Sequence record: LR745206.1
Length of the DNA stretch: 64,000 bases
Reading direction: 5' to 3' (one strand)
The notes below the pieces were generated by a model. It did no database searches and had not been told where the DNA came from. It was given only the letters and a program-made list of their open reading frames with translations. This document shows, one piece after another, positions 1-64,000 of this stretch. Position 1 is the stretch's first letter; every line of letters begins with the position of its first letter. Position numbers and translations under genes: made by a program.

Positions 1-2
1 AG

Positions 3-152
3 ATAGATATTGATTTATTAATAATATTCGCTTGGAACTATTCTAAAATGATTATAGATAAAACAAAATTCAAAAACTTTAATTATATGGTGGCTTTCCC
101 AGAGATTAAATACTTTAAAGAATCATCCAATATAAAATTAAATACACTTTAA
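3..152 (+). CDS. partial (5'-truncated) NDP-hexose C-methyltransferase, C-terminal domain
   Basis: Frame from nt 3 reads IDIDLLIIFAWNYSKMIIDKTKFKNFNYMVAFPEIK..., matching the D-x-L-I-L-A-W-N-[YF]...F-x-x-P-x-P tail of sugar C-methyltransferases. The stop overlaps the next ATG. Not in the ORF track. Confidence 0.55.
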   Translation: MDIDLLIIFAWNYSKMIIDKTKFKNFNYMVAFPEIKYFKESSNIKLNTL

Positions 153-1159
153 TGGAAATAGGATTCTTAATAACATCATATACACAAAAAACAATTAATA
201 ATGTTAATACTTGTTTATCATCTATAAGAAATTTCTATGATGATGTGAAGGTCGTTATAGTTGATAATTATAGTGGTGGTCCAGATATAAATTTACCAGG
301 AAATACATTCTATTATAAAAATGAGAATAATAGTTATGAAATGGGTGCTATATGGTATGCTATTGAGAAACATCCTGAGGTAGATAGATGGGTTATAATA
401 CACGATTCTTGTAAATTTATTAGTGAAATACCGGTTGATTTACAGAACGATAATAATAATTTCACACCATTTTGGTGTGATATACCAGAACATTACGCAC
501 CGACAATACCATTATTGATTAATCACCTAAAAAGTATTGGAATAGAATATGATGATGTTAAAACTGAAATTTGGAGATCTGTTTGTGGATTAATGTGTGT
601 TATAGATAAAAGTTTACTATCTAACTTATGTGATATTGGTCTTGATAAAATAAAACCTAATTCTAAGATAGATGCGGTTTGTTCGGAAATATTATTTGGA
701 TTAATCATAACCTATATAAATAAAGAGTCAATGAGACCAATACATGATAATCAAATATCAACATATATAAATAAAGAAAAAGATTGGGTATTTATTGAAA
801 AATATACAGGTGGGTTAAAGGCTGTTGATAATGGAACATATATTATATCAACTGGATCTATCTTACACCCAAGTAATAACTTTGAATATAATTATAAAGA
901 TAAAAGTTATAGTAATCTAGTTAATGATTATTTTGATATCGAAGATTTTTATAATCATATACTAAAAAGGGTAATAAGTGATGAAAATGCTATTAATGAA
1001 ATGGTTAATACATTCCCTAAATACTTGAGAATATCCGATGTGGATAGTAAAATATCAAAATTTGATCTTGTTAATTTATATTCTAGGGTAAGACATGAGG
1101 TATTTAATTTTATTTATTTTAAGGATTACTTTAATAAAAAATATAAAGAAATAATATGA
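152..1159 (+). CDS. putative glycosyltransferase (GT-A/GT2-like)
   Basis: N-terminal FLITSY...VVIVDN strand pattern, IIHDS DxD-like motif, position in a glycan cluster. Confidence 0.5.
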   Translation: MEIGFLITSYTQKTINNVNTCLSSIRNFYDDVKVVIVDNYSGGPDINLPGNTFYYKNENNSYEMGAIWYAIEKHPEVDRWVIIHDSCKFISEIPVDLQNDNNNFTPFWCDIPEHYAPTIPLLINHLKSIGIEYDDVKTEIWRSVCGLMCVIDKSLLSNLCDIGLDKIKPNSKIDAVCSEILFGLIITYINKESMRPIHDNQISTYINKEKDWVFIEKYTGGLKAVDNGTYIISTGSILHPSNNFEYNYKDKSYSNLVNDYFDIEDFYNHILKRVISDENAINEMVNTFPKYLRISDVDSKISKFDLVNLYSRVRHEVFNFIYFKDYFNKKYKEII

Positions 1160-1998
1160 AAAGTTTTGGATTCATAATACCAAGTTATTGTGATAGTGAC
1201 ATACACCTATCACAACTTAGAAGATGTTTAAAATCTATTAGAAATCATCATTCGGAAAAAATAATTATAATTGATGATTATTCAACAAAGGATATAAATT
1301 TGGTTGTTGTTGATTTTGATAATATTGAAATAATGAAATCACCAGTGAAAGGGGCTGGTGATATGGTTACATATCATCTTATGAAAGAACATCACCTTTT
1401 TGATAAAGCTATTATTATACAAGATAGTATGACTTTGGAGAAAAAGTTAGATAGGTTAGATGAAATAGACACTATTAGTTATTTATGGTACTTTACTAAT
1501 CACAGACACCATTGGGATCATATAGAGGAACCACAAGATGATTATAATATAAAACACGGGATAAAAGTACATGATGATTTACTTGTACATTGTATAGATA
1601 CCTTAATAGAGAAAGAAGAATTTAAGAAGTTTGCACAAGATATCTATTTTCAAAAAAATAAATGGTGTGGTTGTTTCGGGTGTCTTAGTATTGTCAATTA
1701 TGATTTTCTAGAGACTCTAAATAATAAAACTGGTATAATTGATATTATGTTAAAGATGAATAATAATAGACTCAGAAGGGCAGCTGAAAGTATGTTTGGA
1801 TTGGCATGTTTATTTACTTTAGGTGATAGTTTTTTAGAAACAGCTTATGATGGGCTTTACTATGATGGTGTTAATTTAGCTAGAGGTAGAAAGATATTAA
1901 ATTCAAAAGATATTGGATTAGACGAGTATAATGTTACTATCGACCAACATAGCAAAACAGAATATTTCTCTAAAATAGTTTTTTATAGAAATTTATAA
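1156..1998 (+). CDS. putative glycosyltransferase (GT2-like), paralog of upstream ORF
   Basis: FIIPSY...IIIIDD...IIIQDS. Shares W-x-x-[CV]-[FC]-G-x-[ML] and [AS]-E-x-[LM]-F-G-L motifs with 152..1159. Confidence 0.55.
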   Translation: MKSFGFIIPSYCDSDIHLSQLRRCLKSIRNHHSEKIIIIDDYSTKDINLVVVDFDNIEIMKSPVKGAGDMVTYHLMKEHHLFDKAIIIQDSMTLEKKLDRLDEIDTISYLWYFTNHRHHWDHIEEPQDDYNIKHGIKVHDDLLVHCIDTLIEKEEFKKFAQDIYFQKNKWCGCFGCLSIVNYDFLETLNNKTGIIDIMLKMNNNRLRRAAESMFGLACLFTLGDSFLETAYDGLYYDGVNLARGRKILNSKDIGLDEYNVTIDQHSKTEYFSKIVFYRNL

Positions 1999-2013
1999 AA
2001 TTAAATAATAAGT

Positions 2014-2859
2014 ATGAATGTATTAATAATAGGATCAACTGGGATGTTGGGTAACACACTTAAAAAATATCTAACTAAGATAAATATAGATTTTAAAACT
2101 CTGGATAGAAATGATATAGACTTATCTAAGTGTGGGTTTATTGAAATTGAAGAAAGTATAGTTAAATCCAATTGTGATGTTGTTATAAATTGCGCTGGTA
2201 TTGTTAAACAAAGAAAAAAAACACCAACTGCTGATTTTATTCATGTCAATTCATTAATACCACACTGGGTTGCTGATATATGTGAGAAAAAGGGTATTAA
2301 GATGATACATATAACAACGGATTGTGTATTTGATGGTCAATTAGGTGATTATAAAGAAAATGATATACATAACACATATGATGATTATGGAAGAAGTAAG
2401 TCTATGGGCGAACCTAACAATTGTACAGTTATTAGAACATCTATAATCGGTGAGGAGGAAAAAAACAAACTATCTTTATTAGAGTGGGTTAAATCAAATA
2501 AAAATGGTAATATAAATGGTTATAAAAATCATATATGGAATGGAGTAACTTGTCTTCAATTATCAAAAATAATGATGGATATAGCTAATAATATGAGTTA
2601 TTGGGAAGGTGTTAAGCATATATTTTCTAATAAAGTAAGCAAATATGATTTATCCAAAATGATAAATGAGATATATGATTTAAATATTAAAATAACTCCA
2701 ATTGATGATGTATATTCTGTTAATAGAACTATTGATACTATATATGATGTTGATGTATTTAACATACCAAATTTATATAAGCAGATAAAGGAAACAAAAG
2801 ACTTTCACAATGATATAAAAAATGAAGAATTAAAAAAATATTATGATAATCTATTATGA
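2014..2859 (+). CDS. rmlD: dTDP-4-dehydrorhamnose reductase-like SDR
   Basis: IGSTGMLG Rossmann motif, INCAG, HITTDCVFDG, YGRSK (YxxxK). Confidence 0.85.
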   Translation: MNVLIIGSTGMLGNTLKKYLTKINIDFKTLDRNDIDLSKCGFIEIEESIVKSNCDVVINCAGIVKQRKKTPTADFIHVNSLIPHWVADICEKKGIKMIHITTDCVFDGQLGDYKENDIHNTYDDYGRSKSMGEPNNCTVIRTSIIGEEEKNKLSLLEWVKSNKNGNINGYKNHIWNGVTCLQLSKIMMDIANNMSYWEGVKHIFSNKVSKYDLSKMINEIYDLNIKITPIDDVYSVNRTIDTIYDVDVFNIPNLYKQIKETKDFHNDIKNEELKKYYDNLL

Positions 2860-3962
2860 AAATAGCAATAGTAACTGGGTCAGCAGGACTCATAGGATCA
2901 CAAACATGTGATTTCCTTCATGAAAAGGGATATAAAATTATAGGAATTGATAATGATATGAGAGCTTACTTTTTTGGAGAAGACTCATCAACTAATGATT
3001 CTAGAATTTCATTAGAGAAAAAGCTTAATAACTATGAGCACAAAAATATTGATATACGTAATTATGATGATATAACAAAATTATTTGAAGAACATTCTAC
3101 CAATATTGATATTGTCATACATACAGCCGCTCAACCATCACATGACTGGGCAGCAAATGAACCATTAACTGACTTTGGAATAAATGCTACTGGTACAATG
3201 AATATGTTAGAAGCAACGAGATTAAATTGCCCTAAAGCAACATTTATTTTCACATCAACTAACAAAGTATATGGTGATAGACCAAATAATTCATATTATA
3301 ATAATATACCTGATGGTGATTATAATGGTATGATGATCAAAGAAGAAGAAAAAAGATGGGAATCCTACTTTATGTGTGGATCATTAGCAGCTATCGATGA
3401 GAATATGTCGATTGATAATTCAAAACATTCAATATTTGGGGCTTCTAAAGTAGCAGCCGATGTTATGTGTCAGGAATATGGTAAATATTTCGGAATGAAT
3501 GTTGTCGTTTTCAGAGGTGGATGTCTTACTGGACCAAATCACGCTGGTGCTGAATTACATGGATTTTTATCTTATCTAGTTAAATGTATAGTACACAATA
3601 AACACTATACTATATTTGGATACAAAGGTAAACAAGTTAGAGATAATATACATTCTTTGGATTTGGTTAATATGTTTTGGGAATATCATAAAAATCCGAA
3701 ACCTGGTAAAGTTTATAATGCTGGTGGAGGTAGAGATAATTCAACATCTATATTAGAAGCTATTGATAAGATCAATGAAATAGCTGGTACTAATTGGGAC
3801 AACTATACATTATCTGATGATAATAGGGTTGGTGATCATATTTGGTATATATCAGACTTATCTAAATTTAAAAATGATTACCCTAATTGGGATATAACAA
3901 TTGATTTAGATGAGACAATTAGACAAATGGTTGATTTTGAAAAAAATAAATTACAAAAATGA
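2856..3962 (+). CDS. NAD-dependent sugar epimerase/dehydratase (CDP-paratose 2-epimerase-like)
   Basis: TGSAGLIG, HTAAQPSHD, STNKVYGD, FGASK, FRGGCLTGP, GKQVRDNIH. Confidence 0.85.
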   Translation: MKIAIVTGSAGLIGSQTCDFLHEKGYKIIGIDNDMRAYFFGEDSSTNDSRISLEKKLNNYEHKNIDIRNYDDITKLFEEHSTNIDIVIHTAAQPSHDWAANEPLTDFGINATGTMNMLEATRLNCPKATFIFTSTNKVYGDRPNNSYYNNIPDGDYNGMMIKEEEKRWESYFMCGSLAAIDENMSIDNSKHSIFGASKVAADVMCQEYGKYFGMNVVVFRGGCLTGPNHAGAELHGFLSYLVKCIVHNKHYTIFGYKGKQVRDNIHSLDLVNMFWEYHKNPKPGKVYNAGGGRDNSTSILEAIDKINEIAGTNWDNYTLSDDNRVGDHIWYISDLSKFKNDYPNWDITIDLDETIRQMVDFEKNKLQK

Positions 3963-4807
3963 TTATAGTTACATTGATGGGTGGTATGGGTAATCAGATG
4001 TTCCAATATGCTTTGGCTAGAAACTTATCACTAAGATATAATGTTCCTCTTAAAATAGATTTATCATTTCTTAAAAATAGAAATATGGGTCATAATTTTG
4101 TTTATAGGGATTATGATTTAGATATATTTAATGTTCATGAGGATTTTGAAATAGGTCAATTGGATGTTGCTATTAAGATTACCGAGCCACATTTTCACTA
4201 CTCTCAAAATCTAATAGATTCGTTAGATAAATCATATGATAATAGTATGGATGTATCGGGTAATATTATATTAAATGGATATTGGCAAACTCCAAAGTAT
4301 TTTGGAGATTTTGAAGAACAAATAAGAAAAGATTTTATATTCCGGGATAAGGTTGAGGAATCTGATGATTATATAAAAGGTATGTTAAATAAAATAACAT
4401 CAACTAATTCCGTTCTTTTGAATGTTCGAAGAGCTGATTATCTAAATACAAATTATCATGGTGTTATGGGTATGGAATATATAAATGATGCTGTTAAAAT
4501 AATAGAATCTAAAGTAGAAAATCCACATTACTTTGTTTTTTCTGATGATGTTGATTGGTGTAAAGAGAATATTAAATTGGATAATATGACTGTTGTTGAT
4601 CATTCTTATAAGGGTGATAGATTCAGTTATTATTTACAATTGATGAAGAATTGTAAACACTTTATAATACCAAATAGCTCATTCGCTTGGTGGGCAGCTT
4701 GGTTAAATGAGGATAGTAATAAAATAGTAATAACACCAAAAAATTGGTTTACTGATAGTAATATCAATACAAATGATTTAATACCAGCTAATTGGATAAG
4801 AATATAA
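3959..4807 (+). CDS. GT11 alpha-1,2-fucosyltransferase-like glycosyltransferase
   Basis: GGMGNQMFQYA, GYWQ, NVRRADY, VFSDD, IIPNSSFAWWAAWL. Confidence 0.9.
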   Translation: MIIVTLMGGMGNQMFQYALARNLSLRYNVPLKIDLSFLKNRNMGHNFVYRDYDLDIFNVHEDFEIGQLDVAIKITEPHFHYSQNLIDSLDKSYDNSMDVSGNIILNGYWQTPKYFGDFEEQIRKDFIFRDKVEESDDYIKGMLNKITSTNSVLLNVRRADYLNTNYHGVMGMEYINDAVKIIESKVENPHYFVFSDDVDWCKENIKLDNMTVVDHSYKGDRFSYYLQLMKNCKHFIIPNSSFAWWAAWLNEDSNKIVITPKNWFTDSNINTNDLIPANWIRI

Positions 4808-4820
4808 AATAAATTAAGAT

Positions 4821-5390
4821 ATGGCGCATAAAGAACAAGATGATTATGTAAATAAAATAAAAGATAAATTTCCACAATTCTTTAAGAATAAAAAGGTGTT
4901 GGGTATAGGAACATTCAATGTTTGTGGTACAGAAGACCAATATTTCAGTGAATGTGATTATCAAGGATTAGATCTTGGTCCAGGTGAGGGTGTTGATATT
5001 GTTTGTCCAGCACAGGAGTATGATGCTCCTGATGAGACATTTGATGTTATTATTTCTTGTGAGTGTTGGGAACATAATCCTTATTATAAAGAAAGCATAC
5101 AAAATGCAGTTAGGATGTTAAAAAGTGGTGGATTTTTCATATTCACTTGTGCTACAACTGGTAGAGCTGTACATGGTGTTAAATATTTAGAAGAGGAGTG
5201 TAAATTACAATATAATAATTGGAAAACTATGCCAAATGTATCCAGGGAGAATTGGGATAATGATTACTATAAAAATTTAACAGAAGATGATATAAGAGAA
5301 TGTATAGATATCGATAATTCATTTAGTTCTTATGAATTTGAGGTTGAGGAAAATCATTTTGATTTATTTTTCTGGGGGATAAAAAAATAA
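4821..5390 (+). CDS. class I SAM-dependent methyltransferase
   Basis: KVLGIGT, GLDLGPGEGVD, FDVIISCECWEH, LKSGG. Confidence 0.75.
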   Translation: MAHKEQDDYVNKIKDKFPQFFKNKKVLGIGTFNVCGTEDQYFSECDYQGLDLGPGEGVDIVCPAQEYDAPDETFDVIISCECWEHNPYYKESIQNAVRMLKSGGFFIFTCATTGRAVHGVKYLEEECKLQYNNWKTMPNVSRENWDNDYYKNLTEDDIRECIDIDNSFSSYEFEVEENHFDLFFWGIKK

Positions 5391-5397
5391 ATGTAAT

Positions 5398-6192
5398 ATG
5401 ATAGAAGAAAAGGATATTGTTTTTGTAACTAATTCATTATATACGAAATGGATGGATTATCAATCAAAAATAATTAAAAAACTATTTCCGGAAAGTGAAC
5501 ATGTTATTATTAATGGTGGTACACCATATTTTAGATCCAAATGGCCAAATTCTTGGTTCTTTTGGATAGATGAGGTTAAAAAATCAGACAAAAAATATTA
5601 TATTCATATAGATGAAGATTTCTTTTTAACATCTAAAATAGAATTATTGAAAGCTATTGAGAAATTTGAAAATAACAATATAGATTTGATGGGCTGTCCA
5701 GATGGATATCACCATTTTAGAGGAGCTAATCCAGTTGCTATAAATACATTCCTAATGATTGGTAGAGTAAGTGATTTAAAAAGATTGGATAATGATATTT
5801 TAAGAAATGCTAAATATAATTTAGTATCTTATGATGGTAGTTCATACTCTTGGGTAAATGATATAGGTATAAAATTTAGAGAAGAATATAAAAATGATTT
5901 TAATTATCCATTTGAGGACCAAGGTGGATCTAATTTTATAAATGATCATGAACCTTATTATGCTTTCTTATGGTCTATGAAGGAGCTGGGTTGTAAGTTT
6001 GATTATTTATATCCTTTTTTCGATAATAGATTCAAATCTACTAATCCTAGATTAGAAAAAGATTCAGAAGATATCGGAATACATATGTGGTATACAAGAC
6101 AATGGGATAACACAATGGATGTTTGGGGATTACCAAATGTTGAAAGATATAATTTAGTTGAAAAGTATCTTAATGAATTATATGAAATCTAA
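5398..6192 (+). CDS. putative glycosyltransferase
   Basis: YYIHIDEDFF DxD motif, C-terminal IHMWY, cluster context. Confidence 0.45.
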   Translation: MIEEKDIVFVTNSLYTKWMDYQSKIIKKLFPESEHVIINGGTPYFRSKWPNSWFFWIDEVKKSDKKYYIHIDEDFFLTSKIELLKAIEKFENNNIDLMGCPDGYHHFRGANPVAINTFLMIGRVSDLKRLDNDILRNAKYNLVSYDGSSYSWVNDIGIKFREEYKNDFNYPFEDQGGSNFINDHEPYYAFLWSMKELGCKFDYLYPFFDNRFKSTNPRLEKDSEDIGIHMWYTRQWDNTMDVWGLPNVERYNLVEKYLNELYEI

Positions 6193-6361
6193 AAAACATA
6201 TTAGTTCATCTTATGGTATTGATGTAGAGGATAAATTAACTTCTATGTTATCAGAAGAATTGGCTAAGGAAATTGATAAGAGTATTCTAAGTGGTCTTGG
6301 TATTGAACCAGATAGATATAAACGTAGAAAGAATTCTATTAATAAGATATTTAAACAATAG
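6182..6361 (+). CDS. small protein with major-capsid-like helix and C-terminal R-x-x-K tag
   Basis: Likely start ATG 6182. YGIDVEDKLTSMLSEELAKEIDKSIL, ends RRKNSINKIFKQ. Confidence 0.6.
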   Translation: MKSKKHISSSYGIDVEDKLTSMLSEELAKEIDKSILSGLGIEPDRYKRRKNSINKIFKQ

Positions 6362-6869
6362 CAAATTCTATTTTAGCAAAAAGATATTCATCAGAGGAAT
6401 ATCCATTATCATTTAAATAAGATTTATAATCCATTTCACCTATCCCGGTGAATTTATATAAAGGAATTCGGTAACTATCAGGGTTTTGAACTTGTTGAGC
6501 TTTTCCATTAAAGTATATGATGAATTTAGAATCAAATCCTTGATCAACTAATCTATCTCTAGTTTCACTCATTCTATCAAGTATATTTTCGAATTCTTGT
6601 TCGATACCTTCTTTTTTAAGACACTTTTTTAGTTGTATTATTGTATAAAATTCTGGACCACTCCCAATATAATATGACCAATCTTCATCTTGGATCAAAT
6701 CAGCAAAATAAGGTTTGAATTCATCTGATATATCTCTATTTCCTTGATATAATCTTTGTCTATTCTTATATTGAGTATAAGATTTTAAACGTCCTAAATT
6801 ATGACTGATATCTTTCAAAGATTTTAATAAATCATCTTCGTCAGATTCAAACATTTTTAAATATTTCAT
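6351..6869 (-). CDS. hypothetical protein with N-terminal capsid-targeting-like (CTS-like) motif
   Basis: True start likely ATG 6869 (MKYLKMFESD), directly after TAATATATA. Confidence 0.7.
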   Translation of the reverse strand: MKYLKMFESDEDDLLKSLKDISHNLGRLKSYTQYKNRQRLYQGNRDISDEFKPYFADLIQDEDWSYYIGSGPEFYTIIQLKKCLKKEGIEQEFENILDRMSETRDRLVDQGFDSKFIIYFNGKAQQVQNPDSYRIPLYKFTGIGEMDYKSYLNDNGYSSDEYLFAKIEFAIV

Positions 6870-6873
6870 AAAG

Positions 6874-6882
6874 TATATATTA
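6874..6882 (-). promoter_or_regulatory. putative phage late promoter TAATATATA
   Basis: Exact motif just upstream of ATG 6869, recurrent across the window. Confidence 0.55.
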
Positions 6883-7479
6883 AATCTTCTGAATAATAAC
6901 CGGTAGAGTACCAAGTTCAAGAACTTTACTTTTATTAAGTAAGAACTCAATGTCGTAGAAGTTGAAGTGGAAAGTCATTGTAAATTCTTTAGCATTTACT
7001 TTTTGTTGAGAATAGTTAAAATCATTATCTGATAAAGATTTCAATACAATTTCGTAAAATTTTATAACATAAATAGCATCTCGATGTATGTCAAGAGCTG
7101 TTATCGTAAATGGATTTAAGAAAGAGTTTTCAACGTCTAAATAATGTTTATTAATTATATCAAACATTAACCAATAATTTAAATCAGAATCAACAGATCT
7201 AAAAGTAACTTGTAATTCACGAGTCGTTATTATATCCTGTATATTAGTAGCTGGTTTAAATTGTCTTTCTTTACCTCTCATAGTAATTTGTTTTGGCATA
7301 TCAAAAGAAATACCAGGGAAGTTAACACTCTTCATAGTTGAGTTTATATAATCTATTACATTCTCATACTGTATCCAATTCTTTTCTAGAATTGGAGTAT
7401 AAGTCTCAAGTATTTCTGATGGTAAGAAATCACCTGGTAGGTTAAATATAAACTGACTGGATTGGCTACTTAATCTCAT
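6880..7479 (-). CDS. putative tail tube/baseplate-type structural protein
   Basis: Beta-rich pattern LQVTFRSVDSDLNYWLMFD...FTMTFHFNFYD, reminiscent of T4 gp19/gp54-fold proteins, in a late operon. Confidence 0.4.
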   Translation of the reverse strand: MRLSSQSSQFIFNLPGDFLPSEILETYTPILEKNWIQYENVIDYINSTMKSVNFPGISFDMPKQITMRGKERQFKPATNIQDIITTRELQVTFRSVDSDLNYWLMFDIINKHYLDVENSFLNPFTITALDIHRDAIYVIKFYEIVLKSLSDNDFNYSQQKVNAKEFTMTFHFNFYDIEFLLNKSKVLELGTLPVIIQKI

Positions 7480-7481
7480 TA

Positions 7482-9443
7482 TTAACTATCTCCTTTTTTT
7501 AAATTATTTCCTAATTTACTTTGTAAATCTTTTATTTCATTCGGTTTAGCTATTGGTTTACTAGTAATTGGTTTTCTTGTTACAATTGCTGTTTCTTTTA
7601 TAGCACTTGGATCTGGTATAATAGATGGTTTTGAAGTTTCTTTATCTGCTTGGTTATTAAGAGCAGTTACATTGTTCTTATCATCATATATTTTGAATAA
7701 ACCAGTATAAATAACAGATGTTGATGTTTGATTAGTACCAACTATATAAAAAACGTTCACACCCGCAGTATAAACTCTCTTTATTTCTGCAAATTTACCC
7801 TGTGTAAGTTTAAATGCTACCTGACCAATAGCTAAATTAATATCACCACTTTCTATGAAAAGTGGGAATGATATTTGATTTTTATCATTTCTTATAACAA
7901 ATTTAATTTCACTAAATCCTGTTAAATCAAAATATTCCGGAATTTCATTAGTTCCTCTTGCTATAGAAAACTTAACAATATTATCAAATGGATATAGTAA
8001 TATTTGAATCTTACCCAAACCAAAGAAGTTTTTACTATCAAATAACGCATTTTCTGATTTACCAATAATATTAAATCTATCTATTAATACTGGGAAAGGA
8101 ACATTAACAGTCTCAACAATAACATTACCGTTACCACCATTACCAAATCCATTACCTGAACCATTTCCAAACCCATTGCCGTTAGCACCATTACCAGATC
8201 CGTTACCGAACCCATCTAATCCATTACCAAGACCATTTGGTATTTTACCATCAATTGCTAGCATACCTTGTGAATTAGCAAGACCAACTAATGATGGATT
8301 AATTGAATTTTTAATATTATAAATTTTAGGCTTAAAAGCATTTTTCAAATTTATCTTCATTAACTTTAAAGAATACTTAGATACTTCATCTTGTAACATA
8401 CCATAGGATGCCCTTCTAACAATATAAGAATCATCAACAGCATCTATTAATCTCATCTCAACATCTATAATAGCTGTTGTGGTTGAATATTTAATTATTG
8501 GTCGATACTCAATAGTTTCATTAAAAGAATCTGTAACTGTAACTGTTGTTGTTTTACCCCTTATATTTTGCTCATACATTGTTATATTATATTGTACATA
8601 ATATCTATGATCCTGCACAACAGAGTCGTCAATAAATTTCTTAAATCCTGATATCGTATCATTATAAGTACCAAAAATTTCAAAGAAATCTCCATTTGTA
8701 GAATGTTCTACCACCAATCCTAATTTTTCAAATTCAGGTGATTGTGGAACAGTTGTCGTTACTTTAGGAGCTGTTAAATAGGTTGTTATCCCATTTATAG
8801 TTTGTATATTTGTTACAAAATGAAAATCAATAAATATTGGGGTCGTTGAACTTAACCCAGCACCATTTGTTAAATTAGCATTAATACTATTCTCTTTAGG
8901 TAAGCTATTTTCTAATTGAGCAGCTATTTCACTAACAGCTGGTATTTCAATTGTTATATTCTTACCCCATAATTTCTCTTGAAAAAGTAATGGTGGTGAT
9001 GTAAAATTCATTAGATATTGCTGACTAACATCAGTCATATCAAAATAAAAATTAGATAGTTCGTAAGTATTTTGATTTAATGAATCATATGTGTAAACTT
9101 TTACATAAAATCCTAAATATTCACCAAATGTCCAATTTACCGGAAGGTGGAATTTAAGAACATCGTGTCTAATTGGTGGTGTTGATGAATAATTCTTTAC
9201 TTGTAGAAAAGTATAATAATCTGGATTAACTTTACCATATCTACCAGAAACAGCGTCAATTCTAAATAGTTGATTGATCTGTGTATTACCTGTACCACTT
9301 GTCTCAGTAGCTATATAAGATTGATTCTTATCTTTTGAATTAACAAGTATATCATAAGGTTCACTTATTAAGTTTCCTTCGTTATATACATACTCTAGTA
9401 GAATATTCTTATCGAGTTTTATAAACTTAGATATCTTCGCCAT
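7482..9443 (-). CDS. large putative virion structural protein with Gly-Asn repeat linker
   Basis: 653 aa beta-rich ORF under TAATATATA (9466..9474), with a GNG repeats segment. Confidence 0.5.
   Translation of the reverse strand: MAKISKFIKLDKNILLEYVYNEGNLISEPYDILVNSKDKNQSYIATETSGTGNTQINQLFRIDAVSGRYGKVNPDYYTFLQVKNYSSTPPIRHDVLKFHLPVNWTFGEYLGFYVKVYTYDSLNQNTYELSNFYFDMTDVSQQYLMNFTSPPLLFQEKLWGKNITIEIPAVSEIAAQLENSLPKENSINANLTNGAGLSSTTPIFIDFHFVTNIQTINGITTYLTAPKVTTTVPQSPEFEKLGLVVEHSTNGDFFEIFGTYNDTISGFKKFIDDSVVQDHRYYVQYNITMYEQNIRGKTTTVTVTDSFNETIEYRPIIKYSTTTAIIDVEMRLIDAVDDSYIVRRASYGMLQDEVSKYSLKLMKINLKNAFKPKIYNIKNSINPSLVGLANSQGMLAIDGKIPNGLGNGLDGFGNGSGNGANGNGFGNGSGNGFGNGGNGNVIVETVNVPFPVLIDRFNIIGKSENALFDSKNFFGLGKIQILLYPFDNIVKFSIARGTNEIPEYFDLTGFSEIKFVIRNDKNQISFPLFIESGDINLAIGQVAFKLTQGKFAEIKRVYTAGVNVFYIVGTNQTSTSVIYTGLFKIYDDKNNVTALNNQADKETSKPSIIPDPSAIKETAIVTRKPITSKPIAKPNEIKDLQSKLGNNLKKGDS
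8126..8238 (-). repeat. low-complexity Gly-Asn-Gly coding repeat
   Basis: Encodes NGLGNGLDGFGNGSGNGANGNGFGNGSGNGFGNGGNG. Confidence 0.8.
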
Positions 9444-9465
9444 TTAGTATTAAGAGATTTTGAAT

Positions 9466-9474
9466 TATATATTA
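9466..9474 (-). promoter_or_regulatory. putative late promoter TAATATATA
   Basis: Exact motif upstream of 7482..9443. Confidence 0.55.
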
Positions 9475-9510
9475 AAAAGAAAAACCTTTCTATTATGAAA
9501 GGTTCTCTTT
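9475..9510 (-). terminator. intrinsic terminator
   Basis: AACCTTTC/GAAAGGTT stem followed by a T-rich run on the minus strand, at the end of 9493..9906. Confidence 0.55.
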
Positions 9511-9906
9511 TATTAGTCTTTGTTTGACAGATTCTATTATTTGTTCATCAGTCAAGTTATGATGTTTCTCTTTTATCTGTCTATATAATTCTTGTTCTTC
9601 TAATGCTAATTTTTCAATTTCTTTATTTAGTGGATCAACTAAATCCTCTAACATTTTTCCTTCGTTTTCAACTTCTTTTAATACCTCAAGCATTTCATTC
9701 AGTGATCCTTCTGCTGAAAAATGAATATTTTTATCCTTCTTACTATTTTCAGCATTTTCTTGGATTTTTTCAACCTTCTTGATTGTTTCATCAAGCTTCT
9801 CCACAACTTTCTCAGCTGATTTTTTGTAAAAGTCCATACTATTAGACATCTTCAAATAGGTTCTTCTGATTCTTACAGCACTTTGTAAAAATATCTCATC
9901 TATCAT
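9493..9906 (-). CDS. hypothetical coiled-coil protein
   Basis: E/K/L-rich heptad pattern. Confidence 0.6.
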   Translation of the reverse strand: MIDEIFLQSAVRIRRTYLKMSNSMDFYKKSAEKVVEKLDETIKKVEKIQENAENSKKDKNIHFSAEGSLNEMLEVLKEVENEGKMLEDLVDPLNKEIEKLALEEQELYRQIKEKHHNLTDEQIIESVKQRLIKENLS

Positions 9907-9915
9907 ATCATTTTA

Positions 9916-10908
9916 TTATTTTTTAGATAGTTCTTTAATTCTTTTAGAACCAGCATCTTTTACACTTTTAGCAGTCTCATCTTTCAAAGCTTTTTCAACC
10001 TCTTCAATAGTTCCTAATGAGTATATGTCTTTTATTCTTTGGGACGCATGCTTTTTCCGAATAGAATTTTTCTCAACTTGATTTTTCTTGTCAATAATCT
10101 TTTCTTCTGTTCGAACATCTTCCTGTATTGGTTTGATGTTAGGGGCTCCATAAACTAATTGTTTAATTTTATCAGTTATAGTATCTTTTATAATACTTGG
10201 ATTTTTTAATATTTTATTAGTAAATTCATCAGCTAAAAACTCTATTAAACTAGTATCATATGAATCTTCCATCATCTCGATAAAATCCAATCTAGGAATT
10301 TTATCAGATATCTCAATATTTATATCAAATTTTACATTTCGTTTAACACCTTTGAACATTGTTAAAATTGGATCATCAACTGTAATTCTTTGAACTGGTG
10401 GTTCATCACGATTAACCTCAACTCTCTGAACATTGTTATCCACATCAATTGTTTGTGTTCTTTTCTGAGGAACGGGTGGTAAATCTTCTTCATCTAATAA
10501 TTTAGAAAATGCTTCATTTTGTTTTGATAGAGCATCATTATTATTATTTTCCACTCCGTATTTTCTAGCCAATTCAGCCATTTCATCTTCCTCGGTTGTC
10601 ATAATAACAGCACTTTCATTGGTTGTTGGTTGTAATCCACCACCAACATCAATAGATACAACACCATCATCATCAACTATTTGACTTGTTGGTATATTCT
10701 TGATTTTATCAGCTAATGAATTATAAGCATTTTGATTATTAAAGAATGAACTAGGATCTATTTGTTCTGTATATTGGTTAATATCTAGTAAACTACTAAC
10801 ATCCAATTTTTGCTTATTTTCTAAAATAGCAATATTTTCAAATGAATCAATTACTTTAACAGTCTCTCCTGTCTTATTGTGTTTGAAAACTTTATTCGCT
10901 AAACTCAT
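9916..10908 (-). CDS. hypothetical protein
   Basis: 330 aa ORF with natural codon usage, no recognised motif. Confidence 0.6.
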   Translation of the reverse strand: MSLANKVFKHNKTGETVKVIDSFENIAILENKQKLDVSSLLDINQYTEQIDPSSFFNNQNAYNSLADKIKNIPTSQIVDDDGVVSIDVGGGLQPTTNESAVIMTTEEDEMAELARKYGVENNNNDALSKQNEAFSKLLDEEDLPPVPQKRTQTIDVDNNVQRVEVNRDEPPVQRITVDDPILTMFKGVKRNVKFDINIEISDKIPRLDFIEMMEDSYDTSLIEFLADEFTNKILKNPSIIKDTITDKIKQLVYGAPNIKPIQEDVRTEEKIIDKKNQVEKNSIRKKHASQRIKDIYSLGTIEEVEKALKDETAKSVKDAGSKRIKELSKK

Positions 10909-10992
10909 ATTTTATTTATTATTTTTATAGCCGTCTGTATATAACTTGACTTTATCTTTATATAACCAGATTTTAAATAGTTTATAAAAAAC

Positions 10993-11027
10993 AAAAAAAT
11001 CCTATATTATTAGTATAGGATTTTTTT
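10993..11027. terminator. intrinsic terminator (bidirectional-type)
   Basis: AAAAAAATCCTATA-loop-TATAGGATTTTTTT, downstream of the SSB gene. Confidence 0.8.
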
Positions 11028-11043
11028 TATGATTTTTTATTGA

Positions 11044-12018
11044 TTATAAATCAGCGAAGAAATCATCTTCTTCTTCTGCCGCTCCTGATGTAGCTGGTTG
11101 GCTATTTGATTCCGAGAAATTATTCTCAAAGTCAAAATCATCAGATGATGGACTTGATTTAGTGTTTGAGTTAAAGCTTCCAGAAGATTTACCTGTTAAG
11201 AAGTTACTAATTTCTGTAATTTTAGCTTGTTGCTCATCGTTCAATGGTTTTGGAGAAAAGTCTTCTAAATTATGACCTCGGTCTAATAAGAATTCTTTAA
11301 TCTTGCTTTGAACTTTACCATCAATCTTACCTTCTTCATTAAGAGGAGCGTTTTTGAATTCACCCTTTTCTTTGAAATAAATAGGTAGTGATGTTGCCTC
11401 TGGTCTGAACATACTCATCTTGTAGTCAGGATAAGTTTCATCACCAGTTTGGATTTCTTTAACTACAAGAACAAAATCTTTACCAGCAGATAAGTCAAAT
11501 ACGTTACATTGAACTCCAGAAATTTCTCCATTTCTTTCTGCTGAAATTTTATCTTTAATAGTTTTACCATACTGCATAATCATTATCTGACCAACTAGTT
11601 CTGGTTGTTGTTCGTCTTCAAGAACAAGTACATAAGAGTAATACTTCTTAGAATACTTTAACATTTTTGATTTTTCAATCAAAATTGCATTCTTTGAATT
11701 TTGCATTGAGTAATAAAGATCTGTAAGAGGACATTTTTCACCAAAATTCTTTGGACTATCGAACCAACCTCTTAGTTCTTTTGGATTTTTAATATCAACA
11801 TAATGAGTTATTTTCTCAATTGCTGATTGACCCACTTTACCATCTTGAGTCAAGTTAGGTAGAAATCTAACTACTGATCTCCATCCTTTTTTCTTATCTT
11901 TCGCTTTTGAAAGATCAACACGGTAGATACCGTCATTGTTTGTTGCTTTTTGTTCATTTAAGAAGTCCATCTTTGAGTCAAGACCACCATTAAATAAATC
12001 ATCTAATTCTTCTGCCAT
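11044..12018 (-). CDS. gp32: single-stranded DNA-binding protein, T4 gp32-like
   Basis: VVRFLPN, CP, KKYYSYVLV, YGKTIKDKI, FDLSAGKDF, YPDYKMSMF, acidic tail ending DDFFADL. Confidence 0.85.
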   Translation of the reverse strand: MAEELDDLFNGGLDSKMDFLNEQKATNNDGIYRVDLSKAKDKKKGWRSVVRFLPNLTQDGKVGQSAIEKITHYVDIKNPKELRGWFDSPKNFGEKCPLTDLYYSMQNSKNAILIEKSKMLKYSKKYYSYVLVLEDEQQPELVGQIMIMQYGKTIKDKISAERNGEISGVQCNVFDLSAGKDFVLVVKEIQTGDETYPDYKMSMFRPEATSLPIYFKEKGEFKNAPLNEEGKIDGKVQSKIKEFLLDRGHNLEDFSPKPLNDEQQAKITEISNFLTGKSSGSFNSNTKSSPSSDDFDFENNFSESNSQPATSGAAEEEDDFFADL

Positions 12019-12064
12019 TATTGCCGTTTTTTTTTTAATTATTCGAGTTTTTGACTCGATATAT

Positions 12065-12092
12065 GTTATATTAATTGTGATTGATAAAGTTT
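12065..12092 (-). promoter_or_regulatory. putative phage middle promoter AAACTT-N16-TATAAC
   Basis: Same bipartite motif and spacing seen at five other sites. Confidence 0.45.
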
Positions 12093-12129
12093 AAGAAATG
12101 TTTGTTTTATTTAACTTTTTTTTCTTATC

Positions 12130-12621
12130 TTATAAGAATTTTTTCACCAACTCTTTATTATACTCCCCGTTTGGATCCGAAACGAGTTCTGATGTTATTA
12201 AATTCTGGTATTGTATATCATTAACTTTATAAAGTTTTATATCCATAATAAATAAAGGTACAAGATCACCAGTTTCTTCATCCACAAAATCCTCCTTACG
12301 TATATCACCAATTGGTCTGAATCCTGTAGCATCATAAAGCCTTTCCAAACATTCATAGAAAGTATCCATATCTTCTATATCCAATACGAAATTACTAAGA
12401 TTAATATATGGTAAACCAATTAGATTATTTGGAGCATGTCCACCCATTGATGTAGTATATCCAAATTCTTTAACACTTAATGTTGTATTGTATTGATAAT
12501 TATCAGTTATATCATAGAAAAATTCAGATATATCCAATTCACTTGGGAATCTTTTTATTTCTGAATCTGTCATATCATTAGATGTTAATTCAAACACTTT
12601 ATATTTCTTTAGATATTTCAA
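12130..12621 (-). CDS. hypothetical protein, CTS-like N-terminus
   Basis: MKYLKKYKVFE. Confidence 0.7.
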   Translation of the reverse strand: MKYLKKYKVFELTSNDMTDSEIKRFPSELDISEFFYDITDNYQYNTTLSVKEFGYTTSMGGHAPNNLIGLPYINLSNFVLDIEDMDTFYECLERLYDATGFRPIGDIRKEDFVDEETGDLVPLFIMDIKLYKVNDIQYQNLITSELVSDPNGEYNKELVKKFL

Positions 12622-13850
12622 AATTTTAATAATATTTTAACTGTATAATCATAGATATCTCTATTGTCATCAAATCTTCTATCCTCTCTACTCATGTCAA
12701 ATATGACATCATCATATTCCAATGTTGGTAATATACTCGGTAGCACTTCATCCAAATCAGATTCTAATTTTTTAAGATTCATAGTTCCTGATGTGTGTGT
12801 ATCTCTATGACCACCTATATCAATCAATACACATGGAACATACATATCTAAAATATTTATAGGACTATATTTTTGTAGTTTTTGTATAGCATATTTATGT
12901 TTAGATAAAACATCACTATTAACAACTTCATAATCCATTATGTTAAAATTAACACATTGATATTTTTTATCTGTTACATATTCTTCGGATTCATCTTGTC
13001 TAATATAAATTTCATCTTTCCAACTACCAAGTTTAAATGTTGGTGCAAGAATATCTCTTATAATTTCATTCATTATCATTAAATACCTTTTCTCATCCGT
13101 TAAATTTGAAACTGGCATTGTGCCATTATATTTTCTTTTATTTGGTTCATCAATTTTTTCATAATCACCATATATTATAGATGTTGTTACCCATTTATCT
13201 TTATCGGTTGGTATATCATCCCAGATTTCATAAAGTCTATCATTAACATAATCAATATCTACCTTTTTCATAGCTTCCCAAGCTTTTGATAAGTGTCTAT
13301 TTATTATATCAAACCAACCATCCCCAATAAAATGATCTACCCAATGCTTTATCTCTGATTGATCAAGTTTATTATCACTATTATAATGTATGTCATTATA
13401 AAAATCATAAATGCTATATTTTTGTTTAATAGATTCATTCAAATCTTTCTCATCTAATAATCTACCATAATCATCTTCTGAGTAAATTAGTAAAGATATA
13501 CCACTTGAACCAAATTCCTCATCACCATAAACATAAATAAATCTATCCAATTCCATCCAATCACCACCACTAATTTCAACATCAATACCATAACCAGCAT
13601 CTTTTCTAAAACAATATTCTTCTATTCTCTCAACAGTTTCTTTTATATCATTATATGTGAAAAACTCAGTTGAAATTTGAACATCCAATGCTTTAATAGA
13701 ATCCGTAAACATAGGTGGTGTATAATTAACTTCTTTAATATTTATATCAAACCCAGAATCAGACAATTCTAGTGTCATATCTCTTACATCCTCAATTAAA
13801 TTTGAAAAAGAGGAAGATTCAAATAATTTATATTTGGTTAAATATTTCAT
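12618..13850 (-). CDS. hypothetical protein, CTS-like N-terminus and internal LNES site
   Basis: MKYLTKYKLFES...DLNESIKQK. Confidence 0.7.
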   Translation of the reverse strand: MKYLTKYKLFESSSFSNLIEDVRDMTLELSDSGFDINIKEVNYTPPMFTDSIKALDVQISTEFFTYNDIKETVERIEEYCFRKDAGYGIDVEISGGDWMELDRFIYVYGDEEFGSSGISLLIYSEDDYGRLLDEKDLNESIKQKYSIYDFYNDIHYNSDNKLDQSEIKHWVDHFIGDGWFDIINRHLSKAWEAMKKVDIDYVNDRLYEIWDDIPTDKDKWVTTSIIYGDYEKIDEPNKRKYNGTMPVSNLTDEKRYLMIMNEIIRDILAPTFKLGSWKDEIYIRQDESEEYVTDKKYQCVNFNIMDYEVVNSDVLSKHKYAIQKLQKYSPINILDMYVPCVLIDIGGHRDTHTSGTMNLKKLESDLDEVLPSILPTLEYDDVIFDMSREDRRFDDNRDIYDYTVKILLKF

Positions 13851-14260
13851 GGTCTTATTAATAATCTTATGATACTATCATCACCATTTTCAAAAAATAT
13901 CTCTGATGGTTTATAAATAGTTTTAAATCTATCAACATCCTCTTTTAATTGATTAACTATATTATAATAACTATCAAAATCTTCCATCTTTGCTTTATCA
14001 TAAAAATCATGGTGAAAAGATAATTCAAAACCCTCAACACAAGTTAGTAATTGTCTTTGATCACATTTTGCACCCAAAAGTTTCATACCACTGAAATCAT
14101 TATGTGCCCAATCCATCTTACTATTAGGATTAAAATAAACAATATCAATAACAGTAGCTGATCCAGATTCACAAAGGTCAAATGTATGGGCAAAGAAGTT
14201 TTGCAAATCATCTTTAGATAACTCTTGATTATTTTCATTAAATCTTCTTAAATGATTCAT
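13847..14260 (-). CDS. hypothetical protein, CTS-like N-terminus
   Basis: MNHLRRFNEN. Confidence 0.7.
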   Translation of the reverse strand: MNHLRRFNENNQELSKDDLQNFFAHTFDLCESGSATVIDIVYFNPNSKMDWAHNDFSGMKLLGAKCDQRQLLTCVEGFELSFHHDFYDKAKMEDFDSYYNIVNQLKEDVDRFKTIYKPSEIFFENGDDSIIRLLIRP

Positions 14261-15573
14261 TTTTTTCTAATAACTTTTATTCTCTCAGTTTGATATTCCA
14301 TTATATCTACCTCTTGGTGTTGTTTCAATAAATCAACCATACCTTGATACATCTGAACTGTTATTCGACAATCAGTAATAGCATCGTGATATCCAGACAT
14401 ATTAATACCAAGAGCAGGTCCTATTTTTGACATTGATGATGATATTAAACCACCATCTCTTGGTGACTTACCGATAGCATCAATCATCTCTTTATATTTA
14501 ACATCACTTTCAGCTAGTTTCTGTAATAATGGTAAAAAATATAATTGTATTAGCATTTTAGTATCAAATACCTCATTTTTAATTTTATGTCCATATCTAC
14601 CAGCTAACATAGCCATATCAAAGGCAGCATTTTGTGCAATTAATAAACAAGGCTCATAATCAGAGATGAATTGAAAAAAGTCATTAATAACTTGTTCTTC
14701 ATCTTTATATTTATAACCACCAGATCCATATCTGTTAAATCCTAGAACCCATTTAGTCCTATCTTCTGGTTCGTTATATTTAGACTTTGTATCTTTTGTT
14801 AGTTTTATTTTCTCATCAAATTTACCAAGTTCGCTAAATTTATTATTATTAAAATCACACTCAGTTACTAAACATGAAACTTGTGTTAGTTGTTCATTCC
14901 TAGGACCATTTAATCCAGTAGTTTCTGTATCTAACCAAACCCAAGGCATATCAGTTTTAGAATCTAACCAAGATAGTATTTCTGGTATAGTTTTATACCA
15001 CATCTTATTTTCATTTATCGATTCTGATATCTTATTAATATCAAATTTATATTCTTTACCAATAGCATCAGAATATGTTATTTTATTTATGTTTTTAACT
15101 GTATATTTATAGTCTGGTTTAATATATTTCTTACCAGTGCCCTTTTTAACATAAGCAATTGTTAAGTGTGGTTTATAATCAGGATATTCATTTGAATTTG
15201 GTAACTCAGATAATTTATCAAACAAATATTGTAATGATCCCTTTGGTTCTACATTGAACTTAACAACATCAAATTTAGAATTCTCAAATATATCAACACC
15301 ATTAACCTCAATATCTATATCACCATCAAAGGAGTCGAATACAGACTTAACTTCTTCTATTGATACTTCCTTATGTAAACCATATAATAATGTAAGGTGT
15401 GGTCTCTTTTGTATACCATAAGTCGAATCACCATCTTCCTCATAGATATCTTCTGGATCAATCCAAGATGTAATTTCTTCCCAGTTTGAAACTGGGACAT
15501 CAATCATAACACAACCATATTTGTGTCCGTTTATAGATTCTTTTATAAATTGCTTGTATTTCTTTAATTTCAT
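14257..15573 (-). CDS. Acb1/gp57B-like 2H phosphodiesterase fused to DEDDh (DnaQ-like) exonuclease, CTS-like N-terminus
   Basis: MKLKKYKQFIKES. Two HxT motifs (RPHLTLLYG, KPHLTIAY), then LDTETTG, QNAAFD, HDAITD. Confidence 0.85.
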   Translation of the reverse strand: MKLKKYKQFIKESINGHKYGCVMIDVPVSNWEEITSWIDPEDIYEEDGDSTYGIQKRPHLTLLYGLHKEVSIEEVKSVFDSFDGDIDIEVNGVDIFENSKFDVVKFNVEPKGSLQYLFDKLSELPNSNEYPDYKPHLTIAYVKKGTGKKYIKPDYKYTVKNINKITYSDAIGKEYKFDINKISESINENKMWYKTIPEILSWLDSKTDMPWVWLDTETTGLNGPRNEQLTQVSCLVTECDFNNNKFSELGKFDEKIKLTKDTKSKYNEPEDRTKWVLGFNRYGSGGYKYKDEEQVINDFFQFISDYEPCLLIAQNAAFDMAMLAGRYGHKIKNEVFDTKMLIQLYFLPLLQKLAESDVKYKEMIDAIGKSPRDGGLISSSMSKIGPALGINMSGYHDAITDCRITVQMYQGMVDLLKQHQEVDIMEYQTERIKVIRKK

Positions 15574-15596
15574 ACTCTATATATTTTATTTCTATG

Positions 15597-15626
15597 TTGG
15601 AAATTAAAAAAGATTCCTTATATTTG
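15597..15626 (+). promoter_or_regulatory. Bacteroidota-type primary sigma promoter TTG-N19-TATATTTG
   Basis: TTG 15597..15599, TAnnTTTG 15619..15626. Confidence 0.65.
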
Positions 15627-15657
15627 TTGGAAGTCAAATAAAATAAAAACTATCAAT

Positions 15658-15819
15658 ATGGAAAGATTCTCAATGAAAGAAGTATTAAAGAATAAGTTTG
15701 GTGAGTCTGAAAAGAACATCAAAACAAGTAGATCTACAAAAAGAGCTACTAATAAAGCTTCTGATGGAAAATATATCGTTAAAATTGTTGATGGTATTAA
15801 ATACATGATATTAAAATAA
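15658..15819 (+). CDS. small basic hypothetical protein (53 aa)
   Basis: MERFSMKEVLKNKFG...YMILK. Follows a host-type promoter and abuts the next ORF. Not in the ORF track. Confidence 0.6.
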   Translation: MERFSMKEVLKNKFGESEKNIKTSRSTKRATNKASDGKYIVKIVDGIKYMILK

Positions 15820-15820
15820 T

Positions 15821-16105
15821 ATGTTTAATAAAAACAGTGTGGATAGAAATCATATTCTCACTTTTCTAAATTATAGAGAAAGGGGTGGGGTTTCAATAAC
15901 TTGTACTTGTGGTAAGGAGATTATAACATTAGATGATTTTGAAATATCTGATGGTAGAATGCACAATGACCAACATACTGTTAATATTGAACCAATCACA
16001 GGTAAATTTATCCCATTTCAACTAACCGAAGTTTACTACAATGATGTTGTTTTACATATAGCATCAATTGAAAGAAACGATAAAATCAATAAAATAATAA
16101 AATAA
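15821..16105 (+). CDS. small protein with CxC motif and C-terminal tag
   Basis: ITCTCGKE, ends ERNDKINKIIK. Confidence 0.65.
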   Translation: MFNKNSVDRNHILTFLNYRERGGVSITCTCGKEIITLDDFEISDGRMHNDQHTVNIEPITGKFIPFQLTEVYYNDVVLHIASIERNDKINKIIK

Positions 16106-16110
16106 AATAT

Positions 16111-16866
16111 ATGACAAAAGCAGATGTTTATAAAATGGTAATTGACATGCAAGTAAAAAGTGGTCAAGGATGTTCAGGAATTGTTAAATTGGGTAACGAA
16201 CCTATGGTTGGTCCTTATTTAGATGAATTGATTGAAGAAGGTCTTATAAAGGCTTGTGATACAGGTGGATCAATGGGTCACCCAGAGAGTAGAATTTTTT
16301 ATATGCCGACTAAGGGATATAATGTTTGGGAAGATGAAGATCCAAATGAATATTCTAGATTCAAGGGTAGAAATCTACACTTAGTTAGATTATATCTAGA
16401 TATTCTTCCAGAAGAACAAGGTAATAAATTTGACCTAACAAGAACTGTTATGTTAAGAGATCCTGAATGGATGAAAAAATACACCGAGTGGTTAGAAATT
16501 AACAAAGAGGAATTGGAAATTATGGTTAATCTTGATAATTTCTATGATGAACCAAATTTTGAATTCACACAAGAAGAAATTGATTATATCAAAACAAGAG
16601 GTTGGTATAAAGAAAATAAAACTATTAAAGAATGTCTTAAATCATCTAATAATTTCATTTCAGATAGAGAAGAAGTTATCTCAATTAATAAGAAACTAAT
16701 AAAACTTTATGAGTTGAAATCAGATGCTGAGAATATAGAAAATAGTAAGAAAGATATCGAAGATAATGAAAAACAAATTTTCGATAGAAAAAGAATTAAT
16801 AAGTGGTTGATGTCACAAGATGTTGATTCAAAAATACAAGATTTGTTACAAGAAGAATCTGTATAA
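16111..16866 (+). CDS. hypothetical protein
   Basis: 251 aa ORF ending before a bidirectional terminator. Confidence 0.65.
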   Translation: MTKADVYKMVIDMQVKSGQGCSGIVKLGNEPMVGPYLDELIEEGLIKACDTGGSMGHPESRIFYMPTKGYNVWEDEDPNEYSRFKGRNLHLVRLYLDILPEEQGNKFDLTRTVMLRDPEWMKKYTEWLEINKEELEIMVNLDNFYDEPNFEFTQEEIDYIKTRGWYKENKTIKECLKSSNNFISDREEVISINKKLIKLYELKSDAENIENSKKDIEDNEKQIFDRKRINKWLMSQDVDSKIQDLLQEESV

Positions 16867-16869
16867 AAC

Positions 16870-16897
16870 AAAAAAGAGACTTTAAAGTCTCTTTTTT
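16870..16897. terminator. bidirectional intrinsic terminator
   Basis: Palindrome AAAAAAGAGACTTTAAAGTCTCTTTTTT between convergent genes. Confidence 0.85.
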
Positions 16898-16899
16898 TA

Positions 16900-17175
16900 T
16901 TAGTTTAAGTTATAATTAATCATTCTTATATCTTCATCATCGTCATAATCTTCTTCATCATCGTCTCCATCAAAATCAAATCCCATATTTACTAAATAGG
17001 ACATAACTTCATCAGTTAACTCAAGATTTCCATCCCTCTCCTCCATAAAATTATCAAACATACTTGTTGTGAAGAATCCTTTTTCATCTTTGATTTTTTG
17101 TAATTTAGGTAATAAATCTTTAGCTATTTCCTCAGCCAATTTACCATACGATTCAAATGTTTTTAAATACTTCAT
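16900..17175 (-). CDS. acidic hypothetical protein, CTS-like N-terminus
   Basis: MKYLKTFES. Confidence 0.7.
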   Translation of the reverse strand: MKYLKTFESYGKLAEEIAKDLLPKLQKIKDEKGFFTTSMFDNFMEERDGNLELTDEVMSYLVNMGFDFDGDDDEEDYDDDEDIRMINYNLN

Positions 17176-17396
17176 TATCTTATTCCTTCATTTTTTAATG
17201 CCGCATTATGTGCATTGGAACCAATATAAGTTTCAACTCTCATTACATTAGGTTCACCCTCTTCAACATCCCAGGCTTCTTCTTCGGTCATAAACCATCT
17301 ATCACCAACATATCCATCACCAGCATCATATGCTCTACAATAGACAACGACTTTATCTGATTCATTACTCTCATTAAATTTATTTAAGTGTTTCAT
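17175..17396 (-). CDS. hypothetical protein, CTS-like N-terminus
   Basis: MKHLNKFNES. Paralog of the C-terminal half of 17399..17902. Confidence 0.7.
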   Translation of the reverse strand: MKHLNKFNESNESDKVVVYCRAYDAGDGYVGDRWFMTEEEAWDVEEGEPNVMRVETYIGSNAHNAALKNEGIR

Positions 17397-17398
17397 TA

Positions 17399-17902
17399 TT
17401 ATTTACTATTTCTTCTTGCTTTTCTATGTATATCTGATCCAATGAATGTCTCTACACTACCATTACAATGTTCACCCCATCCTTCATCTTGATTATCTTC
17501 CGCGGCTTCGGCTTCTTCATCTGTTAAATACCATTCTAAACTAACAGAACCATCACCATTATTCATACAAGCGTAATAAACAACAATCTTTTCAAGTGTG
17601 TTACCTGGTTTACTTACAATATTTGATGTATCTGATTCACTTCTGACATCATCCGCTATTATTTTCAAAAATCCATCTACATCACTAACTCTACCTGAGT
17701 TTATTACCATATCAAGATCTTCGATTGTCATATCAATATCATCATAAAGTTCACCTAATTCGGATAGAATATCAACACTAGCAGGTTCATCACCTTGCTC
17801 ATATTCAGATTCGTCATAATTTATAATAGAGTTGGATCTTGTTATAAAATCATTAACCTTATTATGGTTTACTGATTCATTAAATTTCTTTAAGTGTTTC
17901 AT
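17399..17902 (-). CDS. acidic hypothetical protein, CTS-like N-terminus
   Basis: MKHLKKFNES. Confidence 0.7.
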   Translation of the reverse strand: MKHLKKFNESVNHNKVNDFITRSNSIINYDESEYEQGDEPASVDILSELGELYDDIDMTIEDLDMVINSGRVSDVDGFLKIIADDVRSESDTSNIVSKPGNTLEKIVVYYACMNNGDGSVSLEWYLTDEEAEAAEDNQDEGWGEHCNGSVETFIGSDIHRKARRNSK

Positions 17903-18537
17903 TATTTCTTCTTCTTATTTTCACCACTAAAAGGACTTAGTAAATGTTTTAAATTCCAAGATGGAACAAACTTCTTATTATGTTTCTCAAAATCTTCATA
18001 TGATTCAATTCCTGTATCAATTGGATTTTGAGCATATTGTATATTAGCTCCTTGTTTAGATAAATCAGATATTCTATCACCAATATCAGTACCTTTAGTA
18101 AGTTTTCTTAATTTTTTAAGTTGATCAACTGTTTGTTGTCTAGGCAGTGATTCATTAATATTATCTTCTGAACCCCAAGTTTCGGTACCATCACCATTAT
18201 CAGTCTTTTTAAGTTTAAATCTTTTCTTCAAGTCATTCATTTGATCAAGAGCAGCATCCATATCTTCTGGTGATAAATTTGATAACATACTTCTTAATTC
18301 TTCCTCTGTATATGTATTCATCAAATCAACAGCATTTTTCAATTGTAATAGTTCTTGATACTCATCATTTTTAAGTATATTTTCTCCACACTCCGGGCAA
18401 GAAGCATCAACATGATTTGGATAATCTTCGAATGGTATAGACATATCATTCCAATCACAACTAGGATTATCACATTTCAATCCATGTATATCTAAACTAG
18501 CATCATCATTTTCATTAAATTTCTTTAAGTGATTCAT
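17902..18537 (-). CDS. zinc-ribbon protein, CTS-like N-terminus, internal INES site
   Basis: MNHLKKFNEN, CDNPSC...CPEC, DNINESLP. Confidence 0.7.
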   Translation of the reverse strand: MNHLKKFNENDDASLDIHGLKCDNPSCDWNDMSIPFEDYPNHVDASCPECGENILKNDEYQELLQLKNAVDLMNTYTEEELRSMLSNLSPEDMDAALDQMNDLKKRFKLKKTDNGDGTETWGSEDNINESLPRQQTVDQLKKLRKLTKGTDIGDRISDLSKQGANIQYAQNPIDTGIESYEDFEKHNKKFVPSWNLKHLLSPFSGENKKKK

Positions 18538-18809
18538 ATTTCATCCATAAATAATTTATCTAGGTAATCCCAAGTCTCTTGGTAACCACCATGTAATCCC
18601 CACTTATCTTCTAAGTAAGATGTTATATCATCAGCTTTATCCTCAACACCTAATTCATCATTATTAGCAACTTCTAAGAATTTGTTCTTTAAGTCTTCAT
18701 GTCCATCATAAAGATCAAAGTCTTTATCACTTAACCATTGATTAAATTTAACCCAATGTGATTGATATCCATCTCTATCAAACTCTTCAAATATTTTAAT
18801 ATGCTTCAT
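18534..18809 (-). CDS. hypothetical protein, CTS-like N-terminus
   Basis: MKHIKIFEE. Confidence 0.7.
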   Translation of the reverse strand: MKHIKIFEEFDRDGYQSHWVKFNQWLSDKDFDLYDGHEDLKNKFLEVANNDELGVEDKADDITSYLEDKWGLHGGYQETWDYLDKLFMDEI

Positions 18810-18832
18810 AAAAGTATTATTATTTTATATAG

Positions 18833-18841
18833 TATATATTA
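18833..18841 (-). promoter_or_regulatory. putative late promoter TAATATATA
   Basis: Exact motif heading the five-gene CTS operon. Confidence 0.55.
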
Positions 18842-18843
18842 AA

Positions 18844-18874
18844 TTGTTTTTGTTAAAAAAATTATCTACCTTTG
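18844..18874 (+). promoter_or_regulatory. Bacteroidota-type promoter TTG-N20-TACCTTTG
   Basis: TTG 18844..18846, TAnnTTTG 18867..18874. Confidence 0.6.
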
Positions 18875-18891
18875 TGTGTAAAATCAATATA

Positions 18892-19437
18892 GTGTTAAGT
18901 AATAAAAAGCAAAAGTGGTCAAAAAATAGAAAGCGTCTAAGGGATGCTTTAGAAAGCAATGTGCATGAGAACCAAATAGAAAATCTGGTAGAAAATTTCA
19001 AACTTTTAAGACCAGATGAATTTGAAACTTGTAAAGGATCATTATTGTTAATATCCATCAAAAGTGGATCTAAAGAATGTTCTGAGTTTTTAATAGAAAA
19101 TGGTGCTATTTGTAATCCTAACCTTATATTATTTGAGTGTAAATATGATAACATACACATTGTGTATGACTTAATAGATAATTTAGTTGAAAAATATCCA
19201 AATGCTTTCACACAAAAATTTTCAATAAATAAGAAATCCTTAATATCAAGAGTTATTGATCCATCAAAAGTTAGTGATAATGATAAAAGGATTGATTATG
19301 TTTTTGATCAAATGTTATTCTTCGGATATAAAGAAGTAAGAGAAGTAATTGATGAAAACTATAAATCTAAACCTGAAAAATGGTCTAAATTAATATCAGT
19401 GATTAGGGAAATTAAATTAAGAGAATTAGGAATATGA
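18892..19437 (+). CDS. ankyrin-like repeat protein with C-terminal tag
   Basis: Probable GTG start 18892. LLISIKSGSKECSEFLIENGAICN resembles an ankyrin repeat. Ends IREIKLRELGI. Confidence 0.55.
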   Translation: MLSNKKQKWSKNRKRLRDALESNVHENQIENLVENFKLLRPDEFETCKGSLLLISIKSGSKECSEFLIENGAICNPNLILFECKYDNIHIVYDLIDNLVEKYPNAFTQKFSINKKSLISRVIDPSKVSDNDKRIDYVFDQMLFFGYKEVREVIDENYKSKPEKWSKLISVIREIKLRELGI

Positions 19438-19832
19438 AATTAGTATATAAAAACGATAAATATCCTTGTGTTTTAAAAAGTGAAATGGAACCAAACATGT
19501 GGTATAATATGGAACCTATTAAACTAACAGTGACCATACCAATGACTGATTACTTTAATATTAGAACAGATATTAAAGATTGTAATGATCAGTTCCATTT
19601 CAAACTACTTGTTGATAAAAGAGATAGGGTGAATAACTTTAGCAATGAGTTTGTTGCCGGCCTTTGGTCAATAGATTCAAACTTTGAAAGATCAACAATT
19701 ACATCTAGCTTTAGTAAGGGTGTGGTTAATGTAATATTCAAATTACACATAGTTGATAGAGAGCTTAATGATAAAAGTGAATTAAGGGATTTAATAATAA
19801 ATGATTTATTTAAAAGTGAAAAAGCCGAGTAG
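19434..19832 (+). CDS. hypothetical protein with C-terminal tag variant
   Basis: Ends LRDLIINDLFKSEKAE. Confidence 0.6.
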   Translation: MKLVYKNDKYPCVLKSEMEPNMWYNMEPIKLTVTIPMTDYFNIRTDIKDCNDQFHFKLLVDKRDRVNNFSNEFVAGLWSIDSNFERSTITSSFSKGVVNVIFKLHIVDRELNDKSELRDLIINDLFKSEKAE

Positions 19833-19848
19833 CGAATTCGGCTTTTTC
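19818..19848. terminator. bidirectional intrinsic terminator
   Basis: GAAAAAGCCGA-loop-TCGGCTTTTTC. Confidence 0.8.
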
Positions 19849-19900
19849 TATTAGTCCTACCCAGTTGGGGCGAAACTACACCGGTCCTAAAGACGGTTCT
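19849..19900 (-). ncRNA. candidate small non-coding RNA
   Basis: GC-rich non-coding island between TAATATATA (19908..19916, minus) and the terminator at 19818..19848. Confidence 0.3.
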
Positions 19901-19935
19901 TATATCTTATATATTAATATAAATACTTTTGTTAT

Positions 19936-19963
19936 AAACTTTTTGAATAATATTTACTAAAAT
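19936..19963 (+). promoter_or_regulatory. putative middle promoter AAACTT-N16-TAAAAT
   Basis: Bipartite motif upstream of 19986. Confidence 0.45.
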
Positions 19964-19985
19964 CAAAGTAAATTAAACTAGAAAC

Positions 19986-20300
19986 ATGATAAAACACGAA
20001 ATTAAAGTAGAACTACTAAAATCAAAAGAGCTTAAAGAAATTATTGAAAAAGCTTATTATAAAGATGGTTTTGGTGGGAAAATAACCAATAAGAAAAAAC
20101 ACTTCATCGTAATAGATGAATCGGATGATATAAATTATACAATTTTTAAGGGTCTTAATAATGGAACTGTTAAAGTGTTAAATGAGGAAATTATCGATGG
20201 TCCATTGAGATTTCTTATCGATGAAACTCAAGGTGAGATAAGACTTTATCCAATATCCATCTATTGTATAATAGATGAGGGTAAATATTCATTCTATTAA
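19986..20300 (+). CDS. hypothetical protein
   Basis: 104 aa ORF. Confidence 0.6.
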   Translation: MIKHEIKVELLKSKELKEIIEKAYYKDGFGGKITNKKKHFIVIDESDDINYTIFKGLNNGTVKVLNEEIIDGPLRFLIDETQGEIRLYPISIYCIIDEGKYSFY

Positions 20301-20304
20301 AAAA

Positions 20305-20421
20305 ATGAAAAAAATATACGAATACTTCTTTAAAGTTAAAGATGGTGGAACTATACCACTCGCTTACATAATACTATTTGGTGTTGCTTTGATAACAGCT
20401 CTTATGTATTTCAAAAATTAA
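20305..20421 (+). CDS. small single-pass membrane protein (38 aa)
   Basis: MKKIYEYFFKVKDGGTIPLAYIILFGVALITALMYFKN, fills the gap between two ORFs. Not in the ORF track. Confidence 0.5.
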   Translation: MKKIYEYFFKVKDGGTIPLAYIILFGVALITALMYFKN

Positions 20422-20429
20422 ATTAAAAT

Positions 20430-21491
20430 ATGAGTATTAAATTAGATTGGAATGATATTTCAATAGTGCCCGCTGAATTGAGTTCGGTTGATTCAAGATC
20501 AGAGATAAACCCATTAAAAGATGGTAAGTTACCACTATTTACAGCACCAATGGATACGGTAATTGATGATCAGTCTATACGTCATTTCGAACACAATATA
20601 AATCTTTGCTTACCTCGTAATGTAAAATATAATGAATTAAGTGATTGGTGTGAAACAAGACAATCCCATTGGATGGATAATGGTTGTGATTCATTTTTCT
20701 TCTCTTATGGATTAGATGAAATAATAGAACTTTTTGAAAATAATTCTAAATTACCACCAAGGGTTTTGATTGATGTGGCTAACGGTCATATGCAAAAGCT
20801 TTATGATATATCTAAACGAATTAAGGAAAAGTTCGGTAGTGATATCGAATTGATGGTTGGTAACATTGCTAATCCACATACTTATAGAAAGTATTGTGAA
20901 ATTGGTGTTGATTATATTAGAGTTGGTATTGGTGGTGGATCTGCTTGTACTACATCAGCAAATGTTTCTATACATTTTCCTATGGCTTCTTTGATAGATG
21001 AGTGTGCTAAGATAAAAAGTGAATTTGATAAACCAACCAAGATAATTGCAGATGGTGGGTTCAGAAACTTCTCAGATATAATAAAAGCTTTGGCTATAGG
21101 TGCTGATTATGTTATGTTGGGTGGTATTCTTAATAAATCACTTGAGAGTTGTGGTACTACTTTTATGAAGGATAAAGATGGTCAATATAATGAAGTTAAT
21201 TTTGATATAGCTAATACAGCTTTACAAACAGGAGCACCGGTCTATAAATATTATAGAGGTATGTCAACTAAGGAAGTGCAAAAATCTTGGAATAGAGTTG
21301 AGTTAAAAACCGGAGAGGGTATAACTAAGTATAATTTGGTCGAATATACCATCGATGGGTGGTGTGAAAACTTTACAGATTATTTAAAGTCAGCTATGTC
21401 ATATGCTGGTTGTAGGACATTAGATGAATTTATAGGTGGTCCAGAGTTTGTGCAAATAAGCCCAATGGCTTTTAATAGATTCAATAAATGA
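20430..21491 (+). CDS. IMP dehydrogenase/GMP reductase family oxidoreductase
   Basis: APMDTV, IDVANGH, GNIA, VGIGGGSACTT (catalytic Cys), IADGG, DYVMLG, YRGMST. IMPDH vs GMPR not resolved. Confidence 0.85.
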   Translation: MSIKLDWNDISIVPAELSSVDSRSEINPLKDGKLPLFTAPMDTVIDDQSIRHFEHNINLCLPRNVKYNELSDWCETRQSHWMDNGCDSFFFSYGLDEIIELFENNSKLPPRVLIDVANGHMQKLYDISKRIKEKFGSDIELMVGNIANPHTYRKYCEIGVDYIRVGIGGGSACTTSANVSIHFPMASLIDECAKIKSEFDKPTKIIADGGFRNFSDIIKALAIGADYVMLGGILNKSLESCGTTFMKDKDGQYNEVNFDIANTALQTGAPVYKYYRGMSTKEVQKSWNRVELKTGEGITKYNLVEYTIDGWCENFTDYLKSAMSYAGCRTLDEFIGGPEFVQISPMAFNRFNK

Positions 21492-21892
21492 GTTATATAA
21501 GCACATATAAGATATTAAAATCATTAAAACCAATCGAATTATACGATATAATTACAGGAGGATATTGTTCTGAATATAGAGAGGAGTTTAAAAGAGAGGT
21601 TATTTCTTTGAAAGGTGAATGGTATCTAAATAATTGGCATAATAATAAAATAGAATTGGATATATTATGTGCTTATATATCTGATACAGGATTTACACTA
21701 TATACCACAAAAGAAGAGGCTAAAAGAATTGAAGAGGAATTTAAAAGTTGGAATTTATTTACTGAGGTTTGGTCAAAATGGTATGGTGGTAAAACTTATG
21801 TAGTTGGATTTAATTACTCATATGAGGCATTTAGTAAATTATATTTAGAATATAAAAGAGATAAGAAAATTAATCAATTGGTTAATTTATAA
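21488..21892 (+). CDS. hypothetical protein with C-terminal tag
   Basis: Ends YKRDKKINQLVNL. Confidence 0.65.
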   Translation: MSYISTYKILKSLKPIELYDIITGGYCSEYREEFKREVISLKGEWYLNNWHNNKIELDILCAYISDTGFTLYTTKEEAKRIEEEFKSWNLFTEVWSKWYGGKTYVVGFNYSYEAFSKLYLEYKRDKKINQLVNL

Positions 21893-22327
21893 ACTATTTG
21901 AGTGTTCTCCCCACTCAATAAATATAGTTATATAAGATAATATCTTATCCCTATAAATTTCATCAGATTCTTTATCTATTTTATATCTTATATCTGGATA
22001 TTTATCTTTAATCCTGTTGATACAAGTTTCAACATCCTTATATATCTCTAATATTTCATTGGTATTTTTTAAGAAATATTCTATACTCCCAGAAGCTACT
22101 CCAATTGAGTATCCGTCCATTTTTTTATTCGATTTGTGTATGGTTGGTAGGTTAATATTAATAGAACATTCAGCAAATGGTAAACCAGAACCAAATTTAG
22201 CATCAGAGACACCCTCATCAAATTCAAATTCTGATCCATCGTCTATAAAATCAGAGAATACTAATTTTATATAATCGGATACTTCTGAATTATCAACAGA
22301 TTCGTTATATTTTTTTAAATATTTCAT
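21887..22327 (-). CDS. hypothetical protein, CTS-like N-terminus
   Basis: Start ATG 22327, MKYLKKYNES. Paralog of 23489 and 23944. Confidence 0.7.
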   Translation of the reverse strand: MKYLKKYNESVDNSEVSDYIKLVFSDFIDDGSEFEFDEGVSDAKFGSGLPFAECSININLPTIHKSNKKMDGYSIGVASGSIEYFLKNTNEILEIYKDVETCINRIKDKYPDIRYKIDKESDEIYRDKILSYITIFIEWGEHSNSL

Positions 22328-22842
22328 CTTTTTCCTATCCATAACTGTATATATTTTTTGCTAGCAAAAAAGTCAAAAGGAAAATCTAGATTATCTTTCC
22401 TATAATCCTTTGGTAATAAATCTCTTATGGTTAGATTATAATCAGATAATCTAGAATCTATTTCTTCCAAGAATGGTAGATATTCATCAGACTCTTTACC
22501 ACCAGGCATTTTGTTATATAACCATTTTACAAAATTAAGATCATCATCATATAATTTATCAATATTAACATTTGGAAATAATTCTATCATTAGTAATTTT
22601 TTATCATTCTCATTCTTTAATTCACACCGATAACACAAATCAAACCTTTCTATAAAATCAACGATGATATATCCAATCTCATCATATTTTATTCCAAAAT
22701 TAGATTCTATCTCATCATAAATATCAATTGATCTATCATATGGTCTCCATTCATGTTCAAATCTATTACTAAAGGGAAACATATTACTATGATCTCTTTT
22801 ATCAAATCTTTTATTTTCATCAAATCTTTTAAGATATTTCAT
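22324..22842 (-). CDS. hypothetical protein, CTS-like N-terminus
   Basis: Start ATG 22842, MKYLKRFDEN. Confidence 0.7.
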   Translation of the reverse strand: MKYLKRFDENKRFDKRDHSNMFPFSNRFEHEWRPYDRSIDIYDEIESNFGIKYDEIGYIIVDFIERFDLCYRCELKNENDKKLLMIELFPNVNIDKLYDDDLNFVKWLYNKMPGGKESDEYLPFLEEIDSRLSDYNLTIRDLLPKDYRKDNLDFPFDFFASKKYIQLWIGKR

Positions 22843-23492
22843 CAATATTCACTGTTATCTTTTTCAAATAAATCATTATCAACTATATCTTCTAACAACT
22901 TTTCAATACTATCTTTTTTCGTAGCTCTTCCATATCCGGATGTATAGTATATTTCACTTTCACTTATATATTTTGCTTTATCATTATAACTATGATCATC
23001 ATAATAATATGAAATACCAAATTCAACACCACCATCATATCTTTTAAGATTTTCGCCTAAAAATTTAATACTTTTAACTATATCCGGTCTTAATTCAAAC
23101 CCATCTTCCGCATCATTAAAACAGTAACTACTACCAATTGTGAAATAAAATTGATTTGTGTTCTGATTGAATCCAGTTTGATGAACTCCATGTAACTCCC
23201 TAATATATTTCTGAGCAATTTCATAATGTTTTTGTGTTGTTCCGTGTCCATGTTGGAATATCCATTCCAATTGTTCTTTGTTAAAATCAAAAATACTACC
23301 TGGTAAACTTTCTGAATACTTAGATTCTATATCCTCTCTTCTAGAAATTAGTAATCTATTAATATCACCTATCTCCTTATTAACTTCTTCTTGTTCTATG
23401 CGTAACCATTTTAATCTCTCCTTTAGCTCATCATCTGATAAAGATCCAAGTGTTACTATTTTAGATTCGTTATATTTTCTTAAATACTTCAT
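22842..23492 (-). CDS. hypothetical protein, CTS-like N-terminus
   Basis: Start ATG 23492, MKYLRKYNES. Confidence 0.7.
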   Translation of the reverse strand: MKYLRKYNESKIVTLGSLSDDELKERLKWLRIEQEEVNKEIGDINRLLISRREDIESKYSESLPGSIFDFNKEQLEWIFQHGHGTTQKHYEIAQKYIRELHGVHQTGFNQNTNQFYFTIGSSYCFNDAEDGFELRPDIVKSIKFLGENLKRYDGGVEFGISYYYDDHSYNDKAKYISESEIYYTSGYGRATKKDSIEKLLEDIVDNDLFEKDNSEY

Positions 23493-23941
23493 CTTCTCCA
23501 AGTTTCAGTTTTATTTCTACTTGAATACCAAAAATAAAGAAAAACATCACTCTCTCTCATATCATCTCTTAATGAAAAGGCAGCTGAATCGAAATCACTA
23601 TTAACATTACTCTTCTTAGTGACCAAATAATGTTCCAATCCTGGAAATTCATCTTCTATCCTTTTAATACATGAATTAATATCTAACATAATTTCTTTAT
23701 AATTATCAATTTCTTTTAAATAGCTGTCAATATAATGTGTAGTGGGTAAAGCCTTTATTAAAACTAATATTCCACCCTCTGAACCTTTTCTATCTAAATA
23801 AAATTTATTAAAAAAGTTAAAATCATATTTTATGTCTAAAACAACACCATCTTCAATAAGATCATCAAATATCATATCAAAGAATTCCTTATCTAATTCT
23901 TTCTTATCAACAGATTCGTTATATTTTCTTAAATAATTCAT
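23489..23941 (-). CDS. hypothetical protein, CTS-like N-terminus
   Basis: Start ATG 23941, MNYLRKYNES. Confidence 0.7.
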   Translation of the reverse strand: MNYLRKYNESVDKKELDKEFFDMIFDDLIEDGVVLDIKYDFNFFNKFYLDRKGSEGGILVLIKALPTTHYIDSYLKEIDNYKEIMLDINSCIKRIEDEFPGLEHYLVTKKSNVNSDFDSAAFSLRDDMRESDVFLYFWYSSRNKTETWRR

Positions 23942-23943
23942 AA

Positions 23944-24342
23944 TCACCATTTAAAATAAACATAGACATATGAAAACGATTTACCATCTGATTGAAAATC
24001 AGCTTCTTTAGTTATCACATGTTTAATATTTGGATATTTATCCAATACTTTATTTATACAAGATTTAATATCTTCATACCTCTCCACAACCTCTTTTGCG
24101 TTATTTAGAAATATATCTATATCTCCTTCACTCCACAAGTCATGTCCACCTTCGGATTTGTGTTCTAATATTGGTAAAGTTATAATAATACTTACCTCAT
24201 TAACACCTTCTTCAAAATCATTCTCATCAGCGCTAATAAATTTAAATTCAGATCCTTCATCTATAAAGTCAATAAATACCAATTTGATATAATTAGGATC
24301 TATTTTCCCAATTGATTCATTATATCTTTTCAAATGTTTCAT
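23944..24342 (-). CDS. hypothetical protein, CTS-like N-terminus
   Basis: MKHLKRYNES. Confidence 0.7.
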   Translation of the reverse strand: MKHLKRYNESIGKIDPNYIKLVFIDFIDEGSEFKFISADENDFEEGVNEVSIIITLPILEHKSEGGHDLWSEGDIDIFLNNAKEVVERYEDIKSCINKVLDKYPNIKHVITKEADFQSDGKSFSYVYVYFKW

Positions 24343-25400
24343 TTCAATATATCCTCAATTTTATTACCATCTTTATCAGACAATTGTAATTTTTTTATCT
24401 TTTGGAATTTACCATTTCTCTTATTACCACTAAAAGTATCATCATCTAATATAATATCATTACCAGTATATTTTCTAAGTACACCTTTATAGTGTTCACC
24501 TTCATAATCAAAATCAGCTATTATTTCACCATTCTTTATTCTTTCTTTAAATAAAGTCTTTTTATAGATTAGATCAGGATTTTGTAAATATTTCATTCTA
24601 GCTTCTGATTTAGCTAATTTATTTTTATGTTTTTCTGTTGGTAATGATAATAATATTTTATAAGTATTTGTATCTTTACTATATTGACCTATTGATATGT
24701 GTGTATTATTCGGAACACTATCATCAGTAACACAATGTTTATTTCCTTGGGTAGTGAAGTTCCAATGATCAGAAACTCTATAAGATTTATCTGGTTTATG
24801 ACCCCAATCAATATCGGTTGAACTATAAAATGTGTCACTATAAGGAGACCTATTAATAACCTCCCAAGTTGACATCATTTTTATAATATCATCTGGAATA
24901 CCATAATCTTTCAATTCATCAACAGACACAATCTTATTAGTTAACTCCTTATGATATTTTAACCTTTTAAGCTCTTTTTTACTTAAAGGCTTTGATTCCT
25001 CTGTTTCTGTGAACTTCTCAAATATATCACCATATATTTTTCGGTTAATCATTTCTATTTTTATACGATAGGCTGGTTTGGTTATGGATTTAACATTAAT
25101 ATTAAATCCATTATTATCTAAATAGATTTTTAGTCTATCAATACTATCTAATATCTCTGAATCAATTTCAAATTTAACAGATCCCTTATCCCATTTCTGA
25201 ATAGTTATATGTGGATATTTATCATTTGGGTAGTTTGGTGAATATCTTTCATATGGTGGCCACCATTGATATGAGACATCAAATCCGAGATCTTTCAATT
25301 CAAGAAAAATATCAAATATATCATTTTGTAAATTACTTGGTATAGTTTCTGCTTGCCAATTAGTTGCCTCAAATACTTTAAATTCTATTAGATGATTCAT
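24339..25400 (-). CDS. two-domain hypothetical protein, CTS-like N-terminus
   Basis: MNHLIEFKVFEA, internal IFEKFTE, second domain with RVSDHWNF. Confidence 0.7.
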   Translation of the reverse strand: MNHLIEFKVFEATNWQAETIPSNLQNDIFDIFLELKDLGFDVSYQWWPPYERYSPNYPNDKYPHITIQKWDKGSVKFEIDSEILDSIDRLKIYLDNNGFNINVKSITKPAYRIKIEMINRKIYGDIFEKFTETEESKPLSKKELKRLKYHKELTNKIVSVDELKDYGIPDDIIKMMSTWEVINRSPYSDTFYSSTDIDWGHKPDKSYRVSDHWNFTTQGNKHCVTDDSVPNNTHISIGQYSKDTNTYKILLSLPTEKHKNKLAKSEARMKYLQNPDLIYKKTLFKERIKNGEIIADFDYEGEHYKGVLRKYTGNDIILDDDTFSGNKRNGKFQKIKKLQLSDKDGNKIEDILK

Positions 25401-25410
25401 TATTATACAA

Positions 25411-26190
25411 TTATTTCTTAACCATGTAAAACCATGAACTATTACTTTGTCCTTTTACTTCCTCTTCAACTTCTTTCACTTCCTCTTTACCTTGTGAAAC
25501 TAAATCAGCAGCTTGTATCTTAACACCACCCGGTAATGTGAAATCGTATCTTCCAACCAAGTTACCTAGTTGAATTTTAGAATACCCAGTAATATACTTA
25601 AAGAATAAGTCATCCTTGAATAAATTCTCGGCGGGTATATTAGCATAAGCTTCCATAATAACGTGATGATCTACATTAGTTAATATGTTTAATCTATGAT
25701 TTAATTGATTAAAATGGTATTTTAATGTGTATTTATTCAATTGGTTTAACATATCAGACATCGAATCTAATATAGTTTTATAAACACCCAATTCACCTAT
25801 TGTAGTCACATATGATGATAGATATGGTTGGTTAGTCACACCAAGGTTAACTGATAAATTTGGCGTGTTTATACCTAATTGGAACAAAGATGCTCCTCTC
25901 ATCTCATATAAATAAACAACTGATTGTATCTCACATGGGACCTGAACAAAATTATATTTGGTAAATTCCTCTGCGGTAAATGCTTCTTTGTTTATAAAAA
26001 AGTACATCTTTTGTACGGCATACTGATAATTACGATAAAACCAAGGAAGTGCTCTAGATTCAATTATTTGCCTAATTGCGGCATCTGGTAAAGTTTTTGG
26101 TAGGGCACAAGCTACGTTCAATTCAAATTGAACCATATCAATCAATTCATCAATTGTGTATCCACCTTGGTAAGGAATATAATCAGCCAT
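25411..26190 (-). CDS. gp13: head-tail neck protein, T4 gp13-like
   Basis: FKYITGYSKIQLGNLVGRYDFTLPGGVKIQAADLVSQGKEE matches the gp13 LPGGV-x-I motif. Confidence 0.75.
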   Translation of the reverse strand: MADYIPYQGGYTIDELIDMVQFELNVACALPKTLPDAAIRQIIESRALPWFYRNYQYAVQKMYFFINKEAFTAEEFTKYNFVQVPCEIQSVVYLYEMRGASLFQLGINTPNLSVNLGVTNQPYLSSYVTTIGELGVYKTILDSMSDMLNQLNKYTLKYHFNQLNHRLNILTNVDHHVIMEAYANIPAENLFKDDLFFKYITGYSKIQLGNLVGRYDFTLPGGVKIQAADLVSQGKEEVKEVEEEVKGQSNSSWFYMVKK

Positions 26191-26211
26191 AATATAAGGT
26201 TAAATTTCCTT

Positions 26212-26220
26212 TATATATTA
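26212..26220 (-). promoter_or_regulatory. putative late promoter TAATATATA
   Basis: Exact motif upstream of the neck gene. Confidence 0.6.
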
Positions 26221-26258
26221 ATTTGGTGATTTCAGTTATTTTTCTTATATTTACTATT

Positions 26259-26438
26259 ATGAAAACATCTAAGATACATATTGGTACAATAACTAAAGAT
26301 CAAATTCTTACATCAAATAGGAAGATATCTAGAGAGATTGAATTGGAAAATTCAATTGGGTGGGTGTCTATGAATAAAGTTCATAAGTCTAAGAAAACAT
26401 ACACAAGAAAACCTAAATACAAAGAAACCTACTCTTAA
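26259..26438 (+). CDS. small basic protein (possible ArfA-like ribosome rescue factor)
   Basis: Start ATG 26259, C-terminal VHKSKKTYTRKPKYK. Confidence 0.45.
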   Translation: MKTSKIHIGTITKDQILTSNRKISREIELENSIGWVSMNKVHKSKKTYTRKPKYKETYS

Positions 26439-26635
26439 TTGAATAGGTTTTTTATTTTCTTTTTTCTTGATTCCACTTTCCCGTCTTTTAGATAATCACT
26501 ATATCTTATATTTTTATTTAAATTTTCACATAAGTAATCACAATAAGCACTTTGTAGATTCAAATTTTCAGATATATATTCAGAATAAGATATATTCTTT
26601 TCTAGGCTTTCGGCTATATAATCCTCATAATTCAT
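26435..26635 (-). CDS. small 14-residue-repeat protein with C-terminal tag
   Basis: Start ATG 26635. Y-x-[DE]-Y-[IL]-x-E-[SN]-L repeats, ends [11 protein letters not shown]. Confidence 0.65.
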   Translation of the reverse strand: MNYEDYIAESLEKNISYSEYISENLNLQSAYCDYLCENLNKNIRYSDYLKDGKVESRKKKIKNLFN

Positions 26636-26831
26636 AAATATTTTTAATTTTTTTCTTTCTACTACCAGACCTATCAGTCCAAACATCAGAATGGAAGGTT
26701 AATTGCATCCATTTGTTATTTTGATAAATATAATTCACACAATCAATAGTATTATAATAAATATCACCTTCTATTGGTTCTGATGGTACAGAAGTTGAAA
26801 CACTTAACTGATATTTAAATGGATCTATCAC
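26625..26831 (-). CDS. small protein with tail-fibre-like motif and C-terminal tag
   Basis: [13 protein letters not shown]...YIYQNNKW, ends [12 protein letters not shown]. Confidence 0.6.
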
Positions 26832-27910
26832 ACCTCAAAGTTTTTAGATTTTTTAAGCTTCTCAAGTAGATATTTTTCATCCATTGAAATGTTTTGTGGT
26901 ATTTTAACATTAACAACAACAAAAAGATCACCAAGACCTAAGTTTATATCAGGAATACCTTTACCTGAAACACGTATTGTCTTACCGTGTTGTGTTCCAA
27001 CATCAATAGTTATTGGTAATTCACCATGTGGTGTTCTTACTTTAAGATGAGCACCTAAAATAGCATCAACTACTGATATATCCTTTTCAACAATCAAGTT
27101 ATTACCATCTCTCTTAAAGTAAAATTCTCTTATTTCATCTATCATTATATGTAAATCACCAGGAACACCATCTCTAATATTATTTCCATAACTTCTCATA
27201 TTGAGTTGCATTCCATTAGAAACTCCTTTTGGTATATCAACCTCCACAACCTCTTCTTTAACATTAGTACCTGATCCATGGCAAACACCACATTTGTTTA
27301 ATATTTGTTTACCAGTTCCTTGACAATCACTACAATGAGCTTGTTGTCTTATTTGACCGAATGCTGTATTTTGTACAACTATTCTTTGACCAGTACCATT
27401 ACAAGGTAGACAATCCTTTACATCAGTTCCACCTTTACCAGAACAACTATTACAAGAATCTTGTCTTTTATATTTTATCTTTTTAGTAGTTCCGTTTAAT
27501 ATTTCTTCAATGGATAAAGATACTTTTATTCTTAAATCAGATCCTCTTTTCTGCCTTTTCTGTTGTCCATATTTCTGACCAAATGCACCACCAAAAACAT
27601 CACCAAACTGACTGAATATATCTTCCATATTAAACCCATGACCATATCCACCAGCACCACCATTACTAAATGGATTACCTTGTCCAAATGGACTACCACC
27701 AGTTCCGAATCTGTCATAATTCTCTCTCTTATCTTTTGAAGATAAAGTATCATAAGCCTCCGCTGCTTCCTTAAATTTAGATTCTGCTTCTGCATTATCT
27801 GGATTTTTATCTGGGTGATATTGCATTGCTTTTTTTCGATAAGCCTTTTTAATCTGTTCCTCAGATGCTTTCCTATCTACTCCTAATATGTCATAATAAT
27901 CTTTCGCCAT
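26828..27910 (-). CDS. dnaJ: chaperone DnaJ
   Basis: J-domain with HPD, G/F region, four CxxCxGxG repeats, C-terminal domain. Confidence 0.95.
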
Positions 27911-28242
27911 TATCTTAATATCTTTGTTAATTTTATTTCTCTATATATTTGTTTAGTTGTATCTGTTAACTTTATATACACATATCTATTATAAACTATA
28001 ACAAACTCACGCTCACCATTTATCGGTGATAACATTGTTCTGTAATTCATAATAGGCATTTCATCAACTATTTCACAAAATATATCCTCAACATTTTCAA
28101 TTTTACAATCTTCTATCATTGATAACCTCTCACAAAAATAATTCATAAATGGTGTTGAGGTTTCTATAACTTGGTTAAGTAATTTATCGGTCTTAAAACT
28201 ATCAGGAGCCCATTCTGATATTTCAACATACCAATCAATCAC
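27910..28242 (-). CDS. hypothetical protein with C-terminal tag
   Basis: Ends [11 protein letters not shown]. Confidence 0.65.
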
Positions 28243-28780
28243 TTGTAATACTTTTAATTTTAATATCCCTATCGTTTCGTTTTTTTAATCTCAAAATTTC
28301 ACTTTTAACATCATAACATTCTAAAACTTTCTCAATAAGACCAGCGATATAATTATCCACGATTAAACTCAGTGTTTCCGCTGTTCTATCAATTTTATCA
28401 AAATATTTTAATGTTTCTTTTGAATTTATCAACATATCAACCAGATAAATATTGAACTCATCAATATCAAAGAGTAATTGAAATAATTCCAATCTTATAC
28501 CCTCATCATAATTACCTTGAAATAGTGGTGGTGGTTTTATAAATATTTTATTAAAAACTCTAATAACTGCTGGTAAAATAAGATCAAGTGTCTCATCTTC
28601 ACCGTCATACAAACAACCCTTCAATTCTTTTTTATTGAAAGTATCTGTGTTGTTTATAACATACTCTAATAAATTAGTAACACCTTCCTTATTTTTATCA
28701 ATTAAATTTGTTGATAAAGAATCAATTAAAGATTTTTTATATTTTATATTTGATTTAATATCAAAAAAATCTACTTTCAT
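28235..28780 (-). CDS. hypothetical protein (possible capsid N-terminal-like segment) with C-terminal tag
   Basis: NKEGVTNLLE...ETLDLILPAVIRVFNK, ends [12 protein letters not shown]. Confidence 0.6.
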   Translation of the reverse strand: MKVDFFDIKSNIKYKKSLIDSLSTNLIDKNKEGVTNLLEYVINNTDTFNKKELKGCLYDGEDETLDLILPAVIRVFNKIFIKPPPLFQGNYDEGIRLELFQLLFDIDEFNIYLVDMLINSKETLKYFDKIDRTAETLSLIVDNYIAGLIEKVLECYDVKSEILRLKKRNDRDIKIKSITSD

Positions 28781-29475
28781 TTACCTAATACAATTTTTGG
28801 ATATCTAAATGGTTTGCCGTTTAATGTATAGCCTTTACTAACAACATCTATAACTTTTGACTCACCAATCTCCATAACACTTATAACCTCATGTAATTCT
28901 TCATTGTAATTATCAGTGGGTATAGATTCTATACCTTGTGATTTTAGAAAATTACTAACCTTAGAAGCTATCAAAGAAAAACCCTCTCTTGCTTCTTCAC
29001 TAGTTATCGATTTTATAGCAAGAGATATATCACTATCCATATCTAATACAGATGATAACATTTTAACCTTGGTATTATTAACTAAACTTTCTTTATCTTT
29101 TGATGATCTTTTTTTATAGTTTTCGAACTCAGCAGCTAGGCTTAAGAATTTTTCATCATATAGTTCTGGTGAATTTGGTATAGGCTCGACACCAAATCCT
29201 AATTTATCTATTCTTTGTTTATTTCTAGTCTTGATTTCACTATCTATAAACTCCTTTTTAGATTTAAACTTATCTTTACGACCATCATCTGAGTTATTTA
29301 TATCATAATAAATACCCTCATCGTCTGATCTATAATCCCATATATTACTCAACTTCTCATTACCATTATCATCTACTGTTATTTCTAATGCGAGTCCTAA
29401 TGGGTGTAAAAATCTTCTGTTGAGTTCTTGTAGATAACCCTTTTCTCTAAACTCTTTTATATCAATGTATTCCAT
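28777..29475 (-). CDS. grpE: GrpE nucleotide exchange factor with unrelated N-terminal domain
   Basis: C-terminal FLKSQGIESI...ELHEVI...VIDVVSKGYTLNGKPFRYPKIVL is GrpE-like. N-terminal ~100 aa (YLQELNRRFLHPLGLALE) is not. Confidence 0.75.
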   Translation of the reverse strand: MEYIDIKEFREKGYLQELNRRFLHPLGLALEITVDDNGNEKLSNIWDYRSDDEGIYYDINNSDDGRKDKFKSKKEFIDSEIKTRNKQRIDKLGFGVEPIPNSPELYDEKFLSLAAEFENYKKRSSKDKESLVNNTKVKMLSSVLDMDSDISLAIKSITSEEAREGFSLIASKVSNFLKSQGIESIPTDNYNEELHEVISVMEIGESKVIDVVSKGYTLNGKPFRYPKIVLGK

Positions 29476-29478
29476 ATT

Positions 29479-29964
29479 TTAATAATTAAATTTAAGCATT
29501 TTTCTTATATTGTTTGAATTATATAATTCAAACGTAATGTTTTTATCCACTATCTTGTGAACTTCTAAATTTTCCAATTGTGATTTGAAATTATCTATAT
29601 AATCAACTAAATCTTTCAATGAGCTTGTCCATAATTTACTTGGTTCCCAATAATCTGGAAATTTATCAAGAAATTTATCAACAGTTGTATCAAATGATTT
29701 TTTATTGACAAGAAGTAAATCATCTTCTTTTTTAGTTTTGTTTGCTATAAACTCAGCTACATGTGTGTTGAATTTATGAATCAGATTGTCAGTTTCTATT
29801 ACTTTTAATAGACCAATTACTAAAGCATCTCTTTCTAAAATTTCAAATTCCTCGTTTTCTTCTAAGATTCTTTGTCCTTCCTTGTCTGATCCCAATATGT
29901 AATATACATATGAATCCCATACACATCTTCTGATTAAATCTTCTGGTGTTACTTTTATTTGCAT
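29479..29964 (-). CDS. hypothetical protein
   Basis: Likely start ATG 29964 (MQIKVTPEDL) within ORF 29479..30003. Confidence 0.6.
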   Translation of the reverse strand: MQIKVTPEDLIRRCVWDSYVYYILGSDKEGQRILEENEEFEILERDALVIGLLKVIETDNLIHKFNTHVAEFIANKTKKEDDLLLVNKKSFDTTVDKFLDKFPDYWEPSKLWTSSLKDLVDYIDNFKSQLENLEVHKIVDKNITFELYNSNNIRKMLKFNY

Positions 29965-30006
29965 GTAAACTTTTTTCTTTTTTATAGGCTGATATCTAAT
30001 CAAAGT

Positions 30007-30801
30007 TTAGTAATTAAACCAAAGAGATTCAACCTTATATTTACCTTCACGGTTATTGTTTTGTGTTTTTATTTTCATATCTACTCTCTTCCAACCATTA
30101 TTTTCCAGTATCGAATACCTATCACAGTTATATCCACTTAATAATATATTTGCTGATTTTATAGATAATATAGACTTTAAATATTCATCTTGTTGTTCAT
30201 CATCCATATCATATTTATATCTACCAGATGATCTTGTTTCATTAGCATATGGACTATCACAATACATAAATGTATTTTCTTTATCCCATTTATTAATTAA
30301 CCTAATAGCATCTGTATTATGAACAACGACACCACTTAATCTATTATGTACATTATATAATCCATCTATAGCTGATAAATAATCAGAAACAGATTTGGAC
30401 ATATTTCTACGGATAACCCCGGATGTTGAAAAGCCACCTAACCCATTATATGATGTTCGATTACAATAAAAAAACTTATAAGCCCTTTCTATTATAGATA
30501 ATTCTCCTTTTAACTCTTGTGTATATTCCTTTAATAATTGCTCGGAATATGGTGTTAGGTCACACATATCTTTAAATTGTGAAAACAAATCCTCATCAAT
30601 TAAAATTTTAAATAGAGAATAGATATTATTGTCTAAATCATTTATTATTTCAACAGAAGATCTTTCTTTATGAAATAGCATAGCAGCACTACCACAAAAT
30701 GGTTCTATATAATTCATTTTTTGGTAGTTTTCTGGGAAATATTCTAGTATTTTATTAGCAAAACCATTCTTACCACCAAAATATTTAATTGGACTTTTCA
30801 T
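30007..30801 (-). CDS. Dam/D12-class N6-adenine DNA methyltransferase
   Basis: YFGGK, EPFCGSAA, INDLD, YCDSPY, SGY. Target sequence unknown. Confidence 0.85.
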   Translation of the reverse strand: MKSPIKYFGGKNGFANKILEYFPENYQKMNYIEPFCGSAAMLFHKERSSVEIINDLDNNIYSLFKILIDEDLFSQFKDMCDLTPYSEQLLKEYTQELKGELSIIERAYKFFYCNRTSYNGLGGFSTSGVIRRNMSKSVSDYLSAIDGLYNVHNRLSGVVVHNTDAIRLINKWDKENTFMYCDSPYANETRSSGRYKYDMDDEQQDEYLKSILSIKSANILLSGYNCDRYSILENNGWKRVDMKIKTQNNNREGKYKVESLWFNY

Positions 30802-30854
30802 ATTTGATTTATATAAAAAAATAAAAAAGTTTTAATAATTCGAATATATATAAC

Positions 30855-30862
30855 TATATTTG
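30855..30862 (+). promoter_or_regulatory. Bacteroidota-type -7 element TATATTTG
   Basis: Immediately upstream of ATG 30867. No clear -33 element. Confidence 0.5.
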
Positions 30863-30866
30863 CAAA

Positions 30867-31136
30867 ATGAATATAGTTTTTCTAAATAAATGGAGAGTGA
30901 TATCTGAGAATATTTTATCAGATGAAGATCTTAATGTGTTTGTGTTAAAATATGAACTGAGAAAATTTGGAACTGCTGAGATTATACTACTATTTGAACA
31001 TTTCTATAAAATAGATATTAATGAATATACAATAAGTGATATAATCTTTGATGGATCAAATATTAGAGTAAACTTGAAGGACGAAGATATAATAAAAATA
31101 AGAGAACGAAAAATTAATACTATACTAAGTGAGTAA
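30867..31136 (+). CDS. hypothetical protein with C-terminal tag
   Basis: Ends IRERKINTILSE. Confidence 0.65.
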   Translation: MNIVFLNKWRVISENILSDEDLNVFVLKYELRKFGTAEIILLFEHFYKIDINEYTISDIIFDGSNIRVNLKDEDIIKIRERKINTILSE

Positions 31137-31773
31137 ATATAATCGAACATATCATTTACCCTGGTCACCTGGTACAACAAGTGATGATAAAATCTCTAAT
31201 GATATAAGTTCATTAATAGGTAATGAAATTGTTATTACTGAAAAATTAGATGGTGAAAATACCGGAATGACAAATGATGGTGTTTATGCTAGAAGTCATG
31301 CTACATTTACAACCTCTGATTGGAGTAGAGAAGTAAGACAACTACATAATATTAAAGTAAGAGGTAATTTATCTCAAAATGAATTTATATTTGGTGAAAA
31401 CATGGAAGGTATTCATTCAATCGAATACTCTAATCTAAAATCATACTTTTATATTTTTGGAGTAAGAGATAACAATATTTGGGTTCCTTGGAAATCAGTT
31501 GAGGAATATTCTTACTTATTGGATATACCAACTGTACCAGTTTTATTCAAAGGTATTATTAACTCCGAAAAGGAATTAAAAGAATTGGTTGAGAAATTAG
31601 TTTCTGAAACATCCGAATTGGGTGGTGAGAGAGAAGGTATTGTCGTTAGAAGTGCTGGTATGTTCCATAATGATGATTTCGCGGAGAATGTTTCTAAATG
31701 GGTGCGTGCTAATCACGTTCAGACAGATGAACATTGGACAAGAAATTGGAAAAAAGCTAAGTTAAATGGGTAA
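31129..31773 (+). CDS. ATP-dependent RNA ligase family protein (compact)
   Basis: EKLDGEN motif I, FGEN, FGVRD, REGIVVR, KWVR. Confidence 0.8.
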   Translation: MSKYNRTYHLPWSPGTTSDDKISNDISSLIGNEIVITEKLDGENTGMTNDGVYARSHATFTTSDWSREVRQLHNIKVRGNLSQNEFIFGENMEGIHSIEYSNLKSYFYIFGVRDNNIWVPWKSVEEYSYLLDIPTVPVLFKGIINSEKELKELVEKLVSETSELGGEREGIVVRSAGMFHNDDFAENVSKWVRANHVQTDEHWTRNWKKAKLNG

Positions 31774-32086
31774 GAAAGAAATAAGACAAAATTTTAGAGA
31801 TTCTGTCTTTAATAGAGATAAGATGTGTTTGATTTGTGAAAAACCAATATCTAATATAAATGATATGGATGCTCATCACATAACAGATAGGAGTGAAATG
31901 CCTAATGGTGGTTATGTAAAGGAAAATGGTGTAACTGTTTGTAAAAAGGATTGTCATTTTAAGGTTGAGTTGTTCCATATAACAGAGGGTGAAGAATGGA
32001 ATGAGGGGTTACACCCAGATGATTTATATAAAATGATAAACAGTTCTAAAGAGTTAGCAATAATAAAAAGTGAAAAAATAAAATAA
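31766..32086 (+). CDS. HNH endonuclease-like protein
   Basis: CLIC...DAHHI...NGVTVCKKDCH. Confidence 0.7.
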   Translation: MGKKEIRQNFRDSVFNRDKMCLICEKPISNINDMDAHHITDRSEMPNGGYVKENGVTVCKKDCHFKVELFHITEGEEWNEGLHPDDLYKMINSSKELAIIKSEKIK

Positions 32087-32496
32087 TGCACAGAGAAGAC
32101 AATTCAAAATATTTACTTTATATAGAGCCAAGTGCTTATGATAAGTTAAAAGAACCAGTAAATGATGAACTGGTTGAGTTAATGGAAATGGCTTTATCTA
32201 AGTCAAAAAGTGGAGCTGCTCAATATTCAAAAATTGAAGATACTGGTGATGGTTATGATTGGACACATAACGGACAAACAAGAAGAGTTCCATCTTTCCG
32301 TGAAAATAGTATGTATAAAGGAAGACATAGAACCGATTGTGGTGAATCATCAACCAATTGTGACTATTTATTAGAAAATGGTATGATTACAAATTCATTA
32401 GCACCTTTTTATTTAAAATGGTATAGATATTCAATACCTGAGACAGAAATGAATAAGATATTAAAATTACAAAAGTTTTATGGGGAGAAATTATAA
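32086..32496 (+). CDS. hypothetical protein
   Basis: YKGRHRTDCG...DYLL...TNSL motif block. Confidence 0.6.
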   Translation: MHREDNSKYLLYIEPSAYDKLKEPVNDELVELMEMALSKSKSGAAQYSKIEDTGDGYDWTHNGQTRRVPSFRENSMYKGRHRTDCGESSTNCDYLLENGMITNSLAPFYLKWYRYSIPETEMNKILKLQKFYGEKL

Positions 32497-32776
32497 ACTA
32501 GAAAGGTTAGAAAATGGTGAAAGTTTTCTAACAAGTGAAAAAGGAAATTCAATGGTTCCTTTAATAAAATCTAAACAAGAACATAGATTATCACCAATTA
32601 ATTGGGAGGATTGTAATGAAGGTGATATTGTTTATTGTAAAGTAAAAGGAAATTTTTATACACACTTGGTTAAAGCCAAAAATCTAGACAAAGGATTACT
32701 TATAGGAAATAACAAAGGTGGTATAAATGGTTGGACAAAACAGGTTTTTGGTAAAGTGATAGAAATAATAAAATAA
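32480..32776 (+). CDS. S24/S26 peptidase-like small protein
   Basis: KGNSMVPLI...GDIVYCK...H. Confidence 0.4.
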   Translation: MGRNYKLERLENGESFLTSEKGNSMVPLIKSKQEHRLSPINWEDCNEGDIVYCKVKGNFYTHLVKAKNLDKGLLIGNNKGGINGWTKQVFGKVIEIIK

Positions 32777-32777
32777 A

Positions 32778-32966
32778 ATGGAATTAGAAGAAAAAATTGA
32801 ATTAAATAAGCTTATAAGAAAATATGATGGTGATAACTCATTCTTACTTTCTTTGCAGAAAAGTCTAAAAACATCTAAGTATTTAGAAAAGGTTGTGGTT
32901 GGTAATAAAACACTTAAAATATTAAGTGAAAAGCAATATTTAGCGGCTAAGAGTTCTCTAGATTAA
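32778..32966 (+). CDS. hypothetical protein
   Basis: 62 aa ORF in operon. Confidence 0.55.
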   Translation: MELEEKIELNKLIRKYDGDNSFLLSLQKSLKTSKYLEKVVVGNKTLKILSEKQYLAAKSSLD

Positions 32967-34290
32967 ATCTAGATGATAATCTAAATATTTTTCTCTCCCA
33001 GGTTTTAGCCTTTGAATGAAATCTATTTTCAAATACACCAAGGAAGGATTTAGGATTATTTAATGTATGTTTACTTAGTTTACTCATACCACCATCTTTA
33101 TATAGTTCATTAGTCTGATCTATATTTTTATCCCACATTTTTACTAACTCCTTTATTATAAGATGTTTAATATCAGAATTTTCCAACTCTTCCTTGGAAT
33201 AGATACCCAGTTCTAAAAAAGCATCCTTAATATCATCATCAGATGATTTATAACTAAAATTATTATAGAACTCTTCAGCATTGAAATTCTTCAAACTAAC
33301 CATTTCATCCCAAACACTATTCTGTTTAACATATTCAAAAAATTCTTGTTTGGTTTTTGGTTCTAATTCCACAAGAGAATAAAATAATTGTGATATTCTT
33401 GCATTTATTTCAAAATCTAATGATAGATAAATTAATCTTAGGAATTCTTTCCAATCATCAGAAATATTAGCTAGTACCTCTTGTTCAGCTATAAATTTAT
33501 TTGTATTTAATAATCTATCTTTCCATATACCTGATTTACTTAACTCTCTTTGATAATATTCATACATGTGTGTTAACTCATGTGATAGAAGTCCAATAAT
33601 TTTCCTACTTATACCCATTTTATCAAATAGTTTATTTATATCTTTCTTCTCCAAACTCAATATACTCTCTGGTATAAAGATATCAAAATCAAGACCAACA
33701 TTCGTATAAATACCATCCTCAACTTTAGAGTCACTATCTATAAATGCAGCATTCCAAGGATCAAACGTGAACATATTATCTGGTATTGTTGATATTTCTA
33801 AATTTATTTGTAAATTTTTAATTTTCATTTTATTATCCTTAGGTATGTGGTTTTTAATATACTTATCAAACTCACCATCTTTTACCTCTATTATCATAGA
33901 CTTTGTTTTAAAATTAACTCCACCTATTTCAGCTTGTGTATCATAAATATCAGAATTAGAAACATTTTCTTTGAAAAGATATATTTGACTAATAACAAAT
34001 GAGTATAGTAGGTCTATCCAAGGATCTATTTCATCTGGAACGCCTAATTTTTCATTCAAGACTATTGCCTTATGTTGCTTTGATGCTTTTGTATATGATA
34101 AATTAATTGCTCCTGGTAAAGGTTTTCCTATCTCACCTTCTTTATGTCCATGTACAATCTTAAACTTTTTACCTGGATGGTCTTCATGATACTTCTTTGC
34201 AGTCATTCCATTTTTCTGCATATCTTTCCATTTATCAAACCCAATACCCATTGGTACAACAAACTCATATATAGATTTTAGATATTTCAT
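32947..34290 (-). CDS. putative zinc metallopeptidase (HExxH) with CTS-like N-terminus
   Basis: MKYLKSIYEF, internal VLNEK, SHELTHMYE, downstream EINA. Confidence 0.6.
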   Translation of the reverse strand: MKYLKSIYEFVVPMGIGFDKWKDMQKNGMTAKKYHEDHPGKKFKIVHGHKEGEIGKPLPGAINLSYTKASKQHKAIVLNEKLGVPDEIDPWIDLLYSFVISQIYLFKENVSNSDIYDTQAEIGGVNFKTKSMIIEVKDGEFDKYIKNHIPKDNKMKIKNLQINLEISTIPDNMFTFDPWNAAFIDSDSKVEDGIYTNVGLDFDIFIPESILSLEKKDINKLFDKMGISRKIIGLLSHELTHMYEYYQRELSKSGIWKDRLLNTNKFIAEQEVLANISDDWKEFLRLIYLSLDFEINARISQLFYSLVELEPKTKQEFFEYVKQNSVWDEMVSLKNFNAEEFYNNFSYKSSDDDIKDAFLELGIYSKEELENSDIKHLIIKELVKMWDKNIDQTNELYKDGGMSKLSKHTLNNPKSFLGVFENRFHSKAKTWERKIFRLSSRFNLENS

Positions 34291-34877
34291 ATCTCATCAA
34301 ATCTTTTAATTTTAAATAAAGAACTAATATTATCCAATTTAGCATTTATCTCTGTTATTATCTGTTTATGAACTCTATTCATTGGTCTGTTTTTCTCAAG
34401 ATCAGATATTATATTAACAGTTTCTCTGAAATATTTATTCCTAAACCTCTCAGGTGCGGTAAAAGCATCCGATATATTTTGAAGTCTATCAGCTAATTTT
34501 ATAATAAGAGCATCTTCTGACATAAGATTCATTTTATCAATTAGATAATTTGTTTTACTTCCATCATAATCATGATCTATTTCATCACCAATAGATGTAA
34601 CTTCAATTACTAAATCAGCTACTCTTTTACCAAATCTAGATTTTATTTCTTCATATCCAACATCTTGGTCTTCATAACAATCCTCCAATACATCATGTAA
34701 TAAAGAAGCACATAATATATCTTCATCTTGATTATATCTTTTAACAATCCCATTAACCTTTTGAACATGAGCATCAAAATAAGGTTGATTTATAAATTTC
34801 CTAATCTGTTTTATATGTGCTTCTTTAGCAAAATTCCAGGCTAACTTTTCTTTATATGTTATTGGTCTGTTCGCCAT
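34287..34877 (-). CDS. HD-domain (p)ppGpp hydrolase-like protein (Mesh1/SAH family)
   Basis: PYFDAH, ASLLHDVLED, VADLVIEVT, IKLADRLQNI. Confidence 0.8.
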   Translation of the reverse strand: MANRPITYKEKLAWNFAKEAHIKQIRKFINQPYFDAHVQKVNGIVKRYNQDEDILCASLLHDVLEDCYEDQDVGYEEIKSRFGKRVADLVIEVTSIGDEIDHDYDGSKTNYLIDKMNLMSEDALIIKLADRLQNISDAFTAPERFRNKYFRETVNIISDLEKNRPMNRVHKQIITEINAKLDNISSLFKIKRFDEI

Positions 34878-34893
34878 AAATTCTATTGGTTTC

Positions 34894-34924
34894 TTGTATA
34901 TATTAAATATAATTAGTATATTTG
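34894..34924 (+). promoter_or_regulatory. Bacteroidota-type promoter TTG-N20-TATATTTG
   Basis: TTG 34894..34896, TAnnTTTG 34917..34924. Confidence 0.65.
34897..34905 (-). promoter_or_regulatory. putative late promoter TAATATATA
   Basis: Exact motif upstream of the HD gene. Confidence 0.55.
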
Positions 34925-34952
34925 TTTATTGATTAACCACTAAAAATAAAAT

Positions 34953-35366
34953 ATGATAACAGACGCGAAAATACAAAAAGTACAAAATAGAATTAAAGCA
35001 GCAATTGTTGAAATATCAAAAGAAGAAAATGTTAGTATAAACTTTTCATCTTGTAGATATAATAGTGCATACTACACCACAACCATGAAAGTATCCACAC
35101 TTGACAAAAATGAAAAAGTTAAGGGTATTTATGAATCAATTTGTAAAAGATTGGGGTTTACACAGGATGTTATCGGTATGAAATTTCAAAGTGATAGAAA
35201 TGGTATTTGTGAAATAATTGAGATTAAAACTAGAAATAGGAAATATCCAGTTATCGCAAAAACCGTTAGTGGTAAGCAATATAAATATTCAGTAAGTCAA
35301 ATAAAGAGATTAATTGGTGGTGATAAAATTATAAATAGAAATGCTAACATAGATAAGTTAATCTAA
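34953..35366 (+). CDS. hypothetical protein with C-terminal tag variant
   Basis: Ends INRNANIDKLI. Confidence 0.65.
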   Translation: MITDAKIQKVQNRIKAAIVEISKEENVSINFSSCRYNSAYYTTTMKVSTLDKNEKVKGIYESICKRLGFTQDVIGMKFQSDRNGICEIIEIKTRNRKYPVIAKTVSGKQYKYSVSQIKRLIGGDKIINRNANIDKLI

Positions 35367-35683
35367 TGACTAGAAAGGATATAGAATTACTAGTATCAAA
35401 TATAGGTTTAAATAATCCCGATACTCTAACAGAAGATATTTTACATATTTCTAATATGCTAGAAGGTATACAAGAATATATAATGACAAGAAAACCAACA
35501 TCAAAGTTTATGGAATTATGTGGTGATGAAAATTGGGAATATGCGTCTAGTATTGGTGATAGACTCAATAAGGAAGTTTTGGAAAAGACTCAAACATTTC
35601 AAGATTTTGTTAAAAAAATTAAAACTTCCCCTGAATATATTTGTAAAATCAGAAGTGAAAAATTAAATGTTATAGGAATATGA
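35366..35683 (+). CDS. hypothetical protein with C-terminal tag
   Basis: Ends IRSEKLNVIGI. Confidence 0.65.
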   Translation: MTRKDIELLVSNIGLNNPDTLTEDILHISNMLEGIQEYIMTRKPTSKFMELCGDENWEYASSIGDRLNKEVLEKTQTFQDFVKKIKTSPEYICKIRSEKLNVIGI

Positions 35684-36243
35684 ATTTAGTCATAATGGGA
35701 CCACCTGGAGCAGGGAAGGGAACTATTTGTAAAAGAATACTAAGTGAGTTTAAATATAAACTTATTTGTGCTGGTGATCTTCTAAGATCAGAAAAATCAT
35801 CTGGGAGTGAACTAGGTAAAAAAATAGCTTCTATTATTGATGATGGGAATCTAGTTTCTGATGAAATGATTACAAAAATTATCTTTAATGAGTTTAGAAA
35901 ACCTGTTTTACATGGAACATTCTATCTAATCGATGGATATCCAAGGACTATTAAACAAGCTAATAGTCTAGATAGAATGACAAATATAACTACCGTTATA
36001 TGGTTAGACGTTAGTGAAGAAACAACAATCAAGAGAAATTTAGAGAGGGGTAAAACATCCGGTAGACCAGATGATGCTAATGTAGAAATTATCAAACAAA
36101 GAATAAAAAACTATAATGAAGTGTCTTATCCATTGAAGAAATTTTATGGTAAAAGAATATTAGAGGTTAATGGAGAAGGTACTCCTGATGAAGTTTATAG
36201 TGATATAATTGATAAAATTATTAATCGAAATGGTAGAGTATAA
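35680..36243 (+). CDS. adk: adenylate kinase (short-LID type)
   Basis: GPPGAGKGT, GDLLR, GNLVSDE, IDGYPRT, GRPDD. Confidence 0.9.
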   Translation: MNLVIMGPPGAGKGTICKRILSEFKYKLICAGDLLRSEKSSGSELGKKIASIIDDGNLVSDEMITKIIFNEFRKPVLHGTFYLIDGYPRTIKQANSLDRMTNITTVIWLDVSEETTIKRNLERGKTSGRPDDANVEIIKQRIKNYNEVSYPLKKFYGKRILEVNGEGTPDEVYSDIIDKIINRNGRV

Positions 36244-36442
36244 GGTTGGTGATATTGTTAGATGGTGTTGGACAGAAATTCACCAGAGCACTTATATAAT
36301 CTTAGATATTAATCAAACAAGTGTTTTATTAAAGCAAAATTTTGGAATGGGTCAAACACTAACTGGTAGGGTTCCAATATCCGAATTGAATATTTCGAAA
36401 GATAAATTTCGAGATTATTATCTACGAAAAATAGGATTATAG
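36230..36442 (+). CDS. small SH3/KOW-like protein with C-terminal tag variant
   Basis: Start ATG 36230, YKVGDIVRW, ends FRDYYLRKIGL. Confidence 0.55.
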   Translation: MVEYKVGDIVRWCWTEIHQSTYIILDINQTSVLLKQNFGMGQTLTGRVPISELNISKDKFRDYYLRKIGL

Positions 36443-36445
36443 AAG

Positions 36446-36470
36446 AAACCAGATTAATTATCTGGTTTTT
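36446..36470 (+). terminator. intrinsic terminator
   Basis: AAACCAGAT-loop-ATCTGGTTTTT. Confidence 0.75.
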
Positions 36471-36479
36471 TAATATATA
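36471..36479 (+). promoter_or_regulatory. putative late promoter TAATATATA
   Basis: Exact motif 5 nt before the Rnl1 ATG. Confidence 0.55.
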
Positions 36480-36484
36480 AAAAA

Positions 36485-37747
36485 ATGAAATTATTTAAAT
36501 ACATAGAATTTATAAATGAAAACTCAAAGAATGAGTATTCAATTCCTTCTTATGAAGAAGCTGTGGAGTTATGCTCAAAAGATGATGCTCCTTTTTATGA
36601 ATCAAAAATGATTGTTGATGGATATAATGTATCTGTCTTTAATTATAGACTTGCTCAATATAAAGATTTTGCTAATCCATTAGAACACAAACCAGAATTA
36701 AAAGGTTATGAAATGAGGGGGTTAACATTTGTATTCAATGAGGATGGTTCATTATTCAATAGATATGTTTTACTTGAGAAATTCTTTAACATAAACCAAG
36801 TTCCAGAATCAATGTATTCTATTGTTAAAAACTACAAAATAAAGTATGTTAATAATAAGGAAGATGGTTCTATTGCTTCATTTATTAAATTACCAAATGG
36901 TAAAATTGTTGGAAAGTCTAAAATGGGATTTGATAATGATCAATCAAATGGTATTAATAGAATTTATAATATAAATAAAGATGTTAAGAACTTAGTTAAT
37001 TGGTGTTTAGATAATGATATAGTTTCTATATTCGAATATGTTGCTCCTCACAATAGAATTGTTTTGAGATATACTACCGAAGACTTAATACTTTTAAGAT
37101 TAAGAAATAATAAAACTGGTAAACATATTGATATACAAGACCACTTAGATAAGATTGGTTCTATAAAGATTGCTCCTTTTGAGGATGATCACCAAGGGGA
37201 TTTAGATAAGTTGATTGAGTTGGTTGCTAAACAAATTGATAAAGAGGGTTGTATTGTACAAGCTGAGGATGCTAAAGGAAGAGATTTTTTCTTTAAGTTA
37301 AAAACTCCTTGGTACTGTGAACGACACGGTCTACTCACAGATGATATTTACAGAGAGCATATCATTATAGGATATATCCTAGATGATAAGATTGATGATA
37401 TTCTTGGTCAAATACCAGAAGAAGAGTTTGAAGCGCATGAAAGAATAAATAAGATTATACAAATAGTTAAAAAAGCTATATCTGACAAAATGACAGACAT
37501 AGAGAAATCTTATGAAGTTTTTGTCAGTATGGGTGAAAATAGAAAGGAATATGCTTTAAAATATATGGGTGTTGAACCAAACTTTGGTTATGTGATGAAT
37601 TTGGCTAATGGTAAAGATGTATATGATTTAGCTAAGGATTATATAAGAGATCATACTAAGAGGTTAATGATAGCTAGAGATTGGTTACAAGAAATTGATC
37701 CAACACTGTTTTTCCAAGACCCAGAGGAAGATGAAGAAGATAATTAA
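36485..37747 (+). CDS. rnlA: RNA ligase 1 (T4 Rnl1 family) with CTS-like N-terminus
   Basis: MKLFKYIEFINEN, YEMRGLTF, LEKFFN, NKEDGS motif I, FEYVAPHNRIVLRY, EGCIV, KLKT. Confidence 0.85.
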   Translation: MKLFKYIEFINENSKNEYSIPSYEEAVELCSKDDAPFYESKMIVDGYNVSVFNYRLAQYKDFANPLEHKPELKGYEMRGLTFVFNEDGSLFNRYVLLEKFFNINQVPESMYSIVKNYKIKYVNNKEDGSIASFIKLPNGKIVGKSKMGFDNDQSNGINRIYNINKDVKNLVNWCLDNDIVSIFEYVAPHNRIVLRYTTEDLILLRLRNNKTGKHIDIQDHLDKIGSIKIAPFEDDHQGDLDKLIELVAKQIDKEGCIVQAEDAKGRDFFFKLKTPWYCERHGLLTDDIYREHIIIGYILDDKIDDILGQIPEEEFEAHERINKIIQIVKKAISDKMTDIEKSYEVFVSMGENRKEYALKYMGVEPNFGYVMNLANGKDVYDLAKDYIRDHTKRLMIARDWLQEIDPTLFFQDPEEDEEDN

Positions 37748-37770
37748 GAGAGTTTTTAACTCTCTTTTTT
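37746..37770 (+). terminator. intrinsic terminator
   Basis: AAGAGAGTT-TTT-AACTCTCTTTTTT. Confidence 0.75.
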
Positions 37771-37783
37771 TATATATACTATA

Positions 37784-38146
37784 ATGAAATATTTAGATAC
37801 ATATAGACTATTCGAAGGTCAAGAATTGGATAGTAACATTGAGAATATTGAAGAGATATGTGATGTTTGTATTGATATTATGCAAGAATTGGAAGATTCT
37901 GGATTTAGAATAGGTACATCAGTATCAAGACAGGATGATAGTTTGAAGTTAAGACTTACTTGTAACATAGCAAAACCAACTGCATTTAGATGGGGTAAAC
38001 ATTATGTTATAGATGTTTATGATAGATTAAATGATTACCTATCAACAGAGGGTTTTATAGAGTTTGATAGAAGCCTTGGTAGTGTGGCTAATTTCCCAGT
38101 TGTTGATGGTATGTATCAAGCTTCTATTATATTTGATGAAAAATGA
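37784..38146 (+). CDS. hypothetical protein, CTS-like N-terminus
   Basis: MKYLDTYRLFEG, ELEDSGF paralog family. Confidence 0.7.
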   Translation: MKYLDTYRLFEGQELDSNIENIEEICDVCIDIMQELEDSGFRIGTSVSRQDDSLKLRLTCNIAKPTAFRWGKHYVIDVYDRLNDYLSTEGFIEFDRSLGSVANFPVVDGMYQASIIFDEK

Positions 38147-38156
38147 TTTAATAAAA

Positions 38157-38678
38157 ATGAGATTAATTAAAAAGTTTGAGAATTTTAATGATATTGGAGA
38201 TATTGAATTATCTGATTATTTTATGGGTGAGCCAGATAAACAATATGTTGATTTTGAATCTACACACGATCCATTTGAAACTTCAAATGGTAAGATAGTT
38301 GGATTAAACCACAATTCACATTCATCATTTAGAAAAGGTAATAGAAGTATAAAACCAACAGAAGATATGGTAAGTGGTGTGGTTGATATATTTAGTGAAG
38401 TTTTAGGTGATTCGATTAATCATCATGAATATTACCCAGAGTATAAACAAATATACTTTTATACATGGTCAAATAAACAAATGAGTTATGGTGAAAGTTC
38501 AAAGGCAAATAAAAAGCAAATAATTATCGATTTTTATAAAAATGATTGGATATTTGTGAGTCTAATTGATGAGAATAGTTATAAACAATCAAATAGAGAG
38601 AAACATAGTATATGTAAGGGTCTAGGTGGATTAATAGAATTTCTTAATGATAAAAAAGAATATATTAGTAATAAATGA
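38157..38678 (+). CDS. hypothetical protein, CTS-like N-terminus
   Basis: Start ATG 38157, MRLIKKFENF. Confidence 0.65.
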   Translation: MRLIKKFENFNDIGDIELSDYFMGEPDKQYVDFESTHDPFETSNGKIVGLNHNSHSSFRKGNRSIKPTEDMVSGVVDIFSEVLGDSINHHEYYPEYKQIYFYTWSNKQMSYGESSKANKKQIIIDFYKNDWIFVSLIDENSYKQSNREKHSICKGLGGLIEFLNDKKEYISNK

Positions 38679-39343
38679 AACATTTAAAATCATATCAATT
38701 ATTTGAGTCTTCTACTAGACCAGAATTATCTAATCAAGAAATAGATAATGATAGAATTTATAGTGATATAAATGATATATGCCAAGATGTTATTGATACT
38801 GGATTAGAAGTTAAGATAGATATTAGTGATTATAAAAAAGTGGATAATGCTTTATGTACTGATGTTGTGCTTATAGGAATACACATACCATCCGAAAACT
38901 TTCTAACTGATAAGGGTTCTTTTGTATATGGTGATATAAAAGAAACCTTTGATAGAATAATTGATTATCTTAAAATATTTGGATATGATAATCATAAATT
39001 TAAAGTTTTTAATTTTGGTGGAAATACACTATTCAAAGATTTTGATGGTGATGTCAAGGAATCATCTTCATCCTTTAGATTAATACTTTATAAATCAATT
39101 GATCATATTATAGAATCTAAAACAACACCTAAATTGAAATTCAACAAACAACCTAGAAAGAAAGGTGCTAAGACTGACGTTTATAATGTGGTAAAGAACG
39201 GTACTATAATAGGTCAAGTTAAATGGTATAGTAGATTGCGTGGTTATGGTTTCTTACCACCATCTGGTGATGAATCTGAGGTGAAAGAATTTGTTAAAGA
39301 AATTTCTAGATTACGTAGAGAAGAAAAGAAAAAGAGTAAGTAA
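38675..39343 (+). CDS. two-domain hypothetical protein, CTS-like N-terminus
   Basis: MKHLKSYQLFES, internal HIIES before a basic domain. Confidence 0.7.
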   Translation: MKHLKSYQLFESSTRPELSNQEIDNDRIYSDINDICQDVIDTGLEVKIDISDYKKVDNALCTDVVLIGIHIPSENFLTDKGSFVYGDIKETFDRIIDYLKIFGYDNHKFKVFNFGGNTLFKDFDGDVKESSSSFRLILYKSIDHIIESKTTPKLKFNKQPRKKGAKTDVYNVVKNGTIIGQVKWYSRLRGYGFLPPSGDESEVKEFVKEISRLRREEKKKSK

Positions 39344-39531
39344 TGGCTATATTAGGTAGAAAAGAATATCTTAAAAAGATGGAAGCTAAGAGGAAGAAAT
39401 CTAATAGAAGAGTTAAAAAATTCAGAGATTTCAAAAAGAAAAATCCTAATCCATTTGAATTTAAATCAGTAGCTAGTACCGCTATACCAGGACCACTTTC
39501 CATAGTTACAACTCCAGCTAATATTTCCTAA
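39343..39531 (+). CDS. small highly basic protein
   Basis: K/R-rich N-terminal half. Confidence 0.55.
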   Translation: MAILGRKEYLKKMEAKRKKSNRRVKKFRDFKKKNPNPFEFKSVASTAIPGPLSIVTTPANIS

Positions 39532-39590
39532 ACTTTTATAAATTATTTTATAAAAGAAATATCAATCAGTCAAATTGTTATTTAAAACTT

Positions 39591-39605
39591 TGGCACGAAT
39601 ATTGA
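39591..39605 (+). promoter_or_regulatory. sigma54-type -24/-12 promoter upstream of dnaK
   Basis: TGGCACG-AATA-TTGA vs consensus TGGCACG-N4-TTGC. Confidence 0.6.
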
Positions 39606-39635
39606 TATAACCAAAATAAAATAAAAAATAAATTT

Positions 39636-41510
39636 ATGGCGAAAGACGTAATTATAGGAATTGACCTTGGGACCACAAATTCATGTGTTGCAGTGGTAGA
39701 AGGTGGAGAACCTATTGTAATCACAAATTCAGAGGGTAGAAGAACAACCCCATCAGTTGTCGGATTCACAGACAATGACAGAAAAATTGGAGATCCTGCT
39801 AAAAGACAAGCAGTTACTAATCCAACAAAAACAGTTTATTCGATTAAACGTTTCATTGGTAAGGACTTCTCAGTTTGTAAAGATGAAATTGGAAAGGTTC
39901 CTTATAAAGTAGTTAAAACAGGATCTAACGTACCTGGTGTTCAAATAGATGATAGAGTTTATACACCACAAGAAATATCAGCTATGATTCTACAAAAGAT
40001 GAAGAAGACAGCCGAAGAATATTTAGGACATGAAGTAACCAGAGCGGTTATTACTGTTCCAGCTTACTTTGGTGATGCTGAAAGAACTGCAACTATTGAA
40101 GCTGGTGAGATAGCTGGTTTGAAAGTTGAGAGAATTATAAATGAACCAACTGCCGCAGCTCTAGCATACGGACTAGATAAGAAAAATACAGATTCTAAGA
40201 TTCTTGTATTTGATTGTGGTGGTGGTACACATGACGTTTCTGTTTTAGAAATCGGTGATGGTGTTTTTGAAGTAAAATCTACTGATGGTGATACTCACTT
40301 AGGTGGTGATGATTTCGATAACGCAATTATTGATTGGATGGTATCAGAATTCAAATCAGACCATGATATGGATTTATCAAAAGATGCTATGGCTCTTCAA
40401 AGATTGAAGGAAGCTGGTGAGAAGGCAAAAATTGAACTATCATCTTCAACACAAACTGAGATTAATTTACCTTACATCACCGCTAAAGATGGTGTTCCTT
40501 TACACTTTGTTAAGAAATTGACAAGTGCTAAATTCGAACAAATGACTTCTAAGTTAGTAGATAGAACTATCGCTTGTGCGAAAAGTGCTCTTAAAAACGC
40601 AGGGTTAAAACCATCTGATATTGATGAAGTAATTCTTGTGGGTGGTTCTACTAGAATTCCAGCTATCCAAAATGCTATCGAGAAGTATATTGGTAAATCC
40701 CCAAATAAATCAGTAAACCCTGATGAAGTTGTTGCTCTTGGAGCCGCTATTCAAGGAGCTGTTTTATCCGGAGGAATTACAGATGTTTTACTTCTTGATG
40801 TTACACCACTTTCACTTGGTATTGAAACAATGGGGTCAGTAATGACCAGATTGATTGAGGCTAATACTACGATTCCGACCCGTAAGTCAGAAACGTTCTC
40901 AACAGCTTCAGATAATCAACCATCTGTTGAGATTCATGTTTTACAAGGTGAAAGACCAATGGCTAAAGATAACCGTTCACTAGGTAGATTCCATCTTGAT
41001 GGGATAATGCCAGCACCAAGAGGTATTCCTCAGGTTGAAGTGACATTGGATATTGATGCTAATGGTATACTTTCTGTATCCGCTAAAGATAAAGCTACTG
41101 GAAAAGAGAATAAGATTCGAATTGAAGGTGGTTCTCAATTATCTAAAGAAGAGATAGAAAGAATGAAGGCTGAGGCTGAAGCAAATTCAGAATCAGATAA
41201 ACTCGAAAGAGAAAAAGTTGACAAGGTTAATATGGCAGATAATTTAATCTTCCAAACAGAGAAACAAATGAAAGAATTTTCTGAGAAATTAACAGAAGAT
41301 GATAGGTCTTCTCTTAATTCAGACCTTGAGGAGTTGAGAAAGGCTCATTCTGAACAAGACGTTGATAAAATAGACGAAACATCTAATAAGTTAAACGAAA
41401 CTTGGTCAGCTATTAGCACTAGACTATATCAACAAACAAACGAATCAGAATCTACTGATGATGGTGATCCTGATGGTGGTGTGGAAGACACTTCTTATGA
41501 AGAAGTGTAA
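39636..41510 (+). CDS. dnaK: chaperone DnaK (Hsp70)
   Basis: [52 protein letters not shown]. Confidence 0.97.
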
Positions 41511-41515
41511 TAATG

Positions 41516-41544
41516 AAAAAACCCAGTCATTGACTGGGTTTTTT
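41516..41544. terminator. bidirectional intrinsic terminator
   Basis: AAAAAACCCAGTCA-T-TGACTGGGTTTTTT between convergent genes. Confidence 0.85.
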
Positions 41545-41546
41545 GT

Positions 41547-42803
41547 TTAATTACCTTCTGTGTAACTACCTTCTGTATCTCTAAAAACTCTAAAGTCCTT
41601 GTCTTCGAGTGAGTCATCATCATTTGTTAATGTATCAGTCTCAGTGTCTAAATAACAAACAGTATCCATATATGGATAATAATCCCAATCACCATCATCC
41701 AATTTAACAGTTATTATAGCTGATTTTGTTGTTGATCCATCAGTTATACTCTCATTCGGTGACATACTCTGTGATTTCTTATACCACCATCCATTTTTCT
41801 CAGCGAATTGTTTAAATAATTCAACATCGGAATCATGTGTGGTATATATTCTGTCCATAAAATTAGCAGCTTGTCCACCTATTTTAGCGTCCCATAATAA
41901 AGCTCTCCCCTTTATCATCTTACTAACATATCTACCATCTTTAATCTCACCATCATCATCATATAAAATTACTAAACTAACTTGTTTATTAAAACAATAA
42001 ATATCAAAATAGTCTGTATCAACTTCTGCCATACAAGAATTATTCAATGTACCACCACCATCAACATATGTATCTTCACCACTATTATCATACCAACGAG
42101 CAATTTCTTTACCCTTTACAATATCAAATTGTTTTAAGGCATCTTGTGCAAAATCATAAGTTGCTTTATATTGATTTGTAAATTCTTCAATTTCTTTATC
42201 AATAAATTTTATATCAGAAGCTTTTAAAATAGCTCTCACTAATCTACCAACCTTTATATTATTTCTTGATGTTGTCCATATTCTAGAATCATCAGCGTCC
42301 GTTGGTTCAATAGCTTCTTTATTTAAAACTGTTTTTTTCGGATCATCCACACCATATTCTTGAAACACAACATAAACTCTACCAGAGGTAGTACTAATTG
42401 TCTCTTTTAATACAAGTCCAATTATACCATGAGAAGGTGACCAAGGCTCTCCATTTGGCTTCTCATAATCTAAGGCTTCAAATATTCTATCATTACCTTT
42501 ACCATGTGTTAAGTATCTTTCAGAATCAATAACCTTCCAAGTTTCTGGTTTATCTTTTATAATTTCTTTAACTTTTCTATCTGGTGTGAAAGATACAGCG
42601 TCCTTCTCATCAGTGATATCAATATAATTATGAGTTATATTGATATCCTTTGAATAGGTGCTTAATAATTCAGATGCTATTCTATTGGTCTTCATCTTCG
42701 AAAGAAGACTAATGAATTTAGTAGAAAATACCACTTTTGATTCTAGTAATAGCTCATAAGCCATTTTCTCTGTGATATACTCATTATATTTTAATAAAAT
42801 CAT
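41547..42803 (-). CDS. conserved-looking phage protein with CTS-like N-terminus
   Basis: MILLKYNEYITE...LLES. C-terminal NSCM, GRALLW, FMDRIY, YPYMDT motifs. Confidence 0.65.
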   Translation of the reverse strand: MILLKYNEYITEKMAYELLLESKVVFSTKFISLLSKMKTNRIASELLSTYSKDINITHNYIDITDEKDAVSFTPDRKVKEIIKDKPETWKVIDSERYLTHGKGNDRIFEALDYEKPNGEPWSPSHGIIGLVLKETISTTSGRVYVVFQEYGVDDPKKTVLNKEAIEPTDADDSRIWTTSRNNIKVGRLVRAILKASDIKFIDKEIEEFTNQYKATYDFAQDALKQFDIVKGKEIARWYDNSGEDTYVDGGGTLNNSCMAEVDTDYFDIYCFNKQVSLVILYDDDGEIKDGRYVSKMIKGRALLWDAKIGGQAANFMDRIYTTHDSDVELFKQFAEKNGWWYKKSQSMSPNESITDGSTTKSAIITVKLDDGDWDYYPYMDTVCYLDTETDTLTNDDDSLEDKDFRVFRDTEGSYTEGN

Positions 42804-42828
42804 AAATTTTAAATTTAATTTCTCTGGT

Positions 42829-42837
42829 TATATATTA
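42829..42837 (-). promoter_or_regulatory. putative late promoter TAATATATA
   Basis: Exact motif upstream of 41547..42803. Confidence 0.55.
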
Positions 42838-42882
42838 TTTTAGGAAAATCAAAAGGTTATTTTATTATACAATTTCGAAAAA

Positions 42883-42891
42883 TAATATATA
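42883..42891 (+). promoter_or_regulatory. putative late promoter TAATATATA
   Basis: Exact motif upstream of 42897. Confidence 0.5.
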
Positions 42892-42896
42892 AATTA

Positions 42897-43157
42897 ATGA
42901 AGAAAATTCTATTTAAGGTTATGAAAAATAAAATAATAAATCTAATTAAGATATTAGGATTTGGACTTACTGAGATAGTAATAGATATTAAACTTTCAGT
43001 TGGGGACTTTCATTCAATTGAATGGGAGAAGTCAACTAATAAAGTATATTTACATATATTCAAATCAGGAGATCTAGATATTATGTTTGATTTTGAAGAA
43101 TTGGAAGAAGAAGATCAATTAAAAATCTATCAAAATTTAGCAATATTCTATAATTAA
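42897..43157 (+). CDS. hypothetical protein
   Basis: 86 aa ORF. Confidence 0.55.
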   Translation: MKKILFKVMKNKIINLIKILGFGLTEIVIDIKLSVGDFHSIEWEKSTNKVYLHIFKSGDLDIMFDFEELEEEDQLKIYQNLAIFYN

Positions 43158-44167
43158 AGACTATTCAACATTTGTATCATTTCCTTTTGTGGAAAAATAT
43201 CAAATTTACCTGTTCTAACTTGAGTGTGACTTCTTAAACCACCTAATTCGAACCATTTGTTATCATATTCAAACCAATCCTCATTATATATACCCTTATC
43301 TATCTCAATATCCCACCTATTTTGTAAATATAGTATTAATTTTCTAGTGCTTTCAAGTTGAGCATCTGTGTATTTTTCATAATGTTTAAATCCTCTAAAT
43401 GGTTTGTCTAACTCAACAACATCTGAATCATTAATAGGTCTATTAACATAATTATAAAACATACCATCTCTACCAAGTGTCAATGGACCATAATTACATA
43501 TCTCAATACCTATTGATTTTGAGTTTAAATCTTCACTATTTTTATGATTTATACCCAAGTGGTAAGCCCAGTATCTATCATCAAATGTTCGTAAAACTTT
43601 CCCATCCCATAAGGTATCATTCTTGGATGATGATTTTCTACCTATAAGGTAAGGAGTAGCAACTCTTAATGGTTTTGGATTACCATCTTTATCTAAGACA
43701 GGATTACCTTTCTTATCTTTTACATAGTCTCTTTCCCATCCACCAATAGTCCAATCTGGTCTAGATCCACCAGCAGTGTGATGTAACCATATTGTATCTT
43801 TTTTAGTTTCTGTTTTATAATATTCATCATCTTCTAGAAAACAATCATATATTGTTAAAGAATCCTCTCCAATATATGATATCTTAAATGGTATATCTAT
43901 TATTGGATCTGGTCTAAATTCTGGTGTTTCAACCGCTTCTGATTTATTACTATTATAATTGGTAATCTGACTCCATGTTTGTGGACCAACCACACCATCA
44001 GACTTTATACCAACACCTCTTTGGAAGTTAGTAACTGATACTAATGTATTTTGTCCAAAATTACCATCTATTTTACCTTTGTGGTATCCGTATTCCTTTA
44101 ATTTTGTTTGCATCCAACGAACATCCTCACCAGACATCCTTAACATTATAATTCTTTGGAGTTTCAT
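43154..44167 (-). CDS. endolysin-like: peptidoglycan-binding domain plus N-acetylmuramoyl-L-alanine amidase (Amidase_2)
   Basis: DGNFGQNTLVSVTNFQRGVGIKSDGVVGPQTW, WLHHTAG, SIGIEICN, SHTQVRTGKFD. Confidence 0.85.
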   Translation of the reverse strand: MKLQRIIMLRMSGEDVRWMQTKLKEYGYHKGKIDGNFGQNTLVSVTNFQRGVGIKSDGVVGPQTWSQITNYNSNKSEAVETPEFRPDPIIDIPFKISYIGEDSLTIYDCFLEDDEYYKTETKKDTIWLHHTAGGSRPDWTIGGWERDYVKDKKGNPVLDKDGNPKPLRVATPYLIGRKSSSKNDTLWDGKVLRTFDDRYWAYHLGINHKNSEDLNSKSIGIEICNYGPLTLGRDGMFYNYVNRPINDSDVVELDKPFRGFKHYEKYTDAQLESTRKLILYLQNRWDIEIDKGIYNEDWFEYDNKWFELGGLRSHTQVRTGKFDIFPQKEMIQMLNSL

Positions 44168-44682
44168 AGACTGTTATTATTTTTATATCTTTCTTTATGT
44201 TTTAGATCTAAATAAGCTTTTAGATCGGCATATGTAACATTACCTGGATTATTTAAGATATTATCAGCATTACCATCTGGTTGCACTTCTAACTTCCTCA
44301 ATTCCTCATTCTTAACCCTTTCCTCATATTGCTCTTCAACATTTTTTAAAATGTGTCCAAGATAGAAATCTATACCCTTTTCATGTACAATTTTATTATC
44401 GAATTTGAATAGAAATTCTTCAAAATTATGATCATAATAAACAGCAAAAGTTGAATCCTTAATAAAATGGTCAGCGTAGAATTTTATATCACCAACATTA
44501 CCTTGTCCATAAATTGTTGTTTTATATTGATTGCTGTAGAAAAAACTAAATTGATCCTTATCATTATACGCTCTTTTACCATTTTTTTCAACGGTAGCAA
44601 CTAATCCAAGATTTACTTTAAAATATCTTGATTTTTTGAATTCTAGAACTGTTTGATATGATGAAACTACATGTAAAGCCAT
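44164..44682 (-). CDS. hypothetical protein
   Basis: 172 aa ORF coupled to the amidase. Confidence 0.6.
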   Translation of the reverse strand: MALHVVSSYQTVLEFKKSRYFKVNLGLVATVEKNGKRAYNDKDQFSFFYSNQYKTTIYGQGNVGDIKFYADHFIKDSTFAVYYDHNFEEFLFKFDNKIVHEKGIDFYLGHILKNVEEQYEERVKNEELRKLEVQPDGNADNILNNPGNVTYADLKAYLDLKHKERYKNNNSL

Positions 44683-44710
44683 ACATTATTTATTAAATAA
44701 AATGTGCTTC

Positions 44711-45412
44711 CTATGGTCTATTTACTCTTTCTATGAAATTGATATGAATTTTATTATCTTTTAATTCTATATCATATTTCCATCTCCAATTTTGACCACC
44801 AAGATATCTAAACTTTGGCTCAAATAATTTTCTGATGAATGTTTTAACATCACTTAGTAATGTTTTGGATTCAAAACCATCTTCTATTGGTAATAGAACA
44901 ACACCATTTCTATCTTGTGAATATTTAAATGCTCTGGTTACCTTTGTATACCTATGATCTAAGTTTCTTTTTATAACATCTAGAAATTCATAGAATCCTT
45001 CTTTTTCAACAGGAACCTCTTCATTGGATTCTTCATCTATTAAATGATAAACTATATTAATTTTATTATTAGATGATATATCAATTCTTTCAATGTAAGT
45101 TTCTCCAAATTCAGAAAGCCTATCATTAGACTCTTCTAACTCTTCAAAAATATTTTTAATTAAATTTATATCAACAAAGTCTGTTATTTTCTTATTAAGT
45201 GTTGCTATATAACCAGGTTTTCTATAATATTGGTTTGGATTATCTGATGTTGTATAAGCTCTTCTTGATTCATCTGTATTAGTATTACGATCAGAAAAAT
45301 ATACCTTTTTAATATCCAATTCTAAACCAAAATCAATTAAGTGTATAAATATATCATTGAAATCATGATATTCTTTGGTATGTGATTCATTAAATGATTT
45401 AAGATGTTTCAT
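44711..45412 (-). CDS. hypothetical protein, CTS-like N-terminus
   Basis: MKHLKSFNES. Confidence 0.7.
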   Translation of the reverse strand: MKHLKSFNESHTKEYHDFNDIFIHLIDFGLELDIKKVYFSDRNTNTDESRRAYTTSDNPNQYYRKPGYIATLNKKITDFVDINLIKNIFEELEESNDRLSEFGETYIERIDISSNNKINIVYHLIDEESNEEVPVEKEGFYEFLDVIKRNLDHRYTKVTRAFKYSQDRNGVVLLPIEDGFESKTLLSDVKTFIRKLFEPKFRYLGGQNWRWKYDIELKDNKIHINFIERVNRP

Positions 45413-45969
45413 TACTCAGTTTCAATTTCGAATTCTTCGTCCTCACCGCCAAATTTCTCATCCATCTCTATTTTAAGATCGATGAGGAATTCCTCATCTA
45501 TGTTTTTAACTTCAATGTTTTTAGAGATTTGACCAAGCACTTCAAATGTATCCAAATCATATTTTTTTAGTTTGATATAACACTTCTCTATATCCTCTAT
45601 ACTAAAATCCTTTTCTTTATCTTTTGGGATAGCTTCTTTTATATCCACCATGATTATAAGAGCATAAGTATTAGTATCATCTGAAAATTTAATAGTTAAT
45701 GTATCATACATCTTAGAATATTTAGAAACCTCAGAACTTTCCAACCTAACACCTAAATCCTTAAATGTCATTTTATCTCCATTTTGATTTAATTTTTTAA
45801 TTTTTGTTGGATCTTCTTCTGCTTCTGGTGGATTATCTATATCACCTTCTTGAAACTCAAACATCTTATCAACTTTTACTTTAATTTGTTGTAATAATGT
45901 TGATATATAAGACTCTGGGGTCTCATGTAAGTCTTCTGTTATAAATTCTATATACTTTCTAATCTTCAT
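45412..45969 (-). CDS. acidic hypothetical protein, CTS-like N-terminus
   Basis: MKIRKYIEFITE. Confidence 0.7.
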   Translation of the reverse strand: MKIRKYIEFITEDLHETPESYISTLLQQIKVKVDKMFEFQEGDIDNPPEAEEDPTKIKKLNQNGDKMTFKDLGVRLESSEVSKYSKMYDTLTIKFSDDTNTYALIIMVDIKEAIPKDKEKDFSIEDIEKCYIKLKKYDLDTFEVLGQISKNIEVKNIDEEFLIDLKIEMDEKFGGEDEEFEIETE

Positions 45970-45973
45970 ACAA

Positions 45974-45982
45974 TATATATTA
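45974..45982 (-). promoter_or_regulatory. putative late promoter TAATATATA
   Basis: Exact motif 4 nt before the ATG. Confidence 0.55.
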
Positions 45983-46064
45983 AAATTAGATAGTCTTTTT
46001 TATTTTTAAGCAATAAATAGACAAATTAGAGAAATAGATAAGCAATATATAAACTATACAATCA

Positions 46065-46092
46065 AAACTTATCAATTAATAAAATGTATAAA
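46065..46092 (+). promoter_or_regulatory. putative middle promoter AAACTT-N16-TATAAA
   Basis: Upstream of prkA. Confidence 0.45.
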
Positions 46093-46111
46093 TAAAAAAT
46101 AAAGGATAAAT

Positions 46112-48034
46112 ATGAATCTATTAAACACCATTAAAAAAGATTTTACTCAATCTGAAAAGGATATTTCGATACAAGACTACTTAAAATTATGTAAAGAAGA
46201 TAAAAAAATATATGCAACACCGGCTGAACGTGTTTTAGACGTTATTGGTGAAGCAGAGATGGTTGATACAAAATCGGATGAAAGATTAAGTAGAATATAC
46301 TCTAATCGAATAATTAAAAGATATAAAACCTTCTCAGATTTCTATGGAATGGAAGATACAATCGAACAAATCGTATCCTTTTTCAGACATGCATCACAAG
46401 GACTCGAAGAAAAGAAACAAATTCTTTATCTATTGGGACCAGTAGGTGGTGGTAAATCATCATTAGCCGAAAGACTTAAACAATTAATAGAGAAAAGTCA
46501 TATTTATGTCCTTGTTGCTGATGGTGTGGTGTCACCAGTTTGGGAAAACCCATTAGGATTATTTTCAAATTATAGATCTGAATTGGAAGATGAATATGGT
46601 ATCTTAAAAAGATACATACCATCTTGTCCTTCACCTTGGGCTACTAAGAGATTAGCAGAGTTTGGTGGTGATATTTCCAAATTCACAGTAAGAAGAATTA
46701 AAATGTCTATTCAATCACAAATTGGTATCTCTAAAACAGAGCCAGGTGATGAGAATAACCAAGATATATCAGCACTTGTTGGTAAAATTGATATACGTAA
46801 ATTAGCTGAGTATCCACAAAATGATGCTGATGCTTATAACTACTCAGGAGCACTTTGTAGAGCAAATCAAGGACTTATGGAGTTTGTTGAGATGTTCAAA
46901 GCCCCGATTAAAATGTTAAATCCACTTTTAACTGCGACACAAGAAGGTAACTATAATGGTACTGAAAATTTACCAGCTATTCCTTTCCAAGGTATAATTT
47001 TGGCTCACTCAAATGAAAGCGAGTGGGAATCATTTTCTAATGATAGAAAGAATGAAGCTTTCTTAGATAGGGTTTATATTGTAAGAGTTCCTTATTGTCT
47101 TAGAATAGATGAGGAGGTTCAAATTTACGAAAAATTATTACAAAGTTCTTCATTATCCGAATCACCTTGTGCACCACAAACATTGGACTTATTAGCTCAA
47201 TTTTGTATAATGACAAGAATGAAAGATCCAGAAAATTCAATACTATATTCTAAAATGAGAATTTATAATGGTGAGAATTTGAAAGAATCTGACCCAAAAG
47301 CTAAATCTCTACAAGAGTATAAAGATAATGCTGGTATAACAGAAGGGATGGATGGTGTATCAACAAGATTCGCATTTAAAGTTCTTTCTAAGGTTTTTAA
47401 TCACGATACAGAAGAAGTTGCTGCTAATCCAGTTCATTTATTTTATGTTTTAGAACAAGAAATAATAAAAGCTCAATTACCTAGAGATGTTGAAGAATAT
47501 TATCTAAATATTCTAAAATCAACAATAACTACTAGATATGCTGATTTTATCGGAGATGAAATACAAAAAGCTTATGTTGATTCATATCAAGAATATGGTC
47601 AAAATCTATTTGAGAGATATATTACTTATGCTGACCATTGGTGTCAAGATAATGATTATCGTGATCCAGAAACAGGTCAACAGTTTGATAGACAAGCACT
47701 TAATGAAGAGCTTGAGAAAATTGAGAAACCAGCTGGTATTGCAAATCCTAAAGATTTCAGAAATGATGTTGTTCAATTTTATTTAAGACATAAAGCTAAA
47801 AATAGTAAAGCACCATCTTGGGATTCTTATGAGAAAATTAAAAATGTTATAGAAAAAAGAATATTCTCTAAAACAGAAGATCTTATTCCTGTTATATCAT
47901 TCACTAGTAAAGCGTCTAAGGATGATGAACATAAACATTCAGAATTTGTTAGTAGAATGAAGAAAAGAGGATATACTAATAAACAAATTCAATTATTAAC
48001 TGATTGGTATCTAAGAGTTAGAAAATCCAGTTAA
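46112..48034 (+). CDS. prkA: PrkA/YeaG family AAA+ serine kinase/ATPase
   Basis: GPVGGGKS, KTEPGDENNQDIS, ANQGLMEFVEMFKAPIK, AHSNESEW, GMDGVSTRF. Confidence 0.95.
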   Translation: MNLLNTIKKDFTQSEKDISIQDYLKLCKEDKKIYATPAERVLDVIGEAEMVDTKSDERLSRIYSNRIIKRYKTFSDFYGMEDTIEQIVSFFRHASQGLEEKKQILYLLGPVGGGKSSLAERLKQLIEKSHIYVLVADGVVSPVWENPLGLFSNYRSELEDEYGILKRYIPSCPSPWATKRLAEFGGDISKFTVRRIKMSIQSQIGISKTEPGDENNQDISALVGKIDIRKLAEYPQNDADAYNYSGALCRANQGLMEFVEMFKAPIKMLNPLLTATQEGNYNGTENLPAIPFQGIILAHSNESEWESFSNDRKNEAFLDRVYIVRVPYCLRIDEEVQIYEKLLQSSSLSESPCAPQTLDLLAQFCIMTRMKDPENSILYSKMRIYNGENLKESDPKAKSLQEYKDNAGITEGMDGVSTRFAFKVLSKVFNHDTEEVAANPVHLFYVLEQEIIKAQLPRDVEEYYLNILKSTITTRYADFIGDEIQKAYVDSYQEYGQNLFERYITYADHWCQDNDYRDPETGQQFDRQALNEELEKIEKPAGIANPKDFRNDVVQFYLRHKAKNSKAPSWDSYEKIKNVIEKRIFSKTEDLIPVISFTSKASKDDEHKHSEFVSRMKKRGYTNKQIQLLTDWYLRVRKSS

Positions 48035-48105
48035 GAGAATGGCGATCTCATTTAGATTATCCAGGTTTATAACCCCAGGTATTTGGGGGTATCCTGATGA
48101 CTTTA
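48035..48105 (+). other. GC-rich structured intergenic element
   Basis: GAGA/TCTC hairpin, then CAGG..ACCCC/GGGGGT..CCTG extended hairpin, between prkA and yeaH. Confidence 0.35.
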
Positions 48106-48156
48106 GTATTAAGCAAAAAATTGCGTTAAGAAAATCAAAAATTAAGAAAATATTCA

Positions 48157-49419
48157 ATGTCAATAAATATAGTAGATAGAAGAAAGAATACTAAAGGGAA
48201 ATCCTCTGAGAATCGTCAGAGGTTCCTTAAACGCGTTGAAGGTCAAATTAAAAAGGCATTACCGGATATTATAAAGGGTACTAATATTAAAGATATTACA
48301 TCATCTAAAGATAAAGTTAAGGTTCCAATAAAAGGAATAAAAGAACCACAATTTACATATGATAAAGATAGTGGTGATAAGAAAAATGTACATCCTGGTA
48401 ATAAGGAATTTACGGAAGGTGATAAAATAAAAAAGCCAGATGATGGTAAAGGTAAGGGAGGTCGAAAAGGATCTAATGATCCAGCTACATCCGAAGATGA
48501 TTTTACTATATCAATAAGTAGAGAAGAATTTCTTGATTATTTTTTCCAAGATTTGGAATTACCAGATATGGTAAAAAAACATTTAGACTCAATAGTTGAT
48601 TTCAAACAAAAGAGAGCAGGTTATTCAAACCAAGGAACTCCAAATAGATTAAATGTTGTTAGATCTTATAAAAACTCTATGGCTCGTAGAATGGCTACAG
48701 GTATATTCTTCGATAAAAGAATTAAAGAGATAGAAGAAAGTCTTAAAGATGATAAACTATCAGATGTTGATAGAATAATACTTGAAAAAGAATTAGATAA
48801 GTTCAAAAAAATGAAGCTATCTGTTTCTTTTATGGAAGAGGTTGATTTACAATATAATAATTTTGATAAAGTAGCTATACCAACTACATCAGCGGTAATG
48901 TTTTGTATAATGGATATTTCTGGATCAATGGGTGAAAAAGAAAAAGATATATCTAAAAGATTCTTTATGTTATTATATATGTTTTTAACCAAACAATATG
49001 AAAGAATTGAGATAGTTTTTATAAAACATCACACTCAAGCCAGTGAGGTTTCTGAGGAAGATTTTTTTAATTCAAAGGAATCAGGTGGGACAGTTGTTGC
49101 ACCAGCTCTTGAGTTAATGAGAGAAATAATTAAAGAAAGATATTCAAAAAGTTGGAATATTTATGCAGCTCAGGCATCCGATGGTGATGTTTGGAATAAA
49201 TCAGATGCTGATGATTGTTATAATCTATTAAATGGTGAGATATTAAATGATATTCAATATATGGTTTATATTGAAGTTTGTAGAGAAAATGATGGTGATT
49301 TGTGGAATAATTATAGATCTTTATCAGAGAGTAGAAAGAATTTTGAGGTTGGAAAAATATCAGATGTTAGTCAAATATGGCAAGTGTTTCAAGACTTCTT
49401 TAAAAAGAAATCAATATAA
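48157..49419 (+). CDS. yeaH: YeaH/YhbH family vWA-domain protein
   Basis: IVDRR...NRQRF, PGNKEF, LELPDM, CIMDISGSM, SGGTVVAPAL, QASDGD. Confidence 0.93.
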   Translation: MSINIVDRRKNTKGKSSENRQRFLKRVEGQIKKALPDIIKGTNIKDITSSKDKVKVPIKGIKEPQFTYDKDSGDKKNVHPGNKEFTEGDKIKKPDDGKGKGGRKGSNDPATSEDDFTISISREEFLDYFFQDLELPDMVKKHLDSIVDFKQKRAGYSNQGTPNRLNVVRSYKNSMARRMATGIFFDKRIKEIEESLKDDKLSDVDRIILEKELDKFKKMKLSVSFMEEVDLQYNNFDKVAIPTTSAVMFCIMDISGSMGEKEKDISKRFFMLLYMFLTKQYERIEIVFIKHHTQASEVSEEDFFNSKESGGTVVAPALELMREIIKERYSKSWNIYAAQASDGDVWNKSDADDCYNLLNGEILNDIQYMVYIEVCRENDGDLWNNYRSLSESRKNFEVGKISDVSQIWQVFQDFFKKKSI

Positions 49420-49420
49420 T

Positions 49421-50920
49421 ATGAATAAAGAAGAATTAAAGAAAATATTCAGTAAATCAGATTGGGATAACGATACGATAATTCAAGCTAATGATATTGT
49501 ATCAAGAATAGCTTCTGAATATCTTGGACTTGATACATATCCAAATCAATTTGAAATTATATCATCAGAACAGATGTTAGATGCTTATTCATTGATTGGA
49601 TTACCATTATCTTACAACCATTGGAAATTTGGAAAAGATTTCGTTATAAACGAGAATCGATATAAAAAGGGTAGAATGGGTTTAGCATATGAGTTGGTAA
49701 TTAATTCAAATCCTTGTATATCATACAATATGGAAGATAACACAACCTGTTTGATGTTATTAGTATTGGCACATGCTGCTTATGGACATAATCACTTTTT
49801 CAAAAATAATTATCTATTTAAACAATGGACTCAAGCTGACTCTATAATAGATTATATGTTATTTGCTAAGAAATTTATTGCTGAGTGTGAAGAAAAATAT
49901 GGATATGAAGAGGTTGAAATGGTTTTAGATTCTTGTCATGCATTAATGAATTATGGGGTTGATAAGTATAAAAAACCAAGAAAACTATCACCTATTGAGG
50001 AACATAGTAGATTGAAGAAGAAGATTGAGGATGATAGAATTCTTTTAAATGATATTTGGAGAACAATTCCTGATAAGAAAGATAAAAGGTCTAAAAGAAC
50101 TAGATTCCCATCTCAACCAGAGGAGAATATACTTTATTTTATAGAGAAGAATTCACCTAAATTAAAAGAATGGCAACGTGAAATTGTTAGAATAGTTAGA
50201 AAGATATCTCAATATTTTTACCCACAAGGACAAAGTAAAGTTATTAATGAAGGTTGTGCTACATTCTCACATTTTGAAATAATAAACAAGATGTATGATG
50301 AGGGATATTTGGATGGTGGCTTTATGTTGGAGTTTATGCACCACCATTCTAATGTTGTTAATCAACCAGGATTTGATTCTAAATATTATTCGGGATTAAA
50401 CCCATACACATTGGGATTTAATATATTCAAAGATTTGAAGAGAATGTCATTAGAACCAACAAAAGAAGATTTAGCATGGTTTCCTAATATAGCAGGAAAA
50501 GGCAATTGGCAAGAAACATTTAGATATATTGTTGAGAACTTCAAAGATGAAACCTTTGTTTTACAATATCTTTCACCTAAAGTGATGAGGGATATGAAAT
50601 TATTTGAAATAAGTGATGAGGAAGGAAGTAAACATTATGAAGTAACTTCTATACATAATGATAGAGGTTATAAAAAAGTTAGACAATCACTTTCAGAATC
50701 ATATAATAGAAGCAGATATGTTCCGGATATACAAGTTTATAAAGTAGATGTTTTTGGTACAAGATCATTAACACTTGAATATACACCAATAAACAATAGA
50801 GATTTGGATTTAAGTGATATTGATAATGTTTTACCACATGTTAAATATTTATGGGGATTTCCTGTAAGAATGGTAAGTCGTGAAGATGGTAAGCTTGTTA
50901 ATATATCATCAATAGATTAA
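49421..50920 (+). CDS. spoVR: SpoVR/YcgB family protein
   Basis: Start ATG 49421. GLDTYPNQFE, YNHWKFGK, LAYELVIN, AHAAYGHNHFF, NEGCAT, NPYTLG. Confidence 0.93.
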   Translation: MNKEELKKIFSKSDWDNDTIIQANDIVSRIASEYLGLDTYPNQFEIISSEQMLDAYSLIGLPLSYNHWKFGKDFVINENRYKKGRMGLAYELVINSNPCISYNMEDNTTCLMLLVLAHAAYGHNHFFKNNYLFKQWTQADSIIDYMLFAKKFIAECEEKYGYEEVEMVLDSCHALMNYGVDKYKKPRKLSPIEEHSRLKKKIEDDRILLNDIWRTIPDKKDKRSKRTRFPSQPEENILYFIEKNSPKLKEWQREIVRIVRKISQYFYPQGQSKVINEGCATFSHFEIINKMYDEGYLDGGFMLEFMHHHSNVVNQPGFDSKYYSGLNPYTLGFNIFKDLKRMSLEPTKEDLAWFPNIAGKGNWQETFRYIVENFKDETFVLQYLSPKVMRDMKLFEISDEEGSKHYEVTSIHNDRGYKKVRQSLSESYNRSRYVPDIQVYKVDVFGTRSLTLEYTPINNRDLDLSDIDNVLPHVKYLWGFPVRMVSREDGKLVNISSID

Positions 50921-50927
50921 ATGAAAA

Positions 50928-51140
50928 TTAAATACCGAGTGATTTTATTTTTAGGTGTCTATCTAATAGTTTATAATCCTCTTTACCCATTGATAGTGTT
51001 ATCTTTTTATCTTTATAATGATCACCTTTTATATAGTCTATAAAAACTGAGTTTGTATAGTAAGTAACTTCTAATATTTCAACATCATCAAAGAAGCTAA
51101 TATCAATATCATATAATTCACCATATATTCTAACAGTCAT
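50928..51140 (-). CDS. small protein with C-terminal tag
   Basis: Ends DRHLKIKSLGI. Confidence 0.6.
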   Translation of the reverse strand: MTVRIYGELYDIDISFFDDVEILEVTYYTNSVFIDYIKGDHYKDKKITLSMGKEDYKLLDRHLKIKSLGI

Positions 51141-51546
51141 ATTTTATAATCTCCACACCAGCTTCTTTTAGAAACTCCAAACCAGAAGCATCTTTATATT
51201 CTTTTATATAAACTAATCGTTTTATACCAGATTGTAAAATCAATTTAGAGCAGTCTTTACAAGGTGAATGTGTTTGATATAAAGTACCACCTTCACAAGA
51301 ATGTCCATGTCTAGCACATTTAAGAATAGCGTTAGCTTCTCCATGTATTACATACCAATTAGTGGTACCATCTTCTATCTCACAAGCGTTATCGAACCCT
51401 GTGGGTGTACCATTATATCCATCTGATATAATCATACCATTCTTAACTATAAGAGCTCCTACTTGTTTCCTATTACAATGTGAGAGTGTCGCCCACTCTT
51501 TAGCCATATTCAAATAGGTTCTATCGTATCTTTCTTGTTTATCCAC
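51130..51546 (-). CDS. dCMP deaminase (ComEB-like)
   Basis: Probable GTG start. VGALIV, GYNGTP, HGEANAI, PCKDC. Confidence 0.9.
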   Translation of the reverse strand: MDKQERYDRTYLNMAKEWATLSHCNRKQVGALIVKNGMIISDGYNGTPTGFDNACEIEDGTTNWYVIHGEANAILKCARHGHSCEGGTLYQTHSPCKDCSKLILQSGIKRLVYIKEYKDASGLEFLKEAGVEIIKYDC

Positions 51547-51694
51547 CAAAAATATTTTTAATTTTATATTTTCTAAATTCCTCTTTTGTTAATTGTAGTA
51601 TGTTTTTAAGAGCCCACTCAACACTAACCGCATTAGTACCACTCATAGCACTAAACATCTCTGCTCTCATTTTTGCTTTACTGATACTTCTCAT
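51539..51694 (-). CDS. 51-aa protein with portal-like segment and C-terminal tag
   Basis: MRSISKAKMRAEMFSAMSGTNAVSVEWALKNILQLTKEEFRKYKIKNIFGG. Fills the nusG-deaminase gap. Not in the ORF track. Confidence 0.6.
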   Translation of the reverse strand: MRSISKAKMRAEMFSAMSGTNAVSVEWALKNILQLTKEEFRKYKIKNIFGG

Positions 51695-51696
51695 TT

Positions 51697-52233
51697 TTAC
51701 AATTTATCTATTTGTAAAGAACTAACCTCTACTGGTGTTTTTCTACCAAAAATAGAAATACTTAGTTTAACTTTTTGACCTGATATATCATCAATAACAC
51801 CTTTCATTGTAGAGAAAGGTCCGTCAGTTATTCTAACTTCTTCACCTATTATGAATGGTGTTTCAACTTCAACTTCTTCACAGGATTTTTGATGACCTAT
51901 CTTATCGACTTCATTATCACGCATTGGTTTGATATCACCAGATCTAGATGTTAGAAATCCTGTTGCTCCATTACAACCCTTTAGGAAGTATTTCAATTCA
52001 CCAACAGCATTTGTCTCAACAAAAATATATCCTGGGTACATTATCTTTTCTCTTTTGACTTTCTTATTATTTTTTAAATAAAAAGTAGTCTCCATAGGAG
52101 CAAGAACTTGTCCAATTTTATTTTCTAAATCAGGATCTTTCTTTATTTTCTCTACAACACTTCTTTCTTTATTACCTTGTGTTCTAACAATATACCAATT
52201 CATTTCACTTTTTGTTTGATTTTCCATAATCAT
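51697..52233 (-). CDS. nusG: transcription termination/antitermination factor NusG
   Basis: WYIVRT..NKE, YPGYIFVE, KOW GEEVRITDGPF, ISIFGRKTPVEV. Confidence 0.92.
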   Translation of the reverse strand: MIMENQTKSEMNWYIVRTQGNKERSVVEKIKKDPDLENKIGQVLAPMETTFYLKNNKKVKREKIMYPGYIFVETNAVGELKYFLKGCNGATGFLTSRSGDIKPMRDNEVDKIGHQKSCEEVEVETPFIIGEEVRITDGPFSTMKGVIDDISGQKVKLSISIFGRKTPVEVSSLQIDKL

Positions 52234-52244
52234 TTTAATTTAAT

Positions 52245-52631
52245 TTATTTTTCAAGTTCTTTATAATACTTCAACTCTTCTTTTATAAAATCGAAGTTGT
52301 GTTCGATTAAGTATTCCAAATCAACTTTTTTTATTTTTAATTTTCTCAAAAGTAATTTGAAATCTTTTTCTGGGATAATAGGTTTATCCTTTGCTCCCTT
52401 TGACCAAAACCAATTTGGGTAACTTTTATTTAACATAAAATAATACCACAAATCCATAGATGATACCTTATTTATATTTTTAAGGTTAAGAAGTTGTGAT
52501 TTCTCTGGATACTTTTTACAGAAGTACCTATTGAAGATAAAGAAATTCTTTTCCTTATCTTCATTGGTTATATTTTTCCACTCACTTTTATTTCTAAACA
52601 TTGCATTAGCAACATCAATTAGTTCCGCCAT
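52245..52631 (-). CDS. possible clamp-loader small subunit (T4 gp62-like)
   Basis: Start ATG 52631. FFIFNRYF...LLN pattern and position next to RNase H. Weak. Confidence 0.35.
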   Translation of the reverse strand: MAELIDVANAMFRNKSEWKNITNEDKEKNFFIFNRYFCKKYPEKSQLLNLKNINKVSSMDLWYYFMLNKSYPNWFWSKGAKDKPIIPEKDFKLLLRKLKIKKVDLEYLIEHNFDFIKEELKYYKELEK

Positions 52632-53589
52632 GTATTTCTTCCATTTTATCAATTATCACCTTGGGTATATTAATCAATCTTAGATCCATTAATTTTACAT
52701 TAGATTCTATATTAGTGACAATATCAGATATTTTTGTTTTACTTAATTTCTTTTTCTCACAAATTAGGTCTGCTATATTTTCATGCATATCAGGATCATT
52801 ATGATTCATATCACCAAATTCGAGTAAATATTCATCATAAATAGATTGTGCTCCTTTTACACCAATACCTCTTTTCTTACCATTCTTAACAACTGACCAA
52901 ACGGATCCAATATTATCAGACTTATCACCCGATATAATCTTAACCATTAATGATTCCATAGAATCTATTTCATGTATTTCATACTTTTTCATAAATCCTT
53001 TCATAAGTCCTAAAAACTCAGAGTTATCATTGATATTGAAAATATCATTATTTGGTATTTTAGAAACCTTATTGATAAATATCTGGTAGTTTTTTGGTAA
53101 AAATAATTTTTCTTTATTATACATCTCATTGGACATCATATTTATCCATAATGGATCCATACTATATTTTACAATTTGTTTGATATCATAGTCATTTGAT
53201 ACAATCAAAGTAGATCTACCCTCATTGTTAGCTTTATCACATAAAAAAGCTATCCAATCATCTCCCTCTATATGAGGAGCTTCCATAACTTTAAATGTAT
53301 CTTTCATAGACTCCTTAAACTCACCATAAGCTTGGTAAACAAACTTCCAATCAATATCAGAATCTTTTTTACGTGTTCCTTTATATTCATCAATATAATC
53401 TTTTCTCCAAGATTTTTCTTTTGAATCAGATACTAAATAAACATTAGCAAAAGGATACCACTTTTTGTATTTCACTACCGCATTTTCCAATGCTTTGTGT
53501 AATGCTCCATAAAGTAGGTTATTTTTATGTAGAGTAAAAACTAAACGACTAAGAATATAATTTCCATCAATTATTAAATCACAATTCAT
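52615..53589 (-). CDS. rnh: 5'-3' exonuclease, T4 RNase H-like
   Basis: IIDGNY, SWRK..IDEYKGTR, EGDDWIA, VSNDYD, SGDKSDNI. Confidence 0.85.
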   Translation of the reverse strand: MNCDLIIDGNYILSRLVFTLHKNNLLYGALHKALENAVVKYKKWYPFANVYLVSDSKEKSWRKDYIDEYKGTRKKDSDIDWKFVYQAYGEFKESMKDTFKVMEAPHIEGDDWIAFLCDKANNEGRSTLIVSNDYDIKQIVKYSMDPLWINMMSNEMYNKEKLFLPKNYQIFINKVSKIPNNDIFNINDNSEFLGLMKGFMKKYEIHEIDSMESLMVKIISGDKSDNIGSVWSVVKNGKKRGIGVKGAQSIYDEYLLEFGDMNHNDPDMHENIADLICEKKKLSKTKISDIVTNIESNVKLMDLRLINIPKVIIDKMEEIHGGTN

Positions 53590-53609
53590 TAAATTCTCTT
53601 TATTTAGAA

Positions 53610-53637
53610 TTTATATAGTGTAATGTGTGTTAAGTTT
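53610..53637 (-). promoter_or_regulatory. putative middle promoter AAACTT-N16-TATAAA
   Basis: Upstream of the RNase H gene. Confidence 0.45.
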
Positions 53638-53641
53638 GATT

Positions 53642-54031
53642 TTATTTCTTTATAACTTCATCTATCTTTCTGTCTCTCTCTAATACAATGAATTTACTTT
53701 CTAAGAATTTTTCTATTTCTTTTGGTAATGAAACTTGCTGCTTTTTTAACTCATCATAATAAGGTTTACCTAAAACATTAATTATTGATATAATCATAGC
53801 AACATTAGAATCCAACCAACCTTCCACTTCTAGATCTTCCCCTAAAATATGGTAGGTTGTTTTTTGAGGTTGTATTGAATACCCAACAAAATTACCAGAA
53901 GAGTTTGATACAGTTATATTTGATCCACTTGAAATTGTTACATTTGATCCAGTTCCATAGATAGAGCTTGTTGTGCCTGTGTAGATAGAGCTTGTGTGTA
54001 CATTACTACCATTTATATTTACGAATCCCAT
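53642..54031 (-). CDS. hypothetical protein, S/T-rich N-terminus, C-terminal tag
   Basis: Ends ERDRKIDEVIKK. Confidence 0.65.
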   Translation of the reverse strand: MGFVNINGSNVHTSSIYTGTTSSIYGTGSNVTISSGSNITVSNSSGNFVGYSIQPQKTTYHILGEDLEVEGWLDSNVAMIISIINVLGKPYYDELKKQQVSLPKEIEKFLESKFIVLERDRKIDEVIKK

Positions 54032-54060
54032 GTCATTTATATTAAATATAAATGATTTGT

Positions 54061-54597
54061 TTAAAGTATCATATTAATTTGAATATCTCTATATAATGTT
54101 CTAAAATCATCCCTTATCTCATTATCATAATCTGATATATCTTTACCAGCATAATAATCAAAGTATGAATTATTAACCTTCTTTAGCACAACTTCATAAC
54201 AATCTTTTATTAAATCTGAGCAATTTTCTTTTATACACCAATCGACCATATTTTTAATTAAATCGAATTCCATTTTTTTAAATCCTATATAAAATGGTTT
54301 TTGCGCATATGAAAAAAGATAATGTGTGATTACCTTCTCGTTTAGATACTCAACACCTTTAGGGTTAGATAGTTCTGGTGTGGTGAAGTAGAATTTATAT
54401 CCTGAATCAATCACCCACTTTGTTAATTTTAATATTTGTCTTTGTATTTTATTCTCTAGAAATATATAAACAATATCATCATCTATAAAAGCTACTGGTA
54501 CATGCTCATATTTTTTATACATAAGGTAATTACCCTTAACTAACCAATCACAATCATGTGGTCTAAATTTAAGTGGTATCAAATCATTTAATTCCAT
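54061..54597 (-). CDS. hypothetical protein with C-terminal tag variant
   Basis: Ends YRDIQINMIL. Confidence 0.65.
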   Translation of the reverse strand: MELNDLIPLKFRPHDCDWLVKGNYLMYKKYEHVPVAFIDDDIVYIFLENKIQRQILKLTKWVIDSGYKFYFTTPELSNPKGVEYLNEKVITHYLFSYAQKPFYIGFKKMEFDLIKNMVDWCIKENCSDLIKDCYEVVLKKVNNSYFDYYAGKDISDYDNEIRDDFRTLYRDIQINMIL

Positions 54598-54910
54598 ATT
54601 CCTTTAGTATTTTAAAAAATTCAATTTTTTTAGCTTCCCTTGTTCCTTTTTTATTGTTATCCCTCCAATATGCTTTACCTTTATTTGGTGAATATTTAAC
54701 TTTATGTCTTGAATCCCATATACAAGTCTTATAAGTCTTATACATATGGTTATCCTTCGTTCCTATATAATCTTTTAATATAGGTGATTTGTGTATAATA
54801 CCATTTATATCAATAAAACTCCACCAAGAACCATGGTGATCAACTATTCGTTTAATTCTACGAATAACTATAATATCTTCCATATTTCTGCGCCAGGCAC
54901 GAGTTCTCAT
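54584..54910 (-). CDS. small basic hypothetical protein
   Basis: MRTRAWRR..., follows TATCTTTG. Confidence 0.65.
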   Translation of the reverse strand: MRTRAWRRNMEDIIVIRRIKRIVDHHGSWWSFIDINGIIHKSPILKDYIGTKDNHMYKTYKTCIWDSRHKVKYSPNKGKAYWRDNNKKGTREAKKIEFFKILKEYGIK

Positions 54911-54915
54911 AAACG

Positions 54916-54923
54916 CAAAGATA
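54916..54923 (-). promoter_or_regulatory. Bacteroidota-type -7 element TATCTTTG(C)
   Basis: CAAAGATA on the plus strand, 5 nt before ATG 54910. Confidence 0.6.
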
Positions 54924-54930
54924 CGGAATA

Positions 54931-55368
54931 TTAATCTAAAACCGAATTTAACTTGATATCTCTTTTATATGAATTTATTACACTTTCTAATGATTGTGTA
55001 TTTATATCCTTATCCAACATAGTTTTAATATTCTGTATTGAAAAACTACAATCTATATATGATAGATCATTTCCATCCCAAGAAAATGGTGATGTTTTAA
55101 ATAGTGTATTCTTTACTTGTAAAATATCAAATCTTATCACATCACCAACTCTATTTTGATGTGATATGATAAGTATATCAGTATTCACTATATCATCATA
55201 CCCAACATCAGGCATATCTTGAAATTTACAGTTTATTATATCATTTACAATTTCATATCTCTCAATATGTGCTGTTTTAGTCTCACCAGATTTTGTTATG
55301 AATCTAGCATCATAGAGACTTGTATAAATTGGCTCAATCGATTTATGTGCAAAGTGTGGTAATCCCAT
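54931..55368 (-). CDS. tail-tube-like protein with C-terminal tag
   Basis: MGLPHF...EPIYTSLYDARF...QNRVGDVIR, ends KRDIKLNSVLD. Confidence 0.5.
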   Translation of the reverse strand: MGLPHFAHKSIEPIYTSLYDARFITKSGETKTAHIERYEIVNDIINCKFQDMPDVGYDDIVNTDILIISHQNRVGDVIRFDILQVKNTLFKTSPFSWDGNDLSYIDCSFSIQNIKTMLDKDINTQSLESVINSYKRDIKLNSVLD

Positions 55369-57212
55369 TATTTCAATAGTTCTTTTTTTCTTAAATCCGA
55401 ATCTTTACCAAACCATATATTTAATGACTCTTCTGAAACATCATCCATTGTTATTTGTGTTAATCTAGGTGAGTTTATGATATCTTGGTACTCATCATCA
55501 ACAAGAGCAGCAAGACCTTTTTTATACTTAATTTCAAATTGCTTTAAGTCATTCTTCTCTTCCCATTCATTATATTCTGTTTGTGAATAGAATAATATCT
55601 TCTTACTACCTTTTTTCCTAGGTATAGCAACGACTATCGGAGTCTCTACTTTATATAACATTCTTCTCTCAAACATATCTGGCCAATATTTATAGAAGAA
55701 GTTTATCAGAAGAGCAGCAATTGAGTTACCATCAACATCAGCATCAACATATAATAAAACTCTACCATATCTAAGTGATTTAAGATCAATCTCTTGTCCT
55801 AGTTTTAGTCCAATTGATGCCATTAAATTAACGGCTTCGTTATTTTGTACTAATTTTTGATTAGATATCTCAGAAACATTAATAAATTTACCCTTTAGTG
55901 AGAAGGCTCCCATTGTCTGAGAGTCTCTATACTTTCTAACTGCTCCTGCAGCTGAATCACCCTCAAATATACCAAGTGAATATTTCCACCGTTCTTTACC
56001 TTTAGCATCAATTAACTTTTCAACTTTTATTTTAGATAATTTTTTATTTAAATCTCTTTGTAACTTATTATCATCAGCATTTTTCTTTTGTTGGATCCAG
56101 TCTAATATGGAATTAACTATTTCTGATTTCAATATAGATTGAACTAATTTTTTACTAACCTCAAATGTTGTTCCAAAATCTTTTATTTCTGTTATTAACT
56201 TTTCCTTTGTTTGTGATGAGAATGATGGATTAATGACAGTAGCATCAAGAAATATAAACATATGATTTTTTAATTCTGATGGTTTAATATCAACTTTATG
56301 TTTTTTTAAGAAATATTCTCTCATCTCAACTATTATCTGATTCATAACATAATCAAGATGTGTACCACCATCATATGTTTCTGTTGAGTTAGAAAAACTA
56401 ACTTGTTGGAACCCATTTTCTGATAAAGCAATACCAACTGACCAACTACTACCTTTTTTTGTCTCAAAGAAATATTCATCAACATAAAGTTTTATATAAT
56501 CTTCAAATGACTTGAAGTTAATAACTTTACCATTGAAGTATATTTTTATGGATGTGTTACAAGCAGCTAAATCATAAACACGTTTCTCAATCATTTTGAA
56601 GTGATCATCATCAATACCATCCATTTCAAATTTATCAAAATCTGTAAGAAATGATATTAAAGTATGTGCTCTTGTTGCTTTTTTTATTTTCGGAGAGGTT
56701 CTATCCCTCATGTTATTCTTGAATGTTTGATCAAATTGATTTTTACCATCACAAGTTGTTATTTTGAATTGTGTTGAATAGATATTGGTTAATGTAGAAC
56801 CTACACCATTAGTACCAGCCCAAGACCTCTCTTCACTATCATCAAAGTTTGATCCAGCTTTTAGATTAGAGAATATCATCTCTGGTATCCACTCTTTGTG
56901 TTCTGTGTGTTTTACAACTGGAATACCACCATTATCCCAAATAGATATTTCATTTGTTTTATTATCTATATTTACTTTTATTATATTTAGTTTAGAACCT
57001 TTTCTTTTACTTTCATCAACCGAGTTGGTTATAATCTCATCAAATATCTTTAGAAATCCTGGATTATAAGTTATTTCCTTTTGTTTCATTTTATCATCAT
57101 CAATCAACCATCTAGTTGATGTGTGTGGTTTTATAGACCCAATATACATACCTGGTCTAAGTATAACGTGGTCTATATCGTCTAATTTTTGGAATTTCTT
57201 ATCTACTGACAT
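55368..57212 (-). CDS. gp39: type II DNA topoisomerase large subunit (GHKL ATPase plus TOPRIM; T4 gp39/60-like)
   Basis: RPGMYIGS, DEIITNSVD, DNGGIP, GTNGVG, EGDSA, LKGK, DADVDG, YKKGL. Confidence 0.93.
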   Translation of the reverse strand: MSVDKKFQKLDDIDHVILRPGMYIGSIKPHTSTRWLIDDDKMKQKEITYNPGFLKIFDEIITNSVDESKRKGSKLNIIKVNIDNKTNEISIWDNGGIPVVKHTEHKEWIPEMIFSNLKAGSNFDDSEERSWAGTNGVGSTLTNIYSTQFKITTCDGKNQFDQTFKNNMRDRTSPKIKKATRAHTLISFLTDFDKFEMDGIDDDHFKMIEKRVYDLAACNTSIKIYFNGKVINFKSFEDYIKLYVDEYFFETKKGSSWSVGIALSENGFQQVSFSNSTETYDGGTHLDYVMNQIIVEMREYFLKKHKVDIKPSELKNHMFIFLDATVINPSFSSQTKEKLITEIKDFGTTFEVSKKLVQSILKSEIVNSILDWIQQKKNADDNKLQRDLNKKLSKIKVEKLIDAKGKERWKYSLGIFEGDSAAGAVRKYRDSQTMGAFSLKGKFINVSEISNQKLVQNNEAVNLMASIGLKLGQEIDLKSLRYGRVLLYVDADVDGNSIAALLINFFYKYWPDMFERRMLYKVETPIVVAIPRKKGSKKILFYSQTEYNEWEEKNDLKQFEIKYKKGLAALVDDEYQDIINSPRLTQITMDDVSEESLNIWFGKDSDLRKKELLK

Positions 57213-57236
57213 ACTTTTAAAAGTGTGATTTTAGTT

Positions 57237-57264
57237 TATATATAGTAAAATAAAAACTTTGTTT
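57237..57264 (-). promoter_or_regulatory. putative middle promoter AAACAA-N16-TATATA
   Basis: Upstream of the topoisomerase large subunit, identical architecture to 59019..59046. Confidence 0.5.
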
Positions 57265-57508
57265 AAGAGTTTAACAATTCTGATATCTTTCTATCTCTGT
57301 CTATACCCCTTAACACACCTACTATATTTGATTCATATCCAGAATAAATTGGGTGAAGATAATCTTCCTCATCAACATAAGATAATTGCCAATGATTTGG
57401 ATAATTTGGCTTTTCCCACAATATATGTTTACCATTGAAAGTTGGTTTAGACCACTCATCAAACTCTTCGCAATAAATAAAACCATATTTCTCAGGAAAT
57501 TCACTCAT
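57263..57508 (-). CDS. small protein with C-terminal tag
   Basis: Ends DRDRKISELLNS. Confidence 0.6.
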   Translation of the reverse strand: MSEFPEKYGFIYCEEFDEWSKPTFNGKHILWEKPNYPNHWQLSYVDEEDYLHPIYSGYESNIVGVLRGIDRDRKISELLNS

Positions 57509-58349
57509 CTTCTTTCACAAAGGATATTTGATATGATGTTGGGTTGTTAATGAACTCGAATTTACTTGGTTTATATTCCGCTCTATCATCATAAATATTC
57601 TTTATTTTATATCCACTTTCTTCCATATAGTTTAATATATCAGCGATATTAGAATCCAATAATTCTCTATTTTTAGCAAAATTACCATAAAAATCTTCAC
57701 GTTTGTTATTTTTAATATCTAAGAATAATTGTGGTTTGGATGCTGCTCCAGCAAATGTGTATGGTGTGTAGTTAACAGTTGTGTAGTAACCAATATCATT
57801 TATTTCCGATAGCTTATCTTCAATAAACTCAATATCTTTATTCATATCATATATAACATCACCATACTCCCAAACAAGGGTATCAATGACCTCTTTACTT
57901 GTGTTTGATATACCCTCAAATGTATAATATGTTGTGTTAGAAGTTGACCAAGTCATCTCAATACTTGATACACTAGGCCATCTCTCATCAATCCAAGCAA
58001 TATCTTCATCTCTCATCCTATCATCAGGTCTTATATAAAATTTCTTCTGAATGCTTGACTTGTTATATTTTAATTTAGAATACCAACCTAACTCTCTCAT
58101 ATATTGATATATTCTCAATAAAGATTCTGAGATATCTTCTGTGAAATTAAAATACCCACCTTCTCTCTTTTGTATCTTGATATTAATACTAGTTACTGGT
58201 TCAGTAATAGGAGAATATGAAATGGTTATAAAGAACCCAATATCTTCTAAATCAGTTGATATATCTTTTAATGTGTAAATAATATCACTATCTATATGAC
58301 TTGGAAATTCTGATTTCTCAAATATTTTATATGATTTTAGGTATTTCAT
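57501..58349 (-). CDS. hypothetical protein with internal duplication, CTS-like N-terminus
   Basis: MKYLKSYKIFE, two copies of [DS][LE][EI]xDIG[FY]. Confidence 0.7.
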   Translation of the reverse strand: MKYLKSYKIFEKSEFPSHIDSDIIYTLKDISTDLEDIGFFITISYSPITEPVTSINIKIQKREGGYFNFTEDISESLLRIYQYMRELGWYSKLKYNKSSIQKKFYIRPDDRMRDEDIAWIDERWPSVSSIEMTWSTSNTTYYTFEGISNTSKEVIDTLVWEYGDVIYDMNKDIEFIEDKLSEINDIGYYTTVNYTPYTFAGAASKPQLFLDIKNNKREDFYGNFAKNRELLDSNIADILNYMEESGYKIKNIYDDRAEYKPSKFEFINNPTSYQISFVKEDE

Positions 58350-59014
58350 TATTTCATTAATGGTATTTGTGGAGTAACCTCAAATCTCTCATTAATGTAC
58401 ATTTTCAATTCATTCTCTACATAATGATCTGGAACTTCCATCTCTGGATCCATAGTGCTCATTCTTTCTGATAAATCTATTGAGAATTCATGTAGAACAT
58501 TAGGTCTTATAGCCTCAACTAATCTATCAGAAACAACAAATGCTCTAGTAAATCTATCTTTTGTTGTGATTTCACCTTCTGCTAGTTTCATAGAACTATC
58601 TATTACCTTTTTTAGAAACCCATTATAATCATTACCTGGATCTTCAAGTATAGGCTTCATAATTTTATTAAATGCTCTAGTGGATCCAAGTATAAAACCA
58701 GCAATTGCTATTATTGGAAAAAACGGAGCAAGTGCCATTGGTGTCACTCTATGTAACATCTTAACAATACCAACTTTCAATCCACTTCTTTTCTTAGCAA
58801 CTTGAGCATCTTTGAATAAAGCATTTAACATACCAAATGTAAACGTCCTACCCTTCTCACTTAAATATTTACCTAAGTTTCCTCTGTGAGCATGATATAG
58901 ATACTTATTGATTTGCTTCTTGTCAGTAACACCCAATCTCTTTAATTCAGCTTTAATATTCTTATCATATTTCTCCTGTATTAAAAACTCATCATATTTC
59001 TTTATAGTATTCAT
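58349..59014 (-). CDS. hypothetical protein, CTS-like N-terminus and hydrophobic segment
   Basis: Start ATG 59014, MNTIKKYDEFLIQE, ALAPFFPIIAIAGFILGS. Confidence 0.65.
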   Translation of the reverse strand: MNTIKKYDEFLIQEKYDKNIKAELKRLGVTDKKQINKYLYHAHRGNLGKYLSEKGRTFTFGMLNALFKDAQVAKKRSGLKVGIVKMLHRVTPMALAPFFPIIAIAGFILGSTRAFNKIMKPILEDPGNDYNGFLKKVIDSSMKLAEGEITTKDRFTRAFVVSDRLVEAIRPNVLHEFSIDLSERMSTMDPEMEVPDHYVENELKMYINERFEVTPQIPLMK

Positions 59015-59018
59015 CAAA

Positions 59019-59046
59019 AAACAAAATATACTTTTTACTATATATA
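59019..59046 (+). promoter_or_regulatory. putative middle promoter AAACAA-N16-TATATA
   Basis: Upstream of the gp52-like gene. Confidence 0.5.
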
Positions 59047-59051
59047 AATCT

Positions 59052-60395
59052 ATGATGACAGAAAAAACAATTTCGGAATTTTTATCAGATGAATATAAAG
59101 AATTCGCCATGTATTCTATTGAAGGTAGAGCAATGCCTTCTGTTATTGATGGTTTTAAACCAACTCAACGAAAAATAATACACATATCCAATCAAATATG
59201 GAAAAGTGGGAATGAAAAAACTCTTAAAGTATTTCAACTGGCTGGTAAAGTAGCATCAGATGCTTTTTACCACCACGGTAATGCTTCTCTTGAGAATGCT
59301 ATTGTTACAATGGCTCAGAAATTTAAGAATAATGCTGCTCTTTTAGAAGAAGATGGTCAATATGGATCTTTAAGATCCCCACAACCTGGTGCTCCAAGAT
59401 ATATTGGTACTAAATTAAATGAAAATTTTAAATTACTTTATAAAGATTTTGAATTATTAAATTATAAAGAAGAAGAAGGTGAAATAATTGAGCCAGAATT
59501 CTTCCTACCTATAATACCAACTATTTTATTAAATGGATCTTCTGGTATTGCTGTTGGATTTGCTTCAAATATATTAAATAGAAATGTAGATCAATTAATA
59601 GAGTCTTGTACAAAAATACTCACTGGTAAGAAAATTAAAAGCATTAAACCATCATTAAATGAATTTACTGGTGAATATACACAAGATGAAGAAAACTCCA
59701 AGAGGTGGGTTATAAGAGGTAGATTTGAAAGGGTAAATACATCTACTGTCAGAATAACTGAATTACCACCATCAATGACTTATGAAAAATATGAAGAACA
59801 TCTAGATAAGTTATGTGATAATAAAGATATTGTATCATATGATGATAATTGTAGAGATAATATTGATTATACAATAAAGTTTACTAGGTCGGATCTATCT
59901 GAATTAGATGATACAAAATTAATAAAACTATTAAAATTGGAAGAATCATCAACTGAGATATTTTCAACACTAGATGAATTTGGTAAACTAAAAATATTTG
60001 AAACTGCTGAAGAGATAGTTGAATACTTTGTTAACTTTAGACTTACCTATTATCACAAAAGGAAGGAGTTTTTCCTCGATAGAATGGATAAGGAATTAAA
60101 AATTTTAAGTAATAGAGGTAGATTTATAAAAGCCATTCTTGATGTTAAGTTAAAAATAAACAATGTTGCTAAACTTCAAATAATATCACAAATAGAAGAA
60201 ATGGGTTTAGAAAAAATAGATGATTCTTTTGACTATCTTTTGAGAATGCCAATATACTCTTTAACTAAAGAATTATTTGATAAACTTAAATCTGATTTTA
60301 TTTCCAAAAAAGAAGAAATAAAAAGATTGGAAGAAACCAATCCAAAGGATATGTATATTGATGATCTTAGTGAATTGAAAAAGAAGTTCAAATAG
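59052..60395 (+). CDS. gp52: type II DNA topoisomerase medium subunit (GyrA/ParC-like; T4 gp52)
   Basis: Start ATG 59052. RAMPSVIDGFKPTQRK, YHHG, GAPRYI (catalytic Tyr), NGSSGIAVGF. Confidence 0.93.
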   Translation: MMTEKTISEFLSDEYKEFAMYSIEGRAMPSVIDGFKPTQRKIIHISNQIWKSGNEKTLKVFQLAGKVASDAFYHHGNASLENAIVTMAQKFKNNAALLEEDGQYGSLRSPQPGAPRYIGTKLNENFKLLYKDFELLNYKEEEGEIIEPEFFLPIIPTILLNGSSGIAVGFASNILNRNVDQLIESCTKILTGKKIKSIKPSLNEFTGEYTQDEENSKRWVIRGRFERVNTSTVRITELPPSMTYEKYEEHLDKLCDNKDIVSYDDNCRDNIDYTIKFTRSDLSELDDTKLIKLLKLEESSTEIFSTLDEFGKLKIFETAEEIVEYFVNFRLTYYHKRKEFFLDRMDKELKILSNRGRFIKAILDVKLKINNVAKLQIISQIEEMGLEKIDDSFDYLLRMPIYSLTKELFDKLKSDFISKKEEIKRLEETNPKDMYIDDLSELKKKFK

Positions 60396-60420
60396 ACTTC
60401 ATTAATTTGTAATTAATTGT

Positions 60421-60428
60421 TATATTTG
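60421..60428 (+). promoter_or_regulatory. Bacteroidota-type -7 element TATATTTG
   Basis: 4 nt before ATG 60433. Confidence 0.5.
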
Positions 60429-60432
60429 TAAA

Positions 60433-61569
60433 ATGAAAGAAGAATTGCTAAAGCTTATTGAGGAAAAATCACCAGGAGCAAGACCACTATATCTTGTTAT
60501 ACGTGGTTCACATGCTTATGGAACTAATATAGAAACATCTGATACTGATTATGCTGGTGTTTTTATACAATCAATAGAAGATATTTTTGGTCTAAACTAT
60601 AAAGAACAGATAAATGATGATACTAACGATACCGTTATTTATGAACTTCGTAGATTTCTAGGATTACTCGCTAGCAATAACCCAACTGTATTAGAATTAC
60701 TTAATACTCCAGAAGATTGTATTATCTACAAAGATCCTATTTTTGATTTGATTTTAAAGAATAGAGATATATTTATTACCAAAGTTTGTGATAATTCATT
60801 TGGTGGATATGCACGACAACAAATTGGTAAAGCAAAGGGTCAAAATAAAAAACAAAACTGGGAGCAGTCCAAAGTAATACGTAAAACTCCATTGGATTTT
60901 TGCTATCTATTACAAAATGAAAAATCTATACCATTAGTTGATTATCTAGATAAACATAAGATGGATCAAAGATTCTGTGGATTATCAAATGTGCCACATA
61001 GTAGAGATACTTATGCTTTATTTTATGATTATAACTTATCAAAGTTACCATTCCCACATTTAGTAGGTAAGGTAAATCAAGGATTTAGAGGAATTGTATT
61101 TGAAGATTCAAATGAGGTTAGGCTAAGTTCTATACCATTTAACTGCCCTGTTGAATATTTCATTGGTCATATCTCTTATAATAAAGATGGATATTCACAA
61201 CATTGTAAAGATTATAATTCTTATCAAACTTGGATAAATGAAAGAAATGAGGCTAGATGGGTTGATGTTAAATCACATGGTCAAAAAATAGATGGTAAGA
61301 ATATGATGCACTGTGTTAGATTAATTGGAATGGCTCGTGAGATTGGTGAAGGTAAGGGTATTTTAGTAAGAAGAGATAACGCAAAAGAACTTATTTCGAT
61401 TAGAAGAGGTGAAGTTGACTTACAAACATTAATTGATAATGTTGAATCTGATATTCGAGAAATTGATCAAATTTTCAAAAATTCCAATCTACCAGATAAA
61501 GTTGATGAAAATTTTGTACATGAATTATTGGTTAAAGTTAGAAAAGAAGTTTATAAATTAAATAGATAG
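60433..61569 (+). CDS. Pol-beta superfamily nucleotidyltransferase (RlaP/NrdC.11-like)
   Basis: RGSHAYGTNIETSDTDYAGVF (GS...DxD), NNPTVLELL, KNMMHCVRL. Confidence 0.8.
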   Translation: MKEELLKLIEEKSPGARPLYLVIRGSHAYGTNIETSDTDYAGVFIQSIEDIFGLNYKEQINDDTNDTVIYELRRFLGLLASNNPTVLELLNTPEDCIIYKDPIFDLILKNRDIFITKVCDNSFGGYARQQIGKAKGQNKKQNWEQSKVIRKTPLDFCYLLQNEKSIPLVDYLDKHKMDQRFCGLSNVPHSRDTYALFYDYNLSKLPFPHLVGKVNQGFRGIVFEDSNEVRLSSIPFNCPVEYFIGHISYNKDGYSQHCKDYNSYQTWINERNEARWVDVKSHGQKIDGKNMMHCVRLIGMAREIGEGKGILVRRDNAKELISIRRGEVDLQTLIDNVESDIREIDQIFKNSNLPDKVDENFVHELLVKVRKEVYKLNR

Positions 61570-61573
61570 TATT

Positions 61574-62191
61574 ATGGGTATTTTGGAGATTATGATTATA
61601 TTTTTTATGGGTATTTTGATTGGTGGTTTTACAACAAAACTATTATCAAAATATTCTGATAAATTACAAAGGGAGAAATTAATTGATAACATAAATTCAC
61701 AATACAAACAGATTCTTAGAAGTGTTTCTAAAGGTGAGGCTAAATTTAAGAATAGGGTAAATAATACTGTATTCATTTCATCTAATCTAAAAGAACATGG
61801 TGATGTTGATGTTATTTACATGATGGATAATAAAGATATAGCCATATTTAAAAATAATAAATGTATTTATACATCTGAATCAGTTAACAGTGAAGTTGTA
61901 AAGGATATAACAGTAACTATTGATAATAGATATCAAAATCAAATAAATGATGTTGTTGATATTCTTGGATTCAAATTTTATAGAGAAGAGTTTGAAAAGT
62001 CATTCAAAGGTGAAATAAAATCTCTTGATATGACTAAATTGGATTTATCAGATATTGATAAAATTAAAAATGAAAATGACTCCAAGTTCACGATAAATGA
62101 TGTATTGGATAAGATAAGTAAAAGTGGGATGGATAGTCTTACATTTGAAGAAAGAATATTTCTTGATGAATATAGTAAAAACAATGGATAG
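61574..62191 (+). CDS. membrane-anchored protein with DUF6576-like C-terminal motif
   Basis: N-terminal hydrophobic helix, C-terminal INDVLDKISKSGMDSLTFEERIFL. Confidence 0.55.
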   Translation: MGILEIMIIFFMGILIGGFTTKLLSKYSDKLQREKLIDNINSQYKQILRSVSKGEAKFKNRVNNTVFISSNLKEHGDVDVIYMMDNKDIAIFKNNKCIYTSESVNSEVVKDITVTIDNRYQNQINDVVDILGFKFYREEFEKSFKGEIKSLDMTKLDLSDIDKIKNENDSKFTINDVLDKISKSGMDSLTFEERIFLDEYSKNNG

Positions 62192-62534
62192 GATAGTAAA
62201 TCTAACTCCATTCTCTATACTTTCTCAAGTAAATGAAATAGAACATCACACTTTATTAGAGATTACCACTATCGTAATAGAAAATAGTGGTAATTTTTTT
62301 TACATAAAAGATGAAGTTGAAAAGATATTAGATGTCTCTAATATGCCTCAGTATATTAAAGAAGATTGGATTAATTATAACAAAAAAGAATTAAATATTG
62401 CTTTATTGAATCACCAGATAAAGAATCTCGAAAATATTCTTGAATATAAAAGACCATATGATGAAAAGGATGAAGAAGCTCTTATTTTATTGAAATCTTT
62501 GAGAAGGGATTTAATTATCAACGGGCTTATCTAA
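62184..62534 (+). CDS. hypothetical protein with C-terminal tag variant
   Basis: Start ATG 62184, ends LRRDLIINGLI. Confidence 0.6.
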   Translation: MDRIVNLTPFSILSQVNEIEHHTLLEITTIVIENSGNFFYIKDEVEKILDVSNMPQYIKEDWINYNKKELNIALLNHQIKNLENILEYKRPYDEKDEEALILLKSLRRDLIINGLI

Positions 62535-62966
62535 ACTAAAAACAATATCAATAAATAAAATAAAACTAGTATTGATTTTATTTTCCTTAGTGTATTCTCT
62601 TAGTGTATCAACATCACTAAACCATTGTCCACCAGTAACCCTAACAAATAGTGAGTTTAATTTACAAACACATCTGCTTTCGAAGTGTTCAATAGAACTT
62701 TGTAAATCATCAAAAAAATCATCAGTGAAGTTGAAATTTTTATTACTTAATCTAACACAAAGACCCTTGAATGATTTTTTATTATTGAAATCATTTGGAT
62801 TGTCTATAATTTTTTTACCATCCATTGGTGAAAAATTACCAACAAAACAATCATTTACTGATAATCCGTGATCTGCTACGGGAAGAAATATATCACGTAC
62901 CTCATCAAATGAGATGCTTTTTTCAAAGTTCTCAATAAAGTTCTCAAACAATTTAACATACTTCAT
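62511..62966 (-). CDS. hypothetical protein, CTS-like N-terminus
   Basis: Start ATG 62966, MKYVKLFENF. Confidence 0.7.
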   Translation of the reverse strand: MKYVKLFENFIENFEKSISFDEVRDIFLPVADHGLSVNDCFVGNFSPMDGKKIIDNPNDFNNKKSFKGLCVRLSNKNFNFTDDFFDDLQSSIEHFESRCVCKLNSLFVRVTGGQWFSDVDTLREYTKENKINTSFILFIDIVFSLDKPVDN

Positions 62967-62970
62967 AGTG

Positions 62971-62979
62971 TATATATTA
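62971..62979 (-). promoter_or_regulatory. putative late promoter TAATATATA
   Basis: Exact motif 4 nt before ATG 62966. Confidence 0.55.
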
Positions 62980-62990
62980 ATATAATTCCT

Positions 62991-62998
62991 TATATTTG
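62991..62998 (+). promoter_or_regulatory. Bacteroidota-type -7 element TATATTTG(C)
   Basis: 4 nt before ATG 63003. Confidence 0.55.
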
Positions 62999-63002
62999 CT
63001 TC

Positions 63003-63164
63003 ATGGATAATATAACTACACATAAAGACCCAACAGAAAACTACACACCAGTAGGTCAAACATTCTGTAAGGGTAAATGCGATACGAAAGCTATAAGAAC
63101 GAAAGAAGGTCTTGTTGTTCTTTGTGATGGATGTAAAAGGGTTGTTATTGATAATAGAGATTAG
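63003..63164 (+). CDS. 53-aa Cys-rich (possible zinc-binding) protein
   Basis: FCKGKC...LCDGC. Not in the ORF track. Confidence 0.55.
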   Translation: MDNITTHKDPTENYTPVGQTFCKGKCDTKAIRTKEGLVVLCDGCKRVVIDNRD

Positions 63165-63529
63165 TGGAATATTTACCAGGTATAATAGATGAAAGTCTTC
63201 AAAAATTAAATTATTTTGAAATATTAAATGATTTTAATGTACCATTGTACCCTAATAGATTCGATGATGATATTTCAAACAATGATATTACGGATTCAAT
63301 AGAATTTAAAGGTGGTGAAATATTAATTCTTAGATGGTTTAAACCAAAAACAACAAGAACACTTTATAGTTTTGTGGTTGGATATTATAAATCAGATAAG
63401 TACCATGAGGTTAAAAGAGAATGTCCTATGAGTATGGATTTTGTTTCTATCAATACTGCTATACTTAATAATATAACCAATTCATTTGTAAGAGAATTGA
63501 AGATAGATTCTATATTATATGGTTTGTAG
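63164..63529 (+). CDS. hypothetical protein with C-terminal tag
   Basis: Ends VRELKIDSILYGL. Confidence 0.65.
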   Translation: MEYLPGIIDESLQKLNYFEILNDFNVPLYPNRFDDDISNNDITDSIEFKGGEILILRWFKPKTTRTLYSFVVGYYKSDKYHEVKRECPMSMDFVSINTAILNNITNSFVRELKIDSILYGL

Positions 63530-63791
63530 ATGTAAGTTAAATTTTATGATGAAGGATTTTCACTTTATTGATGGTGAAATCTATGATTATGATTATGATA
63601 GTCATGAAGAAACTGGAATTTTGATTTTTTATATAAAAGGTAGAAGATTATCATTTTCAACAGGTCTTCCATTTGTTGATGGTAAGCTTCCGATGGTAGA
63701 AGATAAATTCCGGAAGTATTTCGATGATTTACAATATTTAAGAGAAGAAAAATTAAAACAATTATTTGATGATATTAGCGAAAACAGTTAA
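63519..63791 (+). CDS. hypothetical protein with C-terminal tag
   Basis: Ends LREEKLKQLFDDISENS. Confidence 0.6.
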   Translation: MVCRCKLNFMMKDFHFIDGEIYDYDYDSHEETGILIFYIKGRRLSFSTGLPFVDGKLPMVEDKFRKYFDDLQYLREEKLKQLFDDISENS

Positions 63792-64000
63792 ACAGATTAC
63801 ATTATTAAATGTAATCATATTTATATTAGCATATATGACGGATTTTTCATTCTATGATCAATTCGCACTTTTTCCTGGTGATGGTCAACCACACCAATAT
63901 ATAACACATATGTTTCTACATGCTGGATTCACACACATCTTATTTAATATGTTAGCTTTTCTGTCATTTGGATCAGATGTTGAGAATTACTTTGGTAGAA
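63769..64000 (+). CDS. rhomboid family intramembrane serine protease (partial, runs off window)
   Basis: MILAKTVKQITLLNVIIFILAY...QYITHMFLHAGFTHILFNMLAFLSFGSDVENYFGR. Not in the ORF track. Confidence 0.8.
   Translation, partial: MILAKTVKQITLLNVIIFILAYMTDFSFYDQFALFPGDGQPHQYITHMFLHAGFTHILFNMLAFLSFGSDVENYFGR

What the first reader, a model, noticed from the sequence alone, without database searches (positions are those of the whole stretch)
36485..37747. RNA ligase 1 carrying the capsid-targeting-like signal
Seen: Rnl1 motifs preceded by MKLFKYIEFINEN, behind its own terminator and a TAATATATA motif. Established: T4 Rnl1 with Pnk repairs tRNA cut by the PrrC anticodon nuclease. Inference: a pre-packaged ligase that repairs tRNA damage from the moment of injection.
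Basis: partly seen in the sequence, partly recalled or inferred. Interest (0 to 1): 0.65.

Follow-up and report, generated by a model that had tools for sequence, protein, structure and literature searches.

The report
Huge-phage RNA ligase with capsid-targeting leader
One of the largest known phages encodes an apparently active T4-type RNA ligase 1 with a 12-residue N-terminal tag; the tag matches phage T4's capsid-targeting sequence and the repeat unit of this phage's own scaffold, so the ligase is probably packed into the virion and injected, though nobody has shown this.

Summary
Window 36485-37747 (+) encodes a 420-aa Rnl1-family RNA ligase. All 11 residues I recall as essential in T4 Rnl1 are conserved. 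The gene sits between two hairpins, 5 nt after a TAATATATA motif.

The window is LR745206.1, a 634,780-bp uncultured "Mahaphage". Residues 1-12 (MKLFKYIEFINE) are an add-on. T4 Rnl1 alignments start at residue 23, two more distant megaphage orthologs lack the tag, and nearly all of the 120 closest homologs keep it (E12 invariant).

The same kind of leader starts at least 74 of 915 crudely called ORFs in this genome, on mostly unrelated proteins. It is almost never internal, and it is conserved as peptide, not as RNA. A score matrix built only from megaphage leaders picks T4 IPII and IPIII, the canonical capsid-targeting sequence, out of 151 T4 ORFs.

The phage has T4-type portal, gp21-type protease and gp23-type capsid genes. 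Its protease-scaffold protein holds about 11 tandem 14-residue repeats of the leader-like motif.

Packaging and injection remain inference. There is no T4-type Pnk, only a kinase-only module and a leader-tagged 2H phosphoesterase.

The parts
36443..36471 (+). Hairpin with a 12-bp stem and 5-nt loop, running into a T-run. It is the terminator-like end of the upstream unit.
   Evidence: dG -13.6 kcal/mol, z -6.0, and 0 of 200 shuffles fold as well. The simple consensus scan did not list it.
36471..36479 (+). TAATATATA promoter-like motif, ending 5 nt before the ATG. This spacing implies a leaderless or near-leaderless mRNA.
   Evidence: The motif occurs 191 times in the genome, and 144 of those lie within 60 nt upstream of a called start. 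It precedes 39% of leader genes against 14% of other genes (Fisher p 2.6e-7). It also lies within about 20-40 nt of the starts of the portal, protease-scaffold and tail-tube-like genes.
36485..36520 (+). Leader, residues 1-12 (MKLFKYIEFINE). It is a CTS-like propeptide of class C, with a predicted cleavage after Glu12 in the context I-N-E|N.
   Evidence: In the AlphaFold2 model, residues 1-15 have pLDDT below 50 and form a short free helix at 3-10.
36521..36544 (+). Variable linker, residues 13-20, between the leader and the conserved IPSYEE start of the ligase fold.
   Evidence: The linker varies in length (about 4-10 residues) and in sequence among 120 homologs, while both flanks are conserved.
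36545..37354 (+). Rnl1 adenylyltransferase domain. It contains R78, K99, F101, K125 (motif I, KEDG), G128, K146, E184, E254, G255, K271 and K273.
   Evidence: Alignment to T4 RnlA shows all 11 positions identical. The same residues are invariant in alignment A1. Pfam PF09511 covers residues 77-277.
37355..37708 (+). Rnl1-type all-helical C-terminal domain.
   Evidence: phrog_562 matches to profile position 365 of 377. The phmmer alignment to T4 Rnl1 reaches query residue 379. The AlphaFold2 model has helices at 291-404, mostly with pLDDT above 85. Foldseek's best hits are 2c5u and 5tt6.
37709..37747 (+). Conserved acidic C-terminal tail (FFQDPEEDEEDN) plus the stop codon. T4 Rnl1 has no such tail.
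   Evidence: F409 and F410 are invariant and the tail is conserved in the consensus of A1. It is absent from T4 in the alignment.
37746..37766 (+). Terminator-like hairpin followed by T7, closing the one-gene unit.
   Evidence: 9 pairs, with 2 sites found against 0.6 expected; dG -9.2 kcal/mol.
14257..15573 (-). A second leader-tagged RNA/nucleotide enzyme. Its leader is MKLKKYKQFIKE|S, followed by a 2H phosphoesterase (LigT/Acb1-like) and a DEDD exonuclease.
   Evidence: PF13563 E 3e-8, PF23474 (Acb1) E 6.7e-5, and RNase_T E 2.6e-7. phrog_755 and phrog_192 also match. The 2H orthologs in LR756502 and LR756504 also carry a leader.
37784..38146 (+). Neighbouring leader gene (MKYLDTYRLFE|G), 120 aa, with no family match.
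38675..39343 (+). Neighbouring leader gene (MKHLKSYQLFE|S), 222 aa.
16900..18809 (-). Tandem array of five small leader genes (MKHIKIFEE, MNHLKKFNE, MKHLKKFNE, MKHLNKFNE, MKYLKTFES). One TAATATATA motif stands before the first gene.
21887..25400 (-). Tandem array of six leader genes.
   Evidence: Three of the six are paralogs.
41547..42803 (-). Class-C leader gene (MILLKYNEYITE|K), 418 aa, with no family match.
44711..45969 (-). Two adjacent leader genes, MKIRKYIEFITE|D (185 aa) and MKHLKSFNE|S (233 aa).
26435..26686 (-). Mini-scaffold ORF made of about four copies of the scaffold/leader repeat ([17 protein letters not shown] and similar), followed by a basic tail.
   Evidence: BLASTP gives 55% identity to residues 313-363 of the protease-scaffold protein.

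Best explanation
The gene encodes a catalytically competent Rnl1-family RNA ligase made as a precursor with a 12-residue N-terminal propeptide. The propeptide is one copy of the sequence module [YF]-x-x-[FY]-[IL]-x-E. That module is also the T4 capsid-targeting sequence and the repeating unit of this phage's own scaffold.

Proposed mechanism:
1. The ligase is transcribed from a TAATATATA promoter of the kind also found before the head genes.
2. Its leader co-assembles with the repeat region of the protease-scaffold protein inside the prohead.
3. The gp21-type protease cuts after Glu12 (I-N-E|N), as it would cut the scaffold repeats ([IL]-A-E|N) and the capsid protein's N-terminal domain (S-I-N-E|N).
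4. The mature ligase stays in the head and enters the cell with the DNA.
5. There it can seal broken tRNA or other RNA before phage gene expression starts. It would work beside other leader-tagged enzymes: a 2H phosphoesterase-exonuclease, a SMODS-associated NUDIX, PPK2 and a GH108 lysozyme.

What is shown and what is inferred:
- Shown: the ligase identity and residues; the leader's add-on nature, conservation and portability; its match to the T4 CTS and to the scaffold repeat; and the T4-type head genes.
- Inferred: binding to the scaffold, cleavage, packaging, injection and the RNA substrate.
For: Ligase identity:
- Pfam and PHROG matches and T4 Rnl1 as the only PDB sequence hit.
- All 11 key residues are conserved.
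- Foldseek's top hits are T4 Rnl1.

The leader is an add-on:
- T4-type alignments start at residue 23.
- The orthologs in LR756504 and LR756501 start directly at the IPSYEE-type segment.
- Nearly all of the 120 nearest homologs keep the leader, followed by a hypervariable linker. E12 is invariant, and Y6 and F9 are at least 90% conserved.
- In the AlphaFold2 model the leader lies outside the fold.

The leader is a portable peptide signal:
- 74 of 915 ORFs here carry it, and 86 of 950 in LR756502. Variants occur in LR756504 and LR756501.
- The 74 proteins fall into 63 BLAST clusters, of which 58 are singletons.
- N-terminal versus internal occurrences are 37:1, 16:2 and 15:6.
- Synonymous codons within the leader follow genome-wide usage.
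- Orthologs keep a leader even when its class changes.
- Control: PTm1, at 29.7% G+C, has 2 hits in 297 ORFs.

Likeness to the T4 CTS:
- The leader-trained matrix ranks IPII and IPIII first among 151 T4 ORFs, at 13.7 against -0.0 bits. gp24, which has a known propeptide, ranks 4th.
- The CTS sequence and its role are given in PMC8442874 and PMC5694885.

Head machinery:
- Portal, E 4.9e-23 to T4 gp20. Capsid protein, E 6e-6 to gp23.
- Protease: phrog_207 E 2.9e-30, with conserved NRNxRxY, GEFDHP and VSSR blocks aligned to T4 gp21.
- The capsid protein has a conserved [IM]-x-E-N at about residue 52.

Scaffold:
- 10.7 copies of a 42-bp unit encode NIAYSEYIAENLDK.
- The motif [LIF]xE[SNA] occurs 2.7 times per 100 aa in the scaffold against 0.33 in the proteome.
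- The repeats are present in all four megaphages and absent from PTm1, which also lacks leaders.

Cargo set: it fits enzymes that act at entry or against host defence.

Promoter: the motif is shared with head genes and is enriched before leader genes.
Against: - There is no virion proteome, no N-terminal sequencing and no transcript data.
- The binding test by complex prediction could not be run.
- The number of tagged proteins is about 8% of ORFs, far above T4's handful.
- Their mature parts are markedly acidic: median pI 4.8 against 5.7 for other proteins. The T4 internal proteins are basic (from my own knowledge).
- 27 of 74 leader genes have the promoter motif only 4-6 nt before the ATG. 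Selection on the first codons for translation of leaderless mRNA therefore cannot be fully excluded.
- The TAATATATA motif is not proven to be a late promoter.
- Rnl1 alone cannot repair 2',3'-cyclic-phosphate/5'-OH breaks. No Pnk phosphatase and no Tpt1 were found, and the kinase has no leader.
Confidence: 0.55

Rival explanations
1. The leader is a real family-wide N-terminal tag, but its job is not capsid targeting. It could favour translation of leaderless mRNAs that start at the promoter-adjacent ATG. It could be a handle for the phage's own DnaK/DnaJ chaperones. It could direct proteins to some other intracellular site. On this reading Rnl1 acts in the cytoplasm during infection, as in T4.
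For: - The promoter motif lies 4-6 nt before the ATG in 27 of 74 leader genes, against 64 of 841 other genes.
- The phage encodes Hsp70 and DnaJ in the same window.
- The cargo is acidic.
- The number of tagged proteins is very large.
- T4 Rnl1 itself is a cytoplasmic enzyme (from my own knowledge).
Against: - Codon choice within the leader follows genome-wide usage, while the amino acids are fixed.
- 40 of 74 leader genes have no promoter motif within 45 nt, and many sit inside arrays.
- The invariant Glu lies at a fixed distance and is followed by a hypervariable linker.
- The leader specifically matches the T4 CTS and the scaffold repeat.
- This idea does not explain why the leader is absent from PTm1, which has the same G+C content.
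Confidence: 0.25
2. The leader does take the proteins into the prohead core, but they serve there as core or filler components of a very large prohead. They would be degraded or expelled at maturation like the scaffold. On this reading no active ligase is delivered.
For: - The leader equals a scaffold repeat.
- The small ORF at window 26435-26686 is made only of such repeats.
- Many cargo proteins are small acidic ORFans with no family match.
Against: - Rnl1 keeps all its catalytic residues under strong conservation across 46 or more homologs.
- Other cargo proteins are intact enzymes, for example PPK2 at E 1.2e-79, NUDIX at E 4e-30 and GH108.
- A filler role would not maintain active sites.
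Confidence: 0.1
3. The protein is used mainly for T4 gp63's second activity, promoting tail-fibre attachment, and the leader brings it to the assembling virion. RNA repair would be irrelevant.
For: The best PHROG family is annotated 'RNA ligase and tail fiber protein attachment catalyst'. The gene has a promoter motif shared with structural genes.
Against: - All ligase catalytic residues and the tRNA-specifying C-domain are conserved.
- In T4, head assembly and tail-fibre attachment are separate pathways (from my own knowledge).
- The same leader sits on enzymes that have nothing to do with fibres.
Confidence: 0.05

Closest known systems
Bacteriophage T4 RNA ligase 1 (gp63, RnlA; PDB 2c5u and 5tt6)
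   Same: It belongs to the same family (PF09511, phrog_562). It has the same two-domain layout with the Rnl1-type helical C-domain. All 11 catalytic and ATP-binding residues are identical.
   Different: Identity is only about 27%. This protein has a 12-residue leader plus an 8-residue linker at the N-terminus and a conserved acidic C-terminal tail. No T4-type Pnk partner was found in the genome. T4 Rnl1 is not known as a virion protein (from my own knowledge).
[quoted passage not shown]
   Same: It has the same N-terminal position, the same length (10-13 residues) and the same pattern: aromatic-x-x-aromatic-[IL]-x-E followed by a small or polar residue. It likewise sits on unrelated, fast-evolving cargo genes arranged in arrays. 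The leader-trained matrix recovers IPII and IPIII as the only T4 matches (PMC5694885, PMC3012670, PMC8442874).
   Different: It is carried by at least 74 proteins per genome rather than a handful. There are three sequence classes (MKYLKxFNE, MKYLKxYKLFE and xKKYxxFIxE). The cargo is mostly acidic and includes enzymes of RNA and nucleotide metabolism. No experiment has tested it.
T4 gp21 protease plus gp22 scaffold; 'prohead core scaffolding protein and protease' of Tenacibaculum phage PTm1
   Same: The gene order is portal, then protease(-scaffold), then major capsid protein. The protease blocks aligned to T4 gp21 are conserved. The protease and scaffold are fused as in PTm1.
   Different: The scaffold part consists of about 11 tandem 14-residue repeats, each resembling the CTS and ending in [IL]-A-E-N. 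PTm1 has neither these repeats nor the leaders.
Propeptides of the ejection and inner-body proteins of phiKZ-like giant phages (phiKZ, 201phi2-1, SPN3US)
   Same: Many head-internal proteins are processed after a Glu by a gp21-related protease, and the propeptides are thought to target the proteins into the prohead (PMC5694885).
   Different: Those propeptides are mostly longer than 100 residues, with an A/S/G-x-E site. They have no short shared N-terminal consensus.
Fungal and plant tRNA ligase Trl1 (Rnl1-like ligase + P-loop kinase + 2H cyclic phosphodiesterase)
   Same: The same three activities are encoded in this genome as separate genes: Rnl1, a 161-aa Pnk-type kinase and a 2H phosphoesterase (PMC6379707).
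   Different: The genes are not fused and not adjacent. Only the ligase and the 2H enzyme carry the leader. No Tpt1 was found to remove a 2'-phosphate. The 2H domain could instead degrade cyclic-nucleotide signals, as Acb1 does.

Membership tests
Rnl1 family of ATP-dependent RNA ligases | Covalent nucleotidyltransferase motifs with the motif I lysine (KxDG), plus motifs III, IV and V | tested here: met
   K125-E-D-G, E184, E254-G255 and K271/K273 align with T4 K99, E159, E227-G228 and K240/K242. They are invariant in 46 homologs. The list of essential T4 residues comes from my own knowledge; PMC6379707 confirms it for Arg54 and Lys75.
Rnl1 family of ATP-dependent RNA ligases | Rnl1-type N-terminal sub-domain residues that contact ATP (T4 Arg54, Lys75 and Phe76/77) | tested here: met
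   R78, K99 and F101 occupy these positions.
Rnl1 family of ATP-dependent RNA ligases | The distinctive all-helical C-terminal domain that defines the clade and gives tRNA anticodon-loop specificity | tested here: met
   The profile and phmmer alignments run through the C-domain. The model shows a confident helical domain at 291-404. Foldseek's best hits are T4 Rnl1 over 408 columns, though the global TM-score is low (0.39-0.43) because parts of the model are poor.
Rnl1 family of ATP-dependent RNA ligases | Sealing of 3'-OH/5'-PO4 breaks in RNA (tRNA anticodon loop) | not testable with these tools
   This needs a biochemical assay.
T4-type capsid-targeting sequence (CTS) propeptide | A short (10-20 residue) extreme N-terminal peptide shared by otherwise unrelated proteins | tested here: met
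T4-type capsid-targeting sequence (CTS) propeptide | Sequence likeness to the T4 CTS | tested here: met
   The matrix built from 75 megaphage leaders scores IPII and IPIII at 13.7 bits. The next of 151 T4 ORFs scores -0.0.
T4-type capsid-targeting sequence (CTS) propeptide | Ends at a prohead-protease site (cleavage after Glu, [LI]-x-E in T4), in a phage that has a gp21-family protease | tested here: met
   The leader ends in I-N-E|N. The protease homolog keeps its conserved blocks. The same site type occurs in the capsid protein's N-terminal region and in every scaffold repeat. The [LI]-x-E rule for T4 is from my own knowledge. PMC5694885 states that cleavage follows Glu.
T4-type capsid-targeting sequence (CTS) propeptide | The propeptide is removed and the mature protein is present in DNA-filled heads | not testable with these tools
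   The phage is uncultured, and no proteome or RNA run is available.
T4-type capsid-targeting sequence (CTS) propeptide | The peptide is sufficient to carry a foreign protein into the prohead | not testable with these tools
T4 tRNA repair pair (Rnl1 + Pnk) that counters the PrrC anticodon nuclease | A bifunctional polynucleotide kinase-phosphatase partner | tested here: not met
   T4 PseT matches only through its kinase domain (residues 4-140), in this genome and in LR756502, and nothing matches in the other two. The matching 161-aa protein hits AAA_33 and the kinase half of phrog_505.
Trl1-type healing-and-sealing set (ligase + kinase + 2H CPDase) | All three activities encoded | tested here: met
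   Rnl1, the kinase and the 2H phosphoesterase PF13563. They are separate genes, 22-52 kb apart.
Trl1-type healing-and-sealing set (ligase + kinase + 2H CPDase) | A 2'-phosphotransferase (Tpt1) to finish the junction | tested here: not met
   PF01885 gave no match in any of the four megaphage genomes, while the control genomes did match.

The most novel reading that the evidence does not exclude
The largest known phages load a whole 'starter proteome' into the capsid. Some 70-90 different proteins, 8-10% of the genes, would be included: an RNA ligase, a 2H phosphoesterase-exonuclease, a SMODS-associated NUDIX, PPK2 and a lysozyme among them. Each would be addressed by a single copy of the scaffold's own 14-residue repeat and released by the prohead protease. 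On this reading the T4 capsid-targeting sequence is the reduced form of a general 'scaffold-mimic' addressing system, and Rnl1 is the first RNA-repair enzyme delivered in this way.
Probability: 0.4. Interest if true: 0.88.

Novelty: new variant of a known kind. Interest (0 to 1): 0.74.

Why it matters
No phage I know of packages an RNA-repair enzyme. If this one does, the phage could reverse tRNA or other RNA cleavage before its own genes are expressed, which would be a new layer in the contest with tRNA-cutting defences.

The result also reaches beyond this gene:
- It turns hundreds of unannotated ORFs in the largest phage genomes into a testable class, candidate injected proteins, recognisable from 12 residues of sequence.
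- It suggests how capsid targeting works: the tag imitates a scaffold repeat.
- It offers a short natural tag for loading cargo into large capsids.

My full-text searches for 'huge phages' with 'capsid targeting' found nothing. The genome's source paper mentions neither the ligase nor the leader.

Tried and rejected
- **Complex prediction.** I tried to predict a complex of the Rnl1 N-terminus with the protease domain. I did not send it to any other tool.
- **Expression and transcript starts.** Only five DNA runs hold small parts of the stretch, and none is RNA.
- **No whole genome held for the window**. I read the record LR745206.1 and three relatives piecewise instead.
- **RNA-level explanation of the leader.** Rejected as the main cause, because synonymous codons vary as in the rest of the genome.
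- **'Paralog family N-terminus'.** Rejected: the 74 proteins form 63 clusters.
- **'AT-rich composition artefact'.** Rejected using PTm1 (29.7% G+C, 2 of 297 ORFs) and T4.
- **T4-type Pnk and Tpt1.** Neither was found.
- **Rnl1 in PTm1.** The search gave no match, but its control also gave none, so the result is uninformative.
- **Individual scaffold repeats** score only moderately with the leader matrix, because Ala replaces the Asn or Lys at one position. The support is that the scaffold gene has the most internal hits in each genome, not that it holds the top single hits.
- **Sigma-70 promoter scan.** It found no more sites than in shuffled sequence (30 against 28.9).
- **Gene calls.** Gene counts come from my own crude caller (longest ATG ORF of at least 50 aa). 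Regex classes both miss and over-call some leaders. For example, window ORFs 6351-6869, 16900-17175 and 32947-34290 look tagged but were not counted.
Full report
**1. Where the window comes from**

Megablast and tblastn place the window at positions 434001-498000 of LR745206.1, an unannotated "uncultured phage" record of 634,780 bp. It is one of the four largest curated genomes of Al-Shayeb et al. 2020. Those genomes belong to the Mahaphage clade and are predicted to infect Bacteroidetes (PMC7162821). That paper mentions neither an RNA ligase nor an N-terminal leader.

No whole genome is held for the window. I therefore read the record and three relatives piecewise: LR756502, LR756504 and LR756501. 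I called ORFs with a simple script. All genome-wide counts below rest on those crude calls.

**2.

The ORF at 36485-37747 (+) encodes 420 aa and starts MKLFKYIEFINEN.
- It matches PF09511 (E 8.3e-21) and phrog_562 (E 1.4e-56, residues 23-392).
- By sequence, the PDB holds only T4 Rnl1 as a relative (2c5u, 5tt6, 9do4; E about 1e-23).
- An AlphaFold2 model finds T4 Rnl1 first, then the fungal Trl1 ligase domains.
- The eleven T4 residues I know as essential are R54, K75, F77, K99, G102, K119, E159, E227, G228, K240 and K242. PMC6379707 confirms Arg54 and Lys75. All eleven are identical here: R78, K99, F101, K125, G128, K146, E184, E254, G255, K271 and K273. All are invariant in 46 homologs.
- The Rnl1-type C-domain is present. 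A conserved acidic tail (FFQDPEEDEEDN) is extra.

The gene is a one-gene unit. A strong hairpin lies at 36443-36471 (dG -13.6 kcal/mol, z -6.0). TAATATATA lies at 36471-36479, 5 nt before the ATG. A hairpin with a T-run lies at 37746-37766.

**3. The N-terminus is an add-on**

- Alignments to T4-type ligases begin at residue 23.
- The LR756502 ortholog (73% identity) has MKKLHRYNSFIKES.
- The LR756504 ortholog (39%) and the LR756501 ortholog (40%, 268 aa, no C-domain) start directly at the conserved IPSYEE-type segment.
- Among the 120 closest proteins in the metagenome collection (at least 69% identity, on contigs up to 642 kb), nearly all begin with MK[LIK][FH][RKN]Y..F[IL].E[SN]. A linker of variable length and sequence follows, and then the conserved ligase start.
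- In a 46-sequence alignment E12 is invariant, and Y6 and F9 are at least 90% conserved.
- In the model, residues 1-15 have pLDDT below 50 and form a short free helix.

**4. The leader is a genome-wide, portable peptide signal**

By regular expression, 74 of 915 ORFs in this genome start with one of three related forms. Class A is MK[YH]LKxFNE (37 ORFs). Class B is MK[YH]LKxYKLFE (20). Class C is x(K)KYxxF[IL]xE (17, including Rnl1). LR756502 has 86 of 950. LR756504 and LR756501 have their own variants at similar frequency.

- The patterns are almost exclusively N-terminal: 37:1, 16:2 and 15:6.
- After removal of the leader, the 74 proteins form 63 BLAST clusters, 58 of them singletons.
- Synonymous codons inside the leader follow genome-wide usage, for example Leu TTA/CTA/TTG/CTT and Ser TCA/TCT/AGT. 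Selection therefore acts on the peptide.
- Only 24 of 74 leader genes have a reciprocal best hit in LR756502, against 438 of 915 overall. Where they do, the leader is usually kept, sometimes with a change of class.
- The cultured relative Tenacibaculum phage PTm1 has 29.7% G+C and the same head module, yet only 2 weak hits in 297 ORFs.
- An exact DNA pattern for class A occurs in more than 120 stretches of IMG/VR contigs.

**5. It is like the T4 capsid-targeting sequence**

T4 internal proteins enter the prohead core through a 10-20-residue N-terminal CTS that gp21 then removes (PMC5694885, PMC3012670). The IPIII CTS is MKTYQEFIAE (PMC8442874), and I read it directly from the T4 record.

I trained a position matrix on 75 class-C leaders from the four megaphages only. 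I then scored the N-termini of 151 ORFs of T4 (50-150 kb). IPII and IPIII score 13.7 bits, the next ORF scores -0.0, and gp24 (known propeptide MAKINELLRE) ranks 4th.

**6. The matching machinery is present**

- The genome has a gp20-type portal (E 4.9e-23) and a gp23-type capsid protein (E 6e-6).
- Between them lies a 707-aa ORF. Its N-terminal domain is a head maturation protease (phrog_207 E 2.9e-30, with a weak Peptidase_S77 match). The blocks NRNxRxY, GEFDHP and VSSR align with T4 gp21.
- PTm1's equivalent gene is annotated "prohead core scaffolding protein and protease".
- In all four megaphages and in PTm1, the capsid protein's N-terminal region has a conserved [IM]-x-E-N (SINEN here) at about residue 52. 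This is upstream of the segment that aligns with the mature T4 gp23 N-terminus. It is the same I-N-E-N that ends the Rnl1 leader.

**7. The scaffold is made of leader-like repeats**

This is the most informative result. Behind the protease domain, the 707-aa protein carries about 11 tandem 14-residue repeats with the consensus NIAYSEY[IL]AENLDK. At the DNA level this is a 42-bp period in 10.7 copies with 82% matches. Each repeat reads Y-S-E-Y-I-A-E-N. Compare the T4 CTS, Y-Q-E-F-I-A-E-A, and the Rnl1 leader, Y-I-E-F-I-N-E-N.

- The site-like motif [LIF]xE[SNA] occurs 2.7 times per 100 residues in the scaffold part, against 0.33 in the proteome.
- All four megaphages have these repeats. PTm1, which has no leaders, has a different scaffold.
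- In each of the four genomes, the scaffold gene is the gene with the most internal leader-matrix hits.
- T4 gp22 itself starts MLKEQLIAEA, which echoes the CTS.

This leads to a concrete model. The leader is one scaffold repeat. It lets the cargo co-assemble with the scaffold, and the protease then cuts the scaffold and the leaders at the same kind of site.

**8. What else carries the tag**

Most tagged proteins have no family match. Those that do are:
- a 2H phosphoesterase (LigT/Acb1-like) fused to a DEDD exonuclease, at window 14257-15573. Its 2H orthologs in LR756502 and LR756504 are also tagged;
- a SMODS-associated NUDIX (E 4e-30);
- a PPK2 (E 1.2e-79);
- a GH108 lysozyme (E 3.6e-15).

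This is a plausible set of enzymes for cell entry and counter-defence. In this window none of the core replication genes carries the tag: topoisomerase II, dCMP deaminase, Hsp70/DnaJ and adenylate kinase all lack it.

**9. Promoter**

TAATATATA is the commonest upstream 8- to 9-mer. Of its 191 copies, 144 lie within 60 nt upstream of a start. It precedes 39% of leader genes against 14% of other genes (p 2.6e-7). It comes in two spacings: 4-6 nt from the ATG (27 of 74 leader genes) and about 16-29 nt. It also lies within about 20-40 nt of the starts of the portal, protease-scaffold, tail-tube-like and 1910-aa genes. This fits co-expression with the head genes, but the timing is not shown.

**10. 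Limits**

- Packaging, cleavage and injection are inferred.
- The tagged proteins are many and acidic, with a median pI of 4.8 against 5.7.
- The T4 repair scheme does not transfer as such. No Pnk phosphatase domain exists. A 161-aa kinase-only Pnk-like protein, without a leader, sits beside a tRNA cluster. No Tpt1 is present.
- The three activities of a Trl1-type pathway are encoded (PMC6379707). Whether they work together is unknown. The 2H enzyme may instead destroy cyclic-nucleotide signals.
- The genome carries 59 tRNA genes, including four for Lys. tRNA supply clearly matters to this phage.

**11. Verdict**

The "capsid-targeting-like" reading is well supported by comparison and gains a mechanistic basis from the scaffold-repeat mimicry. 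The "pre-packaged tRNA repair" function is plausible but unproven, and it cannot use a T4-type Pnk.

The ligase is a new variant of a known kind: a known enzyme joined to a known kind of signal, in a combination and on a scale not described before. I give the packaging model 0.55. The main rival, a tag with another function, gets 0.25.

Noticed in passing
LR745206.1 198546-200669 (outside the window; locus L143 546-2669): The protease-scaffold fusion protein has a scaffold part of about 11 tandem 14-residue repeats, NIAYSEY[IL]AENLDK. Each repeat resembles the T4 CTS and the leaders. An acidic, Glu-rich stretch follows the repeats. The repeats are conserved in all four megaphages and absent from PTm1.
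   Followed up: yes
window 26435-26686 (-): A small ORF of 83 aa (probably 66 aa from an internal Met) consists of about four scaffold-type repeats plus a basic tail. It looks like a free 'mini-scaffold' or adaptor.
   Followed up: partly
LR745206.1 291407-291880 (outside the window): A 157-aa paralog of the major capsid protein's N-terminal region only (41% identity over residues 8-118). It includes the same HSINEN site and ends in a Lys-rich tail. It lies next to leader genes. LR756502 has a counterpart.
   Followed up: partly
window 14257-15573 (-): A leader-tagged fusion of a 2H phosphoesterase (LigT/Acb1-like) with a DEDD 3'-5' exonuclease. It may heal RNA ends or degrade cyclic-nucleotide defence signals.
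   Followed up: partly
LR745206.1 340824-341435, 143761-144993 and 96496-97470 (outside the window): Three more enzymes carry a leader: a SMODS-associated NUDIX, a PPK2 (its leader follows an internal Met, so the called start is probably too far upstream) and a GH108 lysozyme.
   Followed up: partly
LR745206.1 418268-418753 (outside the window): A stand-alone 161-aa Pnk-type kinase (AAA_33; kinase half of phrog_505) with no phosphatase domain and no leader. It lies about 1 kb from a tRNA cluster.
   Followed up: partly
window 34287-34877 (-): An HD_4 (RelA/SpoT-type HD) phosphohydrolase, preceded by TAATATATA. In LR756501 an HD protein lies directly downstream of the Rnl1 gene and an ATP-dependent DNA-ligase-like gene lies directly upstream. 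The ligase-HD linkage may therefore be meaningful.
   Followed up: no
window 39636-41510 (+) and 26828-27910 (-): The phage encodes a full-length Hsp70/DnaK (E 3e-250) and a DnaJ with J, zinc-finger and C-terminal domains.
   Followed up: partly
window 46112-50920 (+): A complete PrkA / DUF444 (YeaH) / SpoVR gene trio. In bacteria this is a stress- or sporulation-associated module, and it is unusual in a phage.
   Followed up: partly
window 55368-57212 (-), 59052-60395 (+), 51130-51507 (-) and 51697-52233 (-): T4-style split topoisomerase II (GyrB-like and ParC/GyrA-like subunits), a dCMP deaminase and a NusG-like protein. None of them carries the leader.
   Followed up: partly
whole record LR745206.1: The TAATATATA motif comes in two sharp spacing classes relative to start codons: 4-6 nt and about 16-29 nt. 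The first class implies many leaderless mRNAs. ARAGORN finds 59 tRNA genes, mostly in clusters at 342-344, 365-369, 388-390 and 407-408 kb.
   Followed up: partly
window 36485-37747, residues 409-420: A conserved acidic C-terminal tail on the ligase (FFQDPEEDEEDN; F409 and F410 invariant) that T4 Rnl1 lacks. It may be a protein-interaction handle.
   Followed up: no
window 152-6192 (+): A run of ORFs whose N-termini look like nucleotide-sugar epimerases/dehydratases and glycosyltransferases. I judged this from the N-terminal sequences only and did not scan them.
   Followed up: no

What the first reader, a model, noticed from the sequence alone, without database searches (positions are those of the whole stretch)
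46112..50920. Complete PrkA(YeaG)-YeaH-SpoVR operon in a phage
Seen: three intact, full-length genes in the bacterial order. Established: yeaG-yeaH-ycgB/spoVR is a conserved AAA+/vWA module linked to nitrogen starvation and stationary phase in E. coli and to sporulation in Bacillus, with a poorly resolved mechanism. Inference: the phage may manipulate host dormancy or persistence, or use it as a protein-remodelling machine. It is a candidate partner for the C-terminal tag.
Basis: partly seen in the sequence, partly recalled or inferred. Interest (0 to 1): 0.65.

Follow-up and report, generated by a model that had tools for sequence, protein, structure and literature searches.

The report
Starvation-proteolysis gene trio in huge phage
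A 635-kb bacteriophage carries an intact, well-conserved copy of the bacterial PrkA/YeaG-YeaH-SpoVR stress module, which recent work ties to bulk protein breakdown in starving cells, so the phage may use it to recycle host proteins into phage material.

Summary
prkA (46112-48034), yeaH (48157-49419) and spoVR (true start 49421, end 50920) are full-length, co-directional and in the bacterial order.

The window is 100% identical to LR745206.1, a curated 634,780-bp uncultured phage. The operon is not an assembly chimera:
- Its GC3 matches neighbouring phage genes.
- The upstream gene order recurs in 12 independent IMG/VR contigs.
- Contigs of a 90-95% identical strain in another run tile both junctions.

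All three genes are under strong purifying selection in phages (dN/dS 0.02-0.14) and keep about 95% of the residues invariant in cellular homologues.

The nearest cellular relatives are from Cytophagales (Bacteroidota). The module is rare in that phylum. It recurs in several other jumbo-phage lineages, including 320-340-kb IMG/VR phages, Ralstonia phage RsoM2USA and LR756511.

Most likely use, by inference: the phage brings its own YeaG/SpdA-type ATP-dependent proteome-turnover machine to supply amino acids and energy during a long infection of nutrient-poor hosts.

A new lead is that the SpoVR model resembles zinc metallopeptidase catalytic domains. This could be the peptidase that PrkA lacks.

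The proposed link to a C-terminal tag has no support.

The parts
45970..46111 (.). 142-nt AT-rich divergent intergenic region between the minus-strand gene block (ending at 45412-45969) and prkA. It is the presumed promoter region of the trio.
   Evidence: Gene layout. The sigma-70 consensus scan found no more sites than shuffled sequence (41 found, 42.7 expected), so no promoter is assigned.
46112..48034 (+). prkA/yeaG (spdA) homologue, 640 aa: an AAA+ ATPase domain followed by the PrkA C-terminal kinase-like domain. Walker A is GPVGGGKS at residues 109-116.
   Evidence: PF08298 and PF06798; NF011999 at 1112.7 bits. It keeps 278 of 292 columns invariant in 29 cellular homologues. dN/dS is 0.02-0.09 within the phage clade. 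The only solved relative is PDB 9xip, 'Serine protein kinase', E 2e-53.
48035..48156 (+). 122-nt prkA-yeaH spacer with no conserved element detected.
   Evidence: The RNA fold has z -0.36 against shuffles. There is no Rfam match. In the 90-95% identical strain of run X1 the stretch is replaced by unrelated letters.
48157..49419 (+). yeaH (DUF444) homologue, 420 aa: a low-confidence basic, Gly-rich N-terminal half and a C-terminal vWA domain with the MIDAS motif DISGS at residue 253.
   Evidence: PF04285 at E 5.8e-147; NF003707 at 523.8 bits. It keeps 88 of 96 invariant columns. In the AlphaFold model (pLDDT 74) the C-terminal part from about residue 230 matches vWA domains in Foldseek, best E 9.5e-07. 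These include the NorD vWA domain in NorQD complexes at E 3-6e-05.
49421..50920 (+). spoVR/ycgB homologue, 499 aa. The model's core resembles zincin (MA-clan) metallopeptidase catalytic domains. His118, His123 and Glu157 are invariant.
   Evidence: PF04293 and PF24755; NF008737 at 748.5 bits. It keeps 140 of 148 invariant columns. Invariant residues come from alignment A1. The model has pLDDT 79.6 and pTM 0.77. VIA-align gives Z 10.3-7 to DUF885, M1, M3, M32 and M4 peptidases. There is no sequence-level support.
39636..45969 (.). Conserved upstream neighbourhood: DnaK/Hsp70 (39636-41510, +), a 418-aa unknown protein (-), an amidase endolysin with a PG-binding domain (43154-44167, -), and 172-, 233- and 185-aa unknown proteins (-). 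It is context, not necessarily part of the module.
   Evidence: Pfam results. The same order upstream of prkA is seen in IMG/VR loci L001-L010, L014 and L015.

Best explanation
The trio is a functional PrkA/YeaG(SpdA)-YeaH-SpoVR(YcgB) module of Bacteroidota (Cytophagales) type. It has resided in a lineage of roughly 635-kb phages for a long time.

What it most likely does (inferred): it is expressed as one transcription unit during infection and gives the infected cell an ATP-driven machine for turning over cytoplasmic proteins. This is the same role YeaG has in starving E. coli. Host proteins would be converted into amino acids and energy for phage protein synthesis. That fits a very large phage with a presumably long cycle in nutrient-poor hosts, most of which probably lack the module themselves.

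Inferred division of labour:
- PrkA is the hexameric FtsH/YME1-like AAA+ unfoldase.
- YeaH is the vWA/MIDAS adaptor that docks on it.
- SpoVR may be the missing peptidase, since its model has a zincin-like fold.

Shown here: identity, integrity, phage residence, purifying selection, relationships and distribution. Inferred only: substrate (host proteome), benefit, complex formation, and any peptidase activity of SpoVR.
For: Identity and integrity.

The genome is a phage and the locus is not chimeric:
- 100% match to LR745206.1 and a terminase in that record.
- GC3 of the trio is 0.16-0.19, against 0.177 +/- 0.024 for 21 other window genes and 0.46-0.76 for Cytophagales prkA.
- The upstream synteny is conserved in 12 IMG/VR contigs.
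- Contigs of a 90-95% identical strain in run X1 tile 45408-51300 across both junctions.

Selection: dN/dS is 0.02-0.14 for all three genes among phage copies.

Origin: phage and Cytophagales sequences form one clade with 100% SH-aLRT support under LG+G4 and under the PMSF C20 model. YeaH is 50-58% identical to Cytophagales and 40-45% to Gammaproteobacteria.

Rarity in the host phylum:
- A YeaH match in 1 of 400 other Bacteroidota genomes sampled.
- The SpoVR family in 5 of 400, all of a distant type.
- The close type in about 17 of 301 Cytophagales.

Repeated capture by large phages.

Function of the cellular module:
- YeaG is required for largely nonspecific starvation-induced degradation of cytoplasmic proteins that supplies amino acids and ATP (PMC13684143).
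- yeaG, yeaH and ycgB are mutually cofit (r > 0.7) in six bacteria (bioRxiv 10.1101/072470).
- Purified B. anthracis PrkA is an AAA+ ATPase of the YME1-like clade with no detectable protease activity of its own (PMC13001217).

Structure: YeaH has a vWA fold. SpoVR has a zincin-like fold. The same genome encodes DnaK next door and two high-scoring ClpP homologues, so it carries a wider proteostasis toolkit.
Against: - There are no expression data. No RNA run holds the locus.
- There is no experiment on any phage copy.
- In E. coli, SPD is slow (a few % of protein per hour; PMC13684143), which may be too slow to matter unless the infection is long.
- The mechanism of YeaG-dependent proteolysis is itself unknown, and the protease activity claimed for B. 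subtilis PrkA is disputed (PMC9512850 versus PMC13001217).
- The SpoVR-zincin link rests on Z of about 10 for a largely helical model. The tool warns that such scores can reflect a common arrangement only.
- SpoVR has no HExxH motif. Profile comparisons were not significant (hhalign probability 0.55%; no PDB sequence hit).
- Complex prediction could not be run.
- The host is unknown, so 'the host lacks the module' is a statement about phylum-level frequency only.
Confidence: 0.45

Rival explanations
1. Control of host state. The module acts as a signalling device (kinase-like or regulatory AAA+). It would hold a starved or stationary host in, or push it out of, a dormancy-like state so that replication can proceed.
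For: YeaG has been described as a Ser/Thr kinase needed for adaptation to sustained nitrogen starvation, and as a member of the RpoS regulon (references cited in PMC13684143 and PMC2686479). Price et al. interpreted the trio as a signalling pathway (bioRxiv 10.1101/072470). Deleting prkA in Bacillus has pleiotropic transcriptional effects (PMC13001217). The PrkA C-terminal kinase-like domain is fully conserved in the phage (PF06798).
Against: Kinase activity was not reproducible for B. subtilis PrkA, and its P-loop is degenerate (PMC9512850). The clearest phenotype now known is bulk proteolysis (PMC13684143). This reading is not exclusive of the best explanation, because proteome turnover is itself a change of state.
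Confidence: 0.2
2. Quality control of the phage's own proteins. Together with the phage DnaK and ClpP, the module would remodel or clear phage proteins (assembly scaffolds, misfolded giant proteins) rather than host proteins.
For: DnaK lies 4.6 kb upstream in conserved synteny. The genome has two high-scoring ClpP homologues. AAA+/vWA pairs such as NorQ/NorD act as dedicated maturation chaperones (PMC9976466, PMC13036017). YeaH matches the NorD vWA domain structurally.
Against: The cellular module works on no phage protein, and the phage copies keep about 95% of universally invariant residues. That argues for an unchanged activity and against retargeting. The trio is found in unrelated phages without the same neighbours: different flanks in L042, L052 and RsoM2USA.
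Confidence: 0.15
3. Counter-defence or exclusion. The module would degrade or inactivate host defence proteins or the proteins of competing phages.
For: This is only a general pattern: large phages carry many anti-defence genes, and nonspecific proteolysis would also remove defence proteins.
Against: None of the three proteins matches the PADLOC library. Strong conservation with housekeeping-type cellular homologues is unlike the fast evolution typical of arms-race genes (dN/dS 0.02-0.14).
Confidence: 0.07
4. Artefact. The operon is host DNA joined to the phage contig by misassembly, or a recent passenger without function.
For: The genes are of cellular type and 64-68% identical (PrkA) to bacterial proteins. 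One public 'phage' record, Enterobacter phage LAU1, has YeaG and YeaH at its very first bases, which looks like host flank.
Against: GC3 is indistinguishable from phage neighbours and far from the nearest bacterial homologues. The same junctions occur in 12 IMG/VR contigs and in contigs of another run. No bacterial sequence is closer than 68%, while phage copies reach 86%. Purifying selection acts among phage copies.
Confidence: 0.02

Closest known systems
E. coli YeaG (SpdA)-YeaH and YcgB
   Same: The three families and domain architectures are the same. The window proteins pass the NCBIfam equivalog models built on this type: NF011999, NF003707 and NF008737. PrkA is about 64% identical to an enterobacterial YeaG (H9).
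   Different: The module is phage-borne. It sits in one contiguous unit, whereas E. coli splits yeaGH from ycgB. No RpoS or NtrC control can be assumed. Codon composition is fully phage-like.
The prkA-yeaH-spoVR operons of Cytophagales (Pontibacter, Rhodocytophaga, Cesiribacter, Flammeovirgaceae, Tunicatimonas)
   Same: These are the nearest cellular relatives. Identities are 65-68% for PrkA, 50-58% for YeaH and 57-61% for SpoVR, and the order is the same. They form one clade with the huge-phage copies.
   Different: The window's clade branches outside the Cytophagales crown. One other phage lineage (L017/L018) is closer to Cytophagales than to the window, and in a rougher tree LR756504 branches at the base. 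GC3 is 0.46-0.76 in the bacteria and 0.16-0.19 in the phage.
Ralstonia phage RsoM2USA ORF28-30 (343.8 kb, cultured)
   Same: It has a contiguous prkA-yeaH-spoVR trio in a jumbo phage.
   Different: Identities are only 56%, 42% and 51%. It sits on a long separate branch. Its paper lists SpoVR and PrkA in separate functional tables and does not recognise the module (PMC8504454).
Thermus phages phiYS40, TMA, phiLo, Lalka and MN1: 'serine kinase' plus a vWA protein
   Same: They carry a PrkA-family AAA+ protein and a DUF444/vWA relative.
   Different: Identity is 25-29%. tblastn found no SpoVR in these records. The host phylum is different.
FtsH/YME1 (an AAA+ ring fused to an M41 zincin peptidase) and MoxR-vWA pairs (NorQ-NorD)
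   Same: This is an analogy of mechanism. The parts would be a YME1-like AAA+ clade for PrkA (PMC13001217), a zincin-like fold for SpoVR and an AAA+-docking vWA domain for YeaH.
   Different: The parts are three separate polypeptides. SpoVR has no HExxH motif and no significant sequence similarity to any peptidase family. No complex has been shown.

Membership tests
PrkA/YeaG family (NF011999; PF08298 + PF06798) | Full-length match above the curated cut-offs, with both domains in order | tested here: met
   NF011999 scores 1112.7 bits against 576, covering 2-644 of 644. PF08298 covers 1-357 of 358 and PF06798 covers 1-252 of 255.
PrkA/YeaG family (NF011999; PF08298 + PF06798) | Walker A P-loop with the lysine that is essential in B. 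subtilis PrkA (K108 there) | tested here: met
   GPVGGGKS at residues 109-116. The motif's core GGGKS residues are invariant across the 65-row alignment, and its first three positions are at least 90% conserved.
PrkA/YeaG family (NF011999; PF08298 + PF06798) | ATP hydrolysis and ATP-dependent oligomerisation; a role in protein degradation | not testable with these tools
   This needs biochemistry. The literature on cellular homologues is PMC9512850, PMC13001217 and PMC13684143.
YeaH/DUF444 (PF04285; NF003707) | Full-length match above the cut-off | tested here: met
   PF04285 covers 2-418 of 418 at E 5.8e-147. NF003707 scores 523.8 against 396. The Bacillus spore type TIGR02877 is not met (225 against 468), so this is the Gram-negative YeaH subtype.
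YeaH/DUF444 (PF04285; NF003707) | C-terminal vWA fold with a MIDAS DxSxS motif | tested here: met
   DISGS at residue 253 (D, S, S invariant in A2). Foldseek matches vWA domains, best E 9.5e-07.
SpoVR/YcgB (PF04293 + PF24755; NF008737) | Full-length match above the cut-offs | tested here: met
   PF04293 covers 1-405 of 407 at E 2.3e-156. PF24755 matches at E 1.8e-18. NF008737 scores 748.5 against 679.
yeaG-yeaH-ycgB functional module | The three genes are adjacent, co-directional and in the order prkA-yeaH-spoVR | tested here: met
   The spacers are 122 nt and 1 nt. The order is the same in 77 of 80 bacterial loci.
yeaG-yeaH-ycgB functional module | Stress-responsive control (RpoS or NtrC in enterobacteria) | tested here: inconclusive
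   The consensus promoter scan is no better than shuffled sequence. Phage and Bacteroidota promoters are not covered by the tool.
yeaG-yeaH-ycgB functional module | The three proteins act together (cofitness or physical complex) | not testable with these tools
Cofitness is known only for cellular homologues (bioRxiv 10.1101/072470).
Phage auxiliary (host-derived) gene set | It lies inside a bona fide phage genome, with phage genes on both sides and phage-like composition | tested here: met
   LR745206.1; terminase; flanks; GC3; synteny; contigs of an independent run.
Phage auxiliary (host-derived) gene set | It is maintained by selection in phages | tested here: met
   dN/dS is 0.02-0.14 in 30 pairwise comparisons with a finite estimate (3 of 33 were saturated); dS is often above 1.
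Zincin (MA-clan) metallopeptidases, considered for SpoVR | Catalytic-domain fold: a beta-sheet followed by an active-site helix and a ligand helix | tested here: inconclusive
   VIA-align gives Z 10.3 (200 aa, rmsd 4.0) to 3o0y and 7-9 to M1, M3, M32 and M4 enzymes. Nearly all of the top 45 rows are zincins. The model is helical, and the tool's own caveat applies. Foldseek found nothing.
Zincin (MA-clan) metallopeptidases, considered for SpoVR | HExxH (or a variant) zinc-binding motif plus a third ligand | tested here: not met
   There is no HExxH. The invariant motif is AHAxxGHN (H118, H123), with E157 on the next helix. Ala replaces the catalytic Glu. hhalign against DUF885 gives probability 0.55%. 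SpoVR is therefore not filed as a zincin; the resemblance is only a lead.

The most novel reading that the evidence does not exclude
Large phages of several unrelated lineages have repeatedly captured and kept the whole PrkA-YeaH-SpoVR module. They use it to impose an autophagy-like bulk degradation of the host proteome, the protein counterpart of host-DNA recycling.

Two further points would follow. First, the module would be a split FtsH-like protease in which SpoVR is a divergent zincin peptidase. Second, huge phages would be a reservoir and vector of the module. The patchy Cytophagales copies (about 6% of genomes sampled) nest among huge-phage lineages in the trees, so they may have come from phages rather than the reverse.
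Probability: 0.3. Interest if true: 0.8.

Novelty: new member of a known kind. Interest (0 to 1): 0.6.

Why it matters
YeaG/PrkA-YeaH-SpoVR is one of the most widespread bacterial modules of poorly understood function. Only in 2026 was YeaG linked to global starvation proteolysis.

The whole module is fixed under purifying selection in the largest known phages. It recurs in other jumbo phages, including a culturable one, RsoM2USA. This gives two things:
- An ecological hypothesis: phages recycle host protein as well as host DNA. This would also explain why 'sporulation' spoVR genes appear as viral auxiliary genes in non-sporulating marine communities (PMC8940887).
- A compact, self-contained three-gene version of the system, free of host regulation, that could be used to reconstitute the mechanism.

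The zincin-like fold of SpoVR suggests where the missing peptidase activity may lie. That is directly testable.

Tried and rejected
- Chimeric assembly or host contamination: rejected.
- A conserved RNA element in the 122-nt prkA-yeaH spacer: rejected. The fold z-score is -0.36, there is no Rfam hit, and the spacer is replaced in the related strain.
- Promoter and terminator assignment: uninformative. Counts equal those of shuffled sequence.
- Defence-system membership: no PADLOC hit.
- Expression evidence: no RNA run holds the stretch.
- ESM Atlas look-up for SpoVR: the machine was busy on both tries.
- Sequence-level test of the SpoVR-zincin lead: a profile search against PDB sequences found nothing at E up to 10. 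Pfam at E up to 10 gave only the SpoVR families. hhalign against a DUF885 alignment was not significant.
- Foldseek of the SpoVR model against PDB: no match at E up to 0.001.
- Terminase_6C (PF17289) was not found in the three ~635-kb genomes. Terminase_6N (PF03237) was.
- The 'careful' IQ-TREE search did not finish on the single CPU. The quick PMSF tree and a fixed-topology AU test were used instead.
- The large protein searches (search for homologous proteins, the search of protein representatives) were not used.


Full report
**1. What is there**

Between 46112 and 50920 the + strand carries three intact ORFs.

- The first, 46112-48034 (640 aa), matches the PrkA AAA domain end to end (PF08298, E 1.5e-169). 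It also matches the PrkA C-terminal domain (PF06798, E 5.8e-66). It scores 1112.7 bits on the NCBIfam equivalog NF011999, whose cut-off is 576.
- The second, 48157-49419 (420 aa), matches DUF444/YeaH over the whole profile (E 5.8e-147; NF003707 at 523.8 bits against 396).
- The third matches SpoVR plus SpoVR_C (E 2.3e-156; NF008737 at 748.5 bits against 679).

The ORF lister starts the third gene at 49247, inside yeaH. Homology begins about 58 residues later, and an ATG at 49421 follows the yeaH stop by one base. I take 49421-50920 (499 aa) as the gene.

The trio is its own transcription unit by layout. Genes on the minus strand diverge from it upstream (45412-45969 and beyond). Others converge on it downstream (50928-51140 and beyond).

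**2. Is it in a phage, and is the join real?**

The region is 100% identical to LR745206.1, an 'uncultured phage' of 634,780 bp. This is one of the four largest curated circular genomes of Al-Shayeb et al. 2020. That paper predicts Bacteroidetes hosts for this group, the Mahaphage clade (PMC7162821). The record has a large-terminase N-terminal domain (PF03237, E 6e-22).

The window around the trio encodes typical large-phage functions:
- DnaK, an amidase endolysin, dCMP deaminase, NusG and a 5'-3' exonuclease;
- the two type II topoisomerase subunits, T4-type RNA ligase 1 and RlaP;
- many ORFs without any family.

Four results reject the chimera refuter.

- (a) GC3 of the three genes is 0.16-0.19. 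For 21 other long ORFs of the window it is 0.177 +/- 0.024. For prkA of the nearest bacteria it is 0.46-0.76.
- (b) The upstream gene order (DnaK, 418-aa protein, then 172- and 185-aa proteins, then prkA) recurs in IMG/VR loci L001-L010, L014 and L015, as far as each contig reaches. The amidase is also present in L001-L003. These loci come from different samples.
- (c) In a run of another study (X1, coded), Logan contigs 90-95% identical to the window tile 45408-51300 in the same order. One contig bridges the left junction (45408-46388) and one runs past the right end of spoVR. The listed differences fall mostly at multiples of three bases.
- (d) No bacterial PrkA is more than 68% identical, whereas phage copies reach 86%.

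**3. Are the genes functional?**

I compared the window proteins with columns that are invariant in 29 cellular homologues (11 Cytophagales, 18 Gammaproteobacteria). PrkA keeps 278 of 292, YeaH 88 of 96 and SpoVR 140 of 148.

The Walker A motif (GPVGGGKS, 109-116) and the MIDAS motif of YeaH (DISGS at 253) are present.

Pairwise dN/dS among phage copies is 0.02-0.14 for all three genes, with dS often above 1. The genes have therefore been kept by selection during long evolution inside phage genomes.

**4. Relatives and origin**

*Annotated phage records.* Of 50,697 records, tblastn finds PrkA relatives in 17 and the full trio in five:
- LR745206.
- LR756502 (642 kb). Its prkA-yeaH are adjacent but spoVR lies about 245 kb away.
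- LR756504 (636 kb). The genes are separated by inserted ORFs.
- Ralstonia phage RsoM2USA (343.8 kb), with a contiguous trio.
- LR756511 (595 kb), a distant type at 24-27% identity.

Thermus phages carry a distant PrkA plus a vWA protein, without a detectable SpoVR. Enterobacter phage LAU1 has YeaG and YeaH at the first bases of a 30.8-kb record, which I read as host flank.

*IMG/VR.* 128 contigs encode close relatives. Of the 80 fetched, 59 have the complete trio in the same order and 18 are cut by contig ends. They fall into three groups:
- the window's clade (L001-L015, PrkA 78-86% identical, GC 0.28-0.34, except L009 at 0.47);
- further low-GC lineages (L016-L020);
- a large separate clade (L021-L080, 60-66% identical).

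The third clade includes contigs of 342 kb and 322 kb, estimated 92% and 90% complete by CheckV, that carry terminases. One has an HNH-NUMOD3 homing endonuclease between prkA and yeaH and an EF-G gene downstream. These are therefore real jumbo phages.

*Bacteria.* The best hits are Cytophagales and Gammaproteobacteria. PrkA does not separate them (65-68% for both). YeaH does (50-58% against 40-45%), and so does SpoVR (57-61% against 50-56%).

*Trees.* Concatenated trees place the huge-phage copies and Cytophagales in one clade with 100% SH-aLRT support. This holds under LG+G4 (65 rows) and under the site-heterogeneous PMSF C20 model (41 rows). Within it, the window's clade is sister to (L017/L018 + Cytophagales). 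A fixed-topology AU test under LG+F+G4 rejects monophyly of the two phage groups (p 0.0024). A PrkA+YeaH FastTree places LR756504 at the base.

So the module is of Bacteroidota type, which agrees with the published host prediction. The bacterial clade nests among phage lineages. That could mean several captures from unsampled relatives, transfer from phage to bacteria, or long-branch effects. I leave the direction open.

*Frequency in the host phylum.* The module is rare in Bacteroidota.
- YeaH was found in 1 of 400 other genomes drawn evenly from the phylum, and that one is a 30%-identical distant type.
- The SpoVR family was found in 5 of 400, all distant types.
- The close type was found in about 17 of 301 Cytophagales.

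These are samples, not proofs of absence.

**5. How it probably works**

What is known of the cellular module comes from papers read here:
- yeaG, yeaH and ycgB are each other's best cofitness partners in six bacteria (bioRxiv 10.1101/072470).
- YeaG is needed for a starvation-induced, largely nonspecific degradation of cytoplasmic proteins. This supplies amino acids and ATP for new synthesis, and the authors rename the gene spdA (PMC13684143).
- B. subtilis PrkA was reported as an ATP-dependent protease (PMC9512850).
- Carefully purified B. anthracis PrkA is an AAA+ ATPase of the YME1/FtsH-like clade that oligomerises with ATP but has no detectable protease activity and lacks protease active-site residues (PMC13001217).

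So a peptidase partner is missing from the picture.

My structural results add two points.

- The YeaH model (pLDDT 74) has a C-terminal vWA domain. It matches, among others, the NorD vWA domain bound to the NorQ AAA+ ring.
- The SpoVR model (pLDDT 79.6, pTM 0.77) finds nothing with Foldseek. In the Foldseek-independent search, almost all of its top 45 matches are catalytic domains of MA-clan zinc metallopeptidases. DUF885 proteins score Z 10.3, 10.2 and 9.3. M1 aminopeptidases and LTA4 hydrolase score 8.4-9.2. M3, M32, thermolysin, LasB, ACE and DPP III score 5.6-8.3. About 170-209 residues align.

SpoVR has invariant His118 and His123 in an AHAxxGHN motif on helix 109-129. It has an invariant Glu157 on the next helix.

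This remains a lead only, for four reasons:
- the model is mostly helical and the tool warns about such Z values;
- there is no HExxH motif;
- Ala occupies the place of the catalytic Glu;
- profile comparisons are not significant.

Putting this together, my preferred reading (inference) is that the phage brings a complete, self-sufficient YeaG-type proteome-turnover machine into a host that probably lacks one. It would use it to convert host cytoplasmic protein into amino acids and energy during a long infection under nutrient limitation.

The neighbouring DnaK (conserved synteny) and two high-scoring ClpP genes elsewhere in the genome show that this phage invests broadly in proteostasis.

The rivals are control of host state through signalling, quality control of phage proteins, counter-defence, and artefact. 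They are listed with their evidence in the Rival explanations section.

**6. The 'C-terminal tag' suggestion**

A C-terminal motif does recur on small ORFs of the window, of the form R/K-x-acidic/basic-K-I/L-x-x-hydrophobic-hydrophobic within four residues of the stop. There are six strict hits, against 0.07 expected from the internal rate; the pattern was chosen post hoc.

Nothing links it to the trio. The three proteins lack it, the cellular module has no such partner, and binding could not be tested.

**7. Novelty**

Single genes of the set have been annotated in phages:
- 'serine kinase' in Thermus phages;
- SpoVR and PrkA listed separately for RsoM2USA (PMC8504454);
- spoVR counted as a viral 'sporulation' auxiliary gene in an oxygen-minimum-zone virome (PMC8940887).

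In the library searched (ten searches) I found no paper that recognises the complete module in phages, its spread among jumbo phages, or its link to YeaG-dependent proteolysis. I rate it a new member of a known kind: a host-derived auxiliary module in a phage. Its interest is above average because it makes an open question testable.

**8. Limits**

- There are no expression data and no host identification.
- The trees come from quick searches on one CPU.
- IMG/VR hits were found through conserved peptide patterns, so only close relatives were counted.
- The read-laying run used 5,901 bases.

Noticed in passing
window 15821-16105, 21488-21892, 26435-26686(-), 30867-31136, 53642-54031(-), 57263-57508(-); looser copies at 27910-28146(-), 28235-28780(-), 54931-55368(-), 62166-62534: Small ORFs end in a shared C-terminal motif, such as ...RDRKIxxLL.. 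or ...RNDKINKII.. There are six strict matches within 4 residues of the stop, against 0.07 expected from the internal rate. The pattern was chosen post hoc.
   Followed up: partly
window 39636-41510 (+): A full-length DnaK/Hsp70 (PF00012, E 3.4e-250) with the highest GC of the window (0.368). It is kept upstream of the trio in related phage contigs. LR745206.1 also has two high-scoring ClpP homologues, at record positions 123568-124089 and 75197-75721.
   Followed up: partly
L161 (LR756504.1 108000-125000), locus 4168-12590, minus strand: The trio is pulled apart by five extra same-strand ORFs, including two N6/N4 DNA methylases between yeaH and spoVR. SpoVR there is a single 635-aa ORF with an in-frame insert of about 125 aa that matches no Pfam family.
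   Followed up: partly
LR756502.1: prkA-yeaH at 273831-277136, spoVR at 519947-521443: In the closest complete relative (PrkA 84% identical), spoVR lies about 245 kb from prkA-yeaH. Adjacency is therefore not required in phages, as in E. coli.
   Followed up: no
L052 7927-8448 (IMG/VR contig of 322,647 bp); L001 9290-10780(-); L014: Insertions occur inside the operon in other phages. L052 has an HNH-NUMOD3 homing endonuclease between prkA and yeaH. L001 has a 496-aa unknown ORF on the opposite strand between yeaH and spoVR. L014 has a 1-kb gap.
   Followed up: partly
L021-L080 (IMG/VR), e.g. L042 4047-4724: A separate clade of 150-340-kb jumbo phages carries the trio. L042 has a Zeta-toxin-like kinase and an Mtd_N protein just upstream. 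Zeta toxin and spoVR were both reported as abundant viral genes in the same marine virome study (PMC8940887), so this clade may be their source.
   Followed up: no
window 34287-34877(-), 36485-37747, 60433-61569: The same window holds an RNA repair set: an HD-domain protein, T4-type RNA ligase 1 and an RlaP nucleotidyltransferase.
   Followed up: no
MN688132.1 (Enterobacter phage LAU1) 1-3290: YeaG and YeaH sit at the very start of a 30.8-kb 'phage' record. The YeaG is about 64% identical to the window's PrkA. This looks like bacterial flank of a prophage rather than a phage gene.
   Followed up: no
L009 (IMGVR_UViG_3300005662_007764) and L003 (IMGVR_UViG_3300036770_008729): L009 has the same gene order as the window but a locus GC of 0.47, against 0.28-0.34 in its relatives. 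IMG/VR labels the 281-kb contig of L003 a 'provirus'. Neither was examined.
   Followed up: no
window 49421-50920 (SpoVR), residues 118-157: The invariant AHAxxGHN motif and Glu157, together with a zincin-like predicted fold, suggest a metal site in the SpoVR/YcgB family generally, not only in the phage copy.
   Followed up: partly

Follow-up and report, generated by a model that had tools for sequence, protein, structure and literature searches.

Does the 51-codon open reading frame found between nusG and a dCMP deaminase gene in an uncultured huge phage encode a protein, and if so, why does that protein resemble one small part of the phage portal? To answer this question we analyzed a window of 64,000 nucleotides, bases 434001-498000 of LR745206.1 (100% identity), an unannotated phage genome of 634,780 bp. 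The window has no N and about 28% G+C, and we infer that the genome belongs to the huge-phage set of PMC7162821. The first-pass annotation had proposed, from the letters alone, that an ORF absent from the annotation track fits exactly between the two genes, that it resembles the late C-terminal segment of T4-like portals and ends in RKYKIKNIF, and that it is a second structural-protein mimic with the same tag, possibly aimed at portal-sensing Avs/STAND defence NTPases. The observation was confirmed. The ORF has an ATG start and a TAA stop and encodes MRSISKAKMRAEMFSAMSGTNAVSVEWALKNILQLTKEEFRKYKIKNIFGG, in which both strings reported by that annotation are present, although its absence from a track could not be judged since the public record carries no annotation. 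It starts 2 nt after the nusG stop and overlaps the TTG/GTG start of the deaminase gene by 8-11 nt. The features discussed here are collected in Table 1.

Table 1. Position and supporting evidence of the features discussed (window coordinates unless marked genome).
Position	Strand	Feature	Evidence
51539-51694 (genome 485539-485694)	-	51-aa ORF, free-standing portal crown-domain homologue with C-terminal tag	Orthologues P0002, P0003, P0005, P0007 and L024:4556-4675
51572-51694	-	Residues 1-41, crown-like part	Aligns to T4 gp20 457-499
51548-51574	-	Residues 41-49, RKYKIKNIF, C-terminal tag	Lies in the predicted third helix (37-49)
51697-52233	-	nusG-like gene directly upstream on the same strand	Pfam NusG E 1.2e-16, KOW E 4.5e-4; PHROG transcription antiterminator E 4.5e-28
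51130-51549	-	dCMP deaminase gene directly downstream, its start overlapping the end of the ORF	Pfam dCMP_cyt_deam_1 E 5e-23; PHROG dCMP deaminase E 1e-55
26435-26686	-	ORF B (83 aa; probable start M18 at 26635), 3.5 copies of the 14-residue scaffold repeat plus tag RKKKIKNLF	51-55% identical to the repeats of the 707-aa head protease/scaffold protein; BLASTP E 1e-14 to 2e-19; phmmer E 8.5e-38
26625-26831	-	ORF A (68 aa), tail-fibre-type motif (EGDIYYNT...NNKW) plus tag RKKKIKNIY, immediately downstream of dnaJ	tblastn finds 70 phage records, the annotated listed ones tail fibre or minor structural proteins, best E 7e-4; PHROG hits E 3e-5
48039-48179	+	ORF C (46 aa) between prkA and the DUF444 gene, tag RKSKIKKIF; nothing found that it copies	Orthologues with the tag in L002 and L018; no family hit
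53642-54031	-	129-aa protein with the common 'class-1' form of the tag (…LERDRKIDEVIKK)	Genome-wide census; motif at the end of a long C-terminal helix (104-128) in the AF2 model; L018 orthologue lacks the motif
15821-16105	+	Other class-1 tag	Genome-wide census
27910-28242	-	Other class-1 tag	Genome-wide census
54931-55368	-	Other class-1 tag	Genome-wide census
57263-57508	-	Other class-1 tag	Genome-wide census
63164-63529	+	Other class-1 tag	Genome-wide census
63519-63791	+	Other class-1 tag	Genome-wide census
genome 193127-194860		The phage's own portal gene	Portal_T4 194.9 bits, E 3e-57
genome 198546-200669		707-aa head protease/scaffold protein	PHROG head maturation protease E 4e-30
genome 255010-255237		Tagged mini-ORF copying the capsid-protein C-terminus	Pfam Gp23 E 2e-4; own capsid protein E 3.5e-5
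genome 189488-189649		Tagged mini-ORF, weaker case, protease	E 0.02-0.07
genome 83154-83393		Tagged mini-ORF, weaker case, RNR 'APTGS..SSGI'-like stretch with the PolB 'DFASLYPS' motif	E 0.011 and 0.002

To determine whether the ORF is a gene, relatives were sought in collections of 5.8 and 1.8 billion proteins. Four small relatives of 39-57 aa were found: P0002 (90% identity over the 39 aa called; 86-88% over the full 51-codon ORF), P0003 (58%), P0005 (54%) and P0007 (53%). Two giant proteins (P0004 and P0006) were rejected as false positives, since they sum many weak matches to FN3-like repeats. All four small relatives lie directly upstream of a dCMP deaminase gene on contigs syntenic with the window, with gyrase B, FEN and nusG on one side and PrkA, DUF444 and SpoVR on the other. 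Among the related loci examined (numbered with the prefix L), the same adjacency was seen in L002, L016, L017 and L018-L022. Contigs of this set come from lakes, for example ERZ23495616, ERZ23498365 and SRR10072857. A sixth, more distant copy of 40 aa, lacking the third helix and the tag, lies in L024. The ORF is intact in six lineages, the five others having 35-88% identity to it. Against the closest relative, dN/dS was 0.24 in frame compared to 3.0 and 2.2 in the other two frames, whereas the dCMP deaminase gave 0.05. The ORF evolves fast, with 42-57% identity where the deaminase keeps 84-87% (84-97% over the whole set). Even so, E12, M17, S24, W27 and L33 are invariant in all six sequences, and A28, N31, K37, R41, K44, I45, I48 and F49 are also invariant in the five tagged ones. 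The ORF is tightly packed on the same strand as its neighbours with an A-rich leader like other genes of this genome. No Shine-Dalgarno site was found, in agreement with the other genes of this genome, only 4% of which use one, and a scan for promoters and terminators around the locus was no better than shuffles.

Other searches gave nothing. A tblastn search of 50,697 phage records returned only the ORF itself and non-significant hits (E 4-8) to an Erwinia jumbo-phage virion protein, with no hit to portals. A PDB sequence search gave nothing relevant, PHROGs gave no hit for the window ORF, and scans of IMG/VR and JGI metagenome contigs with family patterns found no relatives. In the related 642-kb phage LR756502, nusG is followed by an HNH gene and the ORF is absent; this phage is also not among the listed close dCMP-deaminase hits. 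The nearest deaminase relatives are gut and crAss-like phage contigs, which suggests, but does not prove, a Bacteroidota-type host.

The likeness to portals was then examined with profiles, a check that the first-pass annotation had itself named. The portal motif on which that annotation relied is correct: T4 gp20 reads S482-H-R-T-A-M-K-D-I-L-Q-M-T-D-E-E and the ORF reads S24-V-E-W-A-L-K-N-I-L-Q-L-T-K-E-E. Portal_T4 (PF07230) was the only hit among 24,736 Pfam models (E 0.048, residues 4-42 on profile positions 385-425 of 433), but at 12.8 bits it falls below the gathering threshold of 22.9. BLASTP aligned residues 23-42 with T4 gp20 481-500 (E 0.002), and the phage's own portal aligned at 483-497. 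A profile of the family compared by hhalign with a profile of 30 T4-like portals gave 92.5% probability and E 4.9e-7, rising to 94% and 1.4e-7 when the L024 sequence was included. The real score was 44.4, whereas 200 column shuffles gave 13.6 +/- 2.9 with a maximum of 29.6, indicating that the similarity is more than chance. The family HMM picked the region around 450-500 as the best domain in 29 of the 30 portals, and P0007 gave a PHROG portal hit at E 0.17.

The structure predictions pointed to the same domain. The AF2 model has three helices (6-19, 25-31 and 37-49), with only moderate confidence (pLDDT 68), and 11 of the 15 hits reported by Foldseek among 350,542 PDB chains were T4 gp20 or SPP1 gp6 portal chains (TMq of the best matches 0.53-0.61), although their E-values (2-9) are not significant on their own. 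The T4 crown comprises residues 451-524 and is described as three helices, alpha10-12 (PMC4493910). The ORF is thus best described as a free-standing crown domain rather than an arbitrary fragment. It is not a portal in the full sense, since at 51 aa it lacks the clip-stem-wing-crown architecture of about 500 aa that forms the dodecameric channel. Recent duplication of the phage's own portal was rejected: identity is 53% over 15 aa, the own portal ranks only 10th of 30, so that the ORF is no closer to it than to other T4-like portals, and third codon positions between the two are saturated. The relationship is therefore old and is kept at the peptide level.

The tag was analyzed in the window and then in the whole genome. 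The strict form RK.KIK[NK][IL][FY] occurs four times in the six-frame translation of the window, at 26467(-), 26660(-), 48129(+) and 51574(-), all within 8 codons of a stop, and was not found in 100 Markov-2 simulations. It is a variant of a genome-wide C-terminal motif, h-R-D-x-K-I-x-x-I-L, the broader form of which (h-R-[DENK]-x-K-[IL]-x-x-[ILV]-[LIF]) ends 88 ORFs, with 88 matches in the last 17 residues of stop-to-stop segments and 27 everywhere else, an 18-fold enrichment. The motif is carried by about 8% of the putative genes and by 15% of those of 60-150 aa, but almost never by large proteins, and it is absent from a 30-kb T4 sample. The RK..IF variant marks the tiniest ORFs (35-83 aa). 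Pfam scans of six larger tagged proteins found no known domain that could explain the tag. The AF2 model of the 129-aa example was made from an alignment that left out one row from an annotated-record locus. A DNA-level element, or a by-product of A-rich translation leaders, was rejected as the origin of the tag: codons differ synonymously among copies, a hydrophobic residue at -1 that was not selected for is nevertheless enriched, and 18 of 76 tagged genes have an opposite-strand neighbour, much like all genes.

Is the ORF alone in pairing a piece of a core protein with the tag? Besides ORF A, ORF B and the tagged mini-ORFs at genome loci in Table 1, ORFs of 59-62 aa in L016, L017, L018 and L024 match Pfam Gp23 positions 222-260 (best E 4e-5); this family has 20 clusters, and every sequence read (19) carries the tag. 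An 80-aa ORF in L024 matches Gp23 positions 168-194 (E 1e-4), and a 48-aa ORF in L017 matches the head protease (PHROG E 1e-4). Taken together, the capsid-protein segments match Gp23 at E 4e-5, 8e-4, 2e-4 and 1e-4. In L017 and L024 the capsid-protein, protease and portal mimics sit in that order downstream of nusG, and L016 and L018 keep the capsid-protein and portal mimics in the same order, an HNH endonuclease gene being sometimes inserted there, whereas the window lineage keeps only the portal mimic at that place. Only mimics of conserved segments could be recognized, so that ascertainment bias in this series is possible. The protease case at genome 189488-189649 and the PolB/RNR case are the weaker ones.

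The interpretation given in the first-pass annotation was therefore partly supported. The ORF is a conserved gene, it resembles the crown part of T4-like portals, and it belongs to a series of small ORFs that pair a piece of a structural protein with the same tag. On the other hand, nothing in these data shows inhibition of portal-sensing Avs/STAND proteins, and the tag is not special to the mimics. What the analysis shows is that a clade of huge (Mahaphage-type) phages carries a real, conserved protein-coding gene for a free-standing homologue of the portal crown domain, with a lineage-wide C-terminal motif in its predicted third helix, and that it is one of a set of tagged mini-proteins, each copying a conserved module of a core phage protein. 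The mechanism is inferred. That the protein is a functional crown-domain homologue is very likely. The conservation of portal-like residues in a free 51-mer argues that it still makes crown-like contacts, and we favour, with low confidence, a 'microprotein' model in which it would compete for whatever normally contacts the portal crown; that it works by competitive mimicry at all is at best about as likely as not. The most likely single target would be the portal/prohead-initiation complex, where it would cap or join crown-crown contacts of portal subunits and so time or modulate head assembly, but that the partner is this machinery rather than a host sensor or a chaperone is doubtful. The shared tag would supply a second function common to many small proteins of this phage, such as docking to a hub protein, localization or turnover.

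Several points do not fit this model well. There are no expression, binding or phenotype data from this uncultured phage. A crown mimic that poisons assembly would also hit the phage's own T4-like portal, which has the same motif, and in P22 and HSV the scaffold binds the portal wing, not the crown (PMC13386823, PMC9320234). The gene lies among replication and transcription genes rather than head genes. The capsid-protein mimics copy segments that would be buried in the HK97-type fold, which fits poorly with simple interface capping, and the weaker PolB/RNR and tail-fibre mimics are not explained by a head-assembly role. The L024 orthologue lacks the third helix and the tag.

Of the alternatives, the one that survives best, although unlikely, is that the protein descends from a portal crown but that its present function is set by the C-terminal motif, as for the roughly 88 other tagged small proteins, and would have nothing to do with portals (hub docking, membrane or compartment targeting, or a degron). 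In favour of this view, the tag is the part shared with other ORFs, since the family HMM matches other tagged ORFs only through positions about 30-49, it is invariant in the five tagged family members, and it is enriched at C-termini. However, the crown-like residues S24, W27 and L33 (all six sequences) and A28 and N31 (the five tagged ones) are invariant across 35-57% identical orthologues and coincide with conserved portal positions, indicating that the portal-like part is itself under selection; the L024 orthologue keeps the crown part and has lost the tag; and the hydrophobic moment of the tag is low (0.12-0.34).

The immune decoy idea, in a generalized form, is somewhat less likely still. 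Here the mini-protein would be made early and would occupy a host sensor of the portal (Avs4/Avs11-type STAND, or another sensor of a linear motif) without activating it, and the sister mini-proteins would do the same for sensors of capsid protein, protease, tail fibre or polymerase. The ORF sits in an early-type operon with nusG, FEN/RNase H, gyrase B and dCMP deaminase, which is typical of counter-defence genes, and the mimicked proteins (capsid protein, portal, tail protein, DNA polymerase) overlap the classes reported as Avs triggers (PMC13581612). This is the one idea that also covers the non-head mimics, the PolB/RNR mimic among them. Competitive decoys exist, such as DSAD1 against DSR2 (PMC11087589), and short head-protein peptides can be immune ligands, for example Gol/Lit (cited in PMC13581612). 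In contrast, Avs proteins are reported to recognize whole folds through extended interfaces (PMC13581612), and the 41-residue crown is a small part of a portal; Avs4 is reported to contact mainly clip, stem and wing (Gao et al. 2022).

A leader or upstream ORF that mainly couples or regulates translation of the deaminase gene is very unlikely. The ORF does lie directly upstream of dCMP deaminase in five lineages, stop and start overlap in four of them, and the tag codons form the A-rich leader of the deaminase gene. However, the peptide sequence and not just the reading frame is conserved, L016 has a 135-nt gap, the L024 orthologue is followed by a DOT1-like methyltransferase gene with no deaminase, and tags are not tied to a downstream same-strand gene. 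The gap in L016 and the missing deaminase in L024 also weaken a strict functional link to dCMP deaminase. Finally, a decaying portal fragment or a chance likeness, which the weak single-sequence signals, the absence from LR756502 and the lack of relatives in IMG/VR or JGI contigs might have suggested, is largely refuted by the six intact lineages with in-frame purifying selection, the profile match that survives a shuffle control, the structure-based hits and the motif retained despite saturated third codon positions.

A broader reading, which we regard as unlikely but not excluded, is that huge phages of this clade encode a dedicated set of tagged mini-proteins, partly arrayed downstream of nusG, reproducing the portal crown, three capsid-protein segments, head protease, scaffold repeats, tail-fibre motif and perhaps PolB/RNR motifs, and acting together as a mimicry system. 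They could be decoys for host pattern-recognition immunity or proteostasis factors that see these modules, or programmed competitors that control head assembly, and the shared motif would be a sorting, docking or turnover signal used by about 8% of the proteome. If these mini-proteins work by mimicry, they would be the first case known to us in which a phage encodes stand-alone copies of conserved modules of its own core proteins. If they are decoys, this bears on how phages escape receptors that sense conserved folds; if they control assembly, on how a capsid for more than 600 kb of DNA is built. Separately, a C-terminal motif shared by about 88 otherwise unrelated small proteins looks like a sorting or docking signal and gives a concrete, testable handle on the 'dark' small proteome of huge phages; the 51-aa protein, the capsid-protein mimics and the tag peptide are all small enough for direct biochemical tests. 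The family is in neither Pfam nor PHROGs, and literature searches, which cover open-access text only, found no description of stand-alone crown domains, of tagged core-protein mini-ORFs or of this C-terminal motif.

Among known systems, the tag can be likened, by analogy only, to C-terminal docking or targeting helices such as the PIP box (Qxx[ILM]xx[FY][FY]) and the MinD-type membrane-targeting tail, with which it shares the C-terminal position, a hydrophobic triad at i, i+3 and i+4, and its occurrence on many unrelated proteins. It has no Q, most copies have no aromatic pair, and the motif is not in Pfam or PHROGs. Hydrophobic moments gave no support to an amphipathic membrane helix, being 0.12-0.40 for the tags against 0.27 for the MinD tail, values that do not discriminate. 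The Gol peptide of gp23 (Lit) and Stp (PrrC) of T4 show that 26-30 residues of, or beside, a head protein can be the ligand of a host defence protein, but Gol is part of gp23 itself and not a separate gene, and the capsid-protein segments copied here (Gp23 positions 168-194, 222-260 and 308-356) are not the Gol region. As with DSAD1 against DSR2, a small phage protein could compete with a structural protein for an immune sensor, and the early-gene context fits; the present ORF is a sequence homologue of part of the trigger, whereas no sequence likeness between DSAD1 and the tail tube protein is known to us. The partial duplicates T4 alt.-1/alt.-2 are likewise small ORFs derived from part of a larger virion protein gene, but they lie next to the parent gene and are annotated as an old duplication of the first part of alt with a stop codon introduced, whereas the ORFs described here are dispersed, ancient, conserved and tagged.

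MicroProteins or small interfering peptides, such as plant LITTLE ZIPPER and animal Id proteins, are small single-module homologues of larger proteins that titrate their partners. The ORF is likewise small, keeps one module homologous to a larger multi-domain protein and is encoded separately; the concept, however, comes from eukaryotic transcription factors, heteromer formation is here only hypothetical, and these mini-proteins carry an extra shared C-terminal motif. The closest comparison is with the crown domain of T4-like portals itself, the C-terminal part of Portal_T4, with which the ORF shares a profile match over 41 columns, three short helices (predicted for the ORF) and the S..(W/T)A.K.IL.(L/M) signature. 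It differs in standing alone with no clip, stem or wing, in being encoded about 290 kb from the phage's own portal gene, in scoring below the Pfam gathering threshold, and in a third helix that is basic and carries the lineage tag, whereas gp20 alpha12 is acidic.

The C-terminal tag motif was examined over the whole LR745206.1 genome, where the form h-R-[DEN]-x-K-[IL]-x-x-[IL]-[LI] is located 0-8 residues before the stop on about 88 ORFs. This corresponds to 15% of putative genes of 60-150 aa and to an 18-fold enrichment at C-termini. The motif is also present in the related sequences L001, L002 and L018, whereas it is absent from a 30-kb sample of T4. From sequence alone, it looks like a sorting, docking or turnover signal. 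A 219-aa ORF outside the window carries the tag internally (…QYRDYKINKILG at residues 107-118), which could represent two genes read as one or a rare internal copy. The coordinates of these and the other features are listed in the table.

Coordinates of tagged ORFs and other features of the phage genome and related sequences
Sequence	Coordinates	Strand	Feature
Window	15821-16105	+	ORF with C-terminal motif
Window	27910-28242	-	ORF with C-terminal motif
Window	53642-54031	-	ORF with C-terminal motif
Window	54931-55368	-	ORF with C-terminal motif
Window	57263-57508	-	ORF with C-terminal motif
Window	63164-63529	+	ORF with C-terminal motif
Window	63519-63791	+	ORF with C-terminal motif
Window	26435-26831	-	Two overlapping tagged mini-ORFs, A and B
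Window	26828-27910		dnaJ homologue
Window	48039-48179	+	Tagged ORF, 46 aa
Window	46112-50920	+	PrkA / DUF444 (YeaH) / SpoVR gene triad
L016	278-1048		HNH-type endonuclease gene
L024	3252-4019		HNH-type endonuclease gene
L001	1959-2762		HNH-type endonuclease gene
LR745206.1 (outside window)	83154-83393	+	Tagged ORF with RNR-like and PolB-like stretches, 79 aa
LR745206.1 (outside window)	232803-234344	+	Family-B DNA polymerase ORF, 513 aa
LR745206.1 (outside window)	198546-200669	+	Head maturation protease with tandem repeats
LR745206.1 (outside window)	338501-339160	+	ORF with internal tag, 219 aa

Two overlapping tagged mini-ORFs were found just downstream of a phage dnaJ homologue, whose J-domain with its HPD motif was identified by visual inspection. 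The first (ORF A) carries a tail-fibre motif and the second (ORF B) carries scaffold repeats, and the start of ORF B (M18) lies inside the tag codons of ORF A. The head maturation protease of this phage (PHROG E 4e-30) is fused to about 12 tandem 14-residue repeats (NIAYSEYIAENLDK) and an acidic tail. This is presumably a protease-scaffold fusion, and its gene lies between the portal and capsid-protein genes.

A further tagged ORF outside the window joins an RNR-like 'TIKPSGSVS…SGGI' stretch to a PolB motif-A-like 'DFASLYPS' stretch, and matches the phage's own RNR (E 0.011) and PolB (E 0.002). These motifs are classic intein or homing-endonuclease insertion sites. The family-B DNA polymerase ORF of the same genome is itself only 513 aa long and ends about 85 residues after motif A. 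The polymerase gene may be split or interrupted.

The junction downstream of nusG also differs among lineages. In some of them, represented by L016, L024 and L001, an HNH-type endonuclease gene (255-267 aa, …HHVVPYCY…HNFHDV…C..CH, read by eye) is inserted between nusG and the array of mini-ORFs resembling core phage proteins. This gene is not present at that position in the window, suggesting a mobile element at this junction.

The 46-aa tagged ORF is wedged between prkA and the DUF444 (yeaH-like) gene, and is conserved with its tag in L002 and L018 (…LRKSKIKRIFNVNKYSR), although nothing was found that it copies. The PrkA / DUF444 (YeaH) / SpoVR triad, assigned by Pfam, is conserved in relatives. 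Such a stress or sporulation-associated kinase module is unusual in a phage. Over the whole genome, only 4% of long ORFs have an SD-like site, and positions -20 to -9 are 55-63% A. This pattern, which hints at the host, matches the SD-independent initiation known for Bacteroidota.
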